Origin: Clostridia bacterium | GTDB lineage: Bacteria; Bacillota; Clostridia; Christensenellales; CAG-138 | Length of the DNA stretch: 44,878 nt | Assembly (NCBI GenBank): GCA_033813015.1 | Contig: JAPXSN010000003.1 | Span: 1-44,878 of the forward strand | Direction of reading: 5' to 3' | Program-made: the position numbers and the translations under genes | Notes under the pieces: generated by a model | Told to the model about the DNA's origin: nothing | Databases searched by the model: none | What the model saw: only the letters and a program-made list of their open reading frames with translations | In this document: positions 1 through 44,878 of the stretch, piece after piece | Position numbering within the stretch: the first letter of the stretch is position 1 | Layout of the letters: the number at the start of each line of letters is the position of its first letter

Positions 1-1
1 G

Positions 2-1135
2 TACAGGATCATCGACTTTCCGCTCTCAAACTGCGTGAACAGCGACATCGACACGGTCGGCGTGCTCACGCAGTATGAGCCGCTCGAGCTCAACGGGTAC
101 CTCGGCAACGGCAGCGCATGGGACCTTGACCGCAACACCGGCGGCGTCTATGTGCTCCCGCCCTACGTCAAGGGCAGCCGGGGCGAATGGTATTCCGGCA
201 CGGCCAACGCCATTTTCCAGAACCTCGCCTTCATCGAGCGCTATTGCCCGGATTTCGTGCTCGTGCTCTCGGGCGACCACATCTACAAGATGGACTACGC
301 GGCCATGCTGCGCCACCACATAGAGCGGCAGGCGGACGCGACCATCGCCGTGTTCGAGGTGCCCATCGAGGAGGCGCACCGTTTCGGCATCATGGAGACT
401 GATGCGGAGGGCATCGTCACCAACTTCATCGAAAAGCCAAAGCAGCCCAAGAGCAACAAGGCGTCCATGGGCATCTACATCTTCACGGCCTCCGTGCTGC
501 AGCGATACCTCGTCGAGGACGATGTAAACGCGGCTTCCTCGCACGACTTCGGCAAGGACGTCATCCCCAAAATGCTGCAGGACGGCATGCGCCTTTCGAC
601 CTACGCCTTTCGCGGGTATTGGAAGGACGTCGGCACCGTCAAGAGCCTGTGGGAGGCCAACATGGATCTCATCGGCGACAAGGCACGCCTCGACCTCAAC
701 GACCGTGAGTGGCGCATTTACAGCCGAAGCCCCGTCATGCCCGCGCACTACATCGGCCCCGCCGCCTCGGCACGCTGCTCCATCGTCAGCGAGGGCTGCG
801 AAATAGACGGCTCAGTCGAAAACAGCGTGCTCTTCACGGGCGTGCGCGTGGGTCTTGGCGCGCATGTGAAGGATAGTGTACTCATGCCCGGTGCGCGCAT
901 CGGCCCGAACGCCATCGTGAATAAAGCCATCCTCGGCGAGGAAGCCATCGTCGGCGCGGGCGCGGTTTTAGGCGACGCGCGATGCGCGGACGACCCGCCC
1001 TATGATACGTCGCTCACCGGGGACATCACGCTCGTGGCGAGCGAGACCAGCATCGCCCCCTTCGCGCGCGTGCCCGCGGGCATGATCATCAACAACGACT
1101 TTACCGGGGAGGAGGACGCCGAAAATGACGGATAA
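2..1135 (+). CDS. glgC: glucose-1-phosphate adenylyltransferase, 5' end cut by window edge
   Basis: The frame is open from base 2 ([14 protein letters not shown] precedes the listed Met at 35). GlgC-like body ([33 protein letters not shown]) and a C-terminal left-handed beta-helix repeat region. Followed by glgD and glgA. Confidence 0.9.
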
Positions 1136-2249
1136 CGCCTTTGGCCTCATCTACACGGGAGAATCCAATCTTCAGCTCCGTGAGCTTACCTATTCGCGCT
1201 CGGTCGCGGCGGTGCCCTTCGCGGGGCGCTACCGCTGCATCGACTTTATCCTGAGCAACCTCGTCAACACGGGCATCTCCAACGTGGGCGTCATCACGCA
1301 GAAAAACTACCACTCGCTCATGGACCATTTAGGCTCGGGCAAGGAGTGGGATTTGCACCGCAAGCGCGACGGCCTCTTCATCCTGCCGCCTTTTGTCACG
1401 CGCGACAACACGGGCATTTACAACGGCACGGTGGACGCCATACGCTCCGTGTTGGGCTATGTGCGCAGGAGCGGCCAGCGCTACGTGCTTTTGTCGGGCA
1501 GCCACATCATCTACAACATGGCCTATTCGGATATGATCGCCCAGCACATTAAAACCGGCGCGGACATCACCATACTCTACAACGATGTGACCGCCTTCGA
1601 CCGGGACGACCAGTATGACGATCTTCGCCTGATGCTCGACGAGAAGGGCCGCGTCTATGACTTGCAAATAGACCCCTACCGACCCATGACGCCGAGCCAG
1701 AGCTGCGACATGTTCGTCATGGAAAAGACGCTGCTCGAATACCTCGTGGAGGAGGCGGCCTCCCACGCGCTGACCGATTTCGTGCGCGACATACTTGTCA
1801 AGAATGTTTCGACCCTCAAGCTCTACGGCTACCGCTACGACGGCTACGTCGCGCGCATGAACTCGCTCTCAAGCTATTTCAAGCACAACATGGCCGTGCT
1901 CGACCGGGGTGTGCGAAGCGACCTGTTTAGCCCGCTTCACCCCATCTATACCAAGGTCAAGGACGAGGCTCCCGCGACCTACGGGCCGGATGCGCATGTG
2001 GCCAACTCCCTCGTGGCGGACGGCTGCATCGTCGAAGGCAGCATCGAGAACTGCGTGCTCTTCCGCGGCGTGCACATCGGCGCGGGCAGCGTGTTGAAGG
2101 ACTGCATACTCATGCAGGCGAGCGACGTAAGGGAAAACTGTTCGCTCGACCATGTGATACTCGACAAGAGCGTAACCGTGCGCAGCGGGCGCAAGCTCGC
2201 GGGGTACGAAAGCTTTCCCGTCATCATCCGAAAGGGCAGCACCATATGA
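1125..2249 (+). CDS. glgD: glucose-1-phosphate adenylyltransferase regulatory subunit GlgD
   Basis: 374-aa paralog of GlgC ([27 protein letters not shown]). Overlaps the glgC stop by 11 nt, with GGAGGAGG upstream. The glgC-glgD-glgA order is typical of Firmicutes. Confidence 0.85.
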
Positions 2250-3709
2250 GCCAATCCGCCAAAAAGCCGAGCATCCTGTTTGCAGCAAGCGAATGCGCGC
2301 CCTTCGTCAAGACCGGTGGCCTCGCTGACGTCGCGGGCGCGCTTCCCGCGGCGCTCGCAAAGCTTGGCTACGACGTACGCGTCGCCATCCCGCTCTACAA
2401 GCAGATCCGCCGCGCGTACGGCGAGGAGCTGACCCACCTTTACGACGGCAAAATCCGCCTTGGCTGGCGCGAGCAGTTCCTCGGCGTGGAAGCACTTGTG
2501 CGCGACGGCGTCGCCTATTACTTCATAGACAACGAATTCTACTTCGGTCGGGACAACATCTACGGCGTGTTCAACTGCGATGAGGCGGAGCGCTTCGGCT
2601 TCTTCTCCAAGGCCGTCGTCGAGCTCATGGCGCGCCTGAGCTTTTACCCGGACATCGTGCATCTCAACGACTGGCAGACGGGCATGGCCGCGGCGCTGCT
2701 CAAAACACAGTACGCACACATCCCCGAATTTGCGCGCATCCGGACGCTGTTCACCATCCACAACCTGCGCTTCCAGGGCGTGTTCGACCGCGGCTTTGCG
2801 GATGAGCTTCTCTCCCTCGGGCCCATCGCCTTCGACCCGGACGCACTCGAATACTGCGGATGCGTCAGCTACATGAAGGGCGGCCTTGCGTTTGCGGACG
2901 CCATCAACACCGTGAGTCCGACCTACGCGCGCGAGATTCAGACGAGCTTCTTTGGCGAAACGCTCGACGGTATCCTTCGCGCGCGCGCCGGACGCCTCAC
3001 GGGCATCCTCAACGGCATCGACACCAAGGAATACGATCCCGCGACGGACAAGGCGCTCCCCGCGAACTTCTCGGTTGACGACATGGCGGGCAAAGCGCTG
3101 TGCAAGGCCGCGCTCCAAAAGGAGCTCGGACTTGAGGAAGACCCGAAAGCGCCGCTTCTCGCCATCGTTTCCCGCCTGACCTCGCAGAAGGGCTTCGACC
3201 TCGTCGAGCGCGTGCTTTTTGAGATGATGGAAAAGCCCGTTCAGCTCGCGGTGCTCGGCACGGGCGAGGCGCACTACGAGGGCTTCTTCAATTGGGTGCA
3301 GAAGCGCTTCCCCGGGCGCGCCGCCGCGCACATCGCATACAACGAAAGCCTCGCGCGGCGCATCTACGCGGGCGCGGACATGTTCCTGATGCCCTCGCTC
3401 TTCGAGCCCTGCGGCCTTGCGCAACTCATCGCCATGCGCTACGGGACCGTCCCCATCGTGCGCGAAACCGGCGGCCTTAAGGACAGCGTCAAATGCTACA
3501 ATAAATACGAGGACACGGGCACCGGCTTCTCCTTCCTCAACTACAACGCGCACGAGCTTCTCTACACCGTGCAGCACGCGGTCGATTACTTCCTGGAGGA
3601 TCCCGCGCTCTGGGCGCGTCTCGTCGCGCGCGCGATGCGGGAGAACTTTTCGTGGGACAAGCGCGCGAAGGAGTACGAGGAGCTGTACGCGTGGCTCGCA
3701 AATAATTGA
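2246..3709 (+). CDS. glgA: glycogen synthase (ADP-glucose type)
   Basis: N-terminal FAASECAPFVKTGGLADVAGALP signature and a GT5/GT1 C-terminal half (PSLFEPCGLAQLIAMRYGTVPIVRETGGLKDSV). Its ATGA overlaps the glgD stop. Confidence 0.93.
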   Translation: MSQSAKKPSILFAASECAPFVKTGGLADVAGALPAALAKLGYDVRVAIPLYKQIRRAYGEELTHLYDGKIRLGWREQFLGVEALVRDGVAYYFIDNEFYFGRDNIYGVFNCDEAERFGFFSKAVVELMARLSFYPDIVHLNDWQTGMAAALLKTQYAHIPEFARIRTLFTIHNLRFQGVFDRGFADELLSLGPIAFDPDALEYCGCVSYMKGGLAFADAINTVSPTYAREIQTSFFGETLDGILRARAGRLTGILNGIDTKEYDPATDKALPANFSVDDMAGKALCKAALQKELGLEEDPKAPLLAIVSRLTSQKGFDLVERVLFEMMEKPVQLAVLGTGEAHYEGFFNWVQKRFPGRAAAHIAYNESLARRIYAGADMFLMPSLFEPCGLAQLIAMRYGTVPIVRETGGLKDSVKCYNKYEDTGTGFSFLNYNAHELLYTVQHAVDYFLEDPALWARLVARAMRENFSWDKRAKEYEELYAWLANN

Positions 3710-3809
3710 TAATTGACAATTGACAATTAAAGGACGCCGCCGCGGCGGGGATGGAATCATTGACAATCGAGGGGACGATTGGAGAAGGCGGGCGGATGAT
3801 ATCCGCCCC
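3705..3809 (+). repeat. intergenic heptad-array/GC-hairpin element, copy A (compound)
   Basis: ATTGATA ATTGACA ATTGACA AT, then TAAAGGACG-CCGCCGCGGCGG (12-nt palindrome). A second partial unit follows (ATTGACA ATCGAGGGGACG), then the hairpin GGGCGGAT-GAT-ATCCGCCC. The glgA TGA stop (3707-3709) lies inside the first heptad. Confidence 0.8.
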
Positions 3810-3836
3810 TGCAACGGGATATATACCTCCTAAAAA

Positions 3837-3871
3837 TAGTTATTCGCCATTCATTATTAGCTATTAGTTAT
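3837..3871 (+). repeat. AT-rich heptad-phased repeat, family 2, copy 1
   Basis: TAGTTAT TCGCCAT TCATTAT TAGCTAT TAGTTAT, directly upstream of the glpK RBS. About 30/35 identical by eye to 43626-43660. Confidence 0.7.
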
Positions 3872-3884
3872 AACCGGAGGTTAT

Positions 3885-5375
3885 ATGAAATACGTCATGG
3901 CTTTGGACGCGGGTACGACCAGCAACCGCGCGATGCTCTTCGACGCGAATGGCCGCGCCGTAAGCTGTGCGCACAACGAGTTCCCGCAAATCTACCCCAA
4001 GCCCGGCTGGGTCGAGCACGACGCGATGGAAATCTGGGCGACGCAGTTCGGGGCGGCGCGCGAAGCCATGGCGCGCGTGAACGCGCGGGCCGAGGACATC
4101 GCGGCCATAGGCATCGCCAACCAGCGCGAAACGACCGTCGTGTGGGATAAACAGACCGGCGAGCCGGTGTGCAACGCCATCGTCTGGCAATGCCGGAGGA
4201 CGGCGGAATACTGCGATTCGCTCAAGGCGCGCGGCCTTGCGGAGTGGTTCCGAGGCAAAACGGGCCTGATGCTCGACGCATATTTTTCCGGCACCAAGCT
4301 CAAGTGGATGCTCGATCACATGCCCGGCGCAAGGGAGCGCGCAAAGCGCGGGGAACTGCTCTTTGGCACTGTGGACTCGTGGCTCATCTACAAGCTCACG
4401 GGCGGCCGTGCGCACGTGACGGATTATTCCAACGCCTCGCGCACGCTTCTTTTCAACATATACGCGCTCGACTGGGACGATGAAATACTCGCGGAGTTTG
4501 ACATTCCCCGGGAAATGTTGCCCAAGGTGCTGCCCTCGAGCCAACTCTATGCCCAAACCGACCCCGCGCTTTTCGGCGCGGCCATCCCTATCTGCGGCGC
4601 GGCAGGCGATCAGCAGGCCGCGCTGTTCGGGCAAAGATGCTTTTCGCCGGGCGAGGCGAAAAACACCTACGGCACGGGGTGCTTCCTTTTGATGAACACG
4701 GGGGATGTGCCTGTCGCGAGCGCGAACGGCCTTTTGACCACCATTGCATGGGGCTACGGCGGCCGCATCGAATATGCGCTCGAAGGCAGCGTGTTCATCG
4801 CGGGCGCGGCCATCCAGTGGCTCAGGGACGAGGTGCGCCTGATTTCCGCCTCGGCGGAGAGCGAAAAGCTCGCGCGGGAGGTGCCGGATACCAACGGCTG
4901 CTATGTCGTGCCCGCGTTCGTTGGCCTCGGCGCACCATATTGGGATCCTTACGCGCGCGGGGCAATCGTTGGCATCACGCGCGGGGTCAATCGAAGCCAC
5001 ATTGTGCGCGCGACGCTCGAATCCCTCGCGTACCAAACGTGCGATGTCCTGCGCGCCATGGAGGAGGATTCCGGCATCCGCCTTTTTGCGCTCAAGGCCG
5101 ACGGCGGCGCGAGCGCAAACGATTTCCTCATGCAGTTTCAGGCGGATGTCATCGAAGCGCCCGTTTTGCGCCCCAAGTGCGTCGAAACCACCGCGCTGGG
5201 CGCCGCGTATCTCGCCGGGCTCGCCTGCGGCTTTTGGAAGGACCGCGAGGAACTCGGCCGCCGCGTGCCCGAGCCGGACTGCTTCGCGCCGGACATGGAT
5301 GAGGCTATGCGCGCGCAAAAGCTCGCGGGCTGGAAGCGCGCGCTCAGATCGGCACGGGCGTGGGGCGAGGAATGA
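3885..5375 (+). CDS. glpK: glycerol kinase
   Basis: 496 aa; [54 protein letters not shown]; GGAGG RBS 6 nt upstream. Confidence 0.95.
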
Positions 5376-5457
5376 TTACCAATTGATAATTGACAATTGA
5401 CAATCGGGGGAACGTCGCCTGCGGGCGGGTTTATAGGGACCGATTCCATATCGATCC
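5372..5457 (+). repeat. intergenic heptad-array/GC-hairpin element, copy B
   Basis: (ATGATTA CCA) ATTGATA ATTGACA ATTGACA ATCGGGGGAACGTCGCCTGCGGGCGGG, then the hairpin GACCGAT-TCCAT-ATCGATC. Translating it creates the spurious MTIDNRGN... N-terminus of ORF 5390. Confidence 0.8.
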
Positions 5458-5482
5458 ACACAAGAAATCGGAAGGGCGTTTC

Positions 5483-6943
5483 ATGGAAAAATACGATGTC
5501 ATCGTAATCGGCGGCGGCGTGGTGGGCTGCGCCACACTAAGAGAGCTGACGCGCTTTAAGCTCCGCGCCGCGCTCTTCGAAGGCGCACCGGACATCTGCT
5601 CCGGCCAGAGTAAAGCCAACACCGCCATCGTCCACGCGGGCTACGATGCCAAACCCGGCACCAACAAGGCGCGCTTCAACGTCATTGGCAACGCCATGTT
5701 CGACCGGCTGGCCGAAGAATTGGACGTGCCCTTCGAGCGCAACGGCTCGCTTGTGCTCGCCTTTTCCGAGGAGGGCATCCCGGAGCTTGAAAAACTCGTC
5801 TGGCGCGGCGCGACCAACGGCGTCAAGGGGCTTCGCGTCGTGCGCGGCGAGGAACTGCGCGAGATGGAGCCGAACATCAGCGAAAAAGCCGTCGCCGCTT
5901 TGTGGGCGCCCACGGGCGGCATCGTCAGCCCGTATGAGCTGACCTTTGCCTGTGCCGAAAACGCAGTTAAAAACGGCGCGGCCATCTTCCGGAACATGCC
6001 GGTCGCGGACGTAACCCGAGACGGCAGGGGGGGCTATATCCTGCGCGCGGGGGAAAGGGAAGTCGCCGCGCGCGCCGTCGTGAACTGCGCGGGCGTCCAC
6101 GCGGATGAGATCAACAACCTCGTGAGCGCGGAAAAAATCGAAATCACGCCGCGCCGCGGAGAATACTACATCGTGGATAAGAGCTACGGCAAGCTCTTCA
6201 AAAGCGCCATCTTCCAGCTCCCCACGGCCATGGGTAAGGGCGTGCTCGTCGCGCGCACGGTGGAGGATACCATTTTGCTCGGCCCCACGGCCGACGATAT
6301 CCCGGACAGGGAGGATAAGGCCACCACGGCCGCAGGTCTTGCCCGGGTGCTTGAACGCGCCGCGCTCACCTGGGAAAACATCCCGCGCCGCGGCTTCATC
6401 ACGACCTTTTCCGGCGTACGCGCGCATTGCGACAAGGATGATTTCGTGCTGGGCGAGCCCGGGGACGCGCCGCTTTTCTTCAACGCGGCGGGCATCGAGT
6501 CGCCCGGGCTTACGAGCGCGCCGGCAATCGCGGTGTATCTCGCCGAAAGCGTCGCGCAGCGCCTGCGCGCGGCGCAGAACCCCGCCTTCGATCCCGTGCG
6601 AAAGGCCATACCGGCTTTTCGCACGATGAGCGCAAACGAGCGCGCGGCAGCCATCGCCGCCAACCCGGATTACGCCAAAATAGTCTGCCGCTGCGAAAAC
6701 ATCACGGAAGCGGAAATCCGCGAGAGCATCCGCCGTCCCGTCGGCGCGCGCAGCGTGGATGGGGTCAAGTTCCGCGCGCGGGCGGGCATGGGGCGCTGTC
6801 AGAGCGGCTTTTGCCTCACGCGGGTCATGGAAATACTCGCGCAGGAGCTGGGCGTGCCGGAAACGGAAATCACAAAATTCGGCAACGGCTCGTACCTCGT
6901 GGCCGGGAGCATATTCGAGCAAAGGGAGGACGGGCGCGCATGA
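5483..6943 (+). CDS. FAD-dependent oxidoreductase, glycerol-3-phosphate dehydrogenase-like, with BFD-like [2Fe-2S] domain
   Basis: The start was moved to MEKYDVIVIGGGVVGCA (dinucleotide-binding fold) because upstream codons are the repeat element. C-terminal CRCENITEAEIRESI...GRCQSGFC is BFD-like. Sits directly after glpK. Confidence 0.85.
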   Translation: MEKYDVIVIGGGVVGCATLRELTRFKLRAALFEGAPDICSGQSKANTAIVHAGYDAKPGTNKARFNVIGNAMFDRLAEELDVPFERNGSLVLAFSEEGIPELEKLVWRGATNGVKGLRVVRGEELREMEPNISEKAVAALWAPTGGIVSPYELTFACAENAVKNGAAIFRNMPVADVTRDGRGGYILRAGEREVAARAVVNCAGVHADEINNLVSAEKIEITPRRGEYYIVDKSYGKLFKSAIFQLPTAMGKGVLVARTVEDTILLGPTADDIPDREDKATTAAGLARVLERAALTWENIPRRGFITTFSGVRAHCDKDDFVLGEPGDAPLFFNAAGIESPGLTSAPAIAVYLAESVAQRLRAAQNPAFDPVRKAIPAFRTMSANERAAAIAANPDYAKIVCRCENITEAEIRESIRRPVGARSVDGVKFRARAGMGRCQSGFCLTRVMEILAQELGVPETEITKFGNGSYLVAGSIFEQREDGRA

Positions 6944-8193
6944 GGGAGAGGCAGGTCGGCGTGCTCGTCATCGGCGGGGGCCCGGCGGGGCTCGCGGCAG
7001 GCATCGCCGCGAAAGAAGCCGGGTGCGAAAGCGTGCTCGTCATAGACCGCGAGGACGCGCCCGGCGGCATACTCAAGCAATGCATTCACAACGGCTTCGG
7101 TCTGCACACCTTCGGCGAGGAGCTGACCGGCCCCGAATACGCCGAGCGGTATATTGAAAAGGCTTACGCCGCGGGCGTGGAGATCGCGTGCGGCGCGATG
7201 GCGATCGATTTGACGGGCGATCGGGTCGTCACGGTCGTGAGCCGCGAGCGCGGGCTGGAAGCCATCCGCGCGGGGGCTGTCGTGCTCGCGATGGGCTGCC
7301 GGGAGCGGCCGCGCGGTGCGCTCGCCACGCCCGGCGACCGCTGCGCGGGCGTGTACACCGCGGGCAATGCGCAAAAGCTCGTGAATATGAAAGGGCTCAT
7401 GCCGGGAAAGCGCGTGGTCATACTCGGCTCGGGCGACATCGGCCTCATCATGGCGCGGCGCATGACCTTCATGGGGGCGCATGTGCTCGCCTGCGTGGAG
7501 CTGATGCCGTATTCGGCAGGCCTTACGCGCAACATCGTGCAGTGCCTCAACGACTTCGACATCCCGCTCCTGCTCTCGCACACGGTCGTGGACATCAAAG
7601 GCCGCGCGCGGCTTGAGGGCGTGAGCATCGCGGCGGTCGATGAAAATCTCGTCCCTATCCCCGGCACGGAGCGCGAGCTTCTCTGCGACACGCTGCTGCT
7701 TTCCGTGGGTCTTCTTCCGGAAAACGAGCTTTCCTCCATGGCGGGCGTACCCATTTCGCCCGTTACGGGCGGCGCGGAGGTGGATGAAAACCTCCAGACC
7801 GGCGCCCCCGGCGTGTTCAGCTGCGGCAACGTGCTGCACGTGCACGACCTCGTGGACTTCGTTTCCGAGCAGGCGTCGCACGCGGGCAGGAACGCCGCGC
7901 TCCATGCCGCAGGCAAGGCGCTGCTGCGCGGGACAGTCCCTGTCGAGGCGGGCTTCGGCGTGGGCGGAGTCGTGCCGCAGTTCATCACGAGGGAGCCGGA
8001 CGGCGACGTGAAGCTGATGTTCCGGCCGCGCGGGGTCTATAAAAAAGCGCGCGTGATCGTCGAGCGCGCAGGGCGCGAAATTTACTCCAAAAAGGAAATG
8101 ATACTCGTGCCGGGCGAGATGGCCGGCGTGACGCTCAAAAAGGAAGCGCTCGGCATAGGGGCTGAACCTGTGCGCGTGCGCATCGAGGTATGA
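6940..8193 (+). CDS. NAD(P)/FAD-dependent (pyridine nucleotide-disulfide family) oxidoreductase
   Basis: Start at MRERQVGVLVIGGGPAGLAAG, with an ATGA overlap of the upstream stop. A second Rossmann motif is KRVVILGSGDIGL. Second member of the clostridial glycerol-3-P oxidoreductase trio. Confidence 0.85.
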   Translation: MRERQVGVLVIGGGPAGLAAGIAAKEAGCESVLVIDREDAPGGILKQCIHNGFGLHTFGEELTGPEYAERYIEKAYAAGVEIACGAMAIDLTGDRVVTVVSRERGLEAIRAGAVVLAMGCRERPRGALATPGDRCAGVYTAGNAQKLVNMKGLMPGKRVVILGSGDIGLIMARRMTFMGAHVLACVELMPYSAGLTRNIVQCLNDFDIPLLLSHTVVDIKGRARLEGVSIAAVDENLVPIPGTERELLCDTLLLSVGLLPENELSSMAGVPISPVTGGAEVDENLQTGAPGVFSCGNVLHVHDLVDFVSEQASHAGRNAALHAAGKALLRGTVPVEAGFGVGGVVPQFITREPDGDVKLMFRPRGVYKKARVIVERAGREIYSKKEMILVPGEMAGVTLKKEALGIGAEPVRVRIEV

Positions 8194-8194
8194 C

Positions 8195-8551
8195 ATGAGG
8201 GAAGAAAAAGAGCTCGTGTGCATCAACTGCCCCATGGGCTGCCGCATGAAGGCGACGCTCGAGGACGGCGCGGTCACATCTGTGTCGGGCTTCACCTGCA
8301 AGCGCGGCGAAACCTACGCGCACGAGGAGCTCACGCACCCCGTGCGGATGGTGACGGCGCTCGTGAAGGTCCAAGCAAGGGCGCAGCCCCTGCCGGTCAA
8401 GACCGACCGGCCCATCGACAAGGCTCTCATCTTCAGCGCGCTCAAGGCGCTCAGCCATGTCAGCGTGCAGCCGCCGGTCCGCATAGGCGAGGCGGTGCTT
8501 TCGAACGTATGCGGCACATCTGTGAATTTTGTCGCCACATCGAACGCATAA
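8195..8551 (+). CDS. DUF1667 domain protein
   Basis: 118 aa; KELVCINCPMGCRMK...FTCKRGETYAHEE pattern typical of DUF1667; third gene of the trio. Confidence 0.8.
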   Translation: MREEKELVCINCPMGCRMKATLEDGAVTSVSGFTCKRGETYAHEELTHPVRMVTALVKVQARAQPLPVKTDRPIDKALIFSALKALSHVSVQPPVRIGEAVLSNVCGTSVNFVATSNA

Positions 8552-8586
8552 CGCGGTAAAACCGAAACATTACACTGCAACATCCC

Positions 8587-8615
8587 TTGTAAGGAAAAGA
8601 ATGTTATTATAGAAT
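8587..8615 (+). promoter_or_regulatory. sigma-A type promoter of the pilC-like operon
   Basis: TTGTAA (8587-8592), 17-nt spacer, TAGAAT (8610-8615), about 50 nt upstream of the ATG at 8665. Confidence 0.5.
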
Positions 8616-8664
8616 AGTAATTGGACTTACCGTAAACCGGACGACCCGCGAAGGGAGGCGGCAT

Positions 8665-9708
8665 ATGGCGAACAAAAGCGGCGTCAGGCCCTACACTGCG
8701 CAGGAGCTTTCCGCGTTCTGCGCCGAGCTCGCTCTGGTGCTGCGCTCCGGCATGTTCCTGCCGGACGGCATGGCGGCCATGGCCAAGGAAAGCGGGGACC
8801 CGATCATCTCCAAGCTCTGCGCTGCTTTGCAGGGCGGCGGCAAGCTCGCCCCCGCGATGCGCGAAGCGGGCGCTTTTCCGTATTATATGGTGGGCATGGT
8901 GGATCTGGGCGAATCCGCGGGCAAGCTCGAGCAGGTTATGGAGGCGCTCAGCCTCTACTACGAGCGCGAGCACGCCGTGCGAAACCAAATTCGCTCCGCC
9001 GTGTTTTATCCGATGATGCTCGTGGCCATCATGATCGTTGTCATCGCGGTGCTGCTCATCCGGGTGCTGCCGGTGTTCGCCGATGTGTTCGCGGACCTCG
9101 GGGGCGCGGCGGGCGCGGTTTCCCCGGAAATCGCGGGGTTTGGCGAAATCGCAGGCTACCTCGCGCTCGCGCTCGCGGCGCTGATGCTCGCCTTCTGCGT
9201 CCACCTTTCCGTACGGCTACGCTCCGCCTCGGGTTACGCCGCGCTCATGCGCGGCCTCGCGCGCATCGGCTTCACGCGAAAGCTCGCGGAAAAAATCGCC
9301 GCTGGCCGCTTTGCCTTCGCGCTCTCCATGCTGCTCGAGAGCGGATATGCGCTAGACGACGCGCTCGCCAAGCTCCCTTCCATCGTGGATAACGACAGGG
9401 CGGGCGCGCAGATACTCGCCTGCCGCGAGGCCATGGCCCAGGGCGCTTCCTTCTCCAAGGCCGTCGAGGAAAGCGGCCTTTTCCCCGGCATGTATGCGCA
9501 CATACTCGGCGTGGGTTTCCGCGCGGGCGCGCTCGAGCGCGTGAGCGCGAAGGTCGCCGCCATCTACGAGGAGGAGATAGACCGCTCTATCTCCCGGCTC
9601 GTGGGCATCATAGAGCCCGCGCTCGTGGCGATGCTGTGCGTCATCATAGGGGCAATACTGCTCTCGGTGACGCTGCCCTTGATGGACATCATGGCCGGCA
9701 TCGGCTGA
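8665..9708 (+). CDS. type II secretion/type IV pilus platform protein (GspF/PilC family)
   Basis: 347 aa. Two T2SSF-like halves (FPYYMVGMVDLGESAGKLEQVMEALSLYYE and FPGMYAHILGVGFRAGALERVSAKVAAIYEEE), each followed by TM segments. GGGAGG RBS. Confidence 0.85.
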   Translation: MANKSGVRPYTAQELSAFCAELALVLRSGMFLPDGMAAMAKESGDPIISKLCAALQGGGKLAPAMREAGAFPYYMVGMVDLGESAGKLEQVMEALSLYYEREHAVRNQIRSAVFYPMMLVAIMIVVIAVLLIRVLPVFADVFADLGGAAGAVSPEIAGFGEIAGYLALALAALMLAFCVHLSVRLRSASGYAALMRGLARIGFTRKLAEKIAAGRFAFALSMLLESGYALDDALAKLPSIVDNDRAGAQILACREAMAQGASFSKAVEESGLFPGMYAHILGVGFRAGALERVSAKVAAIYEEEIDRSISRLVGIIEPALVAMLCVIIGAILLSVTLPLMDIMAGIG

Positions 9709-9719
9709 TTGGGGCGGTT

Positions 9720-10049
9720 ATGGCGCGGCGCATCGCAAAAAAAAATGCCTTTCTTCCGTGGTGGAGCGGGCTTCTTGTCACGGCGGCGGTCTTCACCATC
9801 TGCCTGACGCTGATGCTCTACGGCATCGAGCGCACGCGTCTGGGCGTGGCGCAAAAGGAGCTTGCGCTCGTCGAGCGCGCGGTCAACCGCGCGGTGGTTT
9901 CCTGCTACGCCATGGAAGGCTTCTACCCGCCGAGCATCGACTATCTCGTTGAAAACTACGGCCTTGAGGTCGACCGAACCAAGTATTATATCCACCACGA
10001 GGCCTTCGCCTCGAACGTCTACCCGACCATCTGGGTCGCGAGGAGGTGA
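9720..10049 (+). CDS. small membrane-anchored protein of the pilus-like operon (function unknown)
   Basis: 109 aa; basic N-terminus (MARRIAKKN) plus one TM segment; no G-F-T-L-x-E prepilin motif; 11 nt after the pilC-like stop. Confidence 0.6.
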   Translation: MARRIAKKNAFLPWWSGLLVTAAVFTICLTLMLYGIERTRLGVAQKELALVERAVNRAVVSCYAMEGFYPPSIDYLVENYGLEVDRTKYYIHHEAFASNVYPTIWVARR

Positions 10050-10054
10050 CGCGC

Positions 10055-10558
10055 ATGCTGCGGGATACGGGACGCGGCGTCACCGCGACGGCGGCTATGC
10101 TGCTGCTGTTCGCGGCCTTCGCGGTGCTGACTTTGCTGCAGGCGCTTTACGGCGCGGCCGTGTACGAGCGCGTGGTCGGCCGCATGGACGACGGATATCA
10201 TCTGCGCGCCTCGCTCTCCTACGTCGCCAACAAGCTCCACGCCCACGACGGCGCGGGCGAGATCGATATCGAGGATGCGGACGGACTCCCCGTGCTCTGC
10301 CTGTGGGATGAGGGAAAACAGGGCGTGACCTGCGTCTACTTCTTCGACGGCGCGCTGATGGAGCAGTATATAGAAGCTTCGACGCGCTTCGAACCCGCTG
10401 CAGGGCAGAGGATTGCCGAGCTTGCGGATTTCACCTTCAGCGAGGCGCAAGGCGGCTTCTCCTTCACGGCCTACACCTTCGAGGGAACCATGCGCACGCT
10501 CGACGTGCGCCTGCGCACGCCCGACGTGCGGCTTCGCGCCGCGAAGGAGGCCCCGTGA
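10055..10558 (+). CDS. pseudopilin-like protein with degenerate class III signal
   Basis: ATG at 10055 sits 8 nt after AGGAGG; an alternative GTG at 10046 overlaps the upstream TGA. N-terminus MLRDTGRG/VTATAAMLLLFAAFAVL resembles a prepilin leader but has Ala, not Glu, at +5. C-terminus carries the tandem DVRLRTP/DVRLRAA. Confidence 0.6.
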   Translation: MLRDTGRGVTATAAMLLLFAAFAVLTLLQALYGAAVYERVVGRMDDGYHLRASLSYVANKLHAHDGAGEIDIEDADGLPVLCLWDEGKQGVTCVYFFDGALMEQYIEASTRFEPAAGQRIAELADFTFSEAQGGFSFTAYTFEGTMRTLDVRLRTPDVRLRAAKEAP

Positions 10559-10968
10559 ACGCGCGCGGCGGCTACGCCTTCCTCGTGGAAATGACAGCGG
10601 TCATCCTTTTCTTCGCGCTCGCGGCGACGGCGGTCATCACGCTTTTCGTCGGCGCGGACAAGCGCGCGAAAGAAGCCGCGGCGCTTTCGGGCGCGGTGCT
10701 CGCGGCGAGCTCCGCCGCGGAGCTCGTGCGCACCTCCGCATCCCCCGAGGCTGACTTCTCGGCGCGCTACGGCGCGACGCAGGCTGAAGGCGGCTATGAG
10801 GCGTGGCTCGACCCGAGCTTTTTGCCGGGCGGGCTTCAGGAATACATCCTCCGGCTCGAGTGCGGGCGAGCCGGAGGAATGTGTGAGATGACGGTGTCCG
10901 TCATGGAAAAGGACGGGGAAGAGTTCTATTCGCTCTCCTGCGCACGCTTCATGGGGGGCGGCTCGTGA
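10555..10968 (+). CDS. pseudopilin-like protein
   Basis: GTGA start/stop overlap with GAAGGAGG upstream. N-terminus MNARGG/YAFLVEMTAVILFFAL has a Gly, an aromatic residue, a Glu and a hydrophobic helix, like a prepilin leader, with one extra residue before the Glu. Confidence 0.6.
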   Translation: MNARGGYAFLVEMTAVILFFALAATAVITLFVGADKRAKEAAALSGAVLAASSAAELVRTSASPEADFSARYGATQAEGGYEAWLDPSFLPGGLQEYILRLECGRAGGMCEMTVSVMEKDGEEFYSLSCARFMGGGS

Positions 10969-11444
10969 GCGCGCGGCCGCCGCTCAACCGGGCGGGTCGC
11001 GGCTTCACCGCCGTGGGAGCGCCGAGCATCATCATCCTGTTCGTGATGCTCTGCCTCGCGTGCTTCGCGGCGCTCTCGCTCGTGAGCGCGAACGCGGAAA
11101 TGCGTCTTGCCATGCGCATGGGCGAGAACACGGCGCGCTGGTATGCGGCCGACGCCGAGGCGCAGCGGCGGCTCGCCCGCCTCGACGAACTGCTAAGCTC
11201 CGGAATCCTCGACGAACCGGACGCGGCGGCAGCGCTCGCGGCCGAAAAGTATGTCTACGATCAAACGCAAGGGGAGGAGACCATCGCCTTCTATACGATG
11301 ATCTCGCACTACACGGCGCTGGAAACCACGGTGCGTCTCGAGGGCGGCGGCTATACTCTCATCCGCAACGCCACGATCGTGACCGGGGATCTGGAATATA
11401 CGCAACTGCCATTTTTATGGGACGGGGTGACGATTTATGATTGA
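10965..11444 (+). CDS. pseudopilin-like protein
   Basis: GTGA overlap. N-terminus ...NRAGRG/FTAVGAPSIIILFVML is a G-F-T start without Glu+5. Confidence 0.6.
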   Translation: MSARPPLNRAGRGFTAVGAPSIIILFVMLCLACFAALSLVSANAEMRLAMRMGENTARWYAADAEAQRRLARLDELLSSGILDEPDAAAALAAEKYVYDQTQGEETIAFYTMISHYTALETTVRLEGGGYTLIRNATIVTGDLEYTQLPFLWDGVTIYD

Positions 11445-12504
11445 AAAACTGCTCATCGAGGCCATCAGCCTCAACGCATCCGATGTGATCATCGCGCCTG
11501 GCTCCCCGCTTGCGTTTAAGGCCGCGGGCGTGGTCAGCCCTTCCGGGGACACGCCGCTGACCCCGGCCAAGACGGAGGCGCTTGTGCGCGAGATCTACCA
11601 GCTCGCCGGAAACCGCAGCATGGAGCGTTTCCAAAAGACGGGCGACGACGATTTCTCCCTCTCCATACCGGGCGTGGGCAGGTTCCGCACAGCCGTATAC
11701 CGCCAAAGGGGCTCCTGCGCGGTCGTGATCCGAATCGTGCGCCACGAGCTGCCCGACCCGGCGCTGCTAAACATCCCCGCGGGCGTCATCAACCTCTTTA
11801 CGGCCAAAAAGGGCCTCGTGCTGATCACCGGCCCGGCAGGCAGCGGCAAATCCACGACGCTTTCGTGCATCGTGGACCGCATCAACAAGACCTTGCCATG
11901 CCATATTATCACCATCGAGGACCCCATTGAGTACCTTTACAAGAACGACAAGAGCATTGTGAGCCAGCGCGAGGTCAGCCAGGATACCGAGGATTTCAAG
12001 AGCGCGCTGCGCTACGCCTTGCGCCAGGCGCCCAACGTGATCCTCGTGGGCGAGATGCGGGATTATGAAACCATCAGCATCGCCATGACCGCGGCGGAGA
12101 CCGGGCAGCTCGTGCTCTCGACGCTGCACACCATCGGCGCGGCCAAAACCGTGGACAGGATCATCGACGTGTTCCCGCCGGGCCAGCAGCAGCAGGTGCG
12201 CGTGCAGCTCTCGATGACGCTCAACGCGGTCGTCTCCCAGCAGCTCATCCCCACCGTGGACGGCGGCGTGACGCCCGCATTTGAGGTGATGATCGCAAAC
12301 CCGGCTGTGCGCAACCTCATCCGCGAGGGCAAGGCGCACCAGATCGACAACGTGATCTACGCGAACCCGGAGACCATGGTTTCCATGGACGCAAGCATCA
12401 CGCAGCTCTACCGCAAGGGGCGCATCAGCTACGACAATGCGGTCAACTTCGCCTCCGATCCCGACTCCATGACAAGGCGCATCGATCGCAACTACGTCAA
12501 CTGA
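11437..12504 (+). CDS. pilT: PilT-family type IV pilus retraction ATPase
   Basis: 355 aa; Walker A GPAGSGKST, Walker B VILVGEMRD, His box STLHT, and the PilT-specific AVRNLIREGKAHQI motif. Overlaps the upstream ORF by 8 nt. Confidence 0.9.
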   Translation: MIEKLLIEAISLNASDVIIAPGSPLAFKAAGVVSPSGDTPLTPAKTEALVREIYQLAGNRSMERFQKTGDDDFSLSIPGVGRFRTAVYRQRGSCAVVIRIVRHELPDPALLNIPAGVINLFTAKKGLVLITGPAGSGKSTTLSCIVDRINKTLPCHIITIEDPIEYLYKNDKSIVSQREVSQDTEDFKSALRYALRQAPNVILVGEMRDYETISIAMTAAETGQLVLSTLHTIGAAKTVDRIIDVFPPGQQQQVRVQLSMTLNAVVSQQLIPTVDGGVTPAFEVMIANPAVRNLIREGKAHQIDNVIYANPETMVSMDASITQLYRKGRISYDNAVNFASDPDSMTRRIDRNYVN

Positions 12505-12606
12505 CGCCAAACGGCGGGTTTCGCCGCCAACCAACAGAACACGCGCCGGGTCGGCCTCGCCCAAAGGGCGGGGATCGGCTCGGCAATGCCTTTGAAGGAG
12601 AAAAAC

Positions 12607-13590
12607 ATGGAAAAGCTGAACTTCGGCATACTCGGCACGGGCTGGATTGCCAACGAAATGGCAGATACCCTCGCGCGCTCCGGCGACGCGAAACTTTACG
12701 CCGTGGCCTCGCGCGAGCTTTCGCGGGCGCAGACCTTCGCCGCGCGCTATGATATCCCCAAGGCATACGGCTCCGATGCGGATCTGCTCGCCGACCCGGA
12801 TGTGGATGTCGTCTACGTCGCCTCCCCGCACTCCCGCCACGCGGAACAGATGAAGGCCTGCCTCGAGGCGGGCAAGCACATACTGTGCGAAAAGGCGTTC
12901 ACCGTCACGGCAAAGGAGGCGCGGGAGGTGCTCGCCCTCGCGCACGAAAAGAAGCGCGTCGTCGCGGAAGCGCTCTGGCCGCGCTACATGCCCATGGCAA
13001 AAACCATAAGGGCTTTCTGCGAAAGCGGCAAAATAGGCCGCGTCTACGGCGTATATTGCAACCTCGGCTACCCGGTGGCGACCGTGCCGCGCCTGCGCGA
13101 ACCCGAGCTCGCGGGCGGCGCGCTGCTGGACGTAGGCGTCTACACGCTCAACTTCGCGGCGCTCGTGCTGGGCAGCGAAGTCACGGGCTTCACGAGCTCG
13201 GCCGTCAAAAACGAGCTCGGCGTGGATACGCAGGGCTCCATCGCGCTGACCTACTCGGGCGGCCGCATGGCCACGCTCCTTTACAGCGTGCTCGGCGCCA
13301 CGGATCGCCTGGGCATCATCTACGGAGAAAAGGGTTATGCGCTGATCGAAAACATCAACAACTTCGAATCCTTGCGCGCTTATGACGAAGATTACAGGCT
13401 CATCGAGCACATCGAGCGGTCCCCGCAGGTCACGGGCTACGAATACGAGGTGCGCGCCATAGTCGAGGCCATCCAAATGGGCGCGACCGAGTGCCCCGAC
13501 ATGCCGCACAGCGAAACCATCCGCATCATGGAGTTGATGGACGACATTCGGCACGGGTGGGGGCTGTGGTATCCGGGGGAACGGGAGTAA
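12607..13590 (+). CDS. Gfo/Idh/MocA family oxidoreductase
   Basis: MEKLNFGILGTGWIANEMA Rossmann start and a CEKAFT motif. GAAGGAG RBS 6 nt upstream, so the listed upstream Met at 12586 is less likely. Confidence 0.85.
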   Translation: MEKLNFGILGTGWIANEMADTLARSGDAKLYAVASRELSRAQTFAARYDIPKAYGSDADLLADPDVDVVYVASPHSRHAEQMKACLEAGKHILCEKAFTVTAKEAREVLALAHEKKRVVAEALWPRYMPMAKTIRAFCESGKIGRVYGVYCNLGYPVATVPRLREPELAGGALLDVGVYTLNFAALVLGSEVTGFTSSAVKNELGVDTQGSIALTYSGGRMATLLYSVLGATDRLGIIYGEKGYALIENINNFESLRAYDEDYRLIEHIERSPQVTGYEYEVRAIVEAIQMGATECPDMPHSETIRIMELMDDIRHGWGLWYPGERE

Positions 13591-13663
13591 TTGTCAATTG
13601 AAAATGGTCAATTGACAATCAAAAAACGCCGCCGCGGGCGGAGAATTTCCGCTTTTGAAGCGT
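13590..13663 (+). repeat. intergenic heptad-array/GC-hairpin element, copy C
   Basis: ATTGTCA ATTGAAA ATGGTCA ATTGACA ATCAAAAAACGCCGCCGCGGGCGG, then the small hairpin CGCTT-TTG-AAGCG. Begins at the last base of the TAA stop of the oxidoreductase gene. Confidence 0.75.
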
Positions 13664-13681
13664 TGGGGATTGGATGCGGAA

Positions 13682-13738
13682 GTAGGGGCCGATATGGAAT
13701 CGGCCCCTACGGATTTCACCCGATTTTTAATTGTCAAT
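13682..13738 (-). repeat. intergenic heptad/GC-hairpin element, copy G (tail-to-tail with copy C)
   Basis: Read on the minus strand: ATTGACA ATTAAAAATCGGGTGAAATCC GTAGGGGCCGAT-TCCAT-ATCGGCCCCTAC. The hairpin core CCGATTCCATATCG is shared with copy B. The TGA stop of the 342-aa adhesin (13734-13736) lies inside the heptad. Confidence 0.7.
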
Positions 13739-14762
13739 TCTTCCTGCGGCTGCGCACGAGCACGAAGCCCGCAAGGCTCGCGGAAAGGCCGAGCAGTAGC
13801 ATGGCGTAGCCCAAATAGTTGACGTCGCCCGTCTGCGGCGCTTCGATCGGAATCTGCGGCGTCGGGATGCCCTCGAAAACGGCCGTGATGGTCAGCTGGC
13901 GATTCGTGGTGACCAGGACATACGGCAGTGTCTCCTCATAGGGATCGCCCGGCCCCGGGGTTACGACCTCGCTGGTGACCGTCACCCGGGCTTTATCCCA
14001 CATGAGCGTGCTGGGTTCCCACCCGATGAATCGGTAGCCCGGCAGCACCGGATCGCCCGCCATGATCACGGGCTTGGTTTCGGAATTGACGACGTCATCC
14101 GGCCAGAAGACCACGCCGGGCTGCTTGTTCTGATGGTAGAGGGTGTAGGTCGCCCTTTCATGGACCGCCATCTGGGTGAAGAAGCCTGTGGTAGTGCCCT
14201 CGAAGAAGCGTACGAGGCGCCGCTCGTCACCTCTGCCCTGATAATCCTTGCTCATGAGCGTATATTCGGGCGTGGTCCAGCCGACGAAATTATAGCCGGG
14301 CATCGCCACCACCGCGCTTGGGATGATGGGGCTGGTCGCATGCTCATCCGGGGGATCATCGGGCTGTCCGTCAACCGGGGGCGTGATGTCGTATTTGAGG
14401 ATGTAATGATCCTCCACGGCAATCCACTGTGCGGTAACGGTCCGCGCGGAACAGTCGTTTAGCAAAAAAATGGTCATCGTATCACCGGGCTCGCCGAGCA
14501 GGCTTCTGTAATTCCAGCAAAGCAGCGCATATCCGGGTCTGGAGCAATCCGCCTCGGTGGGTAAGCTGAATGTAATTCTTGCTGAAACGCCGCTTCCGGT
14601 CACGGGTACCTCTATCGACGCCGGTGTCGGAGAGCCGCCGTTCGCGTTAAAGTGAACCGTCACCGTCGTTGGCGCGGCCAACGCAACTCCCCCGAGACTC
14701 AGCACGAGCGCGAGGACGACGGCCAGCGCCGCCAACTTTTTGAAGATGCTTCTGGTTTTCAT
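13734..14762 (-). CDS. cell-wall-anchored surface protein with Listeria-Bacteroides (Flg_new/InlB B-repeat type) repeats
   Basis: Signal peptide MKTRSIFKKLAALAVVLALVLSLGGVALA. Three G-Y-x-[FL]-x-[GC]-W repeat cores (PGYALLCW, PGYNFVGW, PGYRFIGW). C-terminus APQTGD plus a hydrophobic stretch plus RSRRKN is a sortase-type sorting signal. GAGGGGGA RBS. Confidence 0.85.
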   Translation of the reverse strand: MKTRSIFKKLAALAVVLALVLSLGGVALAAPTTVTVHFNANGGSPTPASIEVPVTGSGVSARITFSLPTEADCSRPGYALLCWNYRSLLGEPGDTMTIFLLNDCSARTVTAQWIAVEDHYILKYDITPPVDGQPDDPPDEHATSPIIPSAVVAMPGYNFVGWTTPEYTLMSKDYQGRGDERRLVRFFEGTTTGFFTQMAVHERATYTLYHQNKQPGVVFWPDDVVNSETKPVIMAGDPVLPGYRFIGWEPSTLMWDKARVTVTSEVVTPGPGDPYEETLPYVLVTTNRQLTITAVFEGIPTPQIPIEAPQTGDVNYLGYAMLLLGLSASLAGFVLVRSRRKN

Positions 14763-14840
14763 GATTGATCCCCCTCATTTGATTTTATAATGCCCTTTGG
14801 GCCAAAGTGGTTTACATGGTTATATTGGCACTCGCTGCTA

Positions 14841-14878
14841 GAAATTATAACCGCGTTCAGTTACGCCGCGGTTACAAA
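14841..14878 (-). promoter_or_regulatory. candidate activator-dependent promoter of the 342-aa adhesin gene
   Basis: Minus strand reads TTTGTAAC-CGCGGC-GTAACT-GAACGCG-GTTATAATTTC. GTAAC direct repeats lie 11 nt apart, with the proximal repeat 10 nt from a TATAAT box and no recognisable -35. The same 38-nt layout occurs at 20511-20548. Confidence 0.5.
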
Positions 14879-15004
14879 TTCGTAAAAAACATTCTATAAT
14901 TTACCTATTCGACACATATAGACAGTAAACTATTAAAGTTCTTAGCATTCGGGAAAGCCTGAAAAAAATGTCGGCGAGGCCTTTGCCGATTCGTACACGC
15001 GCCC

Positions 15005-15037
15005 CAAAAAGAAGGGAGGCGGCCTTTGGGCCGCCTC
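15005..15037 (-). terminator. rho-independent terminator (distal) after the giant adhesin gene
   Basis: Minus strand: GAGGCGGCC-CAAA-GGCCGCCTC followed by CCTTCTTTTT. Confidence 0.7.
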
Positions 15038-15080
15038 GGATTCGATGGTATATTTGGTTTCCGCTCAATCCTTCTCAAAG

Positions 15081-15106
15081 GGGGAGCGGCCTTTCGGCCG
15101 CTCCCC
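15081..15106 (-). terminator. GC hairpin (proximal) after the giant adhesin gene
   Basis: GGGGAGCGGCC-GAAA-GGCCGCTCCCC (11-bp stem) about 30 nt after the stop at 15135. Only a short T tract (CTTTG) follows, so it may be a stabiliser or weak terminator. Confidence 0.5.
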
Positions 15107-15134
15107 TTGATTCTGTGGGATAGTTCGCTTGCGA

Positions 15135-18100
15135 TCAATCCTCTTCCTCGATGGCGCGCACCTTCTTGCGGATGAACAGACTCGCCGTGAAGATGACCGC
15201 GATCAGCGCAAACGCCGCAACGAAGATGATCAAGCCGGTGTTGCCGGTCTGCGGCGTGCCAAGCGGGGGCTTGGTCGGCGTGGGCGAGGGATCGGGCGTC
15301 GGGTCGGGGCCGCCCTCTTTAACGAACTTCGCCGTCACGGCGAGCGTGTAGGTCGTGGTTTTGAGAATGTAGGGCTCGCCCTCCGTCGGGGTGACGATCT
15401 GGGTGCTGACGCTGACTGCGGCCGTGGACCAGTCGAGCGTGTTGGGCCTCCAACCCTTGAAGATGTAGCCGGGCAGGTAGGGGGCTCCGGCAAGCTCGGG
15501 CGGGGTCAGGGAGTCGACCACGTCGCCGGGCCAGTTGGTGACGCCGCTGACGTAGCCCTGGTAAAGCAGGGTGTAGCGGGCCTCCTCGACGATCTCCATG
15601 CCGGTGAAGGAGCCGTAGGCCGTGCCTTCATATAGAGTCGTGATGATCTCGACGCCGTCGACGATCTCGCTCGTTTCACCCGTCTTCTCCCACGCCGGAG
15701 CGGACCAGCCGGAGAAGTTATAGCCGTCCAGGCTCACCACGGCGCTCGGGGAAATGGGACTCGCGCCCTCTTCATCCGGCGGGTTCGCGGGCTGCCCGGG
15801 CACGCTGCCGAGTATGGCGTAATGCAGCGTATAGTGTTCCCGCTCATTTATCGGGATGAACTGCGCCACGGTGGACGCCTCGAGGTAGTGCGTGTAGATA
15901 AGGCCGTCGGGCGAGATTTCCAGGCGGGAGCCATTCTCCGCATAGTCGCTCCCGCTGATGCTCGCGGGACTCCAGCCCGTGAAGCGGTGGCCGTCGAGCG
16001 AGGCGGTCTCGTCCCCGATGGTCTGCGCGGAGGTTCCGCTCTTCATATCGGGCAGCACGGCGCCCGCGGGGCCGGTGAAGGTGAGCTCGTAGATGTACAC
16101 ATGCTCTATTTTGCCGAAGCTGCCCGTGACGTCGATCTTCTTGGTGTAGGTCGTAACCCACTGGTCGAGCGTTTCGTCAAAGCGGGTTTCGCCTTCCACG
16201 GCCGGGGTGCCGTCCCAATCGAGGGAGCCGGGGTTCCAGCCGCCGAACAACTTGCCGTCCTCGCTGGGCTCGGGCGCGATGGTCGGGAGCGAGGGCGGGT
16301 TGGTGACGTTGACGTCGAGGTGGTCATAGCTGCTTGAGCCGCCGTGTACGGTGTAGTCCACGATGTAGACGTATTCGTTGATGCAGCCCTTCTTGACGAG
16401 CCTGCCCTCGATGGTCGCGGAGTAGACCGTGGTCTTGACGAAGCGGTTGTCCGAGTTGAGCGTATAGCCCAGCACCGCAGCCCATCCGATATCCGCGGCG
16501 GGCGCGCCGTTCTGCTTCCAGCCTTCGAAGGCGTAGCCGAGCTTCGCGGGTGTCAGCGTCGTCAGCGCGGGTTCGCTCGTCTGGTCGGCGAGGTCATTGG
16601 GCCATGTGCCCGGATCGGCGAGGTCCTTGTCGCCGGTGTAGGTGAGGTTCCAGAGTTCTTTCTCAACGATGTCGTTCATCGTGAAGGAACCCGTGACCTC
16701 TGCGGAATAGACGCGGATGGTGATGTACCTATCCCCAACATCGTCGTAGCGGTAGTTGATGCCTGCCGTGCCCCAGTCGAGCGTCGCGTCGCTCACGCCG
16801 GCGCCGTTCTGCGTCCAGCCGGAGAAGGAGTGGCCGTCGAGCGTCGGGTTGCCCGCAAGGCTCGGCTTGCTCGCGGAGCCGCTCACGTTCGCGGGCGGAT
16901 TGCCTATGGTAAGGTTCCTGCCTTCGAGGTCCTTGTACGGCTGACCCGCGATCACATAGGTGAGGTTATAGATGGTTTCCTCGCCGCAGTTCATCGTGAA
17001 GTCGCCCACGACGGCCGCGCTGTACGTCAAAACTTTGATGAATCTGTCCGCAGCCTCGTCGTAGCGGTAGCTGACTGCCGCGCTGCCCCAGTTAAGCGTC
17101 GCGTCATCCACAGCGGAGCCGCTCTGCTTCCAGCCTGTGAAGGTATGGCCCTGCACCGAAGGCGCGCCTGCGAGGGCGGGCTTCGCCGCAGCACCCGTCA
17201 CGTCCGCGGGGCGATTGTTGATGGTGAGGTTGATCCCGTGCGGCGCCTGGTACGGCTCGTTGGCGAACGAGTAGGAGAGGTTGTACAGAGCCTCCTCCTC
17301 GCCCATGTTGCGCGCGAAGCTACCCGTGAGGTGCGCCGTGTAGATGGTCACGTCTATGGTGCGGTTGTGCGCGCTGTCAAAGTCCTGCCGCGTGCTCAGG
17401 GTCCAGACGATGTCCGCGCTCGCGCCAATCGCGGAGCCGCCCTGCGCCCAGCCGCCGAAGGTATGGCCCTTCATCGAGGGGCTTCCGCCGAGGGCGGGCA
17501 TGGTCGGGGAGGCGACGACGTTGGCGGGCATGTTGCTCGCGCTGAGTATCGCGCCGTCGGTCGGGTCGGTATACGGGCCGCCCGCGATGCCGTAGCTGAG
17601 GCTGTATTCGGTCGCCTGGCCGTGCTCATTTTCAGTCACGGTCGCGGAGGCGCCGAGCATATAGCGGGAATACTGCACGAACACCCACACGCCGTCGCGC
17701 TTCTCGAGCTTCTCCTCAAAGGTGGCGGCGGAGTTGCCCCAGGGCAGCATCTGGCCTTCGCCGTAAAACTCATCGGGCTGGCCGAGCGTGACGCCCCACC
17801 CCTTGATGGAGTAGCCCGGCGGTACCGTGGGCAGCGCCTGTGCGCTGAGCGGGGTCGAACCCCTTTGCTGCGCGTCGTACGCACCTATCGTTGCTCCGGT
17901 GTTGTTGGTCACATGGTAATCCACGATGTACTCTTCCACGCTCAGGATGTTCTTGCTGAGCGCGCCGTTGATGGCGAGCTTGTAGCGGATCGTATGCACC
18001 GCGCCCACGCCGGGCTGCGTGCTCGGAACCGTGCCCTCGGAGATGATGCTGAAGTCGCCCTGCTCGAGCGGCGGCGTCTGATCCCAGCCGCCGAAGCTGT

Positions 18101-20429
18101 AGCCGTTGGGGATTATGGGCGAGCCCGCCACGCCCGTGGGCATGCTCGTCACATCCGTGACGCTGTAGCCGAGCATTTCGGTCTTCTCGGCGGTGCCGTC
18201 GCGGGTGACCCAGTATTCGACCGTGTAGAACTTCTTTTCAATGTCCTCGCACTTGACGAAGCGGCCTTCAACGGTGATGGTGCGGTAGATCTTGGTGATG
18301 AATATGCCGCTCACGGGATCGTACACCTCGGGCTGGCTCGTCACCACGACGTAGCTCGCGTTCCAGTTGAAAGCGGACACCGGGCTGCCGCCGATTTTCC
18401 AGCCGCTGAAGTCGTAGCCGTTCTTCGTCGCGTCTGCGGCGAGGGTCGGCGCGCTCTCAACGTTGGCAACATCGTTGGGCCAGGTGGTCGCGATGTCCTT
18501 ATCGCCTGTGTAATTCACGCTGTAGAAGGTCTTTGCGCAGACCTGCTTGGTCAGCGTGCCCGTGAGCGTAATCTTATAGTAATTCTTGATGACGTTGGGC
18601 GCGCCCACGCCGCCGGGCACGGTCACGGTCCGGTCGAAGTCGTAGTTCCCGAAGGCGAGCGCGGTGAGCTTGACCGTCGTGCCCTGCTTGAACCAGCCCG
18701 CGAAGGTATAGCCGTCCTGCGAAATGCCGGCGTTGACCGTTGTGGGCATCGGGGTGGCCTCGACGTAGGCGTTGACGATCTCGCCCGCATCGGCATAGTC
18801 GCCGTCGAGATTGAGGTCGATCTTGTAGGTGACGGAGAAGTACTTCTCGACGACGTCCTCGCACTTGGTGAAAGTGCCGTTGACCGTGATAGTCTTGTGC
18901 GTCAAGGTGACGAACTTCTTGAGCCCCGCGTCGTAATACTCGGGGTCGACCACGACGTTCACATAGCCCGCGCTCCAGTTGAGCGAGGCGGGGCTCCAGC
19001 CGTTGAAGGTGTAACCGTTCTTGGTCGCGTCGGCCGCGATGGAAGGCGCGCTCGAAGCATTGTAGACATTGCTCGGCCAGAAGGTCGCGCCCGCGCTTTC
19101 CCCGGTGTAGAGCACCGTATAATCGGTCTTCGCGCAGACCTGCTTGGTCAGCGTGCCCGTGAGCGTGATGGAATAGTAGTTCTTGATGATCTTCGCGGTG
19201 CCGGGGCCCGCGGGGATAGTCTGCGTGCGGCCGGCATCGAGGTCGTAGTTCCCGAAGGCGAGCGCGGTGAGCTTGACCGTCGTGCCCTGCTTGAACCAGC
19301 CCGCGAAGGTGTAGCCGTCCTGCGAAATGCCGGCGTTGACCGTCGTGGGCATGCTCGCAACGTCGACATGGGCGAGCGTCGTTTCACCCGCGTCGGCATA
19401 GTCGCCGTCGAGGTTGAGGTCGACCTTATAGGTGACGGAGTAATATTTTTCGATGATGTCCTGCAGCGCCGCGAACGAGCCGTGGACATTGGCGATGTAC
19501 TCGGTCGTGCGGATGTAGGAATCCGTGGCGGCGTCGTAGGTGATGACGGGCTCGGCCGCGCTCTTTGTGTAGTTTTCGGCAACGAGGGTCATCAGGTTCG
19601 CGCCGGCGCCGTTGAGCTTCCACCCGTCGAAGCTCGCGCCTACCTTGCTGGCAGTGCCGAGCGTTAGGACAGGAGCCGCCTGCTTATCGACGTCCGCCGG
19701 CCAGATTACGCCGGTCATGTCGGAGGGCTTACCTATATAATGGAGAGTATACACGCTGCGCTCGACGTAGGGCTTGGCCTCCCAGCGGGCATAGAACGTG
19801 TAGTTCTTGTCGACCTTGGACGGCCATGTGGTCACCTTCGTGTAGGTGGAGCCATCGTAGGTATACCAGCCGAGGAACACATAGGCCTGATCGGGGTCAG
19901 TCACCGGGATCGCCGGGAATGCACTCGAGGGCGAGTTTTTGAGATACGCGATGTCGGCATAGCCGAGCGTAGAGCTCGTCTTGCCGATCTGCCCGCCCTT
20001 GCCGTCCACGAGCACGGTCTTGAAGGTCACATCGTAGGTGACGCAGTCGGATTTCCACTGTGCCACGATGTGTATCGTGGGCCAGCTCTTGCTTGTGCTT
20101 GCGCGCGTGAGCGGTATGCTCACCGTCGAGCCCACGGCGGCGTTGCTCTTGAAGAGCGTGCCCGTCTTGCTGCCGACATACACGTTGAAGCCTGTGAACG
20201 TGTATCCGCTGCGCTCGGGCGCGGCCTGGAGCGTGTGATTGGCCGTACCGCTCGTGCCGTTGTTCATCGTTACGTCGTAAGTTTTGTAAGCGGTCTCCGA
20301 GGCGGTTTTGTAATAGTAAACCGTCGTCTCACTGCTCGTGCAGGCGAGCGCCGGGCTCGCCGCCGAGAGCACCATCGCCAGCGTCATGACGAGCGCCATG
20401 AGCCTGGCCAAGCCGATCCTCTTCATCAT
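15135..20429 (-). CDS. giant cell-wall-anchored repeat adhesin (Flg_new/InlB B-repeat type modules)
   Basis: 1764 aa. Signal peptide MMKRIGLARLMALVMTLAMVLSAASPALA. About 17 G-[YH]-x-F-x-G-W repeat cores by eye (e.g. DGYTFAGW, KGHTFGGW, DGHSFSGW), one per ~100 aa. Pro/Thr-rich stalk GGPDPTPDPSPTPTKPP, then TPQTGN plus TM plus RKKVR sorting signal. GAGGGGGA RBS. Confidence 0.9.
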   Translation of the reverse strand: MMKRIGLARLMALVMTLAMVLSAASPALACTSSETTVYYYKTASETAYKTYDVTMNNGTSGTANHTLQAAPERSGYTFTGFNVYVGSKTGTLFKSNAAVGSTVSIPLTRASTSKSWPTIHIVAQWKSDCVTYDVTFKTVLVDGKGGQIGKTSSTLGYADIAYLKNSPSSAFPAIPVTDPDQAYVFLGWYTYDGSTYTKVTTWPSKVDKNYTFYARWEAKPYVERSVYTLHYIGKPSDMTGVIWPADVDKQAAPVLTLGTASKVGASFDGWKLNGAGANLMTLVAENYTKSAAEPVITYDAATDSYIRTTEYIANVHGSFAALQDIIEKYYSVTYKVDLNLDGDYADAGETTLAHVDVASMPTTVNAGISQDGYTFAGWFKQGTTVKLTALAFGNYDLDAGRTQTIPAGPGTAKIIKNYYSITLTGTLTKQVCAKTDYTVLYTGESAGATFWPSNVYNASSAPSIAADATKNGYTFNGWSPASLNWSAGYVNVVVDPEYYDAGLKKFVTLTHKTITVNGTFTKCEDVVEKYFSVTYKIDLNLDGDYADAGEIVNAYVEATPMPTTVNAGISQDGYTFAGWFKQGTTVKLTALAFGNYDFDRTVTVPGGVGAPNVIKNYYKITLTGTLTKQVCAKTFYSVNYTGDKDIATTWPNDVANVESAPTLAADATKNGYDFSGWKIGGSPVSAFNWNASYVVVTSQPEVYDPVSGIFITKIYRTITVEGRFVKCEDIEKKFYTVEYWVTRDGTAEKTEMLGYSVTDVTSMPTGVAGSPIIPNGYSFGGWDQTPPLEQGDFSIISEGTVPSTQPGVGAVHTIRYKLAINGALSKNILSVEEYIVDYHVTNNTGATIGAYDAQQRGSTPLSAQALPTVPPGYSIKGWGVTLGQPDEFYGEGQMLPWGNSAATFEEKLEKRDGVWVFVQYSRYMLGASATVTENEHGQATEYSLSYGIAGGPYTDPTDGAILSASNMPANVVASPTMPALGGSPSMKGHTFGGWAQGGSAIGASADIVWTLSTRQDFDSAHNRTIDVTIYTAHLTGSFARNMGEEEALYNLSYSFANEPYQAPHGINLTINNRPADVTGAAAKPALAGAPSVQGHTFTGWKQSGSAVDDATLNWGSAAVSYRYDEAADRFIKVLTYSAAVVGDFTMNCGEETIYNLTYVIAGQPYKDLEGRNLTIGNPPANVSGSASKPSLAGNPTLDGHSFSGWTQNGAGVSDATLDWGTAGINYRYDDVGDRYITIRVYSAEVTGSFTMNDIVEKELWNLTYTGDKDLADPGTWPNDLADQTSEPALTTLTPAKLGYAFEGWKQNGAPAADIGWAAVLGYTLNSDNRFVKTTVYSATIEGRLVKKGCINEYVYIVDYTVHGGSSSYDHLDVNVTNPPSLPTIAPEPSEDGKLFGGWNPGSLDWDGTPAVEGETRFDETLDQWVTTYTKKIDVTGSFGKIEHVYIYELTFTGPAGAVLPDMKSGTSAQTIGDETASLDGHRFTGWSPASISGSDYAENGSRLEISPDGLIYTHYLEASTVAQFIPINEREHYTLHYAILGSVPGQPANPPDEEGASPISPSAVVSLDGYNFSGWSAPAWEKTGETSEIVDGVEIITTLYEGTAYGSFTGMEIVEEARYTLLYQGYVSGVTNWPGDVVDSLTPPELAGAPYLPGYIFKGWRPNTLDWSTAAVSVSTQIVTPTEGEPYILKTTTYTLAVTAKFVKEGGPDPTPDPSPTPTKPPLGTPQTGNTGLIIFVAAFALIAVIFTASLFIRKKVRAIEEED
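18245..19455 (-). repeat. internal tandem duplication (~600 nt / ~200 aa unit, 2 copies) inside the giant adhesin gene
   Basis: Units start EKYYSVTYKVDLNLDGDYADAGE... and EKYFSVTYKIDLNLDGDYADAGE.... The DNA core 18639-18749 vs 19242-19352 differs at only 2 positions over ~110 nt by eye (a 69-nt identical run); offset 603 nt. Boundaries are approximate. Confidence 0.85.
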
Positions 20430-20510
20430 CGTATTTTCCCCCTCGATGTATTTGCATCTGCGTTTGCGTCCGTTATGGGTATATATATCCGATCCTGCTG
20501 ACTCTGTGAT

Positions 20511-20548
20511 GAAATCATAACAACAGGGAGTTACAGCACAGTTACAAA
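20511..20548 (-). promoter_or_regulatory. candidate activator-dependent promoter of the giant adhesin gene
   Basis: Minus strand reads TTTGTAAC-TGTGCT-GTAACT-CCCTGTT-GTTATGATTTC, with the same spacing as 14841-14878 (GTAAC repeats 11 nt apart, 10 nt to the TATGAT -10 box). It would give a ~75-nt leader. Confidence 0.5.
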
Positions 20549-20725
20549 AGGCTGTTTCCGCCGCCTTTTTTCTATATTTTGTAAACTAATTTGGTTTATA
20601 CAGCATAAAGCGCGCAGCGCACGCCGAAAAGCCTCGCTTAACGCCGAAATGTCCGCGTCTGCCGCCGCAAAGGAGCGGAACTTTCGGCCAAAAACGCCTT
20701 ATTTCACGTGGGTTACACTTTATGC

Positions 20726-20755
20726 TTGACAATATTGTGTAATTGTAATTATAAT
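20726..20755 (+). promoter_or_regulatory. sigma-A type promoter of the riboswitch/transglutaminase transcript
   Basis: TTGACA (20726-20731), 18-nt AT-rich spacer, TATAAT (20750-20755). Confidence 0.65.
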
Positions 20756-20789
20756 GGTGCCGGAATCGAACATCCGCTCGGAAGATCCC

Positions 20790-20872
20790 GACGAACCGGC
20801 ACACCCGTCCAAAGGCGGGGTCGCAAAGCTAGAGGGCCTAAACGCGAAAGCGCATGGCAGCCAGTTGCCGAA
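20790..20872 (+). promoter_or_regulatory. GEMM-I (c-di-GMP-I class) riboswitch-like aptamer
   Basis: CGGCACA CCCGUC CAAA GGCGGG GUCGCAAAGCU AGAG GGCCUAAAC GCGAAAGCGC AUGGCAGCCAGUUGCCG. It matches, block by block, the conserved GGCAAAC / hairpin / ACGCAAAGC / GGCCUAAAC / GUUNCCG pattern of GEMM-I as I recall it from V. cholerae Vc2. CGGCA and UGCCG can close P1. Located in the 5' leader of the CDS at 20958. Boundaries are approximate. Confidence 0.75.
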
Positions 20873-20957
20873 ACGAGAGCTTTTTCTTCGTTTTCGGGGC
20901 ACTTGGGCGGCGCACGCTATCCCGGCGCACCGCCTCGCGAAAAGAAAGGATAAAAAC

Positions 20958-21860
20958 GTGAAAAAGCACTTCCGACACGGCGCGCTTGCCCTCGCGCTCC
21001 TTTTGGCGCTGAGCGCCCTTGCGTCCCCGGCAGCCGCCGCGGGGGGGTCTCTCGCCTCAAGTCTGCTCTCGCCGCCAAGCGGGAGCGTGGGCATAGACAC
21101 ATCAACGGCCTCGCTGGGCTACGTCGTCCTGTTCTACGACGACGGCACTTCCGCCTCGATGAAGGCGGGCTTGAGCTTCAACGGCGGGAGCTGGTCCTAC
21201 TACGAGTGCAAAATGGGCAAAACGCTTTCGCTCACGCTCACGGGCGGCAGCGGCAGCTATTGCGCGGCTCTGTTCAAAAAGGTCGGCGCGAGCTATGTGA
21301 CCGTAGCGCAGGAGAGCTTCACGGCGCTCGTCGACAGTTCCGTCGTGCCCGCCGCAAGCGCGGCCGCGTCGGCGTATCCGCAGTATCTCAGGAGCGTTTC
21401 TGAAATTTCTTTCACGACAAGCGGCTCGGTCGCCAAAAAAGCGGCCTCGCTGTGCAAGGATTTAAAGAGCGATCAGGCAAAGATACGCGCCATTTACAAC
21501 TACATCGCCAAATACTTCAAATACGATTACGACTTTGCAAACAAGGTCATCTCCGGTCAGATCACGACCTACACGCCGAGCCCCGCGGGCATCCTTTCCA
21601 ACAAGAAGGGCGTATGCTACGACTTCGCCTCCCTCTTCGCCGCCATGTGCCGCAGCCAGGGCATCCCGTGCAAGCTCGTCAAGGGCTACAGCACGAAGAT
21701 CAACGGCTACCACGCCTGGAACAGCGTTTACGATTCCAAGACCGAAAAATGGTATACCGTCGATTTGACGATGGCCGTCTGCAAGGGCAACAAAACGGCT
21801 TCCCGCTTCTCGCGCTGCTATATGAGCGACAGGTATTACACGCCTCACGAAAGCGTCTGA
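20958..21860 (+). CDS. secreted transglutaminase-like (papain-fold Cys-His-Asp) domain protein
   Basis: GTG start after AAAGGA gives the signal peptide VKKHFRHGALALALLLALSALASPAAAA; the upstream part of ORF 20754 is the riboswitch leader. Core motifs: KKGVCYDFASLFAAMCR (Cys), GYHAWNSV (His), WYTVD (Asp). Confidence 0.8.
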   Translation: MKKHFRHGALALALLLALSALASPAAAAGGSLASSLLSPPSGSVGIDTSTASLGYVVLFYDDGTSASMKAGLSFNGGSWSYYECKMGKTLSLTLTGGSGSYCAALFKKVGASYVTVAQESFTALVDSSVVPAASAAASAYPQYLRSVSEISFTTSGSVAKKAASLCKDLKSDQAKIRAIYNYIAKYFKYDYDFANKVISGQITTYTPSPAGILSNKKGVCYDFASLFAAMCRSQGIPCKLVKGYSTKINGYHAWNSVYDSKTEKWYTVDLTMAVCKGNKTASRFSRCYMSDRYYTPHESV

Positions 21861-21893
21861 GGCGCAAAGCGGCCTTCAAGAGCAATCCGCACC

Positions 21894-21930
21894 GGGCGCG
21901 CGGGGAAAGATTCCCTTCGCGCCCTTTTTT
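21894..21930 (+). terminator. rho-independent terminator
   Basis: GGGCGCG...CGCGCCC stem (with an inner GGG/CCC) followed by TTTTTT. Confidence 0.75.
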
Positions 21931-21963
21931 CTGTAATTTTTTGCCGCCTTTTTTCCGCGCGCA

Positions 21964-21992
21964 TTGCGAAGACGGGTTTGCGCGTGTATAAT
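21964..21992 (+). promoter_or_regulatory. sigma-A type promoter of the zinc-ribbon gene
   Basis: TTGCGA, 17-nt spacer, TATAAT (21987-21992). The leader contains ATTGAC ATTGACA (22023-22035) just before the GGAGG RBS. Confidence 0.5.
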
Positions 21993-22048
21993 AAAGCTGT
22001 GCATTCATATGCAGCCAATCATATTGACATTGACAGGAGGTTTTCACC

Positions 22049-22516
22049 ATGCCAACTTGCACCAGTTGTGGCCAGCAATTCGACGATGGCGTGCGCTTCT
22101 GCCCGGCCTGCGGCTCGCCCGCCCAAGAGCAGGCGCAGGCGAACGCCGACCAGGGAAGCTATCAGCAGACCTACCAGCAGCAAAGCTACCAGCAGCCTGT
22201 CTACCAGCAGCCGTCGGTTCAACCGGGCGCCGTCTTCACGGGCGACAAGACCATGGCAATACTCGCGGTGGTCTTCCCGATCCTGTTCTTCCTGCCCCTC
22301 GTCGCGGGCCCGAAGGACGAGTTCAACAAGTTCTGGGCGAATCAGGCACTGCTGCTGTTCCTTCTGGGCATCATTGCCAGCATCACTGCGGCCATTATCA
22401 TCGGCATCTTGATCGGCATCGCGGAGTTCGTGTTCTGGATCATCGCGCTCATAGCCGTCATCAAGGGCGAAATGAAGCCCCTGCCTCTTATCGGCGGTAT
22501 CAAGATCATCCAGTAA
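22049..22516 (+). CDS. zinc-ribbon domain membrane protein with Gln/Tyr-rich linker
   Basis: CTSCG...CPACG zinc ribbon, a YQQ-rich low-complexity linker, then about three TM helices. GGAGG RBS. Confidence 0.75.
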   Translation: MPTCTSCGQQFDDGVRFCPACGSPAQEQAQANADQGSYQQTYQQQSYQQPVYQQPSVQPGAVFTGDKTMAILAVVFPILFFLPLVAGPKDEFNKFWANQALLLFLLGIIASITAAIIIGILIGIAEFVFWIIALIAVIKGEMKPLPLIGGIKIIQ

Positions 22517-22650
22517 CCGACGATCGGCAATCAGCTTCGGCTCCGACGGCTTTCGCCATAACAGGCGGAGGCCGTTTTTTTAGCCGCGAATGGTTGCCGG
22601 TTGCCAATTCTCCCTCGCGCGTTTAGAATGGATTGACGGGAGGTGGAAGC

Positions 22651-23517
22651 TTGTACGGCATATTGGCTCTGTTCGCCGGCGTGCTGATCGCCGTGATGGT
22701 CGCGCTCAACGGAGGTCTTAGCGCGCAATACGGCGTGTATTCCTCAACGGCGATGATCCATTTCATCGGCCTCGCCGTCATCGCTGCGCTGTGCCTGGTG
22801 CGAAGGGAAAAGCTCTCCTACAAAAGCATCCCGCTTTATCTTTTTCTGGGGGGCGCGCTTGGCGTGCCGCTCACCGTGTGCAACAACGTTTCCTTCGCGC
22901 GCATCGGAGTTTCCTCCATGCTGGCGCTCGGCCTGCTCGCGCAGGGCGTCGCGGGCATATTCGTGGACCATTACGGCCTTTTCGGCATGCCCCGGCGCCG
23001 GTTCAACGCGAAGTCCCTCGTCGGCCTCGCGCTGACGCTCGCGGGCGTCCTCGCGATGACGGAGGCGTTCGATCCGCTCGCCGTGCTCGCCTCCCTGGCC
23101 GCGGGCGTCATATTGCTTGCGGCGCGCACGCTCAACGCGCGCCTTGCGCAGCGCACGAGCCTGTATGCGAGCACGTTTTATAACTACGTCGTCGGCCTCG
23201 CGGTGGCCCTTGCCGTCTGCCTGCTTTTCGGCCGAAGCGAGCCTATGTTCGCCTCCTTCGCGCTCTCGCCCAAAGCGTGGATCTACTTCGGCGGCCCGCT
23301 GGGCGTGTGCATCGTGCTGCTGCTCAACTACACGGTCGCAAAGGTTTCCGCGCTCAACATGTCGCTGTTACTGTTCATCGGGCAGGTGTTCGCGGGGCTA
23401 ACAATAGACGGGCTGCTGCTTGGCGCGTTTTCGCCGCGCCTAATCATAGGCGGCGTGCTGGTCGCCGCGGGCACGGCGGCGAATGTGGTGATGGAACGAA
23501 GGGCAACCGTCGATTGA
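22651..23517 (+). CDS. DMT-superfamily membrane protein (DUF606/YdcZ-like, duplicated)
   Basis: About 10 TM helices in two similar halves. TTG at 22651 follows GGGAGGTGG; the alternative TTG at 22633 has no RBS. The TGA stop lies in heptad element copy E. Confidence 0.7.
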   Translation: MYGILALFAGVLIAVMVALNGGLSAQYGVYSSTAMIHFIGLAVIAALCLVRREKLSYKSIPLYLFLGGALGVPLTVCNNVSFARIGVSSMLALGLLAQGVAGIFVDHYGLFGMPRRRFNAKSLVGLALTLAGVLAMTEAFDPLAVLASLAAGVILLAARTLNARLAQRTSLYASTFYNYVVGLAVALAVCLLFGRSEPMFASFALSPKAWIYFGGPLGVCIVLLLNYTVAKVSALNMSLLLFIGQVFAGLTIDGLLLGAFSPRLIIGGVLVAAGTAANVVMERRATVD

Positions 23518-23540
23518 CCATGGACAACGGACAATCGGGC
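23513..23540 (+). repeat. degenerate heptad-array element, copy E
   Basis: ATTGACC ATGGACA ACGGACA ATCGGGCGG, followed by the terminator hairpin. Confidence 0.55.
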
Positions 23541-23549
23541 GGAATGCAA

Positions 23550-23584
23550 ACGCCCTTCGCTTGAGCGGCGAAGGGGCGTTTTAT
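23550..23584 (+). terminator. rho-independent terminator
   Basis: ACGCCCTTCGC-TTGAGCG-GCGAAGGGGCGT followed by TTTTAT. Confidence 0.7.
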
Positions 23585-23777
23585 CTGTTGGGGAATGGAA
23601 GCGGGGACTTTTCCCATCCTCGGCGCAGGACGGGAGGCCTTTGAATCCTCTCTCCGCTTGTGGTACAATCCGTTTAGCTTTCGAAACATCCAAACAGGAT
23701 TGTTTCAGCGCGCCGCGCCCTTGGGATGCTCGGGGCGGCGAAGATATTCCCCAAGTAATAAGAAAAGAGGTAGTGTC

Positions 23778-24962
23778 ATGGATCAAAGACCGGTGATCGG
23801 AAAAGAGGAATTTGCCGACAGGCATCTGAAATTGCAAGCCCTGATGCAGGAAAAAGGGGTCGACCTGATGATTGCTTACTCGGACGACCGGCGGGTCTAC
23901 GGACAGGCGTATGCGAGGTGGCTGTTCGATTACCGACCGGCCTTTGAGCCCGCCTGCGTTTTGTTTCCCAGCAAGGGGCGCCCCGTGATCGCGACGGGCG
24001 CGGAATCCGACGTGTACGCGACGAGCTTCTCCCATTGTACCGAGGCCAAGGTGCTCAAGGAATTCCTCCATCCGGATGAGGAATACATTTCCACAAATAT
24101 CGTTGAGCTTTCGGAAGTATTGAAGGAGCTCAAAGCAGGCATCGGAAAAGAGATAGGCACCGTCGCCTGCACAAGCGTGGGCGATATGCCGCACAGCCTG
24201 TATGCCATGTTTTCCGAGCACTTCGATATGGAATCGGCGCAGCAGGCCGATCCATTGCTTACGCAGCTGAGAAAAATTAAAAGCGCCGACGAAATAAAGG
24301 TCATTCGGTACGCTTATCAGATTGCCGAAAAAGGCATGTCTAGCGCGCTCGACAGCTTGAAGGAAGGCGTCAGCGAGCGGGATGTTGCAACACAAGCCAG
24401 TTACGCCATGAGACAAATGGGCGCGGAGGGCACCGGAATCGAGCTGATGGTCTCTTTCGGCGCGGAAAACACACGCCCCATATTATCGAGGCCGACCGCG
24501 CGCAAGCTAAAAAAGGGCGATCTGGTCGTGATTACGCTCGCGCCGCGCTATGAGGGCTACCACGGGGCGATCGCGCGCTCGCATGTGTTCGGGCAGGAGC
24601 CGGGCGGGGAGATCGCTCAGGCGCTTGCCTATGCAAAGCGCGCGCTCGAGCAAACCGCGCTCACGCTCAAGCCGGGCAATCAGGGCCGCGAGGCCGACCG
24701 CGTCGCCAGAAGCATCATGGGCGAGGGCGGATTCGGCGAATATTTTGCGTATTCCGGCATCCACAGCGTGGGCGTCGTTGAGTTTGAGCCGCCTATCATG
24801 TCGTCCCGCACGGAGGATGTCATTCGGGAGAACATGGTTCTGTCTGTGGATATCCCCATTTTCGGAGCGTCTTGGGGCGGGCTTCGCATAGAGCATGGTT
24901 TTTTGATCGGCAAGGCGGGTGCGGAACCGCTCATGGCTATGGATCTTTTGGTGAGTCGGTAA
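23778..24962 (+). CDS. M24 family metallopeptidase (Xaa-Pro aminopeptidase/dipeptidase-like)
   Basis: Start at MDQRPVIGKEEF after AGAGG. Creatinase-like N-domain plus pita-bread fold (GDLVVITLAPRYEGYHGAIARS, GIHSVG, VLSVD, GLRIEH). Confidence 0.85.
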   Translation: MDQRPVIGKEEFADRHLKLQALMQEKGVDLMIAYSDDRRVYGQAYARWLFDYRPAFEPACVLFPSKGRPVIATGAESDVYATSFSHCTEAKVLKEFLHPDEEYISTNIVELSEVLKELKAGIGKEIGTVACTSVGDMPHSLYAMFSEHFDMESAQQADPLLTQLRKIKSADEIKVIRYAYQIAEKGMSSALDSLKEGVSERDVATQASYAMRQMGAEGTGIELMVSFGAENTRPILSRPTARKLKKGDLVVITLAPRYEGYHGAIARSHVFGQEPGGEIAQALAYAKRALEQTALTLKPGNQGREADRVARSIMGEGGFGEYFAYSGIHSVGVVEFEPPIMSSRTEDVIRENMVLSVDIPIFGASWGGLRIEHGFLIGKAGAEPLMAMDLLVSR

Positions 24963-25003
24963 GGGTGGGATTTCGGGCGCGACGCGCCGCAAATTTAATT
25001 CGT

Positions 25004-25036
25004 TAAAAAAAGCATCGCGCAAGCGATGCTTTTTTC
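25004..25036. terminator. bidirectional rho-independent terminator
   Basis: AAAAAA-AGCATCGC-GCAA-GCGATGCT-TTTTT. Serves the peptidase gene (+) and tRNA-Arg (-). Confidence 0.8.
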
Positions 25037-25037
25037 C

Positions 25038-25113
25038 TGGCGCGCCCAGCAGGATTTGAACCTGCGACCTACCGGTTCGTAGCCGGGCACTCTATCCGCT
25101 GAGCTATGGGCGC
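25038..25113 (-). tRNA. tRNA-Arg (anticodon ACG), CCA encoded
   Basis: Reverse complement folds by hand as GCGCCCA-TA-GCTC-AGCGGATA-GAGT-G-CCCGG-CTACGAA-CCGGT-AGGTC-GCAGG-TTCAAAT-CCTGC-TGGGCGC-G-CCA (76 nt). Closely resembles E. coli tRNA-Arg(ACG). Confidence 0.9.
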
Positions 25114-25141
25114 ACGCGTCTTTTTTTGAAGACGCTTTGTT

Positions 25142-25170
25142 ATTTTAGCGCAACTTCAACCCAATGTCAA
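25142..25170 (-). promoter_or_regulatory. sigma-A type promoter for tRNA-Arg
   Basis: Minus strand: TTGACA (25170-25165), 17-nt spacer, TAAAAT (25147-25142). The -35 box overlaps the stop codon of the upstream kinase gene. Confidence 0.6.
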
Positions 25171-26105
25171 CATGAAACGGGCGGGTTTTCGGCCAAGATG
25201 GAATCGAGGAACGCCTCGCCTATGCGAGGCTCCACGGTCGCGGTGCAGAGTATGGCCGCGCGGCCCGCCGCGAGCGCGAGCGCAAGCGTCCGCTCGGGCG
25301 CATATCGCCGCACAAAGCCGTAGAGCGCACCCGCCGCAAAGGCATCCCCCGCGCCGGTGGCGTTTTCCATGCGCTCCACCGGGCGCAGCTTCATGCGTAT
25401 GTAGCGCCCCTCGTTATCCGCATAGGCGCAGCCGTCCGCGCCGAGCGTGGTATAGACCATGCGGCAGCCTTTGGCGACGAGCTCTTGCGAAGCTGAGCGA
25501 AGCGCCGCCTCCGTATCGGCGCGCATGCCCGAGAGCATTTCGAGCTCCATGCGGTTGGGCTTGAGCATGTGGAAACGTCCGGCGCGGCCAATGAGCTTTT
25601 TCGCGTAAGTCGTCGAAACCGGGTCCGCGAAAACGGGCGCGCTGCGCGCAAGCTCCAGCACGCGGTCTATGACGCGCTCCGGCAGGCTCGGGTCGAGCAC
25701 CACGGCGTCCGCGCCGCAAAGCAGGGCAGCCTGCGCTTCAAGGTAGCCGTCGCTGAGCCGCTCGAGTATGCGCATGTCGGAAAGCGCCACGAGCATCTCC
25801 CCGTCGGGTTCGAGCAGCGCGCAGTAGGTCGAGGTCGGTTCGCCGGATATGCGCAGCGCGCGGGATACATCCACGCCGGCCTCGCGCGTGGAGGAAAGCG
25901 CCATTTCTCCGAGCGCATCGCGTCCCACAGCCGTGAGCAGGCGGCAGTCGAGTCCCATGCGCGCGAGGTTCTCGAGTATGTTGCGCGTGACGCCGCCCGC
26001 ATTGATCTGTACGATCCCGGGATTCGAATCCCGAAGGATCGGAGCGGAGCGGCTTTTCCCAATAAAGTCGGCGTTGAGTGCGCCGACGCCCGCGACGTAG
26101 CCCAT
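25167..26105 (-). CDS. PfkB-family carbohydrate/nucleoside kinase (pseudouridine-kinase-like)
   Basis: 312 aa; NAGGVTRNILENLARMG, KPNRMELEML, and a TGAGDAFAAG ATP-binding motif. GGGAGGG RBS. Confidence 0.8.
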   Translation of the reverse strand: MGYVAGVGALNADFIGKSRSAPILRDSNPGIVQINAGGVTRNILENLARMGLDCRLLTAVGRDALGEMALSSTREAGVDVSRALRISGEPTSTYCALLEPDGEMLVALSDMRILERLSDGYLEAQAALLCGADAVVLDPSLPERVIDRVLELARSAPVFADPVSTTYAKKLIGRAGRFHMLKPNRMELEMLSGMRADTEAALRSASQELVAKGCRMVYTTLGADGCAYADNEGRYIRMKLRPVERMENATGAGDAFAAGALYGFVRRYAPERTLALALAAGRAAILCTATVEPRIGEAFLDSILAENPPVSC

Positions 26106-26144
26106 ATTTTCCCTCCCAATCGCCCGAAGGCGCTTCGTTCCCGT

Positions 26145-26936
26145 TTACAGCCTTAAAAGCCTCTCGCGCTCCAAGAGGAACATGCGAAGGAAGCGCACGT
26201 CCGCGAGCTCGTCGTAATCCCTTTTGACCGGCCCCTCGGGCTGCAGCTCGTAGATTTCCGCGCCGGGGCACGCGCACAGCACGGGCGAGTGCGTCGAGAG
26301 GATGAACTGGCAATCCTCCGCGACGGCGTCGCGTATCATGTTCAAAAGCACGAGCTGGTTGAAATACGTCAGCGCGGCCTCGGGTTCATCCAGAAGATAC
26401 AGCCCGCCGCGCACGAGCCGCTTCCCGAAAAAGTCGAGGAAGCCCTCGCCGTGGCTGCGTTCGGTCAGCTCCGTCCTAAACTGTGCGTCCATCTCGCCGA
26501 TGGTGCGCGCGAAGGGCATGGAAGCGAGGGCCTTGGCGTAGGCCGAGCGCCCGCCGTAACCATCCTCAATCTCGCGCAGCGCCTGTTCGGCGTCCTTTCG
26601 CGTTTCCATGCGCGCCTCAAGCTCGCGTGAAAAGTCCTCCGCAGTAAAGTAGAAGCAAAGCCTCTGCGTGCGCGTGCGCGTAACGCGGAAATGCTTCGCC
26701 GCACCCTCAAGCAGCGCGCGCCTCTCGCCCCGGTTGCCCGCGCCGATGCGCACCGCCGAAAGCTTGGCCGCCATCAGCTCCAGCAGCGTGGTCTTGCCGC
26801 TGCCGTTGTCCCCCGCAAAGACGCTCACGGGGGAGGTGAACGCGATTTCTTCGAGCGCGGCGATGAGCGGCATCGCGAACGGGTACCCGGCGTTTTCGGG
26901 CGCATGCAGTTTTTCAAAGCGGGAGAGGTAGATCAT
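26145..26936 (-). CDS. stand-alone ABC-type/AAA ATPase (COG3910-like)
   Basis: 263 aa; YPF...AGDNGSGKTTLLELMA Walker A, LYLLDEPEAAL Walker B, STHSP. No SD sequence upstream. Confidence 0.75.
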   Translation of the reverse strand: MIYLSRFEKLHAPENAGYPFAMPLIAALEEIAFTSPVSVFAGDNGSGKTTLLELMAAKLSAVRIGAGNRGERRALLEGAAKHFRVTRTRTQRLCFYFTAEDFSRELEARMETRKDAEQALREIEDGYGGRSAYAKALASMPFARTIGEMDAQFRTELTERSHGEGFLDFFGKRLVRGGLYLLDEPEAALTYFNQLVLLNMIRDAVAEDCQFILSTHSPVLCACPGAEIYELQPEGPVKRDYDELADVRFLRMFLLERERLLRL

Positions 26937-26941
26937 GCTTT

Positions 26942-26970
26942 ATTATATGACGGCGCGGCGCCGCGCACAA
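26942..26970 (-). promoter_or_regulatory. candidate promoter giving a leaderless ATPase mRNA
   Basis: Minus strand: TTGTGC, 17-nt spacer (containing the 14-nt palindrome GCGCGGCGCCGCGC), TATAAT, then AAAGC and the ATG at 26936. Confidence 0.35.
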
Positions 26971-26977
26971 GACGGGC

Positions 26978-28036
26978 TCACAGTATGACATGCGCGCTTT
27001 GGCGAATGCCAAAGGCCGCCAAGTAGGCTTCCTCCATCGGGATCCAGTGCGCGGCGTACGTTTTGGCGGCGTCCCCGCCGTCGCGTTGCCTGATACGCGC
27101 GAGCTGCGTTTGAGAATCGACGTCCGAAAACGCGCGAAGGTTCATATAATCGCCGAGCGTGGGATGGCAGCAGTACGCGCCCTCGACGAGGCGCCATCGG
27201 GAGGCCGCGACCTCGCGTCTGCCGGAATACCCCATCGCGCCGCAGTCGAACACGCGGTAGGAGAACGCTTCGGGCGAGGTGAGGAAGGGGAGGACCTCTT
27301 CCCGAAAGCGCTCGAAGTGCGCGTTTCCCCCGGGCATGGCGAGGCGTTGCGCTGTGCGCAATTCCGCGGGAAGAAAGAAATCATCCATATGAACCACGCC
27401 CGCGCCCGTGATGGCCGCAAGGTCGGAGGTCATCGAGGTCTTGCCCGAGGCGCAGCGGCCGTCGAGCGCAACGACAGCCACATCCCCTTTGCGCGCGTTC
27501 ATCTTCTCTAGCAGCGGGAAAAGCCGGCCGACGCTTATCCTCACGAGCCGGTAGGCGGGCTTCTCCGCCGCGCGGTATTCCGCGCTGTGACGCACGGGGC
27601 GTATGCTCCCGGCAAAATATACTTGTGCGAATGCGCGGAATTCCTCCCCGGAAAAAGGAAGCGCACCCTCGTCCGCGAGCGCCTGCGCCGCGGCGAGGTA
27701 GCCCCGAAAAGCCGCCTCCGCGTCTGCCGGGGGAGGGGAGGCCGTCAGCAGGAACGCGCGCAGCAGCCATTCGCCCGGAAGGCCGCGCGCCTTCCATGCG
27801 CCGAGATCAACGCGGCAGAGGTCTATGGACACATCCTCGCACAGCGGGACTTCGCGCGGCTCGACTGCTGCAAATTCCTCCTTGAAATACGCGTGTGCGG
27901 CGGTCTCGTCCAAAACGAGGTGCTCCGCGCCGAAGGCCGCCTGATATGCGAGCTTCGCCGCGTCCTGCGGCCGCATGGATGGATGCGCTTTCGCATGCGC
28001 GGCGAATGCCGCGCACATGGCAGAACGGTTTTCCAT
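26978..28036 (-). CDS. two-domain protein: unknown N-domain + P-loop nucleoside/uridine-kinase-like C-domain
   Basis: VVALDGRCASGKTSM P-loop and VVHMDDFF. ATG at 28036 follows GGGAAGGA and lies 2 nt after the rsmI stop; an alternative ATG is at 28057. Confidence 0.65.
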   Translation of the reverse strand: MENRSAMCAAFAAHAKAHPSMRPQDAAKLAYQAAFGAEHLVLDETAAHAYFKEEFAAVEPREVPLCEDVSIDLCRVDLGAWKARGLPGEWLLRAFLLTASPPPADAEAAFRGYLAAAQALADEGALPFSGEEFRAFAQVYFAGSIRPVRHSAEYRAAEKPAYRLVRISVGRLFPLLEKMNARKGDVAVVALDGRCASGKTSMTSDLAAITGAGVVHMDDFFLPAELRTAQRLAMPGGNAHFERFREEVLPFLTSPEAFSYRVFDCGAMGYSGRREVAASRWRLVEGAYCCHPTLGDYMNLRAFSDVDSQTQLARIRQRDGGDAAKTYAAHWIPMEEAYLAAFGIRQSAHVIL

Positions 28037-28038
28037 GT

Positions 28039-28893
28039 CTATCCTTCCCTTTTGCATTGCCGGATCAGCGCGTAGGCCTCGTTCTTAGCCATGCCCGCGC
28101 GCGCGGCGAGCTCCGCCGCGGCTTCCTTCGCGCGAAGGCCGGAGGCGGCGAGTGTTTCGGCGAGCTTTTGCGCGTCCTCCAAAGGCATGCTCTCTTGCTC
28201 AAACGCGCCCTCGACGACGAGCACGCACTCGCCCTTGGGCGGCGTTTGGGCGTATCTTTGCGAGATGTCGGCGAGCCTGCCGCGCGCGACCTGCTCGTGC
28301 AGCTTGGTCAATTCCCGGCAAAGCGCCGCGTTGCGGTTCCCGAGCTTTTCCAAAAGCTCCTTGGCCGTGGCGGATACGCGAAGCGGGCTTTCGTAGAAAA
28401 TCAGCGTGCCCGAATGACGCGCTATCTTATCGATCGCCTCGCGCCGCGGCTTGGTTTCACGCGGCAGGAAGCCGACGAAGCAGGCGTTTGCGGCCGGAAG
28501 GCCCGAGAGCACGAGTGCCGTAGCCATGGCACTCGCGCCCGGCAGCACCGTGAAAGGAGCGTCCGCGGCGACGCAGGCCGCGACGAGCCGCTCGCCCGGG
28601 TCGCTGACGCCGGGCATGCCCGCGTCGCTGACGTAGGCCACGGCCTCGCCTGCGAGCACGCGGGCAACAATCTCCTGCGCCCGCGCGGCCTCGTTCTCCC
28701 TGCGGCAGCTCGCGAGGGGCTTTTTGATGCCGAGCTTCGCGAGGAGCGCGCCCGTATGCCGCGTATCCTCGCAGTATATCGCCGCGACTGCGCCGAGCAC
28801 GCGGATGACCCGCAGCGTAATATCCTCCATGTTGCCTATGGGCGTCGCGCACAAGTAGAGCATGGGCGCGAGGGGCGTTAATTCAGCGTTCAT
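28039..28893 (-). CDS. rsmI: 16S rRNA (cytidine1402-2'-O)-methyltransferase
   Basis: LYLCATPIGNMEDITLR, YCEDTRHTGALL, DAGMPGVSDPG. Confidence 0.9.
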   Translation of the reverse strand: MNAELTPLAPMLYLCATPIGNMEDITLRVIRVLGAVAAIYCEDTRHTGALLAKLGIKKPLASCRRENEAARAQEIVARVLAGEAVAYVSDAGMPGVSDPGERLVAACVAADAPFTVLPGASAMATALVLSGLPAANACFVGFLPRETKPRREAIDKIARHSGTLIFYESPLRVSATAKELLEKLGNRNAALCRELTKLHEQVARGRLADISQRYAQTPPKGECVLVVEGAFEQESMPLEDAQKLAETLAASGLRAKEAAAELAARAGMAKNEAYALIRQCKREG

Positions 28894-29554
28894 CCGTTCC
28901 CTCCAGCGTAATTTCCTCGATGATTGCGCCGTCGCGCGCGTTCTTTTTCGCCTCGGCCAATACGAGGTAAGGAGCCTTGCCCGGCTTTGCGCGCACGAGG
29001 CGGATGCGCTTAGGCGACAGCTTGGCGGCAGTAAGCTCCGCGCACAAGGGCGCGATGTCGTTCGCGGGATAGCAGATGAAGAGCCGCCCGCCGTTCTTTA
29101 AGAGCCGCGCCGCGCATTGGACCGCATCCCTGAGCGTGCAGTCCCCCTGAAACATACTCCTTCTTCGCGAGGGGTCGGGGCTTTCAGTTCCCCCGGTGAA
29201 GTACGGCGGGTTGCACGCCGCCAAATCGAACGTACCTATTTTTGCCGCAGTAAGCTCCCGCATGTCCGCCCGCATCACCTCGACAAGCCCCCCAAGCCCG
29301 TTCATGGCGACGCTTTGCTCCGCAAGCGCGCAGCAGGCAGGGTCGATGTCCGCAGCGAGTACGCGCGCGCCGGTTTTAGCGTGCGCCAATATCGCGACGA
29401 TCCCCGTGCCCGTGCCGAGGTCGATCATGCGCTCATTCGCCTTCGCGCGCACGAAGTTCGCGAGCAGCACCGCGTCGTGGCCGTAGGAAAAGCGCTCCGT
29501 GTCGCGCAGGAGCGTGAGTCCCTTATATTGAAGATCGTCTGTAACAACAGGCAT
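28883..29554 (-). CDS. N6-adenine-specific methyltransferase, tRNA1(Val) m6A37 (TrmN6/YfiC)-like
   Basis: Start moved to MPVVTDD (GGAGAG RBS) because the listed N-terminus MTIDNQGNAAAGG is translated repeat element D. SAM motif IDLGTGTGIV and catalytic CNPPYF. Confidence 0.8.
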   Translation of the reverse strand: MPVVTDDLQYKGLTLLRDTERFSYGHDAVLLANFVRAKANERMIDLGTGTGIVAILAHAKTGARVLAADIDPACCALAEQSVAMNGLGGLVEVMRADMRELTAAKIGTFDLAACNPPYFTGGTESPDPSRRRSMFQGDCTLRDAVQCAARLLKNGGRLFICYPANDIAPLCAELTAAKLSPKRIRLVRAKPGKAPYLVLAEAKKNARDGAIIEEITLEGTDER

Positions 29555-29564
29555 TTCACTCTCC

Positions 29565-29647
29565 GGCGGACGGATAATATCCGCCTCTGCGATCCCGCCC
29601 GCGGCGGCGTTCCCCTGATTGTCAATTGTCAATTTTCAATTGTCAAT
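29565..29647 (-). repeat. intergenic heptad-array/GC-hairpin element, copy D
   Basis: Minus strand: ATTGACA ATTGAAA ATTGACA ATTGACA ATCAGGGGAACGCCGCCGCGGGCGGG ATCGCAGA GGCGGAT-ATT-ATCCGTCC. The second hairpin is of the same type as in copy A. Confidence 0.8.
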
Positions 29648-29682
29648 TGCCCTCGCTCCGTCTATTCTACCACATTCCCTTG

Positions 29683-29711
29683 TTGACAAAAACACCCCTT
29701 GAACGTACACT
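29683..29711 (+). promoter_or_regulatory. candidate metG promoter
   Basis: TTGACA, 17-nt spacer, TACACT. The leader is only ~40 nt, too short for a T-box. Confidence 0.45.
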
Positions 29712-29753
29712 TTCTATTATTAAATTGGACGGGAAGGCCCTGAGGAGAAGCAC

Positions 29754-31775
29754 ATGCAGGAGAGGAAAACGTTTTACATCACGACCCCCATCTATTATCC
29801 GAGCGACAAGCTGCACATCGGCCACACCTACTGCACCGTCGCCACCGACGTCATCGCGCGCTACAAGCGGCTGTGCGGCTACGACGTCATGTTCCTCACG
29901 GGGACCGACGAGCACGGCCAGAAGATAGAGGAAAAGGCCAAGGCTGCGGGCGTCCCGCCGCAGGCGTTCGTCGACAACATCGTCGAGGGCGAGGGCGGCA
30001 TACTCGATTTATGGAAGCTCATGAACATTTCAAACGACAGGTTCATCCGCACGACGGACGATTACCATGTCGCCGCCATCCAGCGCATCTTCAAGAAGAT
30101 GTATGAAAACGGCGATATTTATAAAGGCAAATACACGGGCATGTACTGCACGCCCTGCGAGAGCTTCTGGACCGAGAACCAGCTCGTCGAGGGAAAGTGC
30201 CCGGACTGCGGCCGCGACGTGCGCTATGCCGAGGAGGAGGCGTACTTCTTCCGCCTTTCAAAGTATGCGGGCCGCGTGCGGGAGCTGTTGCTCGGCGGGG
30301 AGTTCCTCGAGCCCGCGAGCCGCGTCAACGAAATGGTCAAAAATTTCATCGACCCCGGCCTCGAGGATCTGTGCGTGTCGCGCACATCCTTCACCTGGGG
30401 CGTGCCGGTCGATTTCGACCCCGGACACGTGGTGTACGTGTGGATCGACGCGCTGTTCAACTACGCCACCGCGCTCGGCTTCGAGAACGGGCGTTATTCC
30501 GATTATGAAAAATACTGGCCCGCGGATGTGCACATGGTGGGCAAGGAGATCGTGCGCTTCCACTCCATCATCTGGCCCGCGATGCTTATGTCCCTCAACG
30601 AGCCGGTCGCGAAAAAGGTGTTCGGCCACGGCTGGCTTCTCTTGGGCGGCGGCAAGATGAGCAAGTCGAAGGGCAATGTTGTGGACCCCGTCGTGCTCGC
30701 CAACCGCTACGGCGTGGACGCGCTGCGCTTCTACCTCATGCGCGAGTTTCCGCTTGGCTCGGACGGCGCGTTCTCCAACGAGCTGCTCATTTCCCGCATC
30801 AACACCGACCTCGCCAACGATTTGGGCAACCTGCTCTCGCGCACGGTCGCGATGGTCGAAAAATACTTCAACGGCGCGCTCATCGAGGAGCGTAGGCCTG
30901 AGCCGATGGACGACGAGCTTATCGGCATCGTGTCCGCGCTCAGGGGCAAATACGAAACGCTCATGGATGATTTCGGCACGCAGGCCGCGCTCGAGGAGAT
31001 TTTTCGCGCGATCTCGCGCGCCAACAAATACATCGACGAAACCGCGCCCTGGGTGCTCGCGCGGGATGAGGCCAATCTGCCGCGCCTCGCGACGGTATTG
31101 TACAACCTGCTCGAAACGCTTCGCGTGTCGCTGACGCTGCTGTTGCCCTTCATGCCTGAAAGCTGCGGGAAAGCCTTCGCGCAAATAGGCGCGAGCGAGT
31201 ATTCGACCTCTTGGGAGAAGGCGGGCGAGTGGGGCGTCACGCCCGCGAACGCGAAGGTCACAAAGGGCGAGGCGCTCTTCCCGCGCATCGACCTCAAGAA
31301 GGAGCTCGCCGCGCTCGACGCGCTGCGGGGCGCGAAGGAGGACGCCGGGGAAAAGGAAAATCCCGCCGAGCCTTGCGCGATAAAGCCCACGCTCGAAGCG
31401 CCCGCCGAAAAGCCCGCCGAACCCGCTGCGGACGAAACCATCGGCTTTGCCGATTTCGAAAAGGTCAAGCTGCGCGTCGCGGTCGTCAAGGCCTGCGAGT
31501 TCGTGCCCAAGAGCGACAAACTCCTGAAATTCACGCTCGACACGGGGGACGGCGAGGAGCGCGTGATCCTCTCGGGCATCCGCAAGTGGTATCCCGATCC
31601 GGAAGCGCTCGTCGGCCGCCGCCTGATCGCCTGCGTCAACCTCAAGCCGAAGAAGATCTGCGGCGTGGAGAGCTGCGGCATGCTGCTCAGCGCCGTGACG
31701 GAGCAGGACGGCGCGGAAACGCTGCGCCTGCTTTCTACCGAAGAGATCATGCCCGGCGGCAGCGAAGTCTGCTGA
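29754..31775 (+). CDS. metG: methionine--tRNA ligase with C-terminal tRNA-binding (Trbp111/EMAP-like) domain
   Basis: HIGH (KLHIGHTY), KMSKS (KMSKSKGN), a CPDCG zinc knuckle, and a C-terminal FEKVKLRVAVVKACEFVPKSDKLL domain. Confidence 0.95.
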   Translation: MQERKTFYITTPIYYPSDKLHIGHTYCTVATDVIARYKRLCGYDVMFLTGTDEHGQKIEEKAKAAGVPPQAFVDNIVEGEGGILDLWKLMNISNDRFIRTTDDYHVAAIQRIFKKMYENGDIYKGKYTGMYCTPCESFWTENQLVEGKCPDCGRDVRYAEEEAYFFRLSKYAGRVRELLLGGEFLEPASRVNEMVKNFIDPGLEDLCVSRTSFTWGVPVDFDPGHVVYVWIDALFNYATALGFENGRYSDYEKYWPADVHMVGKEIVRFHSIIWPAMLMSLNEPVAKKVFGHGWLLLGGGKMSKSKGNVVDPVVLANRYGVDALRFYLMREFPLGSDGAFSNELLISRINTDLANDLGNLLSRTVAMVEKYFNGALIEERRPEPMDDELIGIVSALRGKYETLMDDFGTQAALEEIFRAISRANKYIDETAPWVLARDEANLPRLATVLYNLLETLRVSLTLLLPFMPESCGKAFAQIGASEYSTSWEKAGEWGVTPANAKVTKGEALFPRIDLKKELAALDALRGAKEDAGEKENPAEPCAIKPTLEAPAEKPAEPAADETIGFADFEKVKLRVAVVKACEFVPKSDKLLKFTLDTGDGEERVILSGIRKWYPDPEALVGRRLIACVNLKPKKICGVESCGMLLSAVTEQDGAETLRLLSTEEIMPGGSEVC

Positions 31776-32308
31776 TGGAAGCTCTCCCGCTCAAAAACGG
31801 GAAGCTGCTCGTCATCCGCGAGGCCGAGCCGGACGACGCCATGGCGTTTCTCGCTTTCTCAAAGGTCATGGGCGGCGAAACGGACTTTCTGGGCATAGAT
31901 GCGCAGGGCTGGCAGCGGAGTTTCGAAGAGGAAAGGGAAGTCCTCGCCGCGTCCCTGATCGCGCCCGACCGAGGCACGTTCCTTACGCTCGTCGATGGGG
32001 AGATTGCGGGCATGTTCTCCGTGCAACCCCTGAGTGAAAGGCCGCGCGTCAAGCAAAACGCCGTTTTCGGTATCGCCATACGCCAAAGCTGCTGGGGTCT
32101 GGGCATAGGCGCAGTCGTCATGACGCTCGCCATAGACCGCGCGCGGGCGTGGGGCTACCACAAGCTCTGCCTCGAGGCGCACGCGGGAAACGAGCGCGCA
32201 ATCAGGCTCTACCGCCGCTTCGGCTTCGCGGAATGCGGCAGGCGGCGCGAGCACATACTCGTAAACGGGCAATACTGCGACCAAATACTCATGGAGCTGA
32301 TGCTTTGA
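31775..32308 (+). CDS. GNAT family N-acetyltransferase
   Basis: The ATG overlaps the metG TGA (TGATG). QSCWGLGIGAVVM...ARAWGYHKLCLEAHAGNERAIRLYRRFGF is an acetyl-CoA-binding motif. Confidence 0.8.
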   Translation: MEALPLKNGKLLVIREAEPDDAMAFLAFSKVMGGETDFLGIDAQGWQRSFEEEREVLAASLIAPDRGTFLTLVDGEIAGMFSVQPLSERPRVKQNAVFGIAIRQSCWGLGIGAVVMTLAIDRARAWGYHKLCLEAHAGNERAIRLYRRFGFAECGRRREHILVNGQYCDQILMELML

Positions 32309-33090
32309 ACTGCTTTGACACGCACGCGCATCTGTGCGACGAAAAATTCGATTCCGACCGCGGCGAGCTGATCGCTTCCCTGCCCGAATCGGGCGTGGCG
32401 CTTTGCATCAACGTCGCCTGCGAGGCGGACGAGTTCGGCGCGAGCGTGGAGCTGACGCGCCGTTATCCCTTCCTCTACGGAGCCTACGGCATCCACCCGC
32501 ACGTCGCCTCAAATCCCGGCGAAAATTGGGAAGATAAGCTTCGCGCCGCGCTCGCGGACAAAAAAGCCGTAAGCCTCGGTGAGATAGGTCTCGATTATCA
32601 CTACGATTTTTCCGAAAGGCCCGACCAGAAGCGCGTTTTCGTGCGCCAGCTCGAGATGGCCAGGGAGCTGAACCTTCCCGTCCAGCTCCACATTCGCGAG
32701 GCGTTCGGCGACTGCATGGATGTCCTGCGCAGCCACCGCGACGGCCTTCGCGGCGAGATGCACTGCTATTCCGGCTCCATCGAAACCGCGCGGGAGTGCC
32801 TTGACCTCGGCCTCTACATCGCGCTCGGCGGCGCGGTTACGTTCGAAAACGCCCGCCGCCTAATCGAGGTCGCGGCCTACATACCGGACGATCGCCTGCT
32901 CGTTGAAACCGACTGTCCGTACCTGACGCCCGTACCGTTTCGCGGCCGCCGCAACGACCCCTCGAAGATCGTCCACACAATCCGGCGGCTCGCGGAGATC
33001 CGCAATACGACGGCGGAGCATGTGGCGCGTATGACGTTGGAGAATGGGAAAAGGCTGTACGGGATAACAGAGCAGCCTGTCACATATTAG
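32305..33090 (+). CDS. tatD: TatD family metal-dependent hydrolase/DNase
   Basis: The TTG start overlaps the GNAT stop (TTGA). FDTHAHL, EIGLDYHY, VQLHIREA, ETDCPYLTPVPFRG. Confidence 0.85.
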   Translation: MNCFDTHAHLCDEKFDSDRGELIASLPESGVALCINVACEADEFGASVELTRRYPFLYGAYGIHPHVASNPGENWEDKLRAALADKKAVSLGEIGLDYHYDFSERPDQKRVFVRQLEMARELNLPVQLHIREAFGDCMDVLRSHRDGLRGEMHCYSGSIETARECLDLGLYIALGGAVTFENARRLIEVAAYIPDDRLLVETDCPYLTPVPFRGRRNDPSKIVHTIRRLAEIRNTTAEHVARMTLENGKRLYGITEQPVTY

Positions 33091-34385
33091 TCCGCCTTTA
33101 TATCGCGCTCAAGCTCCGTTCGAATGTACCGATCGAAAGCGTTTATGTCCAGCCGGAACACATGGGCATTGCCCGACGTTCGTTTCATAATTGGCAATCG
33201 GTCGCTTGTAATCATTTCGTGAACGAGCCTCCTTGTTTTGGCTAGTCCGACTTCAGAGTATGCCTTGAGCGTGGAGATATCGAAATAGTTGTCTTCGTCC
33301 GAGAACAATGCCGCCTGAACGAAGACGAACAGCAGCCCTTTTTTCGTTTCAACATCTTTTTCCTTTCCCCCAAATAACAGCGATTTTAAACTGTTCAACC
33401 TGCTTTCATAGTATATGAGTTTATCGTTTCCTTCCCTGACCTGCTCCTCTACCCGTTGCGCCGCGCTAAGCAAAATTTCAAGAAACGCAATGACAAAAGG
33501 CGTTAAGTCCCCCGCGTTTTTGCCTTCGTTACAGATAGAAAAAGCCTTGTAGTATTCAGCCTTTTTTTTCTTAAATTCCGCCGAGGCGGCAAGTCCTAAA
33601 AGCTTGTTCACAGTTTGGTAAAGCAGCCCGCTCATGACAAATCGGTTTATTCTTCCGTTGCCGTCATAAAACGGGTGCGCATAAGAAAACAAATAGTGAA
33701 AAACGGCAATTCGAATCAGTACGGGCAAATCTTCGCTGTTCAGTATTCTAATGGATTGCTCGATATGCTCTATGAGTTTTTCTTCCGGACCGATTCCCTG
33801 ATGGACGTGGTCTCCGTGTGGATTATCTATATAAACGGTTCCTTTTCTGAATATCGTCCCATCGGGAATATCTTCTGCGTCAATCTCATCCAGAACAACA
33901 TCATCGTAGATCTTCCTGACATCCACGGATGAATTCAGGGATATCTTAATTTCATCATTCAGCAGCATAAGGTATTTTTTTATCATGCCCTCAAATCTTT
34001 TTCCGCCGGATTTCCTGTTTGCCCGGAGCGCGTCGATTGTATTGTTTATTTCTCTTTTTGTACTGTGTATATTTTCTATTTCATTCGTGTTTTGAATTTC
34101 GTCTATGAGGCATTGGTTGATGTAATGGCTTTTTGCCCCCTCGGGAAAGCGCGAAAAAATGGAGTTAATTTCAGCGGCACACATACATATTTTCTCTATC
34201 AAAACACTCTGCTCGTAGGTGCACGCCAAAAACGCTTCGTGCTCTTCCTGCGCACCAAATTCCTTTATAGAAAGAGGAAATCTGATCGTGCCAAATGCCT
34301 GCCGCCTCTTTTTGACCTCATCCGCATAAGCCTTCGGCTTGGCGGAATATAAGTAAAACTTGCTTTTCAGCAATTCGTACCTCAT
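33087..34385 (-). CDS. Fic family protein (AMPylase-type fold) with N-terminal inhibitory-helix motif
   Basis: 432 aa; Fic motif HPFYDGNGRINR. The upstream TNEIEN fits the [ST]xxxE[GN] auto-inhibition motif. The gene is conspicuously AT-rich compared with its flanks. Confidence 0.85.
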   Translation of the reverse strand: MRYELLKSKFYLYSAKPKAYADEVKKRRQAFGTIRFPLSIKEFGAQEEHEAFLACTYEQSVLIEKICMCAAEINSIFSRFPEGAKSHYINQCLIDEIQNTNEIENIHSTKREINNTIDALRANRKSGGKRFEGMIKKYLMLLNDEIKISLNSSVDVRKIYDDVVLDEIDAEDIPDGTIFRKGTVYIDNPHGDHVHQGIGPEEKLIEHIEQSIRILNSEDLPVLIRIAVFHYLFSYAHPFYDGNGRINRFVMSGLLYQTVNKLLGLAASAEFKKKKAEYYKAFSICNEGKNAGDLTPFVIAFLEILLSAAQRVEEQVREGNDKLIYYESRLNSLKSLLFGGKEKDVETKKGLLFVFVQAALFSDEDNYFDISTLKAYSEVGLAKTRRLVHEMITSDRLPIMKRTSGNAHVFRLDINAFDRYIRTELERDIKAD

Positions 34386-34502
34386 GCTTCCCCCTCAGGT
34401 TTAAAACTTAGATTTTTGACTACGTTATTCTATTATAAACCAAAAGTCAAGTCAATAATCCGCATTTTTGAATCGACTTGTTATGAAAAAGCCCCGGAAT
34501 TG

Positions 34503-34844
34503 TCAATCCCCAAAAATCTTCCCCATGAGCCTCGCGGCCTCCGCGTTGATGCCGGCCGCGAACGCCTCGTATTTATCCAGCATATCCCGCCCCTCGGGGG
34601 TCAGCTCCGCGCCGCCGCCGTGGTGCCCGCCCGTGGTCGAATTCAAGAGGCGCATGCCGAGCGCTTCCTCGCACTCCTTGATGATGCGCCACGCCTTCGA
34701 GTAGGCCATGCCCATCTCCGCCGCCGCGGCGCGCAGGCTGCGAGCGCCGTCCACGCGGCGCAGAAGCTCCGCGATGCCGGGCCCGAAGCACTTTTCTCCC
34801 CGGAACAACCGTACGGACAGCGAATATCGAAGCTTCTCCTCCAT
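34503..34844 (-). CDS. ModE N-terminal-like winged-helix transcriptional regulator
   Basis: 113 aa; GPGIAELLRRVDGARSLRAAAAEMGMAYSKAWRIIKECEEALG is the ModE/LysR-type HTH. Divergent from yqeC. The TGA stop is inside an ATTGACA heptad (34501-34507). Confidence 0.75.
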   Translation of the reverse strand: MEEKLRYSLSVRLFRGEKCFGPGIAELLRRVDGARSLRAAAAEMGMAYSKAWRIIKECEEALGMRLLNSTTGGHHGGGAELTPEGRDMLDKYEAFAAGINAEAARLMGKIFGD

Positions 34845-34887
34845 GGTGCGCCTCCTGTTTCTGCCATTATATCACAACGGTGCGCGG

Positions 34888-34915
34888 TTGACACGCGCCG
34901 CGCATGTGTTATACT
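34888..34915 (+). promoter_or_regulatory. promoter of yqeC-yqeB-selD
   Basis: TTGACA (34888-34893), 16-nt spacer, TGT-TATACT (extended -10, 34907-34915). Confidence 0.6.
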
Positions 34916-34932
34916 CATGCTGGAATAACGCT

Positions 34933-35637
34933 ATGAGAAAGCTCTTGTTTTACAGCAGAATGAACCTCTCCCGCGCCTTGGGCATAACTCCGGGCGTGAC
35001 GGCCATCGTCGGCTCCGGCGGCAAAACGACGCTGATGCTGCGCCTCGCCGCTGAGCTTTCGCGGTTTGCCCGCGTCGTCGTCGCGACGAGCACGCGCATC
35101 CGTCCTCCCGAGGGGATTCCCCTCGTCACGGGAGGACTGGGGGAGATCGCCGCCGCGCTCGCGGAGAGTCCGCCTGTCTGCGCGGGATCGTATGCGGAGT
35201 CCCAAAAGCTGTCCGCGCCGCGCGTTCCGTTTGGGGAGCTCGCGAAGCTTGCGGATTACGTCCTCGTCGAGGCGGACGGCGCGCGCAATCTGCCGCTTAA
35301 GGCGCATGCGGCGCACGAACCGGTTATACCCGGCGGCGCGCGCGTGATTTTCGTCGCGGGCGCTTCCGGCTTCGGCAAGACCGTCCGGGAGGCCGCGCAC
35401 AGGCCGGAGCTTTATTCGGCAAAGCTCGGCGTCGGCATGGATACGCTCGTCACGCCGGAGCTCGCGGCGCGCGCGGTCAGCGCGTACCTTCCGGGCGGCA
35501 CGGTGGTCGTCAATCAGGTGGACAATATAAGAACGCTCGCCCTTGCGGAGCGCTTCGCGGCAGCCTACGGCGCGGGCATGGTGCTCGCCGCGGCGCTTCG
35601 CGACAAACGCGCCGTCAAGGCGAAGTGGAGGGAATGA
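34933..35637 (+). CDS. yqeC: selenium-dependent hydroxylase accessory protein YqeC
   Basis: VTAIVGSGGKTTLMLRLAAEL P-loop and VEADGAR. No clear SD; the alternative start MNLSRALG at 34960 would fit the family N-terminus better. Confidence 0.75.
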   Translation: MRKLLFYSRMNLSRALGITPGVTAIVGSGGKTTLMLRLAAELSRFARVVVATSTRIRPPEGIPLVTGGLGEIAAALAESPPVCAGSYAESQKLSAPRVPFGELAKLADYVLVEADGARNLPLKAHAAHEPVIPGGARVIFVAGASGFGKTVREAAHRPELYSAKLGVGMDTLVTPELAARAVSAYLPGGTVVVNQVDNIRTLALAERFAAAYGAGMVLAAALRDKRAVKAKWRE

Positions 35638-35638
35638 C

Positions 35639-36430
35639 ATGCTGGTTTTGATCCGCGGGGCGGGTGACCTCGCCACGGGCGTCGCCATAAGGCTTTTTCA
35701 TGCGGGCATGCGCGTGGTCATGACGGACATTGCCGCGCCCACGGCCATTCGGCGAACGGTCGCCTTCTCCGAGGCCGTGCGTTATGGAGAAGCGGCGGTT
35801 GAGGGCGTGACGGCGCGCCTCGCGCGGGATGAGGCAGATGCGATGGAAATACTTCACGGCGGGAACATCGCCGTGCTCGTCGACCCGAGTGCGGAATGCC
35901 GCAAGGCGCTTCGCCCGGATGTACTCATTGACGCCATACTCGCCAAGCGCAACACGGGCACGGACATTTCGCACGCGCCGGTGGTGATTGCCCTCGGGCC
36001 CGGCTTCACGGCAGGGGTCGACTGCCACGCCGCCATAGAAACCATGCGCGGGCACGATTTAGGCAGGGTATATTACGAAGGCTCGCCGCTGCCGGATACC
36101 GGCACACCGGGCGAGATCGCGGGTCACGGCGCGGCGCGGGTGCTTCGCGCGCCCGCAGACGGCGTATTCAAAGCAATCAAGACCATCGGCGACACGCTCG
36201 AGGCCGGAGAGGCCGTCGCGCTCGTGGACGGAATCCCGATGAAGGCCGCGCTTTCGGGCGTGCTGCGCGGACTCCTCCCCGACGGCATCCACGTCCGGGC
36301 GGGCATGAAAAGCGGGGATGTCGACCCGCGCGGCAACAGGGAGGCCTGCTTCACCGTGTCCGACAAGGCGCGCAGTCTGGGCGGCGCGGCGCTCGAGGCA
36401 ATCTTGCATTTCACCAACGGAGGAATATGA
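35639..36430 (+). CDS. yqeB: selenium-dependent molybdenum cofactor biosynthesis protein YqeB
   Basis: MLVLIRGAGDLATGVAIRLFHAGMRVVMTD...RRTVAFSEAV, typical of the YqeB family. Starts 1 nt after the yqeC stop. Confidence 0.75.
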   Translation: MLVLIRGAGDLATGVAIRLFHAGMRVVMTDIAAPTAIRRTVAFSEAVRYGEAAVEGVTARLARDEADAMEILHGGNIAVLVDPSAECRKALRPDVLIDAILAKRNTGTDISHAPVVIALGPGFTAGVDCHAAIETMRGHDLGRVYYEGSPLPDTGTPGEIAGHGAARVLRAPADGVFKAIKTIGDTLEAGEAVALVDGIPMKAALSGVLRGLLPDGIHVRAGMKSGDVDPRGNREACFTVSDKARSLGGAALEAILHFTNGGI

Positions 36431-37470
36431 ATATGGAAATCGAAGTCAAACTCACCAAGCTCGCCAACTGCGCGGGCTGCGGCGCGAAGGTCGGCGCGGG
36501 CACGCTCGCAAAGCTGCTGGGCGACTTTCCGCCCGAAGCGGACCCGAATTTGCTCGTGGGCTTCGACCATGCGGACGACGCCTCGGTCTACCGCGTGTCG
36601 GATACGCTCGCGCTCGTGCAGACGCTCGACTTTTTCCCGCCCATCGCGGACGACCCGTATACCTACGGGCGCATCGCGGCGGCCAACGCGCTCTCGGACG
36701 TTTACGCCATGGGCGGAACGCCGAAGCTCGCACAGAACATACTCGCCATCCCCGAGGATATGCCGGGCGAGGCCGTCCGGGAAATACTCCGCGGCGGGTT
36801 CGACGCGGCGCGCGAGGCGGGTGCGCTCATCACGGGCGGCCACAGCATTTTCGACGAGGAGCCAAAGTACGGCATGTGCGTCACGGGCTTCGTGCACCCG
36901 GCTAAAGTGCTCACCAACGCGGGCGCGAAGGCCGGGGATGTGCTTTTCCTCACCAAGCCCCTCGGCTGCGGCGTCATCACGACCGCCGCAAAGGCCGGGC
37001 GCTGCCCGGAGGAATCGCTCAAAGCGGCCATCGCGAGCATGACGCGGCTCAACAAGTACGCCGCCGAGGCCATGGCCGGTTTTCGCACGCACGCCTGCAC
37101 GGATGTGACGGGCTTTTCGCTCATGGGCCACGCGCTCGAAATGGCGCAGGCATCCAAAGTGACTATGGAGTTCACGGCTTGCGCGATTCCGCTTTTGCCC
37201 GGCGCGCTGGAGCTCGCCCGCGAAGGGCTGCTGCCCGGCGGCATGTACCGCAACCGCGCGTTCGCCGAAGCCTATGTGGAGGCGGAGGGGTTGGAGCAGG
37301 CGTTCGTTGACCTGCTCTTCGACCCGCAGACCTCGGGCGGGCTGCTCGTTGCCATGGACCCCGTTGACGCGGACGCGTTTGAGGCGCAGCTTTGCGAAAA
37401 AGCGCCGCTCGCGCGGCGCGTGGGGTTTGTGCGGGAGTCCTCACTCGGCAAAATCATCGTGCTTGCCTGA
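36427..37470 (+). CDS. selD: selenide, water dikinase (Cys-type, no in-frame TGA)
   Basis: KLANCAGCGAKVG active-site loop and an AIR-synthase-like fold (DDASVY, DFFPPIADDPYTYGRIAAANALSDVYAMGG). Its ATGA overlaps the yqeB stop. Confidence 0.9.
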   Translation: MNMEIEVKLTKLANCAGCGAKVGAGTLAKLLGDFPPEADPNLLVGFDHADDASVYRVSDTLALVQTLDFFPPIADDPYTYGRIAAANALSDVYAMGGTPKLAQNILAIPEDMPGEAVREILRGGFDAAREAGALITGGHSIFDEEPKYGMCVTGFVHPAKVLTNAGAKAGDVLFLTKPLGCGVITTAAKAGRCPEESLKAAIASMTRLNKYAAEAMAGFRTHACTDVTGFSLMGHALEMAQASKVTMEFTACAIPLLPGALELAREGLLPGGMYRNRAFAEAYVEAEGLEQAFVDLLFDPQTSGGLLVAMDPVDADAFEAQLCEKAPLARRVGFVRESSLGKIIVLA

Positions 37471-38559
37471 GGCGCGTTTTTTCCGCCTGCTCTCGTAGAG
37501 CGCGGAGCGGATGGCGGAGAGCACCTCGTCCGTGCCGTCGGCGAGCGCTTCGGCGCTCATGGTCGCCACAAAAGAGAGGCGGCGGTCATACAGATCGTTG
37601 ACCGCGTCGAGCAGCGTTTTCGGCGAGAGCTTCTCCTGCTCCAGCACCATGGAATAGCCTTTTCTTGCAAAGTAGCCCGCGTTGAGTATCTGGTCGCCCC
37701 GGCTCGCGGAGAGCGGCAGGGGAATCAGCAGCGCGGGTTTTGCGAGCGCGAGGAACTCGAACACCGCGTTCGCCCCCGCGCGGGAGACCGCGAGGTCCGT
37801 CGCGGCGAACACATCAGGCAGCTCGGGGCCGACGAACTCGAACTGGCGGTAGCAGTCCTCGCACAGAAGCTTCGCGTCCACCTTATCCTTGCCGCACAGG
37901 TGCACGACGTCGAAGCTTCTTGTGAGCGCATCGAGGCTTCCGCGCACGGCGTCGTTGATGGCCGCGGCGCCTAAACTGCCGCCCATGACGAGCAGCACGG
38001 GCTTCGCCCCGGAAAAGCCGAGGAATTCGAGGCCCTTGGCGCGCCTACCTAGGTACAGCTCCGGCCGTATGGGCGTGCCCGTATGCACGCCTTTTTCACC
38101 GGTATATTTGAGCGTATCCTCGAAGGTGACGCATATGGTCGTAGCAAAGCGCGCGTTTATCCTGTTGGCGAGGCCGGGCGTATAGTCCGATTCGTGCGTC
38201 ACGACGGGCACGCCCTGCGCTCTGGCCGCGAGCACCACGGGCACGCTCACGAAACCGCCCTTGCTGAACACGACGTCGGGCTTGACTTTTTTTATGACCG
38301 CGCCCGCCTCGGCGACGCCCGCTATCACACGGAAGGGATCCGTGAAGTTCTTCCAGTCGAAGTAGCGGCGGAGCTTTCCCGAACGGATGGCGTGGTAGTT
38401 TATGCCCGGGCGGCCCTCGATGAGCGCGCGCTCGATGCCGTCCTTCGTGCCGACGTAGTGCAGCTCGCACCCCTCGGTGAGAAGCTGCGGGAAGAGCGCG
38501 AGGTTGGGTGTGACGTGTCCGGCGGAGCCGCCGCCGGTAAAGAGTATCTTTTTCTTCAT
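37441..38559 (-). CDS. murG: UDP-N-acetylglucosamine--N-acetylmuramyl-(pentapeptide) pyrophosphoryl-undecaprenol GlcNAc transferase
   Basis: ILFTGGGSAGHVTPNLAL and GGSLGAAAIN; 372 aa. The last 30 nt overlap the 3' end of selD on the opposite strand. Confidence 0.9.
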   Translation of the reverse strand: MKKKILFTGGGSAGHVTPNLALFPQLLTEGCELHYVGTKDGIERALIEGRPGINYHAIRSGKLRRYFDWKNFTDPFRVIAGVAEAGAVIKKVKPDVVFSKGGFVSVPVVLAARAQGVPVVTHESDYTPGLANRINARFATTICVTFEDTLKYTGEKGVHTGTPIRPELYLGRRAKGLEFLGFSGAKPVLLVMGGSLGAAAINDAVRGSLDALTRSFDVVHLCGKDKVDAKLLCEDCYRQFEFVGPELPDVFAATDLAVSRAGANAVFEFLALAKPALLIPLPLSASRGDQILNAGYFARKGYSMVLEQEKLSPKTLLDAVNDLYDRRLSFVATMSAEALADGTDEVLSAIRSALYESRRKKRASGKHDDFAE

Positions 38560-38695
38560 GCTTGCCTTTCGGTGGGGGCGCGCCCCCCGTTTGTTGCCTG
38601 AAAGCGGAAATAATTATACCATCGGACGCGGTTTTATGCTATATTAGTATGACAGAATCCGTCGGAAATCCGGCGGGCGGCAGGGGAGGCCACGC

Positions 38696-40051
38696 ATGCG
38701 CGATTTCAGGGAGTGCGACCCGACTAAGGGGGCCGAGCGGATCGCGGCGCTCACGTCAAGGCTTACGGTGCTCCGGGATGAAACCGGGGGGCCTTTGGAT
38801 ATTCTGCGCGAATTCGCCTATACCCTGAGCGTGGGCGACACGCCGGGCGCATACCGCGTCTACCACGACCTCGCCCGGGCGCTGCTTCTGTGCGGAGCGC
38901 GCAGGGTCAGCGGCGACCTTTTTATGGATTATCTCCTCTGGCTCGTCCTCGCTCGGGAGCACGCCTTCGCGCTCATGGCGGCTTCGGGCCGCCTGGAAGC
39001 GCCCGAGCAGCTCGCCATGAAGGCGGACCTCGCGGCGCTGGGCGAGCTTGCGACTCTCGCGAGCGCGGATCTCGTGCGCATGGCAAACGAAAGGCACCGC
39101 GAGCTGCAGCTTCGCACGCGCTATCCCAAGGACGATATTTCCGCCATGTCCACCGCGCTTTGGAGCGGCTCCGCGCCGCGCCCCGTCCAGCAGGAGCAGA
39201 AGCCCAACGGGCTGCCCGCTTCCATCGCGCTTCCGCCCGAGCAGGAGTGGCTGCCCTGGCATTACGGCGAGCAGTCCTTTCCCGGCGAATGGGCTGCGGA
39301 CGAGGCGCTCGAGGAGGTATACCTTCGCCTGCTCAAGGCGCCTGACTGGCGCGGTGCGTGCGACGATCTTTGGAACCTGTTCGCGTCCTACGGCAGCGGG
39401 GATTTCCTCAAGTCGCGCGTGTTCTTTGTCAAGGGCGGCGCGCTCCTGCCCGCCGAGAGCACGCCGTGGGTCTGCCCTGTGTCGTACTACGACGCGCAAA
39501 GGCTCAGGCTCACCGAAAGCGTCATCGCCTTCATGCGCGGGGAGGCCGCCTCCCACGCGCTGATCTACGGCCCCGAGGGCTGCGGCAAGACAGCGCTCGC
39601 GCTCAACCTCGCCGAGGACCTGCCCGAGCTTCGCGTCGTCGTCGTGGACGACCCGGCGAACGCGGATGTGTTCTGGCTCATCGAAAAGCTCCGCCGCGAG
39701 CCGCTGCGCTTTTTGCTGCTGCTCGACGGCGTGGACGCGGATGCCTGCGCGTCCAAGGTGCTCCTTTGCGCCTGTAGCCGCGGCGGGCTGCCGCAAAACG
39801 TGCTGCTCGCCGCAACCTCGAGGGAGCCGGGCTCGCCGGGAACCTTCCCGCTGACGATCGAGATGAAATACCCGCGCATATCGGACTTCATCGACATCGT
39901 GTGCGAGCTGTTGGAAACGCAGGATGAGCCGTTCGACCGGCAGGAGGTCAGGAATCTCTGCGTCGATTTGCAGGTCGATGCGCGGGAAAAGCTCACCATG
40001 ACCGCCGCCGTGGCCGCCGCAAACAGATACAAAGCCCAAAAAGGGCGTTAA
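38696..40051 (+). CDS. DUF815-like P-loop ATPase with long unknown N-terminal region
   Basis: 451 aa. The C-terminal third has HALIYGPEGCGKTALALNLAEDL (Walker A), LRFLLLLDGVD (Walker B-like) and NVLLAATSRE, laid out as in the DUF815 family. GGGGAGG RBS. Confidence 0.6.
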   Translation: MRDFRECDPTKGAERIAALTSRLTVLRDETGGPLDILREFAYTLSVGDTPGAYRVYHDLARALLLCGARRVSGDLFMDYLLWLVLAREHAFALMAASGRLEAPEQLAMKADLAALGELATLASADLVRMANERHRELQLRTRYPKDDISAMSTALWSGSAPRPVQQEQKPNGLPASIALPPEQEWLPWHYGEQSFPGEWAADEALEEVYLRLLKAPDWRGACDDLWNLFASYGSGDFLKSRVFFVKGGALLPAESTPWVCPVSYYDAQRLRLTESVIAFMRGEAASHALIYGPEGCGKTALALNLAEDLPELRVVVVDDPANADVFWLIEKLRREPLRFLLLLDGVDADACASKVLLCACSRGGLPQNVLLAATSREPGSPGTFPLTIEMKYPRISDFIDIVCELLETQDEPFDRQEVRNLCVDLQVDAREKLTMTAAVAAANRYKAQKGR

Positions 40052-40062
40052 GAAAGGTTTTT

Positions 40063-41460
40063 ATGCAAGTCTACAACACCATGACAAGAAAAAAAGAGGA
40101 GCTCGTGCCCCTCACCCCCGGCGTGATCCGCATGTATGTGTGCGGGCCGACGGTCTATAATTTCTTTCACATAGGCAACGCGCGTCCCTTCGTCGTGTTC
40201 GACACGCTGCGCCGTTATCTCGAGTATAAGGGCTACAAGGTCGTCCTCGCGCAGAACTTCACGGATATCGACGACAAGCTCATCAACCGCGCCAACGCCG
40301 AAGGCACGACCGTCCCCGAGATCGCCGAGCGCTACATCAAGGAGTATTACCGGGATGCGGACGCGCTTTCCATAGAGCGCGCGACGGTCAATCCCCGCGC
40401 GACCGAGCATGTGGATGAGATCATAGCGCTCGTCGAGACCCTCATCGGGCGCGGCCACGCCTACGCCGCGGACAACGGGGATGTGTACTTCTCCGTCAGG
40501 AGCTACCCTGAATACGGAAAGCTCTCCGGCCAGTCGATAGACGATCTCGAGAGCGGCGCGCGCATCGACCCGACCGAGCACAAGCGCGATCCCCTAGACT
40601 TCGCGGTGTGGAAGGGCGCGAAGCCCGGCGAGCCGAGCTGGGAGTCCCCCTGGGGCAAGGGACGGCCGGGCTGGCACATCGAGTGCTCCGCCATGAGCAT
40701 GAACATTTTGGGCGAAACCTTCGACATTCACGCGGGCGGGCAGGATCTCGTTTTCCCGCACCATGAGAACGAAATCGCCCAGAGCGAGGCCGCCACAGGC
40801 AAGCCCTTTGCGCGCTACTGGATGCACAACGGCTACATCAACATCAACAACGAGAAGATGAGTAAGTCCCTGGGCAATTTCCTGCTCGTGCGCGACATCG
40901 CAAAGGAGTTTGACCTCGAGGCGGTGCGGCTGTTCCTCTTGGGCGCCCAATACCGGAATCCCGTCAACTTCTCGCGCGAGCTCATCGAGCAGGCGGACAC
41001 CGCGCTTTCGCGCATCCGCACCGCCCGCGAGCGGCTCGACGACGCTATGAAAAAACCGGCCGAAGCGCCGGACCCGGAGGACGCGGCCTTCCTCGCCTCT
41101 GTGCCGGAGTTCCGCGCGCGCTGGGAGGAGGCCATGGACGACGACCTCAACACCGCGGACGCGCTGGGCGTGCTCTTCGACTTCACGCGCAGCCTAAACA
41201 GCTTTGTCAGCGAGCCGCGCGGCATTGAGGCGCTCGAAGCAGCGGACGCCTTCATGAAGGACGTCTGCCGCGTGATGGGCCTTTTACAGCACAGGCGCGA
41301 GGAGGAATTCCCCTTAGAGGCGCTTGCGCTTCTCGCTCAGCGCGGGGCCGCGCGCGCCGCCAGGGACTGGGCGCGCGCCGACGCCATACGAGAGGAGCTC
41401 AAGGCGCTCGGCTTCGCCGTGGAGGATGGGAAAGACGGCGCGAAGCTCAAAAGGCTTTGA
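40063..41460 (+). CDS. cysS: cysteine--tRNA ligase
   Basis: HIGNARP (HIGH), KMSKSLGN (KMSKS), GWHIECSAMS zinc site. Confidence 0.95.
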   Translation: MQVYNTMTRKKEELVPLTPGVIRMYVCGPTVYNFFHIGNARPFVVFDTLRRYLEYKGYKVVLAQNFTDIDDKLINRANAEGTTVPEIAERYIKEYYRDADALSIERATVNPRATEHVDEIIALVETLIGRGHAYAADNGDVYFSVRSYPEYGKLSGQSIDDLESGARIDPTEHKRDPLDFAVWKGAKPGEPSWESPWGKGRPGWHIECSAMSMNILGETFDIHAGGQDLVFPHHENEIAQSEAATGKPFARYWMHNGYININNEKMSKSLGNFLLVRDIAKEFDLEAVRLFLLGAQYRNPVNFSRELIEQADTALSRIRTARERLDDAMKKPAEAPDPEDAAFLASVPEFRARWEEAMDDDLNTADALGVLFDFTRSLNSFVSEPRGIEALEAADAFMKDVCRVMGLLQHRREEEFPLEALALLAQRGAARAARDWARADAIREELKALGFAVEDGKDGAKLKRL

Positions 41461-41554
41461 GCATAGGTTAACATTGTTTGAACTTTAAGTTTCGGGGGTT
41501 TATTCAGGCTTCCGGAATGGTATTATATGTATTACTTGGAAATGGAGATGTTCT

Positions 41555-42124
41555 ATGGCACACCTGGCATTCGCAACGCTCCTTATGGACGGCGCGGCGA
41601 CGTCGTCCGAAGCGGCCGCAACCGACTCCCCCGGCATCGTGATGGTGCTTTTCAAGGCGATCATCGCGGTATACCTGCTCGCGGGCGCCATCCGCGGCAA
41701 GGGCAAGCTCATCGACAACCAGTTTCCCAAGTGCAAGCCCGAGACCTATCGGCTCATAATGCGACTCATCTGCGCGTTCGCGGCGCTCGTGATCCTCGCC
41801 AACAGCGCCTTTGAGTTCCTCGCGGACACGACCTACCTCCCGCTGACGCCTGAGCAGTACAGCTTCATCAACACCGTTCTCTGGGCGGTCGGCCTCGTGG
41901 GTCTGCTTGCGCTGATCGTGGTGAACATCGTGCTCACCGACCGCAAGGCCATGGATGAGGCGCGAAAGAAGCAGGAGCAGGAACGCCTCGGCTCCAATAA
42001 GGGCGATCGCCTGCGCGCGGCGTTCGTCTTTGACGAGGAAGAGGAAAAGCAGGGCGAGTTCACGCGCAAGACCGGCGCGGACGAGGGCGCTGCGGACGAC
42101 GGAAATCCAAACGGTCAGGCCTGA
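41555..42124 (+). CDS. hypothetical membrane protein with acidic/basic cytoplasmic tail
   Basis: 189 aa; three predicted TM helices, then RKKQEQERLGSNKGD...DEEEEKQGE. GGAG RBS 7 nt upstream. No recognisable family. Confidence 0.55.
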   Translation: MAHLAFATLLMDGAATSSEAAATDSPGIVMVLFKAIIAVYLLAGAIRGKGKLIDNQFPKCKPETYRLIMRLICAFAALVILANSAFEFLADTTYLPLTPEQYSFINTVLWAVGLVGLLALIVVNIVLTDRKAMDEARKKQEQERLGSNKGDRLRAAFVFDEEEEKQGEFTRKTGADEGAADDGNPNGQA

Positions 42125-42163
42125 GCTGAAAAAGCACCCCTCACAAAAGGAAAGGACATACAT

Positions 42164-43471
42164 ATGAAGAAAATGCACCGTTTACTCGCAGCCGCGCTCG
42201 CGCTGGCCATGCTGCTCTCTCTGTTGCCCGCGGCGACGCTTGCCGAAACGTCCTCCGGCTCGCTCGGCGGTTCCGGCTCGCTCGGCGGCGGCTCCGGCTC
42301 CGACTCCGGCAGCGCGTCGAACACGGCCGTCTATGGCGCGACGACCGCGACCTGCAACTTCCGCACGGGGCCGTCCTCCTCATACGCAAAGGTTTCCGGC
42401 TGCAGCACCGTCCCCAAGGGTGCGAGCGTGACCATACTCGACAATACCTCCGGCGGCAAGTACTGGAAGGTTGCCTATAAGACCTACACCGGCTGGGTCT
42501 ATGGGCCGTATGTCAAAATCACAAGCGCCCCGGACAGCTCCGGCGGCACGACCGGCGGCACCACGGGCGGCACGGCGAGCGGCGAAACCGTCTACGGCCA
42601 GCTGAGCGCGGACTGCTACTTCCGCGTCGGCTCGGATAAGTCCTCGGCCAAGGTTTCCGGCTGCAACGTCATCAAGAAGGGCTCGACCGTCGTCATACTC
42701 GACAACACCTCCGGCGGCTCCTATTGGAAGGTCAGCTACCAGTCTTACACCGGCTGGATCTATGGGCCGTATGTCAAAATCACAAGCGCCCCGGGCTCCG
42801 GCGGCACGACCGGCGGCACCACCGGCGGCACCACGGGCGGCACGCTCTCCTATGCCAAATATACGGGAACCTCGGCGGATCAGTGGGGCTACATGCAGGT
42901 CGACGGCACCAACATCAGCCAGGCTATCTACTGCAACGCCATCGACGGCAAGGGCAACTTCTATTACAACGCGTACTCCTCGAGCTATAACTACTTCTAC
43001 GCGCTGAGTTACCTCACCAACCCCATCGCGGTCATCTACGGCCACAACATGCGCAAGTCCGGCGTGGGCATGCACCAGCTCCACCATGTGCAGAACGCGT
43101 GGCTTGGCAAGTCCAAGTGCGAATACTGCGGCAAGGACTGCTCCGGCGCGAAGACGAGCGTATTCAACATTTCCTACAACGGCGCTTCCCGCTGGCAGCT
43201 CGTGGGCTTCTTCGAGGCCTCCAGCTCGACCATCAGCTCCTCCACCACGCGCAGCAACATTCAGCTCATGGCGGCCATGCAGTCCTACCGCACCGGCTCC
43301 GCATTACAGGAGTGGATCAATTACATGATGAGCTACTGCACCTCCTCCTACAAGGGCGCGACGCTCGGCTCCATGACCTCGAGCGACAAGGTGATGGTTC
43401 TCGTGACCTGCGCGGACAGCTCGGGCGACAGCTACCAGAGGATGTACATGCTGCTTAAAGCGGTTGGATAA
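42164..43471 (+). CDS. secreted 2x SH3b domain + class B sortase-like domain fusion protein
   Basis: Signal/anchor MKKMHRLLAAALALAMLLSLLPAATLA. Two ~87-aa SH3b-type repeats (NFRTGPSSSYAKVSGC...YWKVAYKTYTGWVYGPYVKI, and again) separated by GGTTGGT linkers. The C-terminal domain is collinear with S. aureus SrtB as I recall it: WGYMQVDGTNIS, VIYGHNM (His), VLVTCADSSG (Cys), YQRMYM (Arg). Confidence 0.7.
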   Translation: MKKMHRLLAAALALAMLLSLLPAATLAETSSGSLGGSGSLGGGSGSDSGSASNTAVYGATTATCNFRTGPSSSYAKVSGCSTVPKGASVTILDNTSGGKYWKVAYKTYTGWVYGPYVKITSAPDSSGGTTGGTTGGTASGETVYGQLSADCYFRVGSDKSSAKVSGCNVIKKGSTVVILDNTSGGSYWKVSYQSYTGWIYGPYVKITSAPGSGGTTGGTTGGTTGGTLSYAKYTGTSADQWGYMQVDGTNISQAIYCNAIDGKGNFYYNAYSSSYNYFYALSYLTNPIAVIYGHNMRKSGVGMHQLHHVQNAWLGKSKCEYCGKDCSGAKTSVFNISYNGASRWQLVGFFEASSSTISSSTTRSNIQLMAAMQSYRTGSALQEWINYMMSYCTSSYKGATLGSMTSSDKVMVLVTCADSSGDSYQRMYMLLKAVG

Positions 43472-43498
43472 TCGGCAATTTCATTGCCAATTATCCAA

Positions 43499-43516
43499 GT
43501 GAATAGTGAATAACTA
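43499..43516 (-). repeat. family-2 repeat, inverted partial copy
   Basis: GTGAATAGTGAATAACTA is the exact reverse complement of 43626-43643 (TAGTTATTCACTATTCAC). This forms an 18-bp perfect inverted repeat around a 109-nt spacer. Confidence 0.8.
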
Positions 43517-43525
43517 GTGGTTTTG

Positions 43526-43558
43526 AAACGGCTTCCGCTTAAACGGAGGCCGTTTTCG
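43526..43558. terminator. bidirectional rho-independent terminator
   Basis: AAACGGCTTCCG-CTTAAA-CGGAGGCCGTTT, then TTTTCG on the plus strand and TTTCAAAA on the minus strand. Lies between the convergent sortase-like gene and mnmE. Confidence 0.7.
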
Positions 43559-43625
43559 TCAACTCATTTTCACATCATTTTTTAAGGAGCGGCTCCGTAA
43601 AACAGATGCCGCCCCGACTCTAAAT

Positions 43626-43660
43626 TAGTTATTCACTATTCACTATTAGCTGTTAGTTAT
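43626..43660 (+). repeat. AT-rich heptad-phased repeat, family 2, copy 2
   Basis: TAGTTAT TCACTAT TCACTAT TAGCTGT TAGTTAT, abutting the mnmE stop codon (43662-43664). Confidence 0.7.
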
Positions 43661-43661
43661 T

Positions 43662-44878
43662 CTATTTTCCCACGCAGAACTTCTTGAAAATCCGGTCTAT
43701 GACTTCCTCGGCCACGTTCCGCCCGCTGATCTCGCCGAGGGCCGAAAGGGCGCTGCGGAGCAGCACGGCGGCGCAGTCCGCGCCGTCCCGCGGGTCGAGG
43801 GCTTCGAGGGCGTCGCGGGCGCGAATCAGCGCGTCTATGTGGCGGGCGTTGGTGACGAGCGCGCTTTCCCCCTCGGGCAGCAGACGCGCGGCGAGCGCGC
43901 GGCGCAGCGCCTCGAGCCCTTCGCCCGTGACGGAGCTGACCGAGACGGTTTCAATGCCGTACGGCGCAAGCGCGTCCGCTCGGAGGACGGGGGGCAGGTC
44001 TCCCTTGCACAGCGCCGCCACGCGGGGACGGTTTGCCGTGGATTCGATTAGGCCAATCTCCTCCTCACCCAGCGCCTCGGCCGCGTCAAAGGCGAGCACG
44101 AGCGCGTCCGCGCCCTCAGCCGCTTTCCTCGCGCGCGCGACGCCGAAGCGTTCCGCCTCGTCAAACGCCTCGCGAAGCCCCGCGGTATCCACAAGGCGCA
44201 CGGGCACGCCGTCAATCGAAACCGTTTCCTCGAGCGTGTCGCGCGTGGTGCCGGGGAAAGCTGTCACGATGGCGCGCTCGCGCCCGACGAGCGCATTGAA
44301 AAGCGAGGATTTGCCCGCGTTGGGCATGCCGAGTATCGCCACCCTGGCCCCCTCGCGCAGAAGCCTGCCCTTCGCGCCGGTGGCAATGAGCGCGCCGAGC
44401 CGAGCCGCAAGCTCCTTTGCCCGCGCCGGGATAAGCGTAAGAGTATCCTCCTCAAGCTCGTCCGGATAGTCGAGCGCCGCGTCCGCGCCCGCGAGCAGGT
44501 CGAGAAGCTCTTCCTCTATTTCCCCGGCCATGCGGCCGACGCTGCCCTCGAGCTGCTCGAGGGCGCTTTTTGCGCCGCGCTCCGTGTTGGCGTTGATGAG
44601 GTCCATCACGGCCTCGGCACGCGAGAGGGACAATTTTCCGTTGAGGAACGCGCGTTTGGTGAACTCGCCCGGCTCCGCAGGGCGAAGGCCGAGGGAGGAG
44701 AGCCGCGCCAGCGCGCGCCGCGCCACGGCCTGCGAGCCGTGGATGTAGATTTCGGCCACATCCTCGCCCGTGTAGCTCGCGGGCGCGCGGAAAAAACAGG
44801 CCATGCACTCGTCGAGTATTTCCGCCCCGTCCGCGAGGCGGCCGAACCTCATTTCCCGGGGAATAGGCGCAGTCTTTG
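43662..44878 (-). CDS. mnmE: tRNA uridine-5-carboxymethylaminomethyl synthesis GTPase MnmE, 5' end beyond window
   Basis: The frame stays open upstream of the listed Met to the window edge (KTAPIPRE-MRFG... aligns with the E. coli MnmE N-domain). SYTGEDVAEIYIHGS, G1 GMPNAGKSSLFNAL, DTAGLRE, C-terminal FCVGK. Confidence 0.9.
   Translation of the reverse strand, partial: KTAPIPREMRFGRLADGAEILDECMACFFRAPASYTGEDVAEIYIHGSQAVARRALARLSSLGLRPAEPGEFTKRAFLNGKLSLSRAEAVMDLINANTERGAKSALEQLEGSVGRMAGEIEEELLDLLAGADAALDYPDELEEDTLTLIPARAKELAARLGALIATGAKGRLLREGARVAILGMPNAGKSSLFNALVGRERAIVTAFPGTTRDTLEETVSIDGVPVRLVDTAGLREAFDEAERFGVARARKAAEGADALVLAFDAAEALGEEEIGLIESTANRPRVAALCKGDLPPVLRADALAPYGIETVSVSSVTGEGLEALRRALAARLLPEGESALVTNARHIDALIRARDALEALDPRDGADCAAVLLRSALSALGEISGRNVAEEVIDRIFKKFCVGK

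Follow-up and report, generated by a model that had tools for sequence, protein, structure and literature searches.

The 44,878-nt stretch of Clostridia bacterium DNA analyzed here (the window; GCA_033813015.1 JAPXSN010000003.1:1-44878) contains four full copies (A, B, C, and D) of a repeat unit with the layout (ATTGAYA)3-4, a purine run, and a GC hairpin (hp1). On balance, and with somewhat better than even confidence, we interpret these copies as members of a lineage-restricted, mosaic family of intergenic repeats of the REP/BIME type, whose array is the Clostridia/phage counterpart of known stop-proximal heptamer arrays. The units are dispersed in near-identical copies and located at gene boundaries, where the upstream gene often takes its stop codon from the array. 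Mosaic in build, they are also unstable: the sites of relatives show one, three, or five units, inversions, swapped hairpins, or nothing. The readable sequence of this lineage amounts to ~200 kb in total, comprised of ~60 kb of the source contig and ~140 kb of relatives. The lineage is represented in the anaerobic-digester samples Ga0116159 and Ga0116160.

Definition and architecture of the units

The heptamer ATTGACA occurs 14 times in the window against an expectation of 2.58 ± 1.57, and none of 100 shuffled sequences attains this count, bearing out the excess beyond composition noted in a preliminary description of this DNA. A two-heptad pattern, allowing up to three mismatches, has 29 matches in the window where 0.25 are expected. 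Across the whole window, the period-7 arrays recovered by TRF lie in intergenic DNA only (3704-3728, 5380-5404, 13589-13619, and 29618-29649), as does a second heptamer family (43498-43512 and 43630-43647). The block common to the units 3' of the array, ATC-RRRRAACG-CGCC(T)GCGGGCGG, which had also been described earlier, holds up. When it was used to build a covariance model, four units were recovered in the window (E-values between 1e-10 and 3e-13), viz., 3714-3763(+), 5391-5442(+), 13606-13655(+), and 29581-29631(-), all of them carrying a heptad array and none array-free. Pairing in hp1 is kept through the two double changes that separate the type I stem (CGCC/GGCG) from type II (CCGC/GCGG). 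Per-position variant counts show position 6 of the heptad to be free and ATTGA-A to be kept, and the unit contains the palindrome CAATTG. The components of the elements and of related sites are as follows:

3705..3725, plus strand: copy A array 1, ATTGATA ATTGACA ATTGACA, holding the glgA stop codon TGA (3707-3709)
3737..3748, plus strand: copy A hp1 variant with the type II stem CCGC-CGCG-GCGG, purine run TAAAGGACG upstream; model match 3714-3763, 50.8 bits
3759..3781, plus strand: copy A lone additional ATTGACA heptad (3759-3765), sharing bases with the small hairpin CAATCG-N6-CGATTG (3764-3781)
3790..3808, plus strand: copy A second hairpin hpX, GGGCGGAT-GAT-ATCCGCCC
3837..3871, minus strand: inverted second-heptamer array AACTAAT AGCTAAT AATGAAT GGCGAAT (TRF period 14, i.e., 2 x 7), ending element A just 5' of the glpK ribosome-binding site
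5382..5402, plus strand: copy B array, ATTGATA ATTGACA ATTGACA
5415..5428, plus strand: copy B hp1 with the type I stem (U)CGCC-UGCG-GGCG(G), CGGGGGAACG upstream; model match 5391-5442, 58.2 bits
5438..5457, plus strand: copy B degenerate hpY-type hairpin ACCGAT-TCCAT-ATCGAT
13590..13617, plus strand: copy C array, ATTGTCA ATTGAAA ATGGTCA ATTGACA, itself a hairpin-forming quasi-palindrome
13621..13641, plus strand: copy C A6 run and hp1 CCGCC-GCG-GGCGG; model match 13606-13655
13650..13662, plus strand: copy C small hairpin CGCTT-TTG-AAGCG, within an ~85-nt unit common to the paralogous copy L120:3406-3490
13682..13710, no strand assigned: hpY, GTAGGGGCCGAT-loop-ATCGGCCCCTAC, with a GC-rich stem of 12 bp, lying between convergent genes and common to C and G
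13725..13738, minus strand: copy G array remnant ATTGACA ATTAAAA, holding the TGA stop (13734-13736) of the gene 13734-14762(-)
23513..23533, plus strand: doubtful copy E, degenerate ATTGACC ATGGACA ACGGACA, holding the stop codon of a YdcZ-family gene; no hp1
29620..29647, minus strand: copy D array, ATTGACA ATTGAAA ATTGACA ATTGACA, in the 5' UTR of a methyltransferase gene, 3' of a conserved extended -10 promoter
29595..29607, minus strand: copy D hp1 CCGCC-GCG-GGCGG, CAGGGGAACG upstream; model match 29581-29631, 61.8 bits
29565..29585, minus strand: copy D second, hpX-like hairpin GGCGGA-N9-TCCGCC, immediately 5' of the ribosome-binding site and ATG (29554-29552)
43498..43647, no strand assigned: related architecture in which a different heptamer, (AGTGAAT)n, runs forward at 43498-43512 and is inverted at 43630-43647

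The hairpins measure 13-14 nt with 4-5 pairs (hp1), 29 nt with a 12-bp stem (hpY), and 19 nt (hpX); they fold equally well on both strands, and for hpY at 13682..13710 the folding z-scores are -4.8 on the plus strand and -6.9 on the minus strand. The second hairpins are present as described earlier, at 3790-3808 and 13682-13710, more loosely at 29565-29585, and in degenerate form at ~5438-5457. Put together, the polar unit runs from a short ATTGAYA array, mostly of three to four heptads, through a purine run ending in AACG into the 4-5 bp GC hairpin hp1; it may be followed by other GC hairpins (hpX, hpY) and may be closed by an inverted second heptamer array.

Of the at least seven copies originally counted, A-D stand as full units, whereas G is partial (one exact heptad and the large hairpin, without hp1), E is degenerate, and F is not a member; nor is the separately noted mini-array at 22023. 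F (34501-34507), a single heptad, is simply what surrounds the stop codon of a small HTH_1 gene. The mini-array at 22023, phased by 6 rather than 7 nt, is a conserved leader; in the relative L203, ATTGACA occurs in it once. Convergent inverted pairs in the window are formed by C/G and by the 43.5-kb site.

Turnover and dispersal

At the orthologous sites compared, the flanking genes are 82-88% identical. The glgA-glpK spacer contains one unit plus hpX in the window, one unit in L192, and five tandem units of 61-75 nt each in L162; in both relatives the last six residues of GlgA (..QLTIDN*) are encoded by the array, and the hpX stem of copy A is kept with the loop TCTAT. A CRISPR-like reading of the regular L162 array was rejected, as its 'spacers' are the heptad arrays themselves. 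The glpK-glpA spacer of L162 has an inverted hpY and (ATTGACA)4 without hp1. At the methyltransferase locus, the promoter is conserved in all four genomes (the window, L203, L204, and L205), and the 5' UTR is empty in L204, contains one unit in the window and three tandem units in L203, and carries an inverted element with the second heptamer type in L205. Copy C has ~85 nt in common, at ~88% identity, with a paralogue located on its contig at a distance of 16 kb, and the density of loci is 4-5 per 45 kb in the window versus one per 22 kb in L203. The earlier statement that every copy is oriented as its gene holds for the window but not for the family, given the inverted elements at orthologous sites of relatives. 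Conspecific contigs are identical across A (10/10) and B (6/6). Phase variation was rejected as an explanation, there being no sign of within-species switching in these ten and six contigs. Four short-read conspecific contigs terminate within element B, the behavior expected of a multi-copy repeat.

Inverted array pairs enclosing a 20-190 nt core are frequent: 25 such pairs were counted in loci of the genome collection and loci related to them, and all types of gene context are represented. A 10.5-kb phage contig has four near-identical ~110-nt copies, and host and phage have hairpin modules in common. A Pfam search found no transposase among 30 window proteins and 10 phage proteins, and target-site duplications were absent from the window copies, from the copies at the D locus, and from all four phage copies, which agrees with what had been noted earlier for the window; together with the multiple near-identical copies, this supports classing the family among dispersed intergenic repeats of the REP/BOX/BIME type and not with classical MITEs. 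ISDra2 targets TTGAT, and IS200/IS605-type ends were considered on this account; they were rejected, the half-elements being inverted rather than direct.

Several of these observations could also be accommodated by a non-autonomous transposable element (MITE, REPIN, or PATE) actively moving between host and phage genomes, with the arrays acting as terminal inverted repeats or being targeted by a transposase of tyrosine (Y1/RAYT) or DDE type whose gene lies elsewhere in the genome. The inverted pairs around a core, the phage copies, an empty site beside filled ones, and the hairpin modules shared by host and phage would fit such an element, and a fixed 4-unit (28-nt) arm would be expected of copying from a master element. 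We nevertheless consider it very unlikely, given that there are no target-site duplications at phage or window copies, that neither the 45-kb window nor the surroundings of the copies examined contain a transposase, that the arms range from 2 to 7 units among close relatives, that many copies are unpaired, and that tandem amplification of units is not a product of transposition. Under the REP/BIME-type interpretation, growth and turnover would instead result from slipped-strand mispairing at the 7-nt arrays and from recombination on them, whether unequal or inverted, so that the arrays might serve as built-in homology arms; spread to new sites would require either array-array recombination or a trans-acting enzyme encoded outside the window. 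If the arrays are indeed recombination arms, the transposase-free spread of small palindromic elements would be explained.

Promoter, terminator, and RNA-family analyses

The sequence TTGACA is also the sigma-A -35 consensus, and binding of RNA polymerase or a regulator to the arrays had been called conceivable. A role of the TTGACA runs as -35 boxes or as arrays for RNA polymerase binding is not supported: no sigma-70-type -10 hexamer lies 16-18 nt after TTGACA in the arrays, and copy D is positioned 3' of its own promoter. The promoter-scan matches at the arrays are self-matches only (TTGACA-17-GACAAT), and the majority of the window copies are at gene 3' ends, one convergent gene pair included. 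Bacteroidota promoters do not use TTGACA, and the commonness of the arrays in this phylum further weakens a promoter reading. More generally, it is extremely unlikely that the arrays are DNA-level sites for sigma-A/RNA polymerase or a transcription factor, in the manner of the TTTTGAT heptads of the cholera toxin promoter. Heptad direct repeats do serve as regulator sites in the Vibrio ctxAB promoter, and the unit has a palindrome of its own. Beyond the missing -10 element and the placement of D, however, the gene settings of the Clostridia loci are convergent in 15 cases versus divergent in 3, the arrays also occur in Bacteroidota and cyanobacteria, whose promoters are of other types, and the sites are freely lost or inverted.

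A more serious possibility, though still distinctly unlikely, is that the elements are transcription terminators, bidirectional between convergent genes, with the arrays as their A/U-rich flanks. The minus-strand hp1 of C and A has the form of a GC hairpin followed by a T-rich tail, and among the hp1 sequences a terminator scan passes these two antisense strands and no others (tails TTTTTT in C, i.e., a hairpin then U6 with the scan match at 13641-13629, and TCCTTTAATT in A). Arrays also flank canonical terminators at E (23553-23575 plus a T-run, 3' of the array) and at the 43.5-kb site, where the AGTGAAT arrays enclose a canonical hairpin-plus-T-run terminator between convergent genes; canonical terminators lie 3' of many arrays in relatives, and the half-elements of Oscillospiraceae and phages have a hairpin with GATTTTAA at their end. 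On the sense strand, by contrast, hp1 is followed by GAT(G/C)GGAT, GTTTATAGG, AGAATTTCC, or GATCGCAG and by no U-tract. The antisense U-tract too is usually missing, because the purine run is G-rich rather than A-rich in most copies. One to three sense copies of hp1 are present in the 5' UTR of the conserved methyltransferase/RsmI operon, and its toleration there up to three times indicates that hp1 is not an efficient sense-direction terminator; copies are likewise present within a phage structural operon. Comparison of the 70 nt after 201 arrays with those after 687 ordinary gene 3' ends revealed no difference in folding energy or in terminator-like hairpins, the latter following 13/68 arrays versus 28/204 ordinary genes.

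A search of Rfam 15, among the checks proposed earlier, was run over A, B, C/G, and the L203 triple D, and the elements match none of its families: nothing credible was found either at the gathering threshold or at permissive E-values, the best sub-threshold match being PrrB_RsmZ on copy A (19.4 bits against a threshold of 44, E = 0.09). The elements are inferred to be transcribed as 3' UTR, intercistronic, or 5' UTR RNA, with D as the strongest case, and their likely role is as RNA structure at gene ends. Any benefit would then be at the RNA level: the AU-rich, weakly structured array, which shuts all three reading frames, would space the terminating ribosome from the stable hairpins, which could shield the 3' end or weakly terminate transcription, chiefly in the antisense direction.

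Stop codons, array length, and wider distribution

In A, E, F, and G the stop codon of the upstream gene lies within the array, and in B and C it adjoins it; a degenerate unit of copy B, ATTACCA (5375-5381), adjoins the glpK stop codon (5373-5375), and the array of copy C begins on the final base of the TAA stop of a GFO/IDH/MocA oxidoreductase gene. Stop-to-array distances cluster at -19, -12, -5, -1, and +2 to +13. This placement of stop codons in or against the arrays had been overlooked in the preliminary description. Heptad variants that destroy the stop codon make up 26% versus ~33% if neutral, a depletion that is not clear. A published survey of bacteria detected no selection favoring back-up stop codons (PMC6764699).

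The family had been taken to be peculiar to the window; the heptad array turns out to be widespread, and only the attached hairpins are lineage-specific. ATTGAYA-type arrays are found in many phyla and in phages, being common in Bacteroidota and present in cyanobacteria. A metagenome scan with the hp1 20-mer recovered five true related loci, including the two key orthologues, the other matches being mostly unrelated (a ParB motif, GC-rich coding DNA, and a 4.4-kb gut replicon family). Four units is the commonest array length among genome-collection loci (87/186), in the lineage of the window (14/26), and among viral loci (97/261). A compact phage structural (late) operon has five to six elements, sense-oriented between the portal, scaffold, and capsid genes. 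As counted, the orientation bias of the arrays is significant (34 to 12, 58 to 36, and 117 to 69). In the viral loci, the only set retested, it disappears once the arrays supplying a stop codon are removed (68 vs 59), and for this reason we do not use orientation bias as functional evidence.

The preference for four units and the presence of these five to six elements in the phage structural operon fit a functional signal better than neutral junk. This raises an alternative in which the heptad array is a sequence-independent, cross-phylum cis-signal, defined by a 7-nt period, ~4 units, and adjacency to the stop codon and read out at the RNA level, with the hairpins accessory and the repeat dynamics secondary. 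Its candidate readers would include the terminating ribosome/RF2, S1, cold-shock-domain proteins (~7 nt per domain), CsrA, and RNase; candidate binders have also been put forward for related repeats (PMC4679880). The recurrence of the 4-unit mode in three independent data sets, as with the unrelated GGGAATC repeats of Xanthomonas, the tight positioning of the arrays on stop codons (also seen in PMC4692102), the sense elements of the compact phage late operon, the retention of ATTGA-A beside a free position 6, and the sub-threshold PrrB/RsmZ-like match on copy A are all consistent with such a signal. Against it, orthologous sites are empty, inverted, or amplified without visible constraint, the functions of neighboring genes show no association, stop-supplying arrays account for most of the orientation bias, and A-rich variants such as copy C are devoid of GGA motifs; we thus regard it as possible but unlikely. 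Rather unlikely, too, is the broadest form of the idea, namely that a stop-proximal array of ~4 x 7 nt, often mirrored, is a general bacterial/phage cis-signal in which period and length matter and sequence does not. Were it true, the G-quadruplex explanation offered for Xanthomonas and Nostoc could not be general, as the AT-rich family cannot form G-quadruplexes, and it would implicate conserved machinery measuring ~28 nt past the stop codon, for instance the terminating ribosome, an RNA binder with several OB-fold domains, or a 7-nt-repeat-generating replication or repair enzyme.

Relation to known repeats

Returning to the REP/BIME-type interpretation, REP, BIME, and REPIN elements of Enterobacteria and Pseudomonas (the work of Gilson, Higgins, Bertels and Rainey, and Nunvar) are many-copy short extragenic palindromes transcribed at gene 3' ends, with cores that are imperfect palindromes of ~20-40 nt present in hundreds of copies per genome and with a repeat-flanked gene for a RAYT (Y1 transposase). 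Of the hairpins described here, hpY and hpX qualify as such cores, whereas hp1 spans just 13-14 nt. The units described here resemble them in being a mosaic of a few motif types with strain-variable numbers of tandem units and inverted doublets. They differ in that their conserved linear part is a 7-nt tandem array, absent from REPs, that hp1 (4-5 bp) is far shorter than a REP stem, and that a conserved GTAG-type head is absent; no RAYT flanked by repeats was found within the window. Correia, RUP, and BOX MITEs are small, non-coding, multi-copy elements that sometimes lend their neighbors stop codons or terminators. Like these, the present family shows filled and empty sites among relatives; unlike MITEs, it has no target-site duplication, its arms are tandem heptads of variable length, and its units are tandemly amplified. 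We know of no parent IS for the heptad-hairpin family. With Rho-independent terminators the elements share GC hairpins at gene ends, an antisense U-run in some copies, and arrays that often flank terminators, but their sense hp1 is without a U-tract and is tolerated in 5' UTRs and operons.

A literature search with the heptad motif string retrieved nothing relevant. Among the long simple repeats of bacterial genomes, heptanucleotide arrays are reported to be the most common kind (Mrazek 2007, as relayed in PMC4679880). Two described groups come closest. The heptameric G-rich repeats GGGAATC of Xanthomonas and GGGGAYT of Nostoc (Rehm et al. 2015, PMC4692102) have the same 7-nt period, intergenic location, clear 4-unit preference, and frequent convergent inverted pairs, and are transcribed, as the present elements probably are, and likewise variable in length among related species and free of any IS link. 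In contrast to them, the ATTGAYA unit is AT-rich, incapable of forming a G-quadruplex, and carries a stop codon in each unit; its arrays are coupled to conserved GC hairpin modules, with the array-plus-hairpin units being tandemly amplified; its hosts are Clostridia and their phages; and its turnover appears faster than the 83% conservation between two Xanthomonas species (PMC4692102). The TAACTGA direct repeats of marine Beggiatoaceae, Cyanobacteria, and Bacteroidetes (MacGregor 2015, PMC4679880) have a closely similar unit (ACTGATA vs ATTGATA/ATTGACA), occur in 2-6 intergenic copies, shut three frames on the forward strand with the reverse open, and show a patchy cross-phylum spread. In Beggiatoa they are mostly located just 5' of start codons, replacing the Shine-Dalgarno region, whereas the ATTGAYA arrays are mostly at stop codons and the downstream genes retain GGAGG; nor are hairpin modules described for them (PMC4679880).

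What is new here is the Clostridia and phage example of heptanucleotide arrays, with a unit incapable of forming a G-quadruplex and yet with the 4-unit, stop-proximal, inverted-pair layout seen in Xanthomonas, and the visible tie of such arrays to REP/BIME-like hairpin modules that amplify, invert, and vanish between species of a single genus. Should the arrays be read by the expression machinery, they would represent an unrecognized class of 3' UTR/intercistronic signals. One practical consequence of the arrays is that short-read assemblies break at them; another is that annotated stop codons are displaced.

The heptad-hairpin element in the window

The G+C content of the window is 62%, and ATTGACA occurs in it 14 times versus 2.6 expected, bearing out the excess over chance claimed in the preliminary description. 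A two-heptad pattern matches 29 times versus 0.25 expected, and the period-7 arrays detected with Tandem Repeats Finder are confined to intergenic DNA. The list of seven copies stands in part: a covariance model of the unit formed by the array and the succeeding GC hairpin (hp1) detects exactly four sites in the window, namely A, B, C, and D, and not one hp1 unit lacking an array, while G, E, F, and the motif at 22023 are weaker:

Copy A, ~3705-3809: array and hp1, with the purine run ending in GGACG
Copy B, ~5372-5457: array and hp1
Copy C, ~13590-13663: array and hp1
Copy D, ~29565-29647, minus strand: array and hp1
Copy G, ~13682-13738, minus strand: heptad remnant with the 12-bp hairpin hpY, which is common to C and G
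Copy E, 23513-23533: degenerate array, then a canonical terminator
Copy F, 34501-34507: one heptad, merely containing a stop codon
22023 motif: 6-nt phase, in a conserved leader

Beyond the array, the block common to A, B, C, and D consists of AT(C/T), a purine run ending in AACG (except in A), and the 4-5 bp hp1. Arrays of a second heptamer family (AGTGAAT, AGCTAAT, AACTAAT) lie around a canonical bidirectional terminator at 43490-43650 and, in inverted form, at 3837-3871 just upstream of glpK; in two compared loci, L160 and L205, hp1 is preceded by this family and not by ATTGACA. An Rfam search, as proposed earlier, matched the elements to no family. A transposon with its own enzyme nearby is rejected, as no transposase is encoded in the window and no target-site duplication was seen at the copies inspected, both as first reported.

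Turnover between relatives

Within the species, A is identical in ten contigs and B in the six that span it; four short-read contigs break off inside B, as is expected for a multi-copy repeat. Copy C shares ~85 nt at ~88% identity with a second copy elsewhere on the contig, beyond the window. In other species of the genus the flanking genes retain 82-88% identity, yet the sites are very different. The glgA-glpK spacer holds one array-hp1 unit in the related locus L192 and five tandem units of 61-75 nt each in another, L162 (4889-5320), with hp1 loops of TGCG and GCG in alternation; in this comparison the last codons of glgA are replaced by the array. The likeness of the L162 block to a CRISPR array is superficial, its ‘spacers’ being heptad arrays. 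The glpK-glpA spacer of L162 has hpY and (ATTGACA)4 pointing the other way, without hp1. In the 5' UTR of a methyltransferase gene divergent from metS, an extended -10 promoter is kept in four genomes, and downstream of it the element is absent in L204, present as one unit in the window and three tandem units in L203, and inverted in L205, where it is flanked by an AGTGAAT-type array and, at the opposite side, a reversed ATTGACA array. These observations support well the view that the element is a real, dispersed, fast-evolving mosaic intergenic repeat.

The hp1 stems are of two types, CGCC/GGCG and CCGC/GCGG, which are two double compensatory changes apart. Compensatory changes can also arise by templated repair within DNA palindromes; hence, either selection on structure or such repair could account for them, and they favor neither RNA nor DNA.

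Stop codons, promoters, and terminators

In A, E, F, and G the upstream gene has its stop codon within the array itself; in B and C the stop codon directly borders the array. As 7 mod 3 is 1, each successive forward heptad shifts its TGA by one frame, so that three of them close every frame, with the reverse strand remaining open. Gene calls were crude (longest ORFs with a third-position GC filter) and the loci, picked by the motif itself, are a biased sample. Among the matches listed, stop-to-array distances cluster at -19, -12, -5, -1, and +2 to +13, and raw counts of array orientation in these motif-selected loci are 34:12, 58:36, and 117:69. This bias is carried mostly by ORF-ending arrays, an unavoidable outcome for a forward array; the viral set without them gives 68 versus 59 among the matches listed. 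Given that the bias is largely due to stop-supplying arrays, that the sequence after arrays does not exceed ordinary gene ends in either folding or likeness to terminators, and that stop-destroying heptad variants show no clear depletion, we treat three-frame closure as a property explaining where forward arrays are tolerated, rather than as a proven function.

A promoter is rejected, and the earlier suggestion that RNA polymerase might bind the arrays via their sigma-A -35-like TTGACA is not supported: the TTGACA runs have no following -10 box, the promoter scan only self-matches the array, D lies downstream of its own promoter, and convergent gene contexts are commoner than divergent ones (15 versus 3 among the Clostridia matches listed). 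An efficient sense-strand terminator is likewise rejected: hp1 lacks a U-tract, and as many as three copies lie within the 5' UTR of the conserved methyltransferase/RsmI operon. Read in antisense, the hp1 sequences of C and A resemble a hairpin trailed by T-rich sequence (TTTTTT in C, TCCTTTAATT in A) and pass the terminator scan; in most copies the purine run has G instead of A.

Spread in other bacteria and phages

Scanning a genome collection (one genome per species) with ATTGACAATTGACAAT recovered at least 119 loci. Among the matches listed, almost all are part of longer in-phase arrays of ATTGACA, ATTGATA, ATTGAAA, ATGGACA, and ATTAACA; the hosts include Bacteroidota, Cyanobacteria, Planctomycetota, Chloroflexota, Patescibacteria, a Parabeggiatoa, and many Oscillospiraceae, Faecousia, and Dysosmobacter genomes, and the array-bearing genome nearest to that of the window is a Christensenellales MAG (L034). 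For the MetRS of the window organism, the closest named relatives likewise carry the annotation ‘Clostridia bacterium’. Among the Clostridia loci, the attached GC hairpin differs from lineage to lineage, its tri- or tetraloop being pyrimidine-rich when read on the array-sense strand; two such half-elements often face each other over an AT-rich center.

Viral contigs yielded at least 120 loci with at least 261 arrays. The phage contig L255 (IMG/VR 3300018475_000788), a 10.5-kb structural module with portal, scaffold, and capsid genes, has an array density unusually high for a phage: five to six ~110-nt palindromic elements occupy intergenic spacers (arrays at 1913-1940, 3853-3880, 8042-8069, 8701-8728, and 10239-10266) in the form [ATTGACA x4]-hairpin-GATTTTAA-hairpin-[inverted ATGGACA x4]. 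Among the matches listed, four units is the commonest array length in all three data sets (genome collection, window lineage, and viral), whereas simple slippage would predict monotonic decay.

Relationship to known heptamer repeats

Heptad arrays are already known. The GGGAATC repeats of Xanthomonas (~185 loci and 70-75 convergent inverted pairs per genome) and GGGGAYT repeats of Nostoc are transcribed, unlinked to IS elements, and variable in length between species, and the Xanthomonas heptamer, unrelated in sequence, also peaks at four units (Rehm et al., 2015; PMC4692102). TAACTGA arrays, whose forward strand stops all frames, occur in Beggiatoaceae, Cyanobacteria, and Bacteroidetes, with S1, Csp, or CsrA proposed as binders (MacGregor, 2015; PMC4679880). 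The window arrays match this class on every feature checked (PMC4692102; PMC4679880). However, their AT-rich unit is incapable of forming a G-quadruplex, they are welded to conserved hairpin modules, and the array-hairpin units amplify whole, in tandem; this ATTGAYA-hairpin form is new. In such amplification they resemble the proteobacterial BIME and REPIN, which are mosaics.

While the description of the element is well supported, we infer its functional aspects: most likely, it would be transcribed into UTRs, grow and rearrange via slippage and recombination on the 7-nt arrays, and be tolerated chiefly at gene ends, where a forward array can double as a stop codon. It may also add hairpin structure at RNA 3' ends. 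The cross-phylum 7-nt period, the length of about four units, and the inverted pairs beside stop codons merit follow-up.

Other observations

The hp1 20-mer GGGGAACGCCGCCTGCGGGCGG also occurs in an unrelated family of ~4.4-kb contigs, within a structured, GC-rich region that is conserved. The family comprises L134 (28-49 and 4423-4444 of its 4450 nt) and some 25 similar contigs from the human gut (L133, L140, L141, L155, and others); as one contig's end is repeated at its start, this is probably a small circular replicon. In the unrelated low-GC contigs L135, L145, L183, L195, and L199 the 20-mer follows a GACACTTTCCGC-loop-GCGGAAAGTGTC hairpin, a family that may be a structured RNA or repeat.

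A low-GC island at 33087-34500 (0.45 versus 0.62), carrying a Fic-domain gene, occupies a variable slot flanked by the genes for TatD and a small HTH_1 protein; the cargo of this slot is an HTH_18 regulator in L203, LytTR and DUF3021 in L205, and none in L204. A c-di-GMP-I riboswitch aptamer (67.9 bits; 20788-20872, plus strand) lies upstream of a transglutaminase-like gene; since the ORF listed from 20754 overlaps it, the gene probably starts further downstream. The 1764-aa protein encoded at 15135-20429 (minus strand) has Listeria-Bacteroides (Flg_new) repeats, and the ~300-nt internal DNA repeats of its gene dominate the direct-repeat output. A type II secretion/type IV pilus-like operon (T2SSF, DUF4860, T2SSE; 8665-12504) beside the glycerol genes is conserved in L162.

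Follow-up and report, generated by a model that had tools for sequence, protein, structure and literature searches.

A 44,878-nt stretch of DNA from a Clostridia bacterium (CAG-138; contig JAPXSN010000003.1, assembly GCA_033813015.1; hereafter the window) carries a gene for a secreted transglutaminase-like enzyme behind a leader that resembles a c-di-GMP riboswitch, head-to-head with the gene for a giant surface adhesin. The question raised by this locus is what the riboswitch does to the enzyme, and what the enzyme does to the adhesin. We compared it with 80 genome loci across Bacillota (L-numbers denote loci carrying homologues of the enzyme) and surveyed aptamers with our own covariance model, R1, which found 113 aptamers in 84 loci and the window. 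The best overall explanation, to which we assign a probability of about 0.6 from sequence comparisons, is that c-di-GMP turns the gene off through the riboswitch and that the enzyme, present at low c-di-GMP, acts on sortase-dependent adhesins.

The leader follows a sigma-70-type promoter at 20726-20755 on the forward strand (TTGACA, 20726-20731; TATAAT, 20750-20755; spacer 18 nt). It matches the consensus at 12 of 12 positions, and both hexamers are unchanged in the leaders of L081, L084, L001, L002 and L003. Behind it we identified a c-di-GMP-I (GEMM-I) aptamer at 20788-20872 (forward strand) that matches Rfam family RF01051 over the full model (positions 1-87) with 67.9 bits and an E-value of 2.6e-11; membership was defined as a covariance score at or above the gathering threshold, here 35, over the full model. 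This is the covariance search for which the original prediction had called, and it bears out the assignment; the proposed promoter and the segment-by-segment reading of the aptamer likewise agree with the sequence. RF01051 is the only riboswitch match in the window even at E≤1, and R1 scores the same aptamer at 89.7 bits. The anticipated covariation in homologous leaders was also found: in 23 aptamers from loci with enzyme homologues, helices are 97.2% paired, 10 of 20 pairs show double changes, and covariation is 0.382; shuffles give 0.156 (0/500), and no slid register exceeds 0.064. One earlier detail fell, namely that CGGCA...UGCCG closes P1; in the consensus structure G20799-C20800 instead pair with G20823-C20824 of UCGCAAAG, invariantly in the 23 aptamers.

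In the alignment to the Rfam consensus the ligand-contact nucleotides are present as G20798, A20825 and C20868, which correspond to G20, A47 and C92 of Vc2. The window shares with the RF01051 riboswitches Vc2 of V. cholerae and Cd1 of C. difficile the two-hairpin aptamer, the ACGCAAAGC junction, the G at the G20 position and the placement in a leader behind a promoter. It differs in its tetraloop, which in the window's subfamily is CAAA or AAAA and not GAAA, and in its proposed expression platform, an extended P1 ending in a U-run in place of a separate terminator. Judged by covariance score and conserved positions, the 5' leader of the enzyme gene carries a bona fide c-di-GMP-I riboswitch aptamer.

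The mechanical ORF call begins at 20754. A Shine-Dalgarno (SD) sequence, GAAAGGA, lies 8 nt upstream of an in-frame GTG at 20958 (both within 20944-20960, forward strand), and the N-terminus read from this codon, MKKHFRHGALALALLL, lines up with the starts of all homologues; GTG 20958 is almost certainly the true start. Downstream are an intrinsic terminator (GGGCGCG...CGCGCCC, then T6; 21894-21930, forward strand) and a next gene with its own promoter (TTGCGA-17-TATAAT, 21964-21992), and the enzyme gene is monocistronic.

The 300-aa product (20958-21860, forward strand) comprises a signal peptide, an FN3-like beta-sandwich (about residues 44-123) and a transglutaminase core (about 136-300). 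It matches Pfam Transglut_core (PF01841) with an E-value of 1.2e-21 and 77.5 bits against a curated cutoff of 23, and Cys220, His252 and Asp269 are unchanged in 92 homologues. Profile and triad place it in the transglutaminase-like superfamily (clan Peptidase_CA), as the original prediction had it for a secreted Cys-His-Asp protein. The AlphaFold2 model is a confident two-domain structure (pLDDT 88.4) with Foldseek matches to 3isr, TG2, factor XIII, S. pyogenes TglA, LapG and the pseudomurein endoisopeptidase PeiP. Transglut_core and the Cys-His-Asp triad are shared with a putative cysteine protease of Cytophaga (3isr), a transglutaminase of S. suis (4xz7) and TglA (9crn), at profile E-values of 5e-10 to 6e-7 and Foldseek E-values of 2e-8 to 4e-6, with identities of 15-18%. 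We know of no riboswitch control for these three proteins. Transglutaminase-fold enzymes include proteases, cross-linkers, deamidases and amidases; the structure matches do not separate these activities, which counts against the protease reading, and a search of the available literature found no experimental work on the enzyme family or on TglA. Most likely, the enzyme would release or remodel adhesins as a cysteine protease or an isopeptidase.

Homologues of this enzyme are regularly preceded by the same RNA. At least one aptamer lies directly 5' of the homologue in 58 of the 80 loci and at least two in 31, with single, double or triple aptamers occurring in Bacillota; this distribution makes the family a core target of c-di-GMP-I riboswitches, widely conserved in the phylum. 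Strains of Paenibacillus and Brevibacillus are among those with the tandem form (L020, L036, L041). The pairing of riboswitch and enzyme is already known. Weinberg et al. listed a 'transglutaminase-like cysteine protease' among the genes downstream of GEMM in 2007 (PMC1950547), and a 2025 survey of tandem riboswitches reported COG1305 after tandem c-di-GMP-I riboswitches in Bacillota (PMC12452182). RNA class, protein family and phylum are the same as here. Both papers merely list the association, whereas the window presents a single-aptamer derivative, and no description of links to sortase, LPXTG or type IV pilus-like genes, or of a contrast between OFF and ON switches, was found in either.

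The promoter and aptamer of the window align with aptamer 1 of the tandem leaders in L084, L001 and L002. This alignment identifies the window aptamer as the promoter-proximal (gene-distal) member of an ancestral tandem, the gene-proximal aptamer having been lost in the window's lineage. The derivation of the single aptamer from a tandem of which only the distal copy was kept is new here. An unfiltered covariance search turned up no remnant of aptamer 2 in the window (no hit better than E=1), nor did it support a candidate half-aptamer in the 85-nt spacer, at ~20898-20943. A single aptamer with 85-120 nt between it and the start codon is found in the window, L081-83 and L085.

The direction of switching can be read from the sequences that flank the aptamers. 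The proximal aptamer of 53 loci stops 10-22 nt short of the start codon (mode 13), and CCGAA runs directly into AGGAG or GGGAG. In 50 sequences held in a fixed register, the helix that the 5' flank forms with the SD is 74.3% paired compared with 61.1% in shuffles (0/500), its covariation is 0.466 compared with 0.267 in shuffles (0/500) and 0.15-0.26 in slid registers, and 11 of 12 pairs show double changes. The corresponding 5' strand in the window, GGAAGAUCCCG (20780-20790, forward strand), pairs at 9 of 11 positions with CGAGAGCUUUU (20874-20884), which together with a U-rich tract forms a terminator-like element (20874-20894, forward strand) that may act as a terminator. Compensatory changes preserve an equivalent helix in L085, L001/L086, L002, L088 and L007, and a helix with a U-run likewise follows the distal aptamers of 20+ loci. 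Such changes include GAAGAUC/GAGAGCUUUU to GAAGAAUC/GAGGUUUUUUU in L085 and CCCG/CGAG to CUUG/CAAG in the distal-aptamer helix of L002.

Since the 5' flank pairs family-wide with the SD or the U-run as a covarying extended P1, c-di-GMP is predicted to turn the enzyme off. Ligand binding would stabilise the extended P1 (20780-20790 with 20874-20884), and because this helix closes the whole aptamer and leads directly into the U-rich tract, the bound aptamer would itself be an intrinsic terminator. In most relatives, the extended P1 of the gene-proximal aptamer would hold the SD and shut off translation. The aptamers before adjacent LPXTG genes have another design, in which a perfect terminator takes the 3' strand as its 5' arm (L035, L032, L059, L040 and, twice, L061); the same overlap occurs in L008, where the gene that follows has no recognised sorting signal. 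As they overlap classical terminators, the aptamers before neighbouring LPXTG adhesin genes should be ON switches. This is the ON design of the B. thuringiensis riboswitch Bc2, which precedes the collagen adhesin gene cap/cbpA (PMC4933901, PMC7423583); it is not found before the enzyme gene and is absent from the window. The comparison argues for a contrast, new here, between a family-wide extended-P1 OFF design and an ON design before LPXTG genes.

Other pairings in the leaders were considered. The hairpin CCGAAACGA...UCGUUUUCGG at 20868-20897, put forward in the original prediction as the switching element, does exist; as a switch it was rejected, since it occurs only in the window and in the leaders of L081-83, which are identical, L085 as the next relative lacks it, and thermodynamic folding does not favour it. 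Analogous anti-P1 hairpins were seen by eye in L001 and L084 and were not built on, since they would form only after the U-run had been transcribed. An alternative apo pairing, GAUCCCG/CGGGGUC, was dropped because it is not conserved in L007.

Several observations weigh against the OFF model. The window's own extended P1 is weak, with two mismatches in its 11 positions, and its duplex energy equals that of shuffled flanks (z about 0); thermodynamic folds of the leader do not tell the bound from the unbound state (SD accessibility 0.31 bound and 0.36 free). A terminator stem enclosing an 85-nt aptamer is unusual, no experimentally characterised precedent for one was found, and 85 nt of leader lie 3' of the proposed terminator. 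The same weakness of P1 would suit an ON switch, through which c-di-GMP would induce a true transglutaminase that cross-links or stabilises adhesins or biofilm matrix in sessile growth. Class I c-di-GMP riboswitches of both polarities exist, and the ON type is present in these same loci. The best structural matches include TG2 and factor XIII, with the same beta-sandwich-plus-core layout, and the hairpin at 20868-20897 shares nucleotides with the 3' end of the aptamer, so that some alternative-pairing scheme is possible. However, neither a terminator nor an SD-sequestering helix that the bound ligand would disrupt lies 3' of the window aptamer, the family design puts the SD or U-run inside a ligand-stabilised, covarying P1, and the ON platform before adhesin genes is clearly different; we consider an induced cross-linker unlikely, if worth keeping in mind. 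It is a good deal less probable that the leader is a relic which, without an SD-sequestering gene-proximal aptamer, no longer regulates and leaves the gene constitutive. The weak P1 fits this too, as does the long distance from aptamer to start codon in the window, L081-83 and L085 compared with the SD-abutting arrangement of about 53 loci. Yet the aptamer is intact (67.9 bits, all conserved positions) and near-identical in the window, L081 and L085 despite a diverged downstream leader, and the helix-plus-U-run is upheld by the compensatory change in L085, which together point to purifying selection. Sensing of 3'3'-cGAMP in place of c-di-GMP is scarcely to be expected. GEMM-Ib belongs to the same structural class, and A occupies the G20 position (alignment column 11) in L008a, L009b, L006a, L004c and L006b; the window, however, has G at 20798 where GEMM-Ib has A, the c-di-GMP-selective state in the Vc2 and Geobacter work, and its best Rfam family is RF01051.

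Repression by c-di-GMP remains our preferred reading, with the enzyme made at low c-di-GMP, and the gene neighbourhood suggests on what it may act. The divergent gene noted originally (15135-20429, reverse strand) encodes a 1764-aa adhesin with Listeria-Bacteroides (Flg_new) repeats (PF09479, 4.5e-28; TIGR02543) and a C-terminus of TPQTG, a hydrophobic stretch and IRKK. A second Flg_new protein of 342 aa (13734-14762, reverse strand; profile match) ends in an APQTG sorting signal (APQTG...RSRRKN) and has a weak Gram_pos_anchor match. We defined sortase-anchored surface proteins by a signal peptide at the N-terminus and, at the C-terminus, an (x)PxTG motif with a hydrophobic segment and a basic tail; both PQTG adhesins have these features. 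Conservation of the gene pair, a further expectation of the original prediction, is seen in L001, L003, L081-84, L086 and L087, where the divergent Flg_new adhesin is kept down to about 64% identity. A sortase gene directly adjoins the enzyme homologue in 34 of the 80 loci, often with LPXTG proteins. This direct adjacency is new here and independently supports a probable tie between the enzyme and sortase-anchored proteins. Two results from the window count against the model: tblastn with 38 sortase queries found no sortase gene, and the 5' region of the adhesin gene yielded no riboswitch, c-di-GMP-II included, at E≤1, so the ON/OFF pairing of other loci is absent here. No c-di-GMP turnover genes were found among the ORFs scanned in the window (up to about 36.4 kb); L084 has a dCache-GGDEF gene some 9 kb upstream of its enzyme homologue. 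The enzyme would act on surface proteins that depend on sortase, in the window on the two PQTG adhesins. Adhesin release is plausible, and the genomic context lends it support.

The target could also be something other than the neighbouring adhesins: peptidoglycan, the bond by which sortase anchors proteins generally (an 'anti-sortase' or endoisopeptidase activity) or components of the type IV pilus-like apparatus whose genes lie at 8665-12504. Partner adhesins are wholly different between loci while sortase is the constant neighbour, and Foldseek matches the enzyme to PeiP. In about eight loci the homologue is the first gene of a T2SSF-DUF4860-T2SSE pilus-like operon, and type IV pilus-like genes adjoin it in 12 of 21 aptamer-less loci, where the partner may therefore be a different one; the window carries the same kind of cluster. 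Against this, the constant neighbour in the window's clade is the Flg_new adhesin and not a sortase or pilus gene, and profile searches detected no peptidoglycan-binding domain in the enzyme. We hold such a target to be doubtful, though a serious competitor to action on the adjacent adhesins.

Action on sortase-dependent adhesins has parallels in two known systems. In C. difficile, the class I riboswitch Cdi1_12 precedes zmpI (PPEP-1), and the adhesins CD2831 and CD3246 are under class II ON riboswitches (PMC6200980). As there, a secreted-enzyme gene under a class I riboswitch adjoins genes for sortase-anchored adhesins, and several related loci show the same opposite polarity for adhesin and enzyme. 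Their adhesin riboswitches are of class I, however, and the window's adhesin has none. PPEP-1/ZmpI is a zinc metalloprotease with an HEXXH motif, whereas Pfam and the predicted structure give the window enzyme a Cys-His-Asp transglutaminase core. LapG/LapA, missed in the original prediction, comes nearer than PPEP-1 in the fold of the enzyme. There the giant adhesin LapA is released by LapG, a transglutaminase-like cysteine protease under c-di-GMP control (PMC3032545), and LapG/LapD/LapA systems occur in Pseudomonas fluorescens, Legionella and Vibrio (PMC3032545, PMC6890996). Here too a c-di-GMP-controlled, exported, transglutaminase-like Cys-His-Asp enzyme stands beside a giant repeat adhesin, with activity predicted at low c-di-GMP. 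Control differs, being exerted by an RNA switch on expression here and by LapD sequestration there, and so does the setting, a Gram-positive wall with sortase anchoring here and a type I secretion retention module there. Membership in the LapG family itself (BTLCP; PF06035, MEROPS C93) was rejected, as no PF06035 match was found at E≤0.01, and the fold similarity to LapG (4fgp) is weak (Foldseek E 9.5e-4, TM 0.29/0.44). We infer that the enzyme may be functionally analogous to LapG/LapA and to PPEP-1 (ZmpI)/CD2831 while belonging to neither family.

The riboswitch is ordinary, and the value of the locus lies in the enzyme family behind it. Few genes in Bacillota are under riboswitch control as consistently as those of this family, which has been on record since 2007 and can have as many as three aptamers in a row. 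The leaders also suggest a compact riboswitch design, in which a ligand-stabilised P1 would double as SD-sequestering helix or terminator stem. More speculatively, and with the odds against the proposal in its full form, the FN3-plus-transglutaminase-core family might be a Gram-positive counterpart of LapG. Under repression by c-di-GMP via OFF class I riboswitches, such a secreted cysteine protease or isopeptidase would detach sortase-anchored adhesins, perhaps by attacking the anchor or the stalk that all sortase substrates share, and ON class I riboswitches would induce the adjacent adhesin-sortase genes. The constant sortase/LPXTG neighbourhood and the OFF platform on the enzyme, opposed to the ON platform on adjacent adhesin genes, lead to the hypothesis that Gram-positives without a Lap system may release sortase-anchored adhesins when c-di-GMP falls. 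If this is true, a single RNA class would serve as a toggle between attachment and detachment across Clostridia and Bacilli.

The gene for the secreted transglutaminase-like enzyme (20958-21860, +) is preceded by a promoter (TTGACA 20726-20731, an 18-nt spacer, TATAAT 20750-20755; +) that matches 12/12 consensus positions, as the original prediction of a near-consensus promoter had it. The GEMM-I aptamer anticipated in the leader is also confirmed: Rfam RF01051 (c-di-GMP-I) matches 20788-20872 (+) over the whole model with 67.9 bits (gathering 35; E 2.6e-11). No other riboswitch turned up when the entire window was scanned at permissive settings. Aligned to the RF01051 consensus, the aptamer carries G at 20798, which we take to be the Vc2 G20 position, the invariant GCAAAG junction (A20825) and C20868; its ligand specificity is read from sequence as c-di-GMP rather than cGAMP. 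The earlier assignment of P1 as CGGCA/UGCCG is at odds with invariant G-C pairs formed with the GCAAAG junction. The switching hairpin proposed at 20868-20897 is restricted to the window and three close relatives (L081-83), where the sequence is identical, and is missing in another, L085. The transcript ends at an intrinsic terminator, a strong hairpin then T6 (21894-21930, +).

The ORF finder opens the enzyme gene at 20754; homologue N-termini all align to the GTG at 20958, with GAAAGGA upstream. The 300-aa product has a signal peptide of typical form and a Transglut_core domain (Pfam, 1.2e-21), and Cys220, His252 and Asp269 are invariant in 92 homologues, in agreement with the Cys-His-Asp enzyme first described. 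In an AlphaFold2 model (pLDDT 88.4), an FN3-like beta-sandwich (44-123) lies between an N-terminal helix and the transglutaminase core. Its top PDB matches are 3isr (a Cytophaga putative cysteine protease), animal transglutaminases and S. pyogenes TglA, with weaker matches to LapG and the endoisopeptidase PeiP. No experimental work on this protein family was found in the literature searched.

We collected 80 genome loci encoding homologues, plus close relatives from metagenomes. Rfam verified 22 aptamers in the first 14 loci, and these, together with the window aptamer, were used to build our own covariance model, which identified 113 aptamers over all sequence searched. At least one lies immediately upstream of the homologue in 58/80 loci, and two or three in 31/80. 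Over the 23 aptamers used to build the model, pairing in the consensus helices reaches 97.2%, with compensatory changes at 10 pairs. One locus, L067, has a triple tandem directly before the homologue (7564-7877; aptamers 7564-7650, 7691-7776 and 7801-7877, linkers 40 and 24 nt). In five aptamers A replaces G at the Vc2-G20-equivalent position (alignment A2, our aptamer alignment, column 11): L008 3502-3586, L009 7899-7983, L006 7812-7898 and 9007-9097, and L004 3975-4061. In Geobacter a G20-to-A change reportedly moves specificity towards 3'3'-cGAMP, and tandem pairs with this substitution could read two ligands or two affinities.

The pairing of riboswitch and enzyme is not new. Among the genes downstream of GEMM, the 2007 paper that defined it already names a 'transglutaminase-like cysteine protease' (PMC1950547), and a 2025 survey of tandem c-di-GMP-I riboswitches gives COG1305 as enriched behind them in Bacillota (PMC12452182). 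The window riboswitch is a further instance of a known RNA class, and its link to the enzyme has been on record, as a catalogue entry, since 2007. The original observation is confirmed, and the interpretation put on it is supported in part.

The aptamer nearest the start codon (gene-proximal) ends 10-22 nt before it (mode 13; 53 loci), and its terminal CCGAA runs directly into AGGAG/GGGAG. Sequence just 5' of this aptamer is complementary to the Shine-Dalgarno region. In one fixed register over 50 distinct sequences, 74.3% of cells in this helix are paired vs 61.1% in shuffles (0/500), covariation is 0.466 vs 0.267 shuffled (0/500) and 0.15-0.26 in slid registers, and both sides change at 11/12 pairs. 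We read the helix as an extension of P1. P1 is the helix stabilised by ligand binding in the c-di-GMP-I class, and on the simplest reading c-di-GMP would stabilise the extended P1 and occlude the ribosome-binding site.

The extended P1 recurs in promoter-proximal aptamers, where it leads into a U-run. In the window subfamily it reads 5'-CGGA(A/G)..AUCCCGA with 3'-(A/C)CGAG..CUUUU and is preserved by compensatory changes: CCCG/CGAG to CUUG/CAAG in L002, an extra A matched by GAGGUUUUUUU in L085, and GAGCAUC paired with GGGGCUU in L001/L086. In the window, 20780-20790 pairs with 20874-20884 at 9/11 positions, followed by UCUUCGUUUUC, and the stem closing the aptamer would act as a terminator, turning the enzyme gene OFF with c-di-GMP. 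For the window itself this putative step is where the case is weakest: shuffled flanks score as well as its helix, and the two leader states are not told apart by RNAfold.

A single aptamer, 85-120 nt from the start codon, is found in the window, L081-83 (82% identity) and L085 (74%); L084, L086, L087, L001, L002 and L088 have two. Aligned with the tandem leaders L084, L001 and L002, the window promoter and aptamer correspond to the first of the two aptamers, and the window shows no trace of a second, which argues that the gene-proximal aptamer was lost in this lineage. What is left of the switch in the window is one aptamer and a weak platform.

The enzyme gene lies head-to-head with a giant sortase-type adhesin, as originally described: a 1764-aa protein with Flg_new repeats ending in TPQTG, a hydrophobic stretch and RKK (15135-20429, -), across 528 nt in total. 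A smaller relative (13734-14762, -; 342 aa) ends in APQTG. The large adhesin contains long near-identical internal duplications (e.g. YSVTYKVDLNLDGDYADAGE...TLTGTLTKQVCAKT twice) and differs widely in length between close relatives (1188 to 2970 aa in L081-87), a pattern that fits gain and loss of repeats. Only the window's clade (L001, L003, L081-84, L086, L087) has the divergent adhesin; it is missing at L088 (55% identity). In the window the adhesin gene has no riboswitch of its own: its long upstream region (20430-20725) has neither an Rfam match nor a consensus promoter on the - strand. A bidirectional hairpin, AAAAGGC...GCCTTTTTT, lies there at ~20549-20577. Immediately 3' of the enzyme gene, a 155-aa zinc-ribbon and MamF_MmsF-like membrane protein (22049-22516, +), with its own promoter, is kept in every close relative (L003, L081-88), adhesin-less L088 included. 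Further right are a tRNA gene (25041-25113, -; Rfam 65.9 bits; anticodon loop ACG), probably Arg, and a Fic-domain protein gene (33087-34385, -); otherwise the right half, as scanned to ~36.4 kb, holds housekeeping genes (PfkB kinase, methyltransferases, MetRS, TatD).

For gene context, all ORFs of the 80 loci were clustered and the largest clusters annotated. Sortase genes, most similar to class C, occur in 38/80 loci and directly adjoin the homologue in 34/80, often with LPXTG proteins before or after them; Paenibacillus has the order PMT-GT2-GtrA-sortase-[two aptamers]-enzyme. No sortase gene was found near the window's enzyme gene. A type IV pilus-like cluster (T2SSF, DUF4860, T2SSE) directly adjoins the enzyme gene in 16/80 loci and accounts for 12/21 aptamer-less loci, which suggests a functional link between enzyme and pilus-like apparatus. 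The window has such a cluster at 8665-12504 (+): T2SSF 8665-9708, small pilin-like ORFs, DUF4860 10046-10558, an unknown ORF 10965-11444 and T2SSE 11437-12504. Instead of adhesins, the enzyme could just as well act on the sortase anchor, on peptidoglycan or on parts of the pilus.

Extra aptamers in homologue loci precede LPXTG genes, and their expression platform differs from that of the enzyme-gene aptamers. Their 3' strand (..CAGCUGCCAG..) doubles as the 5' arm of a perfect terminator (CUGGCAGCUUUUU), a predicted classical ON design like that of B. thuringiensis Bc2-cap (L035 4564-4653, L032 3666-3756, L059 4545-4638, L040 11903-11985, L061 2761-2858 and 5603-5704, and L008 3502-3586, where the gene behind has no recognised sorting signal). 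The enzyme-gene aptamers at these loci have the opposite, OFF-type design. LapG is itself transglutaminase-like, a cysteine protease; membership of the window enzyme in its family was rejected (no PF06035 match, weak fold match). Because the two platforms differ, rising c-di-GMP appears in several genomes to turn adhesin and sortase ON and the enzyme OFF through one RNA class, the same logic as in C. difficile CD2831/PPEP-1 and in LapA/LapG. Given the conserved context and the opposite polarity of the predicted switches, it is reasonable that the enzyme may serve in adhesin release.

Follow-up and report, generated by a model that had tools for sequence, protein, structure and literature searches.

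A predicted exported SH3b protein with a divergent class B sortase-like domain in a Christensenellales bacterium

Results

Architecture and predicted export of the 435-residue protein

The stretch of DNA analyzed here (the window) comprises 44,878 nucleotides of a Clostridia bacterium of the order Christensenellales (GenBank assembly GCA_033813015.1, contig JAPXSN010000003.1). Towards its right-hand end lies an ORF for a 435-residue protein, which is preceded by a gene for a small protein with three predicted transmembrane (TM) helices, while two genes for candidate surface proteins with C-terminal PQTG motifs are located further upstream on the opposite strand (Table 1). The four sequence motifs that had been quoted in the original prediction for this locus (VIYGHNM, KCEYCGKDC, VLVTCADSSG and YQRMYML) are all present in the translated ORF, and its GC3 value of 0.87 falls within the range of the real genes of the window. 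Metatranscriptome contigs span the gene, at a low depth at which carry-over of DNA is possible. A scan for promoters and terminators around the gene gave counts that were not above those in shuffled sequence.

Table 1. Features of the locus. Positions refer to the window; amino acid (aa) numbers refer to the respective protein.
Feature	Position	Strand	Remarks
342-aa surface protein, Flg_new repeats, candidate substrate	13734..14762	-	ends APQTGD-VNYLGYAMLLLGLSASLAGFVLV-RSRRKN
1764-aa adhesin-like protein, Flg_new repeats, candidate substrate	15135..20429	-	ends TPQTGN-TGLIIFVAAFALIAVIFTASLFI-RKKVR
Upstream partner gene, 189 aa, three predicted TM helices	41555..42124	+	'GKGK' loop, 'TDR' motif, acidic 'AAFVFDEEEE' tail
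Shine-Dalgarno sequence AGGAAAGGA	42148..42156	+	7 nt before the ATG of the 435-aa ORF; read from the sequence
ORF of the SH3b-SH3b-sortase-B-like protein, including stop codon	42164..43471	+	435 aa
Sec-type signal peptide, aa 1-27	42164..42244	+	MKKMHR, hydrophobic core, ATLA|E
Linker 1, Gly/Ser-rich, aa 28-54	42245..42325	+	pLDDT < 50; 18-21 nt tandem repeats in the DNA
SH3b module 1, aa 55-120	42326..42523	+	best Pfam SH3_3 stretch 65-118; beta-rich, pLDDT 75-90
Linker 2, Gly/Thr-rich, aa 121-141	42524..42586	+	pLDDT < 50; 12-nt repeats
SH3b module 2, aa 142-208	42587..42787	+	second SH3_3 stretch; beta-rich, pLDDT 75-90; duplicate of module 1
Linker 3, Gly/Thr-rich, aa 209-229	42788..42850	+	pLDDT < 50; 12-nt repeats
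Divergent class-B-sortase-fold catalytic domain, aa 230-435 (~205 aa)	42851..43468	+	profiles, hhalign, AF2, Foldseek
His294 codon, GHNMR motif, putative catalytic His	43043..43045	+	aligns with YGHNM of canonical SrtB
His/Cys-rich segment H304-x2-H307-H308...C319-x2-C322-x3-C326	43073..43141	+	helix, then knuckle
Cys416 codon, VTC motif, putative nucleophile	43409..43411	+	aligns with (L/I)(S/T)TC of SrtB
Arg426 codon, putative third triad residue	43439..43441	+	aligned to the Arg in S. aureus SrtB

The proposed layout of a signal peptide, two SH3b repeats and Gly/Thr linkers was confirmed by the sequence and by Pfam, in which SH3_3 (PF08239) matched two stretches of the protein with 51.2 bits (E 1.4e-13, cutoff 27). 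The two modules share 67% identity, several orthologues possess a single SH3b module, and the full-length model has the appearance of beads on a string. Binding of SH3b domains to peptidoglycan has been reported (PMC6461655). By family membership, the SH3b pair of the 435-residue protein would be expected to do the same.

The N-terminus contains a modelled helix at residues 3-18 followed by an AxA-type c-region, which is kept in the orthologues. As judged by eye from the sequence and these orthologues, the signal peptide appears to be cleavable by signal peptidase I, and its removal would leave the protein without a membrane anchor; if it were uncleaved, it would serve as such an anchor, as in ordinary sortases. 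With the signal peptide discounted, neither end of the protein contains a TM segment. Moreover, the protein ends directly past the last strand of its catalytic domain and therefore lacks a C-terminal anchor.

A divergent domain with the fold of class B sortases

Searches that started directly from the protein sequence were largely blank. Pfam Sortase (PF04203), by which the domain had been expected to be recognized, did not match the full-length protein, and with the domain alone it reached 12.4 bits (E 0.14, cutoff 26.6) and covered only the Cys region. Likewise, the protein had no match at E<=10 among the NCBIfam models, including TIGR03064 (equivalog cutoff 153.75 bits), the close relative P0012 had no match to TIGR03064 at the same threshold, and a single-sequence search of the PDB retrieved no sortase. 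The kinship with sortases becomes visible when a family profile, profile-profile comparison and structure are used. With the family profile, only SrtB chains were found in the PDB (best match 5b23, E 6.5e-4), and hhalign against 18 canonical SrtBs gave a probability of 98.1% (E 6.8e-14) with the His and Cys residues in register; conversely, an HMM of canonical SrtBs scored 38.7 bits with the protein. The AF2 model of the domain has a pLDDT of 86.8 and a pTM of 0.87, and class B sortases account for its 19 best Foldseek matches (E 1.5e-9 to 4e-6), the matches to sortases of classes C, A, D, F and E being 3-6 orders of magnitude weaker. Two class-B-type helices (133-144 and 151-162) are also seen in the model, in the region that joins its counterparts of strands beta6 and beta7. 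In SrtB, the beta6/beta7 loop contributes to substrate binding. Residues ~230-435 are thus sortase-like far beyond chance, and the anticipated sortase B-like nature of the C-terminal domain is borne out by the family profile, hhalign and the predicted structure, despite the failure of the Pfam model.

Compared to the clostridial class B sortases, represented by C. perfringens SrtB (5B23), C. difficile SrtB (4UX7/5GYJ) and TIGR03064, the domain shares the fold (best Foldseek matches with E 1.5e-9 to 1e-8 and TM 0.59-0.64), the helices in the beta6/beta7 loop and a collinear set of motifs, namely D-x-W/V-G-x-I-x-(V/I)-x-G-T-x-I, (V/I)xYGHNM, MF/MH-x-LH and (L/I)xTC followed by Arg. However, sequence identity amounts to only 12-19%, the Cys-to-Arg spacing is 10 versus 7-9 in the canonical clostridial set, a cleavable-type signal peptide takes the place of the TM anchor, and the domain follows an SH3b-and-linker region of ~200 residues that is absent from the clostridial enzymes. 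S. aureus SrtB, a membrane-anchored enzyme of the isd iron-uptake locus that is specific for NPQTN, was matched by the family profile (1NG5, 1QWZ, 4LFD) and by Foldseek (E ~3e-8). The suggested collinearity with this enzyme was corroborated by the PDB alignment of the family profile, where the Cys-to-Arg spacing is 10 in both proteins, but S. aureus SrtB has neither SH3b modules nor a His/Cys insertion.

Putative catalytic residues and a His/Cys-rich insertion

The protein contains His, Cys and Arg in the canonical order, as originally predicted, but the Arg of this triad is not invariant in the family. The position of His294 is occupied by His in 147 of 150 aligned domains and that of Cys416 by Cys in 142 of 144, and both residues are essentially invariant over 131 domains with identities down to ~20%. 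Arg426, on the other hand, corresponds to Arg in 109 of the 131 family domains (83%) and to S, K, F, H, A, T or G in the remaining 22; the Arg is missing from several of the close relatives and from a whole subclade that is ~67% identical to our protein. Given these replacements, some family members may function in another way or lack activity.

The His/Cys-rich segment is located just past the strand that bears the putative catalytic His and is the best-conserved block in the alignment of the close family. H304, H308 and the CxxC motif are family-specific, while H307 occurs in canonical clostridial SrtBs as well. In agreement with the proposed Cys-rich insertion KCEYCGKDC, hhalign identified the Cys-rich stretch as 13 residues that are extra compared to canonical SrtB. 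The segment is modelled with high pLDDT as a helix that leads into a beta-bridged loop, and the knuckle may be a metal (Zn) site with a structural role, which is the simplest reading of it. A match of the Cys-rich segment to the zinc finger 2ma7 was not significant (E 1.2) and reflects a resemblance in pattern only.

These conservation patterns bear on the question of whether the domain is an enzyme at all. A non-catalytic or regulatory sortase-fold module, which would bind its ligand, a peptide motif or a metal, with no turnover, would be in line with the loss of Arg426 in 17% of the relatives, including the entire ~67%-identical subclade, with the fact that conservation in the close family is highest at the His/Cys knuckle rather than around the triad, and with the failure of curated sortase models. 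We regard this as very improbable, since the retention of His294 and Cys416 in essentially every relative is hard to explain without catalysis, and the full triad is kept in the protein itself.

A rare family with variable targeting modules

The 435-residue protein belongs to a rare family of Christensenellales and neighbouring Clostridia, of which 135 representatives were found among 1.84 billion proteins; it is conserved and mostly present in a single copy. Pfam Sortase matched 48 of 91 members of the wider family at E<=1e-3, and TIGR03064 scored 22-69 bits on wider-family members. The accessory modules vary considerably: among the 91 representatives, SH3_3 was present in 36, RCC1 in 20, dockerin in 12 and TPR in 2. 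Export signals were found in most of the 102 fusion-type relatives (SPI-like in 63 and a lipobox in 28), and the catalytic domain forms the end of the protein in all but two of them (100/102). This variation of the targeting modules fits an extracytoplasmic enzyme that is sent to different surface locations. Examples are P0110, which combines a lipobox, RCC1 repeats and the sortase-like domain, P0121, annotated as 'dockerin type I domain-containing protein', and P0030, annotated as 'uncharacterized protein YraI'. The uncharacterised relatives in the family share with our protein an exported N-terminus and the C-terminal domain, including a T-C-G/A-D...R-L-Y-x-F-L-K tail that is always the end of the protein. 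They differ in their N-terminal targeting modules, about half of them lack the CxxC knuckle, and they have no adjoining gene for a three-TM protein.

In public sources, no family member carries a sortase name; the names given are 'hypothetical protein', 'YraI' and 'dockerin domain-containing protein'. As standard annotation is blind to the family, its members are absent from inventories of the sortases in gut and digester Clostridia. Our literature searches found nothing on fusions of sortases to SH3, dockerin or RCC1 modules and nothing relevant on Christensenell* sortases. The original remark that an SH3b-sortase architecture has not been discussed is therefore consistent with our search, in which no paper describing it was found, whereas the architecture is not unique to the window, given the 36 of 91 representatives with SH3_3.

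Conserved gene order and a possible role in the cell wall

The gene lies in a conserved housekeeping block with the order murG | DUF815 - cysS - three-TM protein - gene for the 435-residue protein. The three-TM gene is found directly upstream of the orthologue in 30 loci, with identities down to 26-40%, and the pair recurs in more distant genomes; the syntenic orthologues have weak matches to Pfam Sortase and SH3_3. A contig from the RNA run (41907-42228) crosses the junction between the two genes, again at a low depth and with DNA carry-over possible, and the genes are probably co-transcribed. Pfam had no match for the three-TM protein. A similarity to ZIP metal transporters (23 bits versus a cutoff of 231) is most likely compositional, and a protein with three TM helices cannot be a ZIP transporter. 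Speculatively, the three-TM protein may position or regulate the 435-residue protein at the membrane-wall interface. It should be noted, however, that the whole block is conserved, so that the gene order could reflect inherited synteny rather than functional coupling.

The neighbourhood and the architecture together raise the possibility that the protein is directed at peptidoglycan itself and remodels the wall instead of processing proteins, with endopeptidase or transpeptidase activity towards stem peptides or cross-links, in a role analogous to that of SH3b-bearing wall hydrolases and Cys/His L,D-transpeptidases. Many wall hydrolases consist of a signal peptide, SH3b repeats and a C-terminal catalytic domain, and secreted SH3b enzymes such as lysostaphin and NlpC/P60 proteins with SH3_3 indeed have the same layout as our protein, with linkers and one catalytic domain. 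The proximity of murG, which functions in peptidoglycan synthesis, the weak EntFM-like and TagH_SH3-like matches in some relatives, and the lack of a genomically linked protein substrate point in the same direction. Yet the catalytic fold of those enzymes is that of M23, NlpC/P60 or amidase hydrolases of peptidoglycan and not that of a sortase, and we know of no sortase-fold enzyme that acts on peptidoglycan alone. In addition, the nearest structures are protein-sorting enzymes, the two beta6/beta7-loop helices are present in the model, and relatives with a dockerin, RCC1 or TPR fusion would sit away from the wall. A role on peptidoglycan alone thus seems unlikely to us.

The PQTG proteins as candidate substrates

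The two adhesins that had been reported to end in APQTGD and TPQTGN, each followed by a TM segment and a basic tail, exist as described. Both have a complete tripartite sorting signal (pentapeptide, TM segment and basic tail) and an N-terminal signal peptide, and the 342-residue protein has a weak match to Gram_pos_anchor. This is relevant because SrtB of C. difficile cuts (S/P)PXTG motifs including SPQTG, as the original prediction had stated (PMC4155245). The 435-residue protein could accordingly be the cognate, and possibly the only, housekeeping sortase of the [AT]PQTG proteins, which would cut them between Thr and Gly and attach them to peptidoglycan; the length of its linkers, or an association with the three-TM partner, would bring it to the membrane-proximal signal. 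Besides the substrate range of clostridial class B sortases, the class-B-type fold and triad of the protein and the two proteins with complete PQTG signals in the window argue for this view, as does the fact that no other sortase-like ORF was found in ~55 kb (the window plus 10 kb past its left edge, L065). Furthermore, the gene is conserved, mostly present in a single copy and placed in a housekeeping locus, as is the case for housekeeping sortases, whose genes usually lie apart from those of their substrates.

However, nothing was found that links the protein to the adhesins as a dedicated enzyme. A distance of 22-28 kb, occupied by unrelated genes, separates the gene from those of the PQTG proteins, and within 10 kb of the orthologue no credible gene with a sorting signal was found in any of the 31 loci, whereas clostridial SrtBs are adjoined by the gene of a sorting-signal substrate. 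Two leads were dismissed: in L011 and L013, ORFs with 'LPLAS/LPFAS' ends resembling variant sorting signals lie downstream of the orthologue but encode BrnQ amino acid transporters, and a homologue of the transglutaminase-like gene of the window near the orthologue in L017 is separated from it by glycine-cleavage genes, with no PQTG protein present there. Signals of the same type (APQTG, SPQTG, SPKTG, APKTG and APRTG) do adjoin canonical TM-anchored SrtBs in other Clostridia, with a gap of just 75 bp in L046, and canonical SrtB loci contain adjacent [SA]P[KQR]T[GS] genes. The SrtBs of L036, L044, L046 and L052 score 151-160 bits with TIGR03064 (cutoff 153.75), and the canonical SrtBs from this search have a basic N-terminus and a TM anchor. 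A profile of canonical SrtBs, applied in order to find canonical sortases of Christensenellales, yielded 5408 matches in 5.8 billion proteins, and among the best 120 of these 5408 the organism names are Ruminococcus only.

A further difficulty concerns the location of the enzyme. To our knowledge, all characterised sortases are held at the membrane by a TM segment. This placement suits membrane-retained sorting signals and lipid II, as in the classical mechanism of S. aureus. The present protein appears to lack a membrane anchor, but the scissile bond of the PQTG proteins would be 3-4 residues from their TM segment. The loss of Arg in several close relatives, and the fusions to dockerin, RCC1 and TPR modules, which do not suggest sorting at the membrane surface, likewise weigh against a dedicated sortase of the PQTG proteins. 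We therefore consider this role doubtful, though worth keeping in mind.

Discussion

In our view, the 435-residue protein is, with a probability of roughly one half, an exported, SH3b-bearing and wall-tethered transpeptidase or peptidase of the sortase type, and not the classical membrane-anchored sorting enzyme of the organism. In such a scheme, the signal peptide would be removed and the SH3b pair would keep the mature enzyme within the peptidoglycan layer. There, the thiolate of Cys416 would attack a peptide bond within a short motif that belongs to another exported protein, giving a thioacyl intermediate. His294 could act as the proton shuttle and Arg426 could position the substrate. The intermediate would then be resolved either by an amine of the cell wall, resulting in transpeptidation, or by water, resulting in cleavage.

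A broader proposal would combine several of the features described above. Christensenellales might lack a membrane-anchored sortase altogether, and the 435-residue protein might be a secreted housekeeping sortase that is held by its SH3b modules, stabilised or regulated by its metal knuckle and partnered by the three-TM protein, and that attaches the PQTG proteins to the mature wall, the dockerin-, RCC1- and lipid-tethered relatives being 'relocated' sortases. We rate this combination as rather unlikely. If the 'relocated' sortase idea were nonetheless true, the family would represent a previously unrecognised class that ligates proteins at other surface sites, for example on cellulosome scaffolds.

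The family combines a sortase B fold, including the nucleophile and the His, with export via cleavable signal peptides or lipoboxes and with interchangeable targeting modules. If active, its members would put sortase chemistry to a different use on the cell surface; they could account for how proteins are joined to, or freed from, the wall or cellulosome scaffolds, and they might offer new specificities for sortase-based protein ligation. If the protein is only an accessory wall enzyme, the gain is a modest improvement in annotation. The His/Cys insertion and the conserved three-TM neighbour provide concrete and testable handles on its function.

The target protein and its C-terminal domain

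The target, a protein with a signal peptide, two SH3b modules and a sortase-B-like domain, is encoded by a clean ORF with a GC3 of 0.87, which is on par with other real genes of the window (GC content 62%), and a ribosome-binding site (AGGAAAGGA) is located 7 nt 5' of its ATG. All motifs quoted in the original prediction were found in the translation, and the two SH3b repeats were recovered both as two stretches matching Pfam SH3_3 (E 1.4e-13, 51 bits, cutoff 27) and as beta-rich modules in the AlphaFold model. These modules share 67% identity and reflect a tandem duplication, since several orthologues show a single module in the family alignment. The full-length model contains a signal-peptide helix (residues 3-18), Gly/Ser/Thr linkers of low confidence (residues 22-54, 123-140 and 211-229), the SH3b modules and a confident C-terminal domain (residues 230-435); its pTM of 0.54 fits independent, flexibly linked modules. 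The linkers are encoded by tandem repeats of 12-21 nt, through which linker length could vary among strains. There is no TM segment beyond the signal peptide. The signal peptide is probably cleaved and the SH3b pair probably binds peptidoglycan, in which case the exported protein would be tethered to the wall.

The Pfam Sortase model, with which the original prediction proposed to check the C-terminal domain, stayed below its cutoff: PF04203 did not match the full-length target in the Pfam scan, and with the isolated domain it scored 12.4 bits (E 0.14, cutoff 26.6) over the Cys region only. NCBIfam models and single-sequence searches of the PDB likewise gave no match to the target. A profile built from 19 close homologues had six matches among all PDB sequences, all six being class B sortases (SrtB), with C. 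perfringens SrtB as the best (5b23, E 6.5e-4) and with the GHNM and TC motifs and the following Arg aligned. Comparison of this profile with 18 canonical class B sortases by hhalign gave a probability of 98.1% (E 6.8e-14, 157 columns) with His and Cys in register, and it confirmed the anticipated Cys-rich insertion, which is 13 residues long relative to canonical SrtB. The target was also the sole match in the window of a canonical-SrtB HMM (38.7 bits). The model of the isolated domain (pLDDT 86.8, pTM 0.87) agreed with the sortase fold that had been proposed: its best 19 Foldseek matches in the PDB were all class B sortases (E 1.5e-9 to 4e-6, TM 0.54-0.64), from C. perfringens, S. pneumoniae, C. 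difficile, S. aureus, L. monocytogenes, B. anthracis and S. pyogenes, followed with much weaker E-values by classes C, A, D, F and E. Because profile, hhalign, HMM, model and Foldseek agree, we conclude that the domain genuinely belongs to the sortase B lineage but has diverged strongly, with 12-19% identity to solved structures.

Over 131 family domains, the catalytic His and Cys hardly vary at all, while Arg is kept in 109 and gives way to S, K, F, H, A, T or G in the other 22, among them a subclade with 67% identity to the target. On the favoured reading, the target would be a cysteine transpeptidase or peptidase of sortase B fold, with Cys416 as the nucleophile acting with His294 and Arg426. 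The alternative of a non-catalytic module loses weight because nearly all members have His and Cys, and it seems very improbable. Conservation in the close family peaks in the block H304-x2-H307-H308 ... C319-x2-C322-x3-C326. H307 is common to canonical clostridial SrtBs ('MFAxLH' in 118/122), whereas the family alone has H304 (canonical SrtBs: Ala), H308 (canonical SrtBs: Asn or Tyr) and the CxxC insertion. The block is modelled with high confidence as a helix that leads into a beta-bridged loop, and suggests a His/Cys knuckle peculiar to the family, a putative structural metal site. In several Oscillospiraceae, Pelethousia and Christensenellaceae genomes (loci L022-L029), two tandem paralogues occupy the syntenic site, and in some pairs one copy has F, L or Y at the triad-Arg position ('TYLCMLLK').

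Features in the window and in related loci
Feature	Coordinates	Strand	Remarks
Target ORF	42164-43471	+	435 aa
Target linker repeats	42253-42310, 42542-42583, 42798-42843		
3-TM protein	41555-42124	+	189 aa; ends 40 bp before target
murG(-), DUF815 AAA-ATPase, cysS	37441-41460		
432-aa ORF	33087-34385	-	GC3 only 0.51 versus ~0.8 in neighbours
Transglutaminase-core protein	20754-21860	+	Divergently adjacent to 1764-aa TPQTG adhesin
PQTG protein 2	15135-20429	-	1764 aa; Flg_new repeats, TPQTGN sorting signal
PQTG protein 1	13734-14762	-	342 aa; Flg_new repeats, APQTGD sorting signal
T2SS/type IV pilus-like cluster	8665-12504	+	Just upstream of both PQTG genes
Tandem paralogues, locus L027	2224-3633, 3793-4875		
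Tandem paralogues, locus L028	9062-10567, 10607-11962		
P0110, locus L061	5420-7264		
Weak sortase-like ORF, locus L052	17744-18565		Second in locus

A rare family of C-terminal fusions

An exhaustive search of 1.84 billion cluster representatives with the family profile returned only 135 proteins at E<=1e-3, canonical sortases being confined to the weak end, and in nearly all family members the sortase-like domain sits at the very C-terminal end of a larger protein. PF04203 was matched in 48 of the 91 members scanned with Pfam, and the family therefore bridges to Pfam's Sortase model. Other domains in these 91 members were SH3_3 (36), RCC1 repeats (20), dockerin (12) and TPR (2). By analogy with SH3b-bearing hydrolases the target might be a peptidoglycan-directed remodelling enzyme, but the dockerin, RCC1 and TPR relatives weaken this idea, which we consider improbable. 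The 102 fusion-type members include 63 with signal-peptidase-I-type signal peptides and 28 with lipoprotein lipoboxes, and they lack a C-terminal anchor, because 100 of them end where the catalytic domain ends. In contrast, canonical SrtBs in the same scans are proteins of 250-320 aa with a basic N-terminus and a TM signal-anchor. Two relatives, P0110 and P0121, combine a lipobox or signal peptide with RCC1/beta-propeller repeats, dockerin and the sortase-like domain; such members would imply a sortase-fold enzyme tethered to cellulosome-type scaffolds. Both are located in housekeeping contexts without the 3-TM partner.

In the public sources checked, members go by 'hypothetical protein', 'uncharacterized protein YraI' or 'dockerin type I domain-containing protein'; none is called a sortase. 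Our literature search found no paper describing such fusions, in line with the original prediction, which knew of no discussion of the SH3b-sortase architecture; the architecture and the family are real and undescribed. Among known systems the closest working resemblance is to class B sortases, with which the target shares the predicted fold and catalytic motifs, but from which it departs by scoring below the curated HMM cutoffs, by its membrane topology and by a gene that is not clustered with substrates. The family is best described as divergent, relocated and sortase-B-like, and as missed by current annotation.

PQTG proteins as candidate substrates

Both PQTG proteins are real, being ORFs with complete tripartite sorting signals, and C. 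difficile SrtB cuts peptides of the form (S/P)PXTG, with SPQTG one of the best (PMC4155245). The proposed dedication of the target to these proteins found no support: the genes lie 22-28 kb apart with unrelated genes between them, and a credible sorting-signal gene was present within 10 kb of the orthologue in 0 of 31 loci. Candidates at these loci were rejected as antisense ORFs or BrnQ transporters. Such signals sit elsewhere beside canonical SrtBs (TIGR03064 151-160 bits, cutoff 153.75), next to which we found small proteins ending in SPKTG, APKTG, SPQTG, APRTG and also APQTG, with a gap of 75 bp in locus L046. Because such genes adjoin canonical sortase genes, PQTG-type signals typically have a canonical, membrane-anchored class B sortase as their enzyme. 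The scissile bond of the PQTG proteins is only 3-4 residues outside the TM segment, within easiest reach of an enzyme anchored in the membrane. These observations make it unlikely that the target is a PQTG-specific or housekeeping sortase, even though its gene is conserved, resides in a housekeeping locus and has no sortase-like counterpart among the ORFs of the window and of the 10 kb to the left of the window. Also in favour of that role, genes of housekeeping sortases as a rule show no linkage to those of their substrates. The link to the PQTG adhesins is attractive but so far without support; we favour a predicted function in which the target would act at the wall on a motif of some exported protein.

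The loci with canonical SrtBs beside small (170-250 aa) [SA]P[KQ]T[GS] proteins with a TM segment and basic tail (L036, L042, L046, L047, L052, L054-L057 and L059) belong to Lachnospiraceae, Acutalibacteraceae and Robinsoniella. L052, L054 and L056 also encode a 1500-aa LPITG protein. In the window, the transglutaminase-core protein weakly matches a 'transglutaminase-related lipoprotein' family and has a 57%-identical homologue in unrelated context (L017). The T2SS/type IV pilus-like cluster contains a T2SSF platform protein, DUF4860, two small proteins with hydrophobic N-termini and a T2SSE ATPase.

The 3-TM partner and gene neighbourhood

No Pfam model matches the 3-TM protein, and its detectable homologues number only about 20, each annotated as 'hypothetical'. 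Its gene is directly upstream of the target orthologue in 30 loci, at identities down to 26-40%, and the pairing persists where cysS or mnmE has left the neighbourhood; it was not found beside canonical sortases or more distant family members in the loci checked. Since the whole block is syntenic (murG(-), then DUF815 ATPase, cysS, the 3-TM protein and the target), functional coupling and inherited gene order are not separable as explanations of this pairing. Both genes are covered by metatranscriptome contigs of low depth, one of which (41907-42228) crosses their junction; this hints at expression and co-transcription; the two are probably co-expressed, and the 3-TM protein may have a functional role for the target. 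Together with the His/Cys insertion, it offers a testable handle. Conserved motifs of the 3-TM protein are 'YLL..A..GKGK', 'TDR' and an acidic 'AAFVFD(D/E)E'. A match to ZIP metal transporters (NCBIfam, 23 bits against a cutoff of 231) was dismissed as probably compositional.

The window sequence also matches the MAG GCA_964627285.1 and a JGI digester contig, and the sequence turns up again in at least 20 metagenome runs from digesters, sludge or wastewater. At species level the nearest genome is that of 'Firmicutes bacterium ADurb.Bin248' (93% identity in the sortase-like domain); further relatives are MAGs of Christensenellales, Candidatus Pelethousia, Oscillospiraceae and Acutalibacteraceae. 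The murG, DUF815 and cysS arrangement is kept across Christensenellales and relatives (also L001, L003 and L062-L064), and in L010 and L012-L015 cysS is missing with DUF815 still beside the 3-TM/sortase-like pair. Finally, the 432-aa ORF of low GC3 may be foreign or recently acquired.
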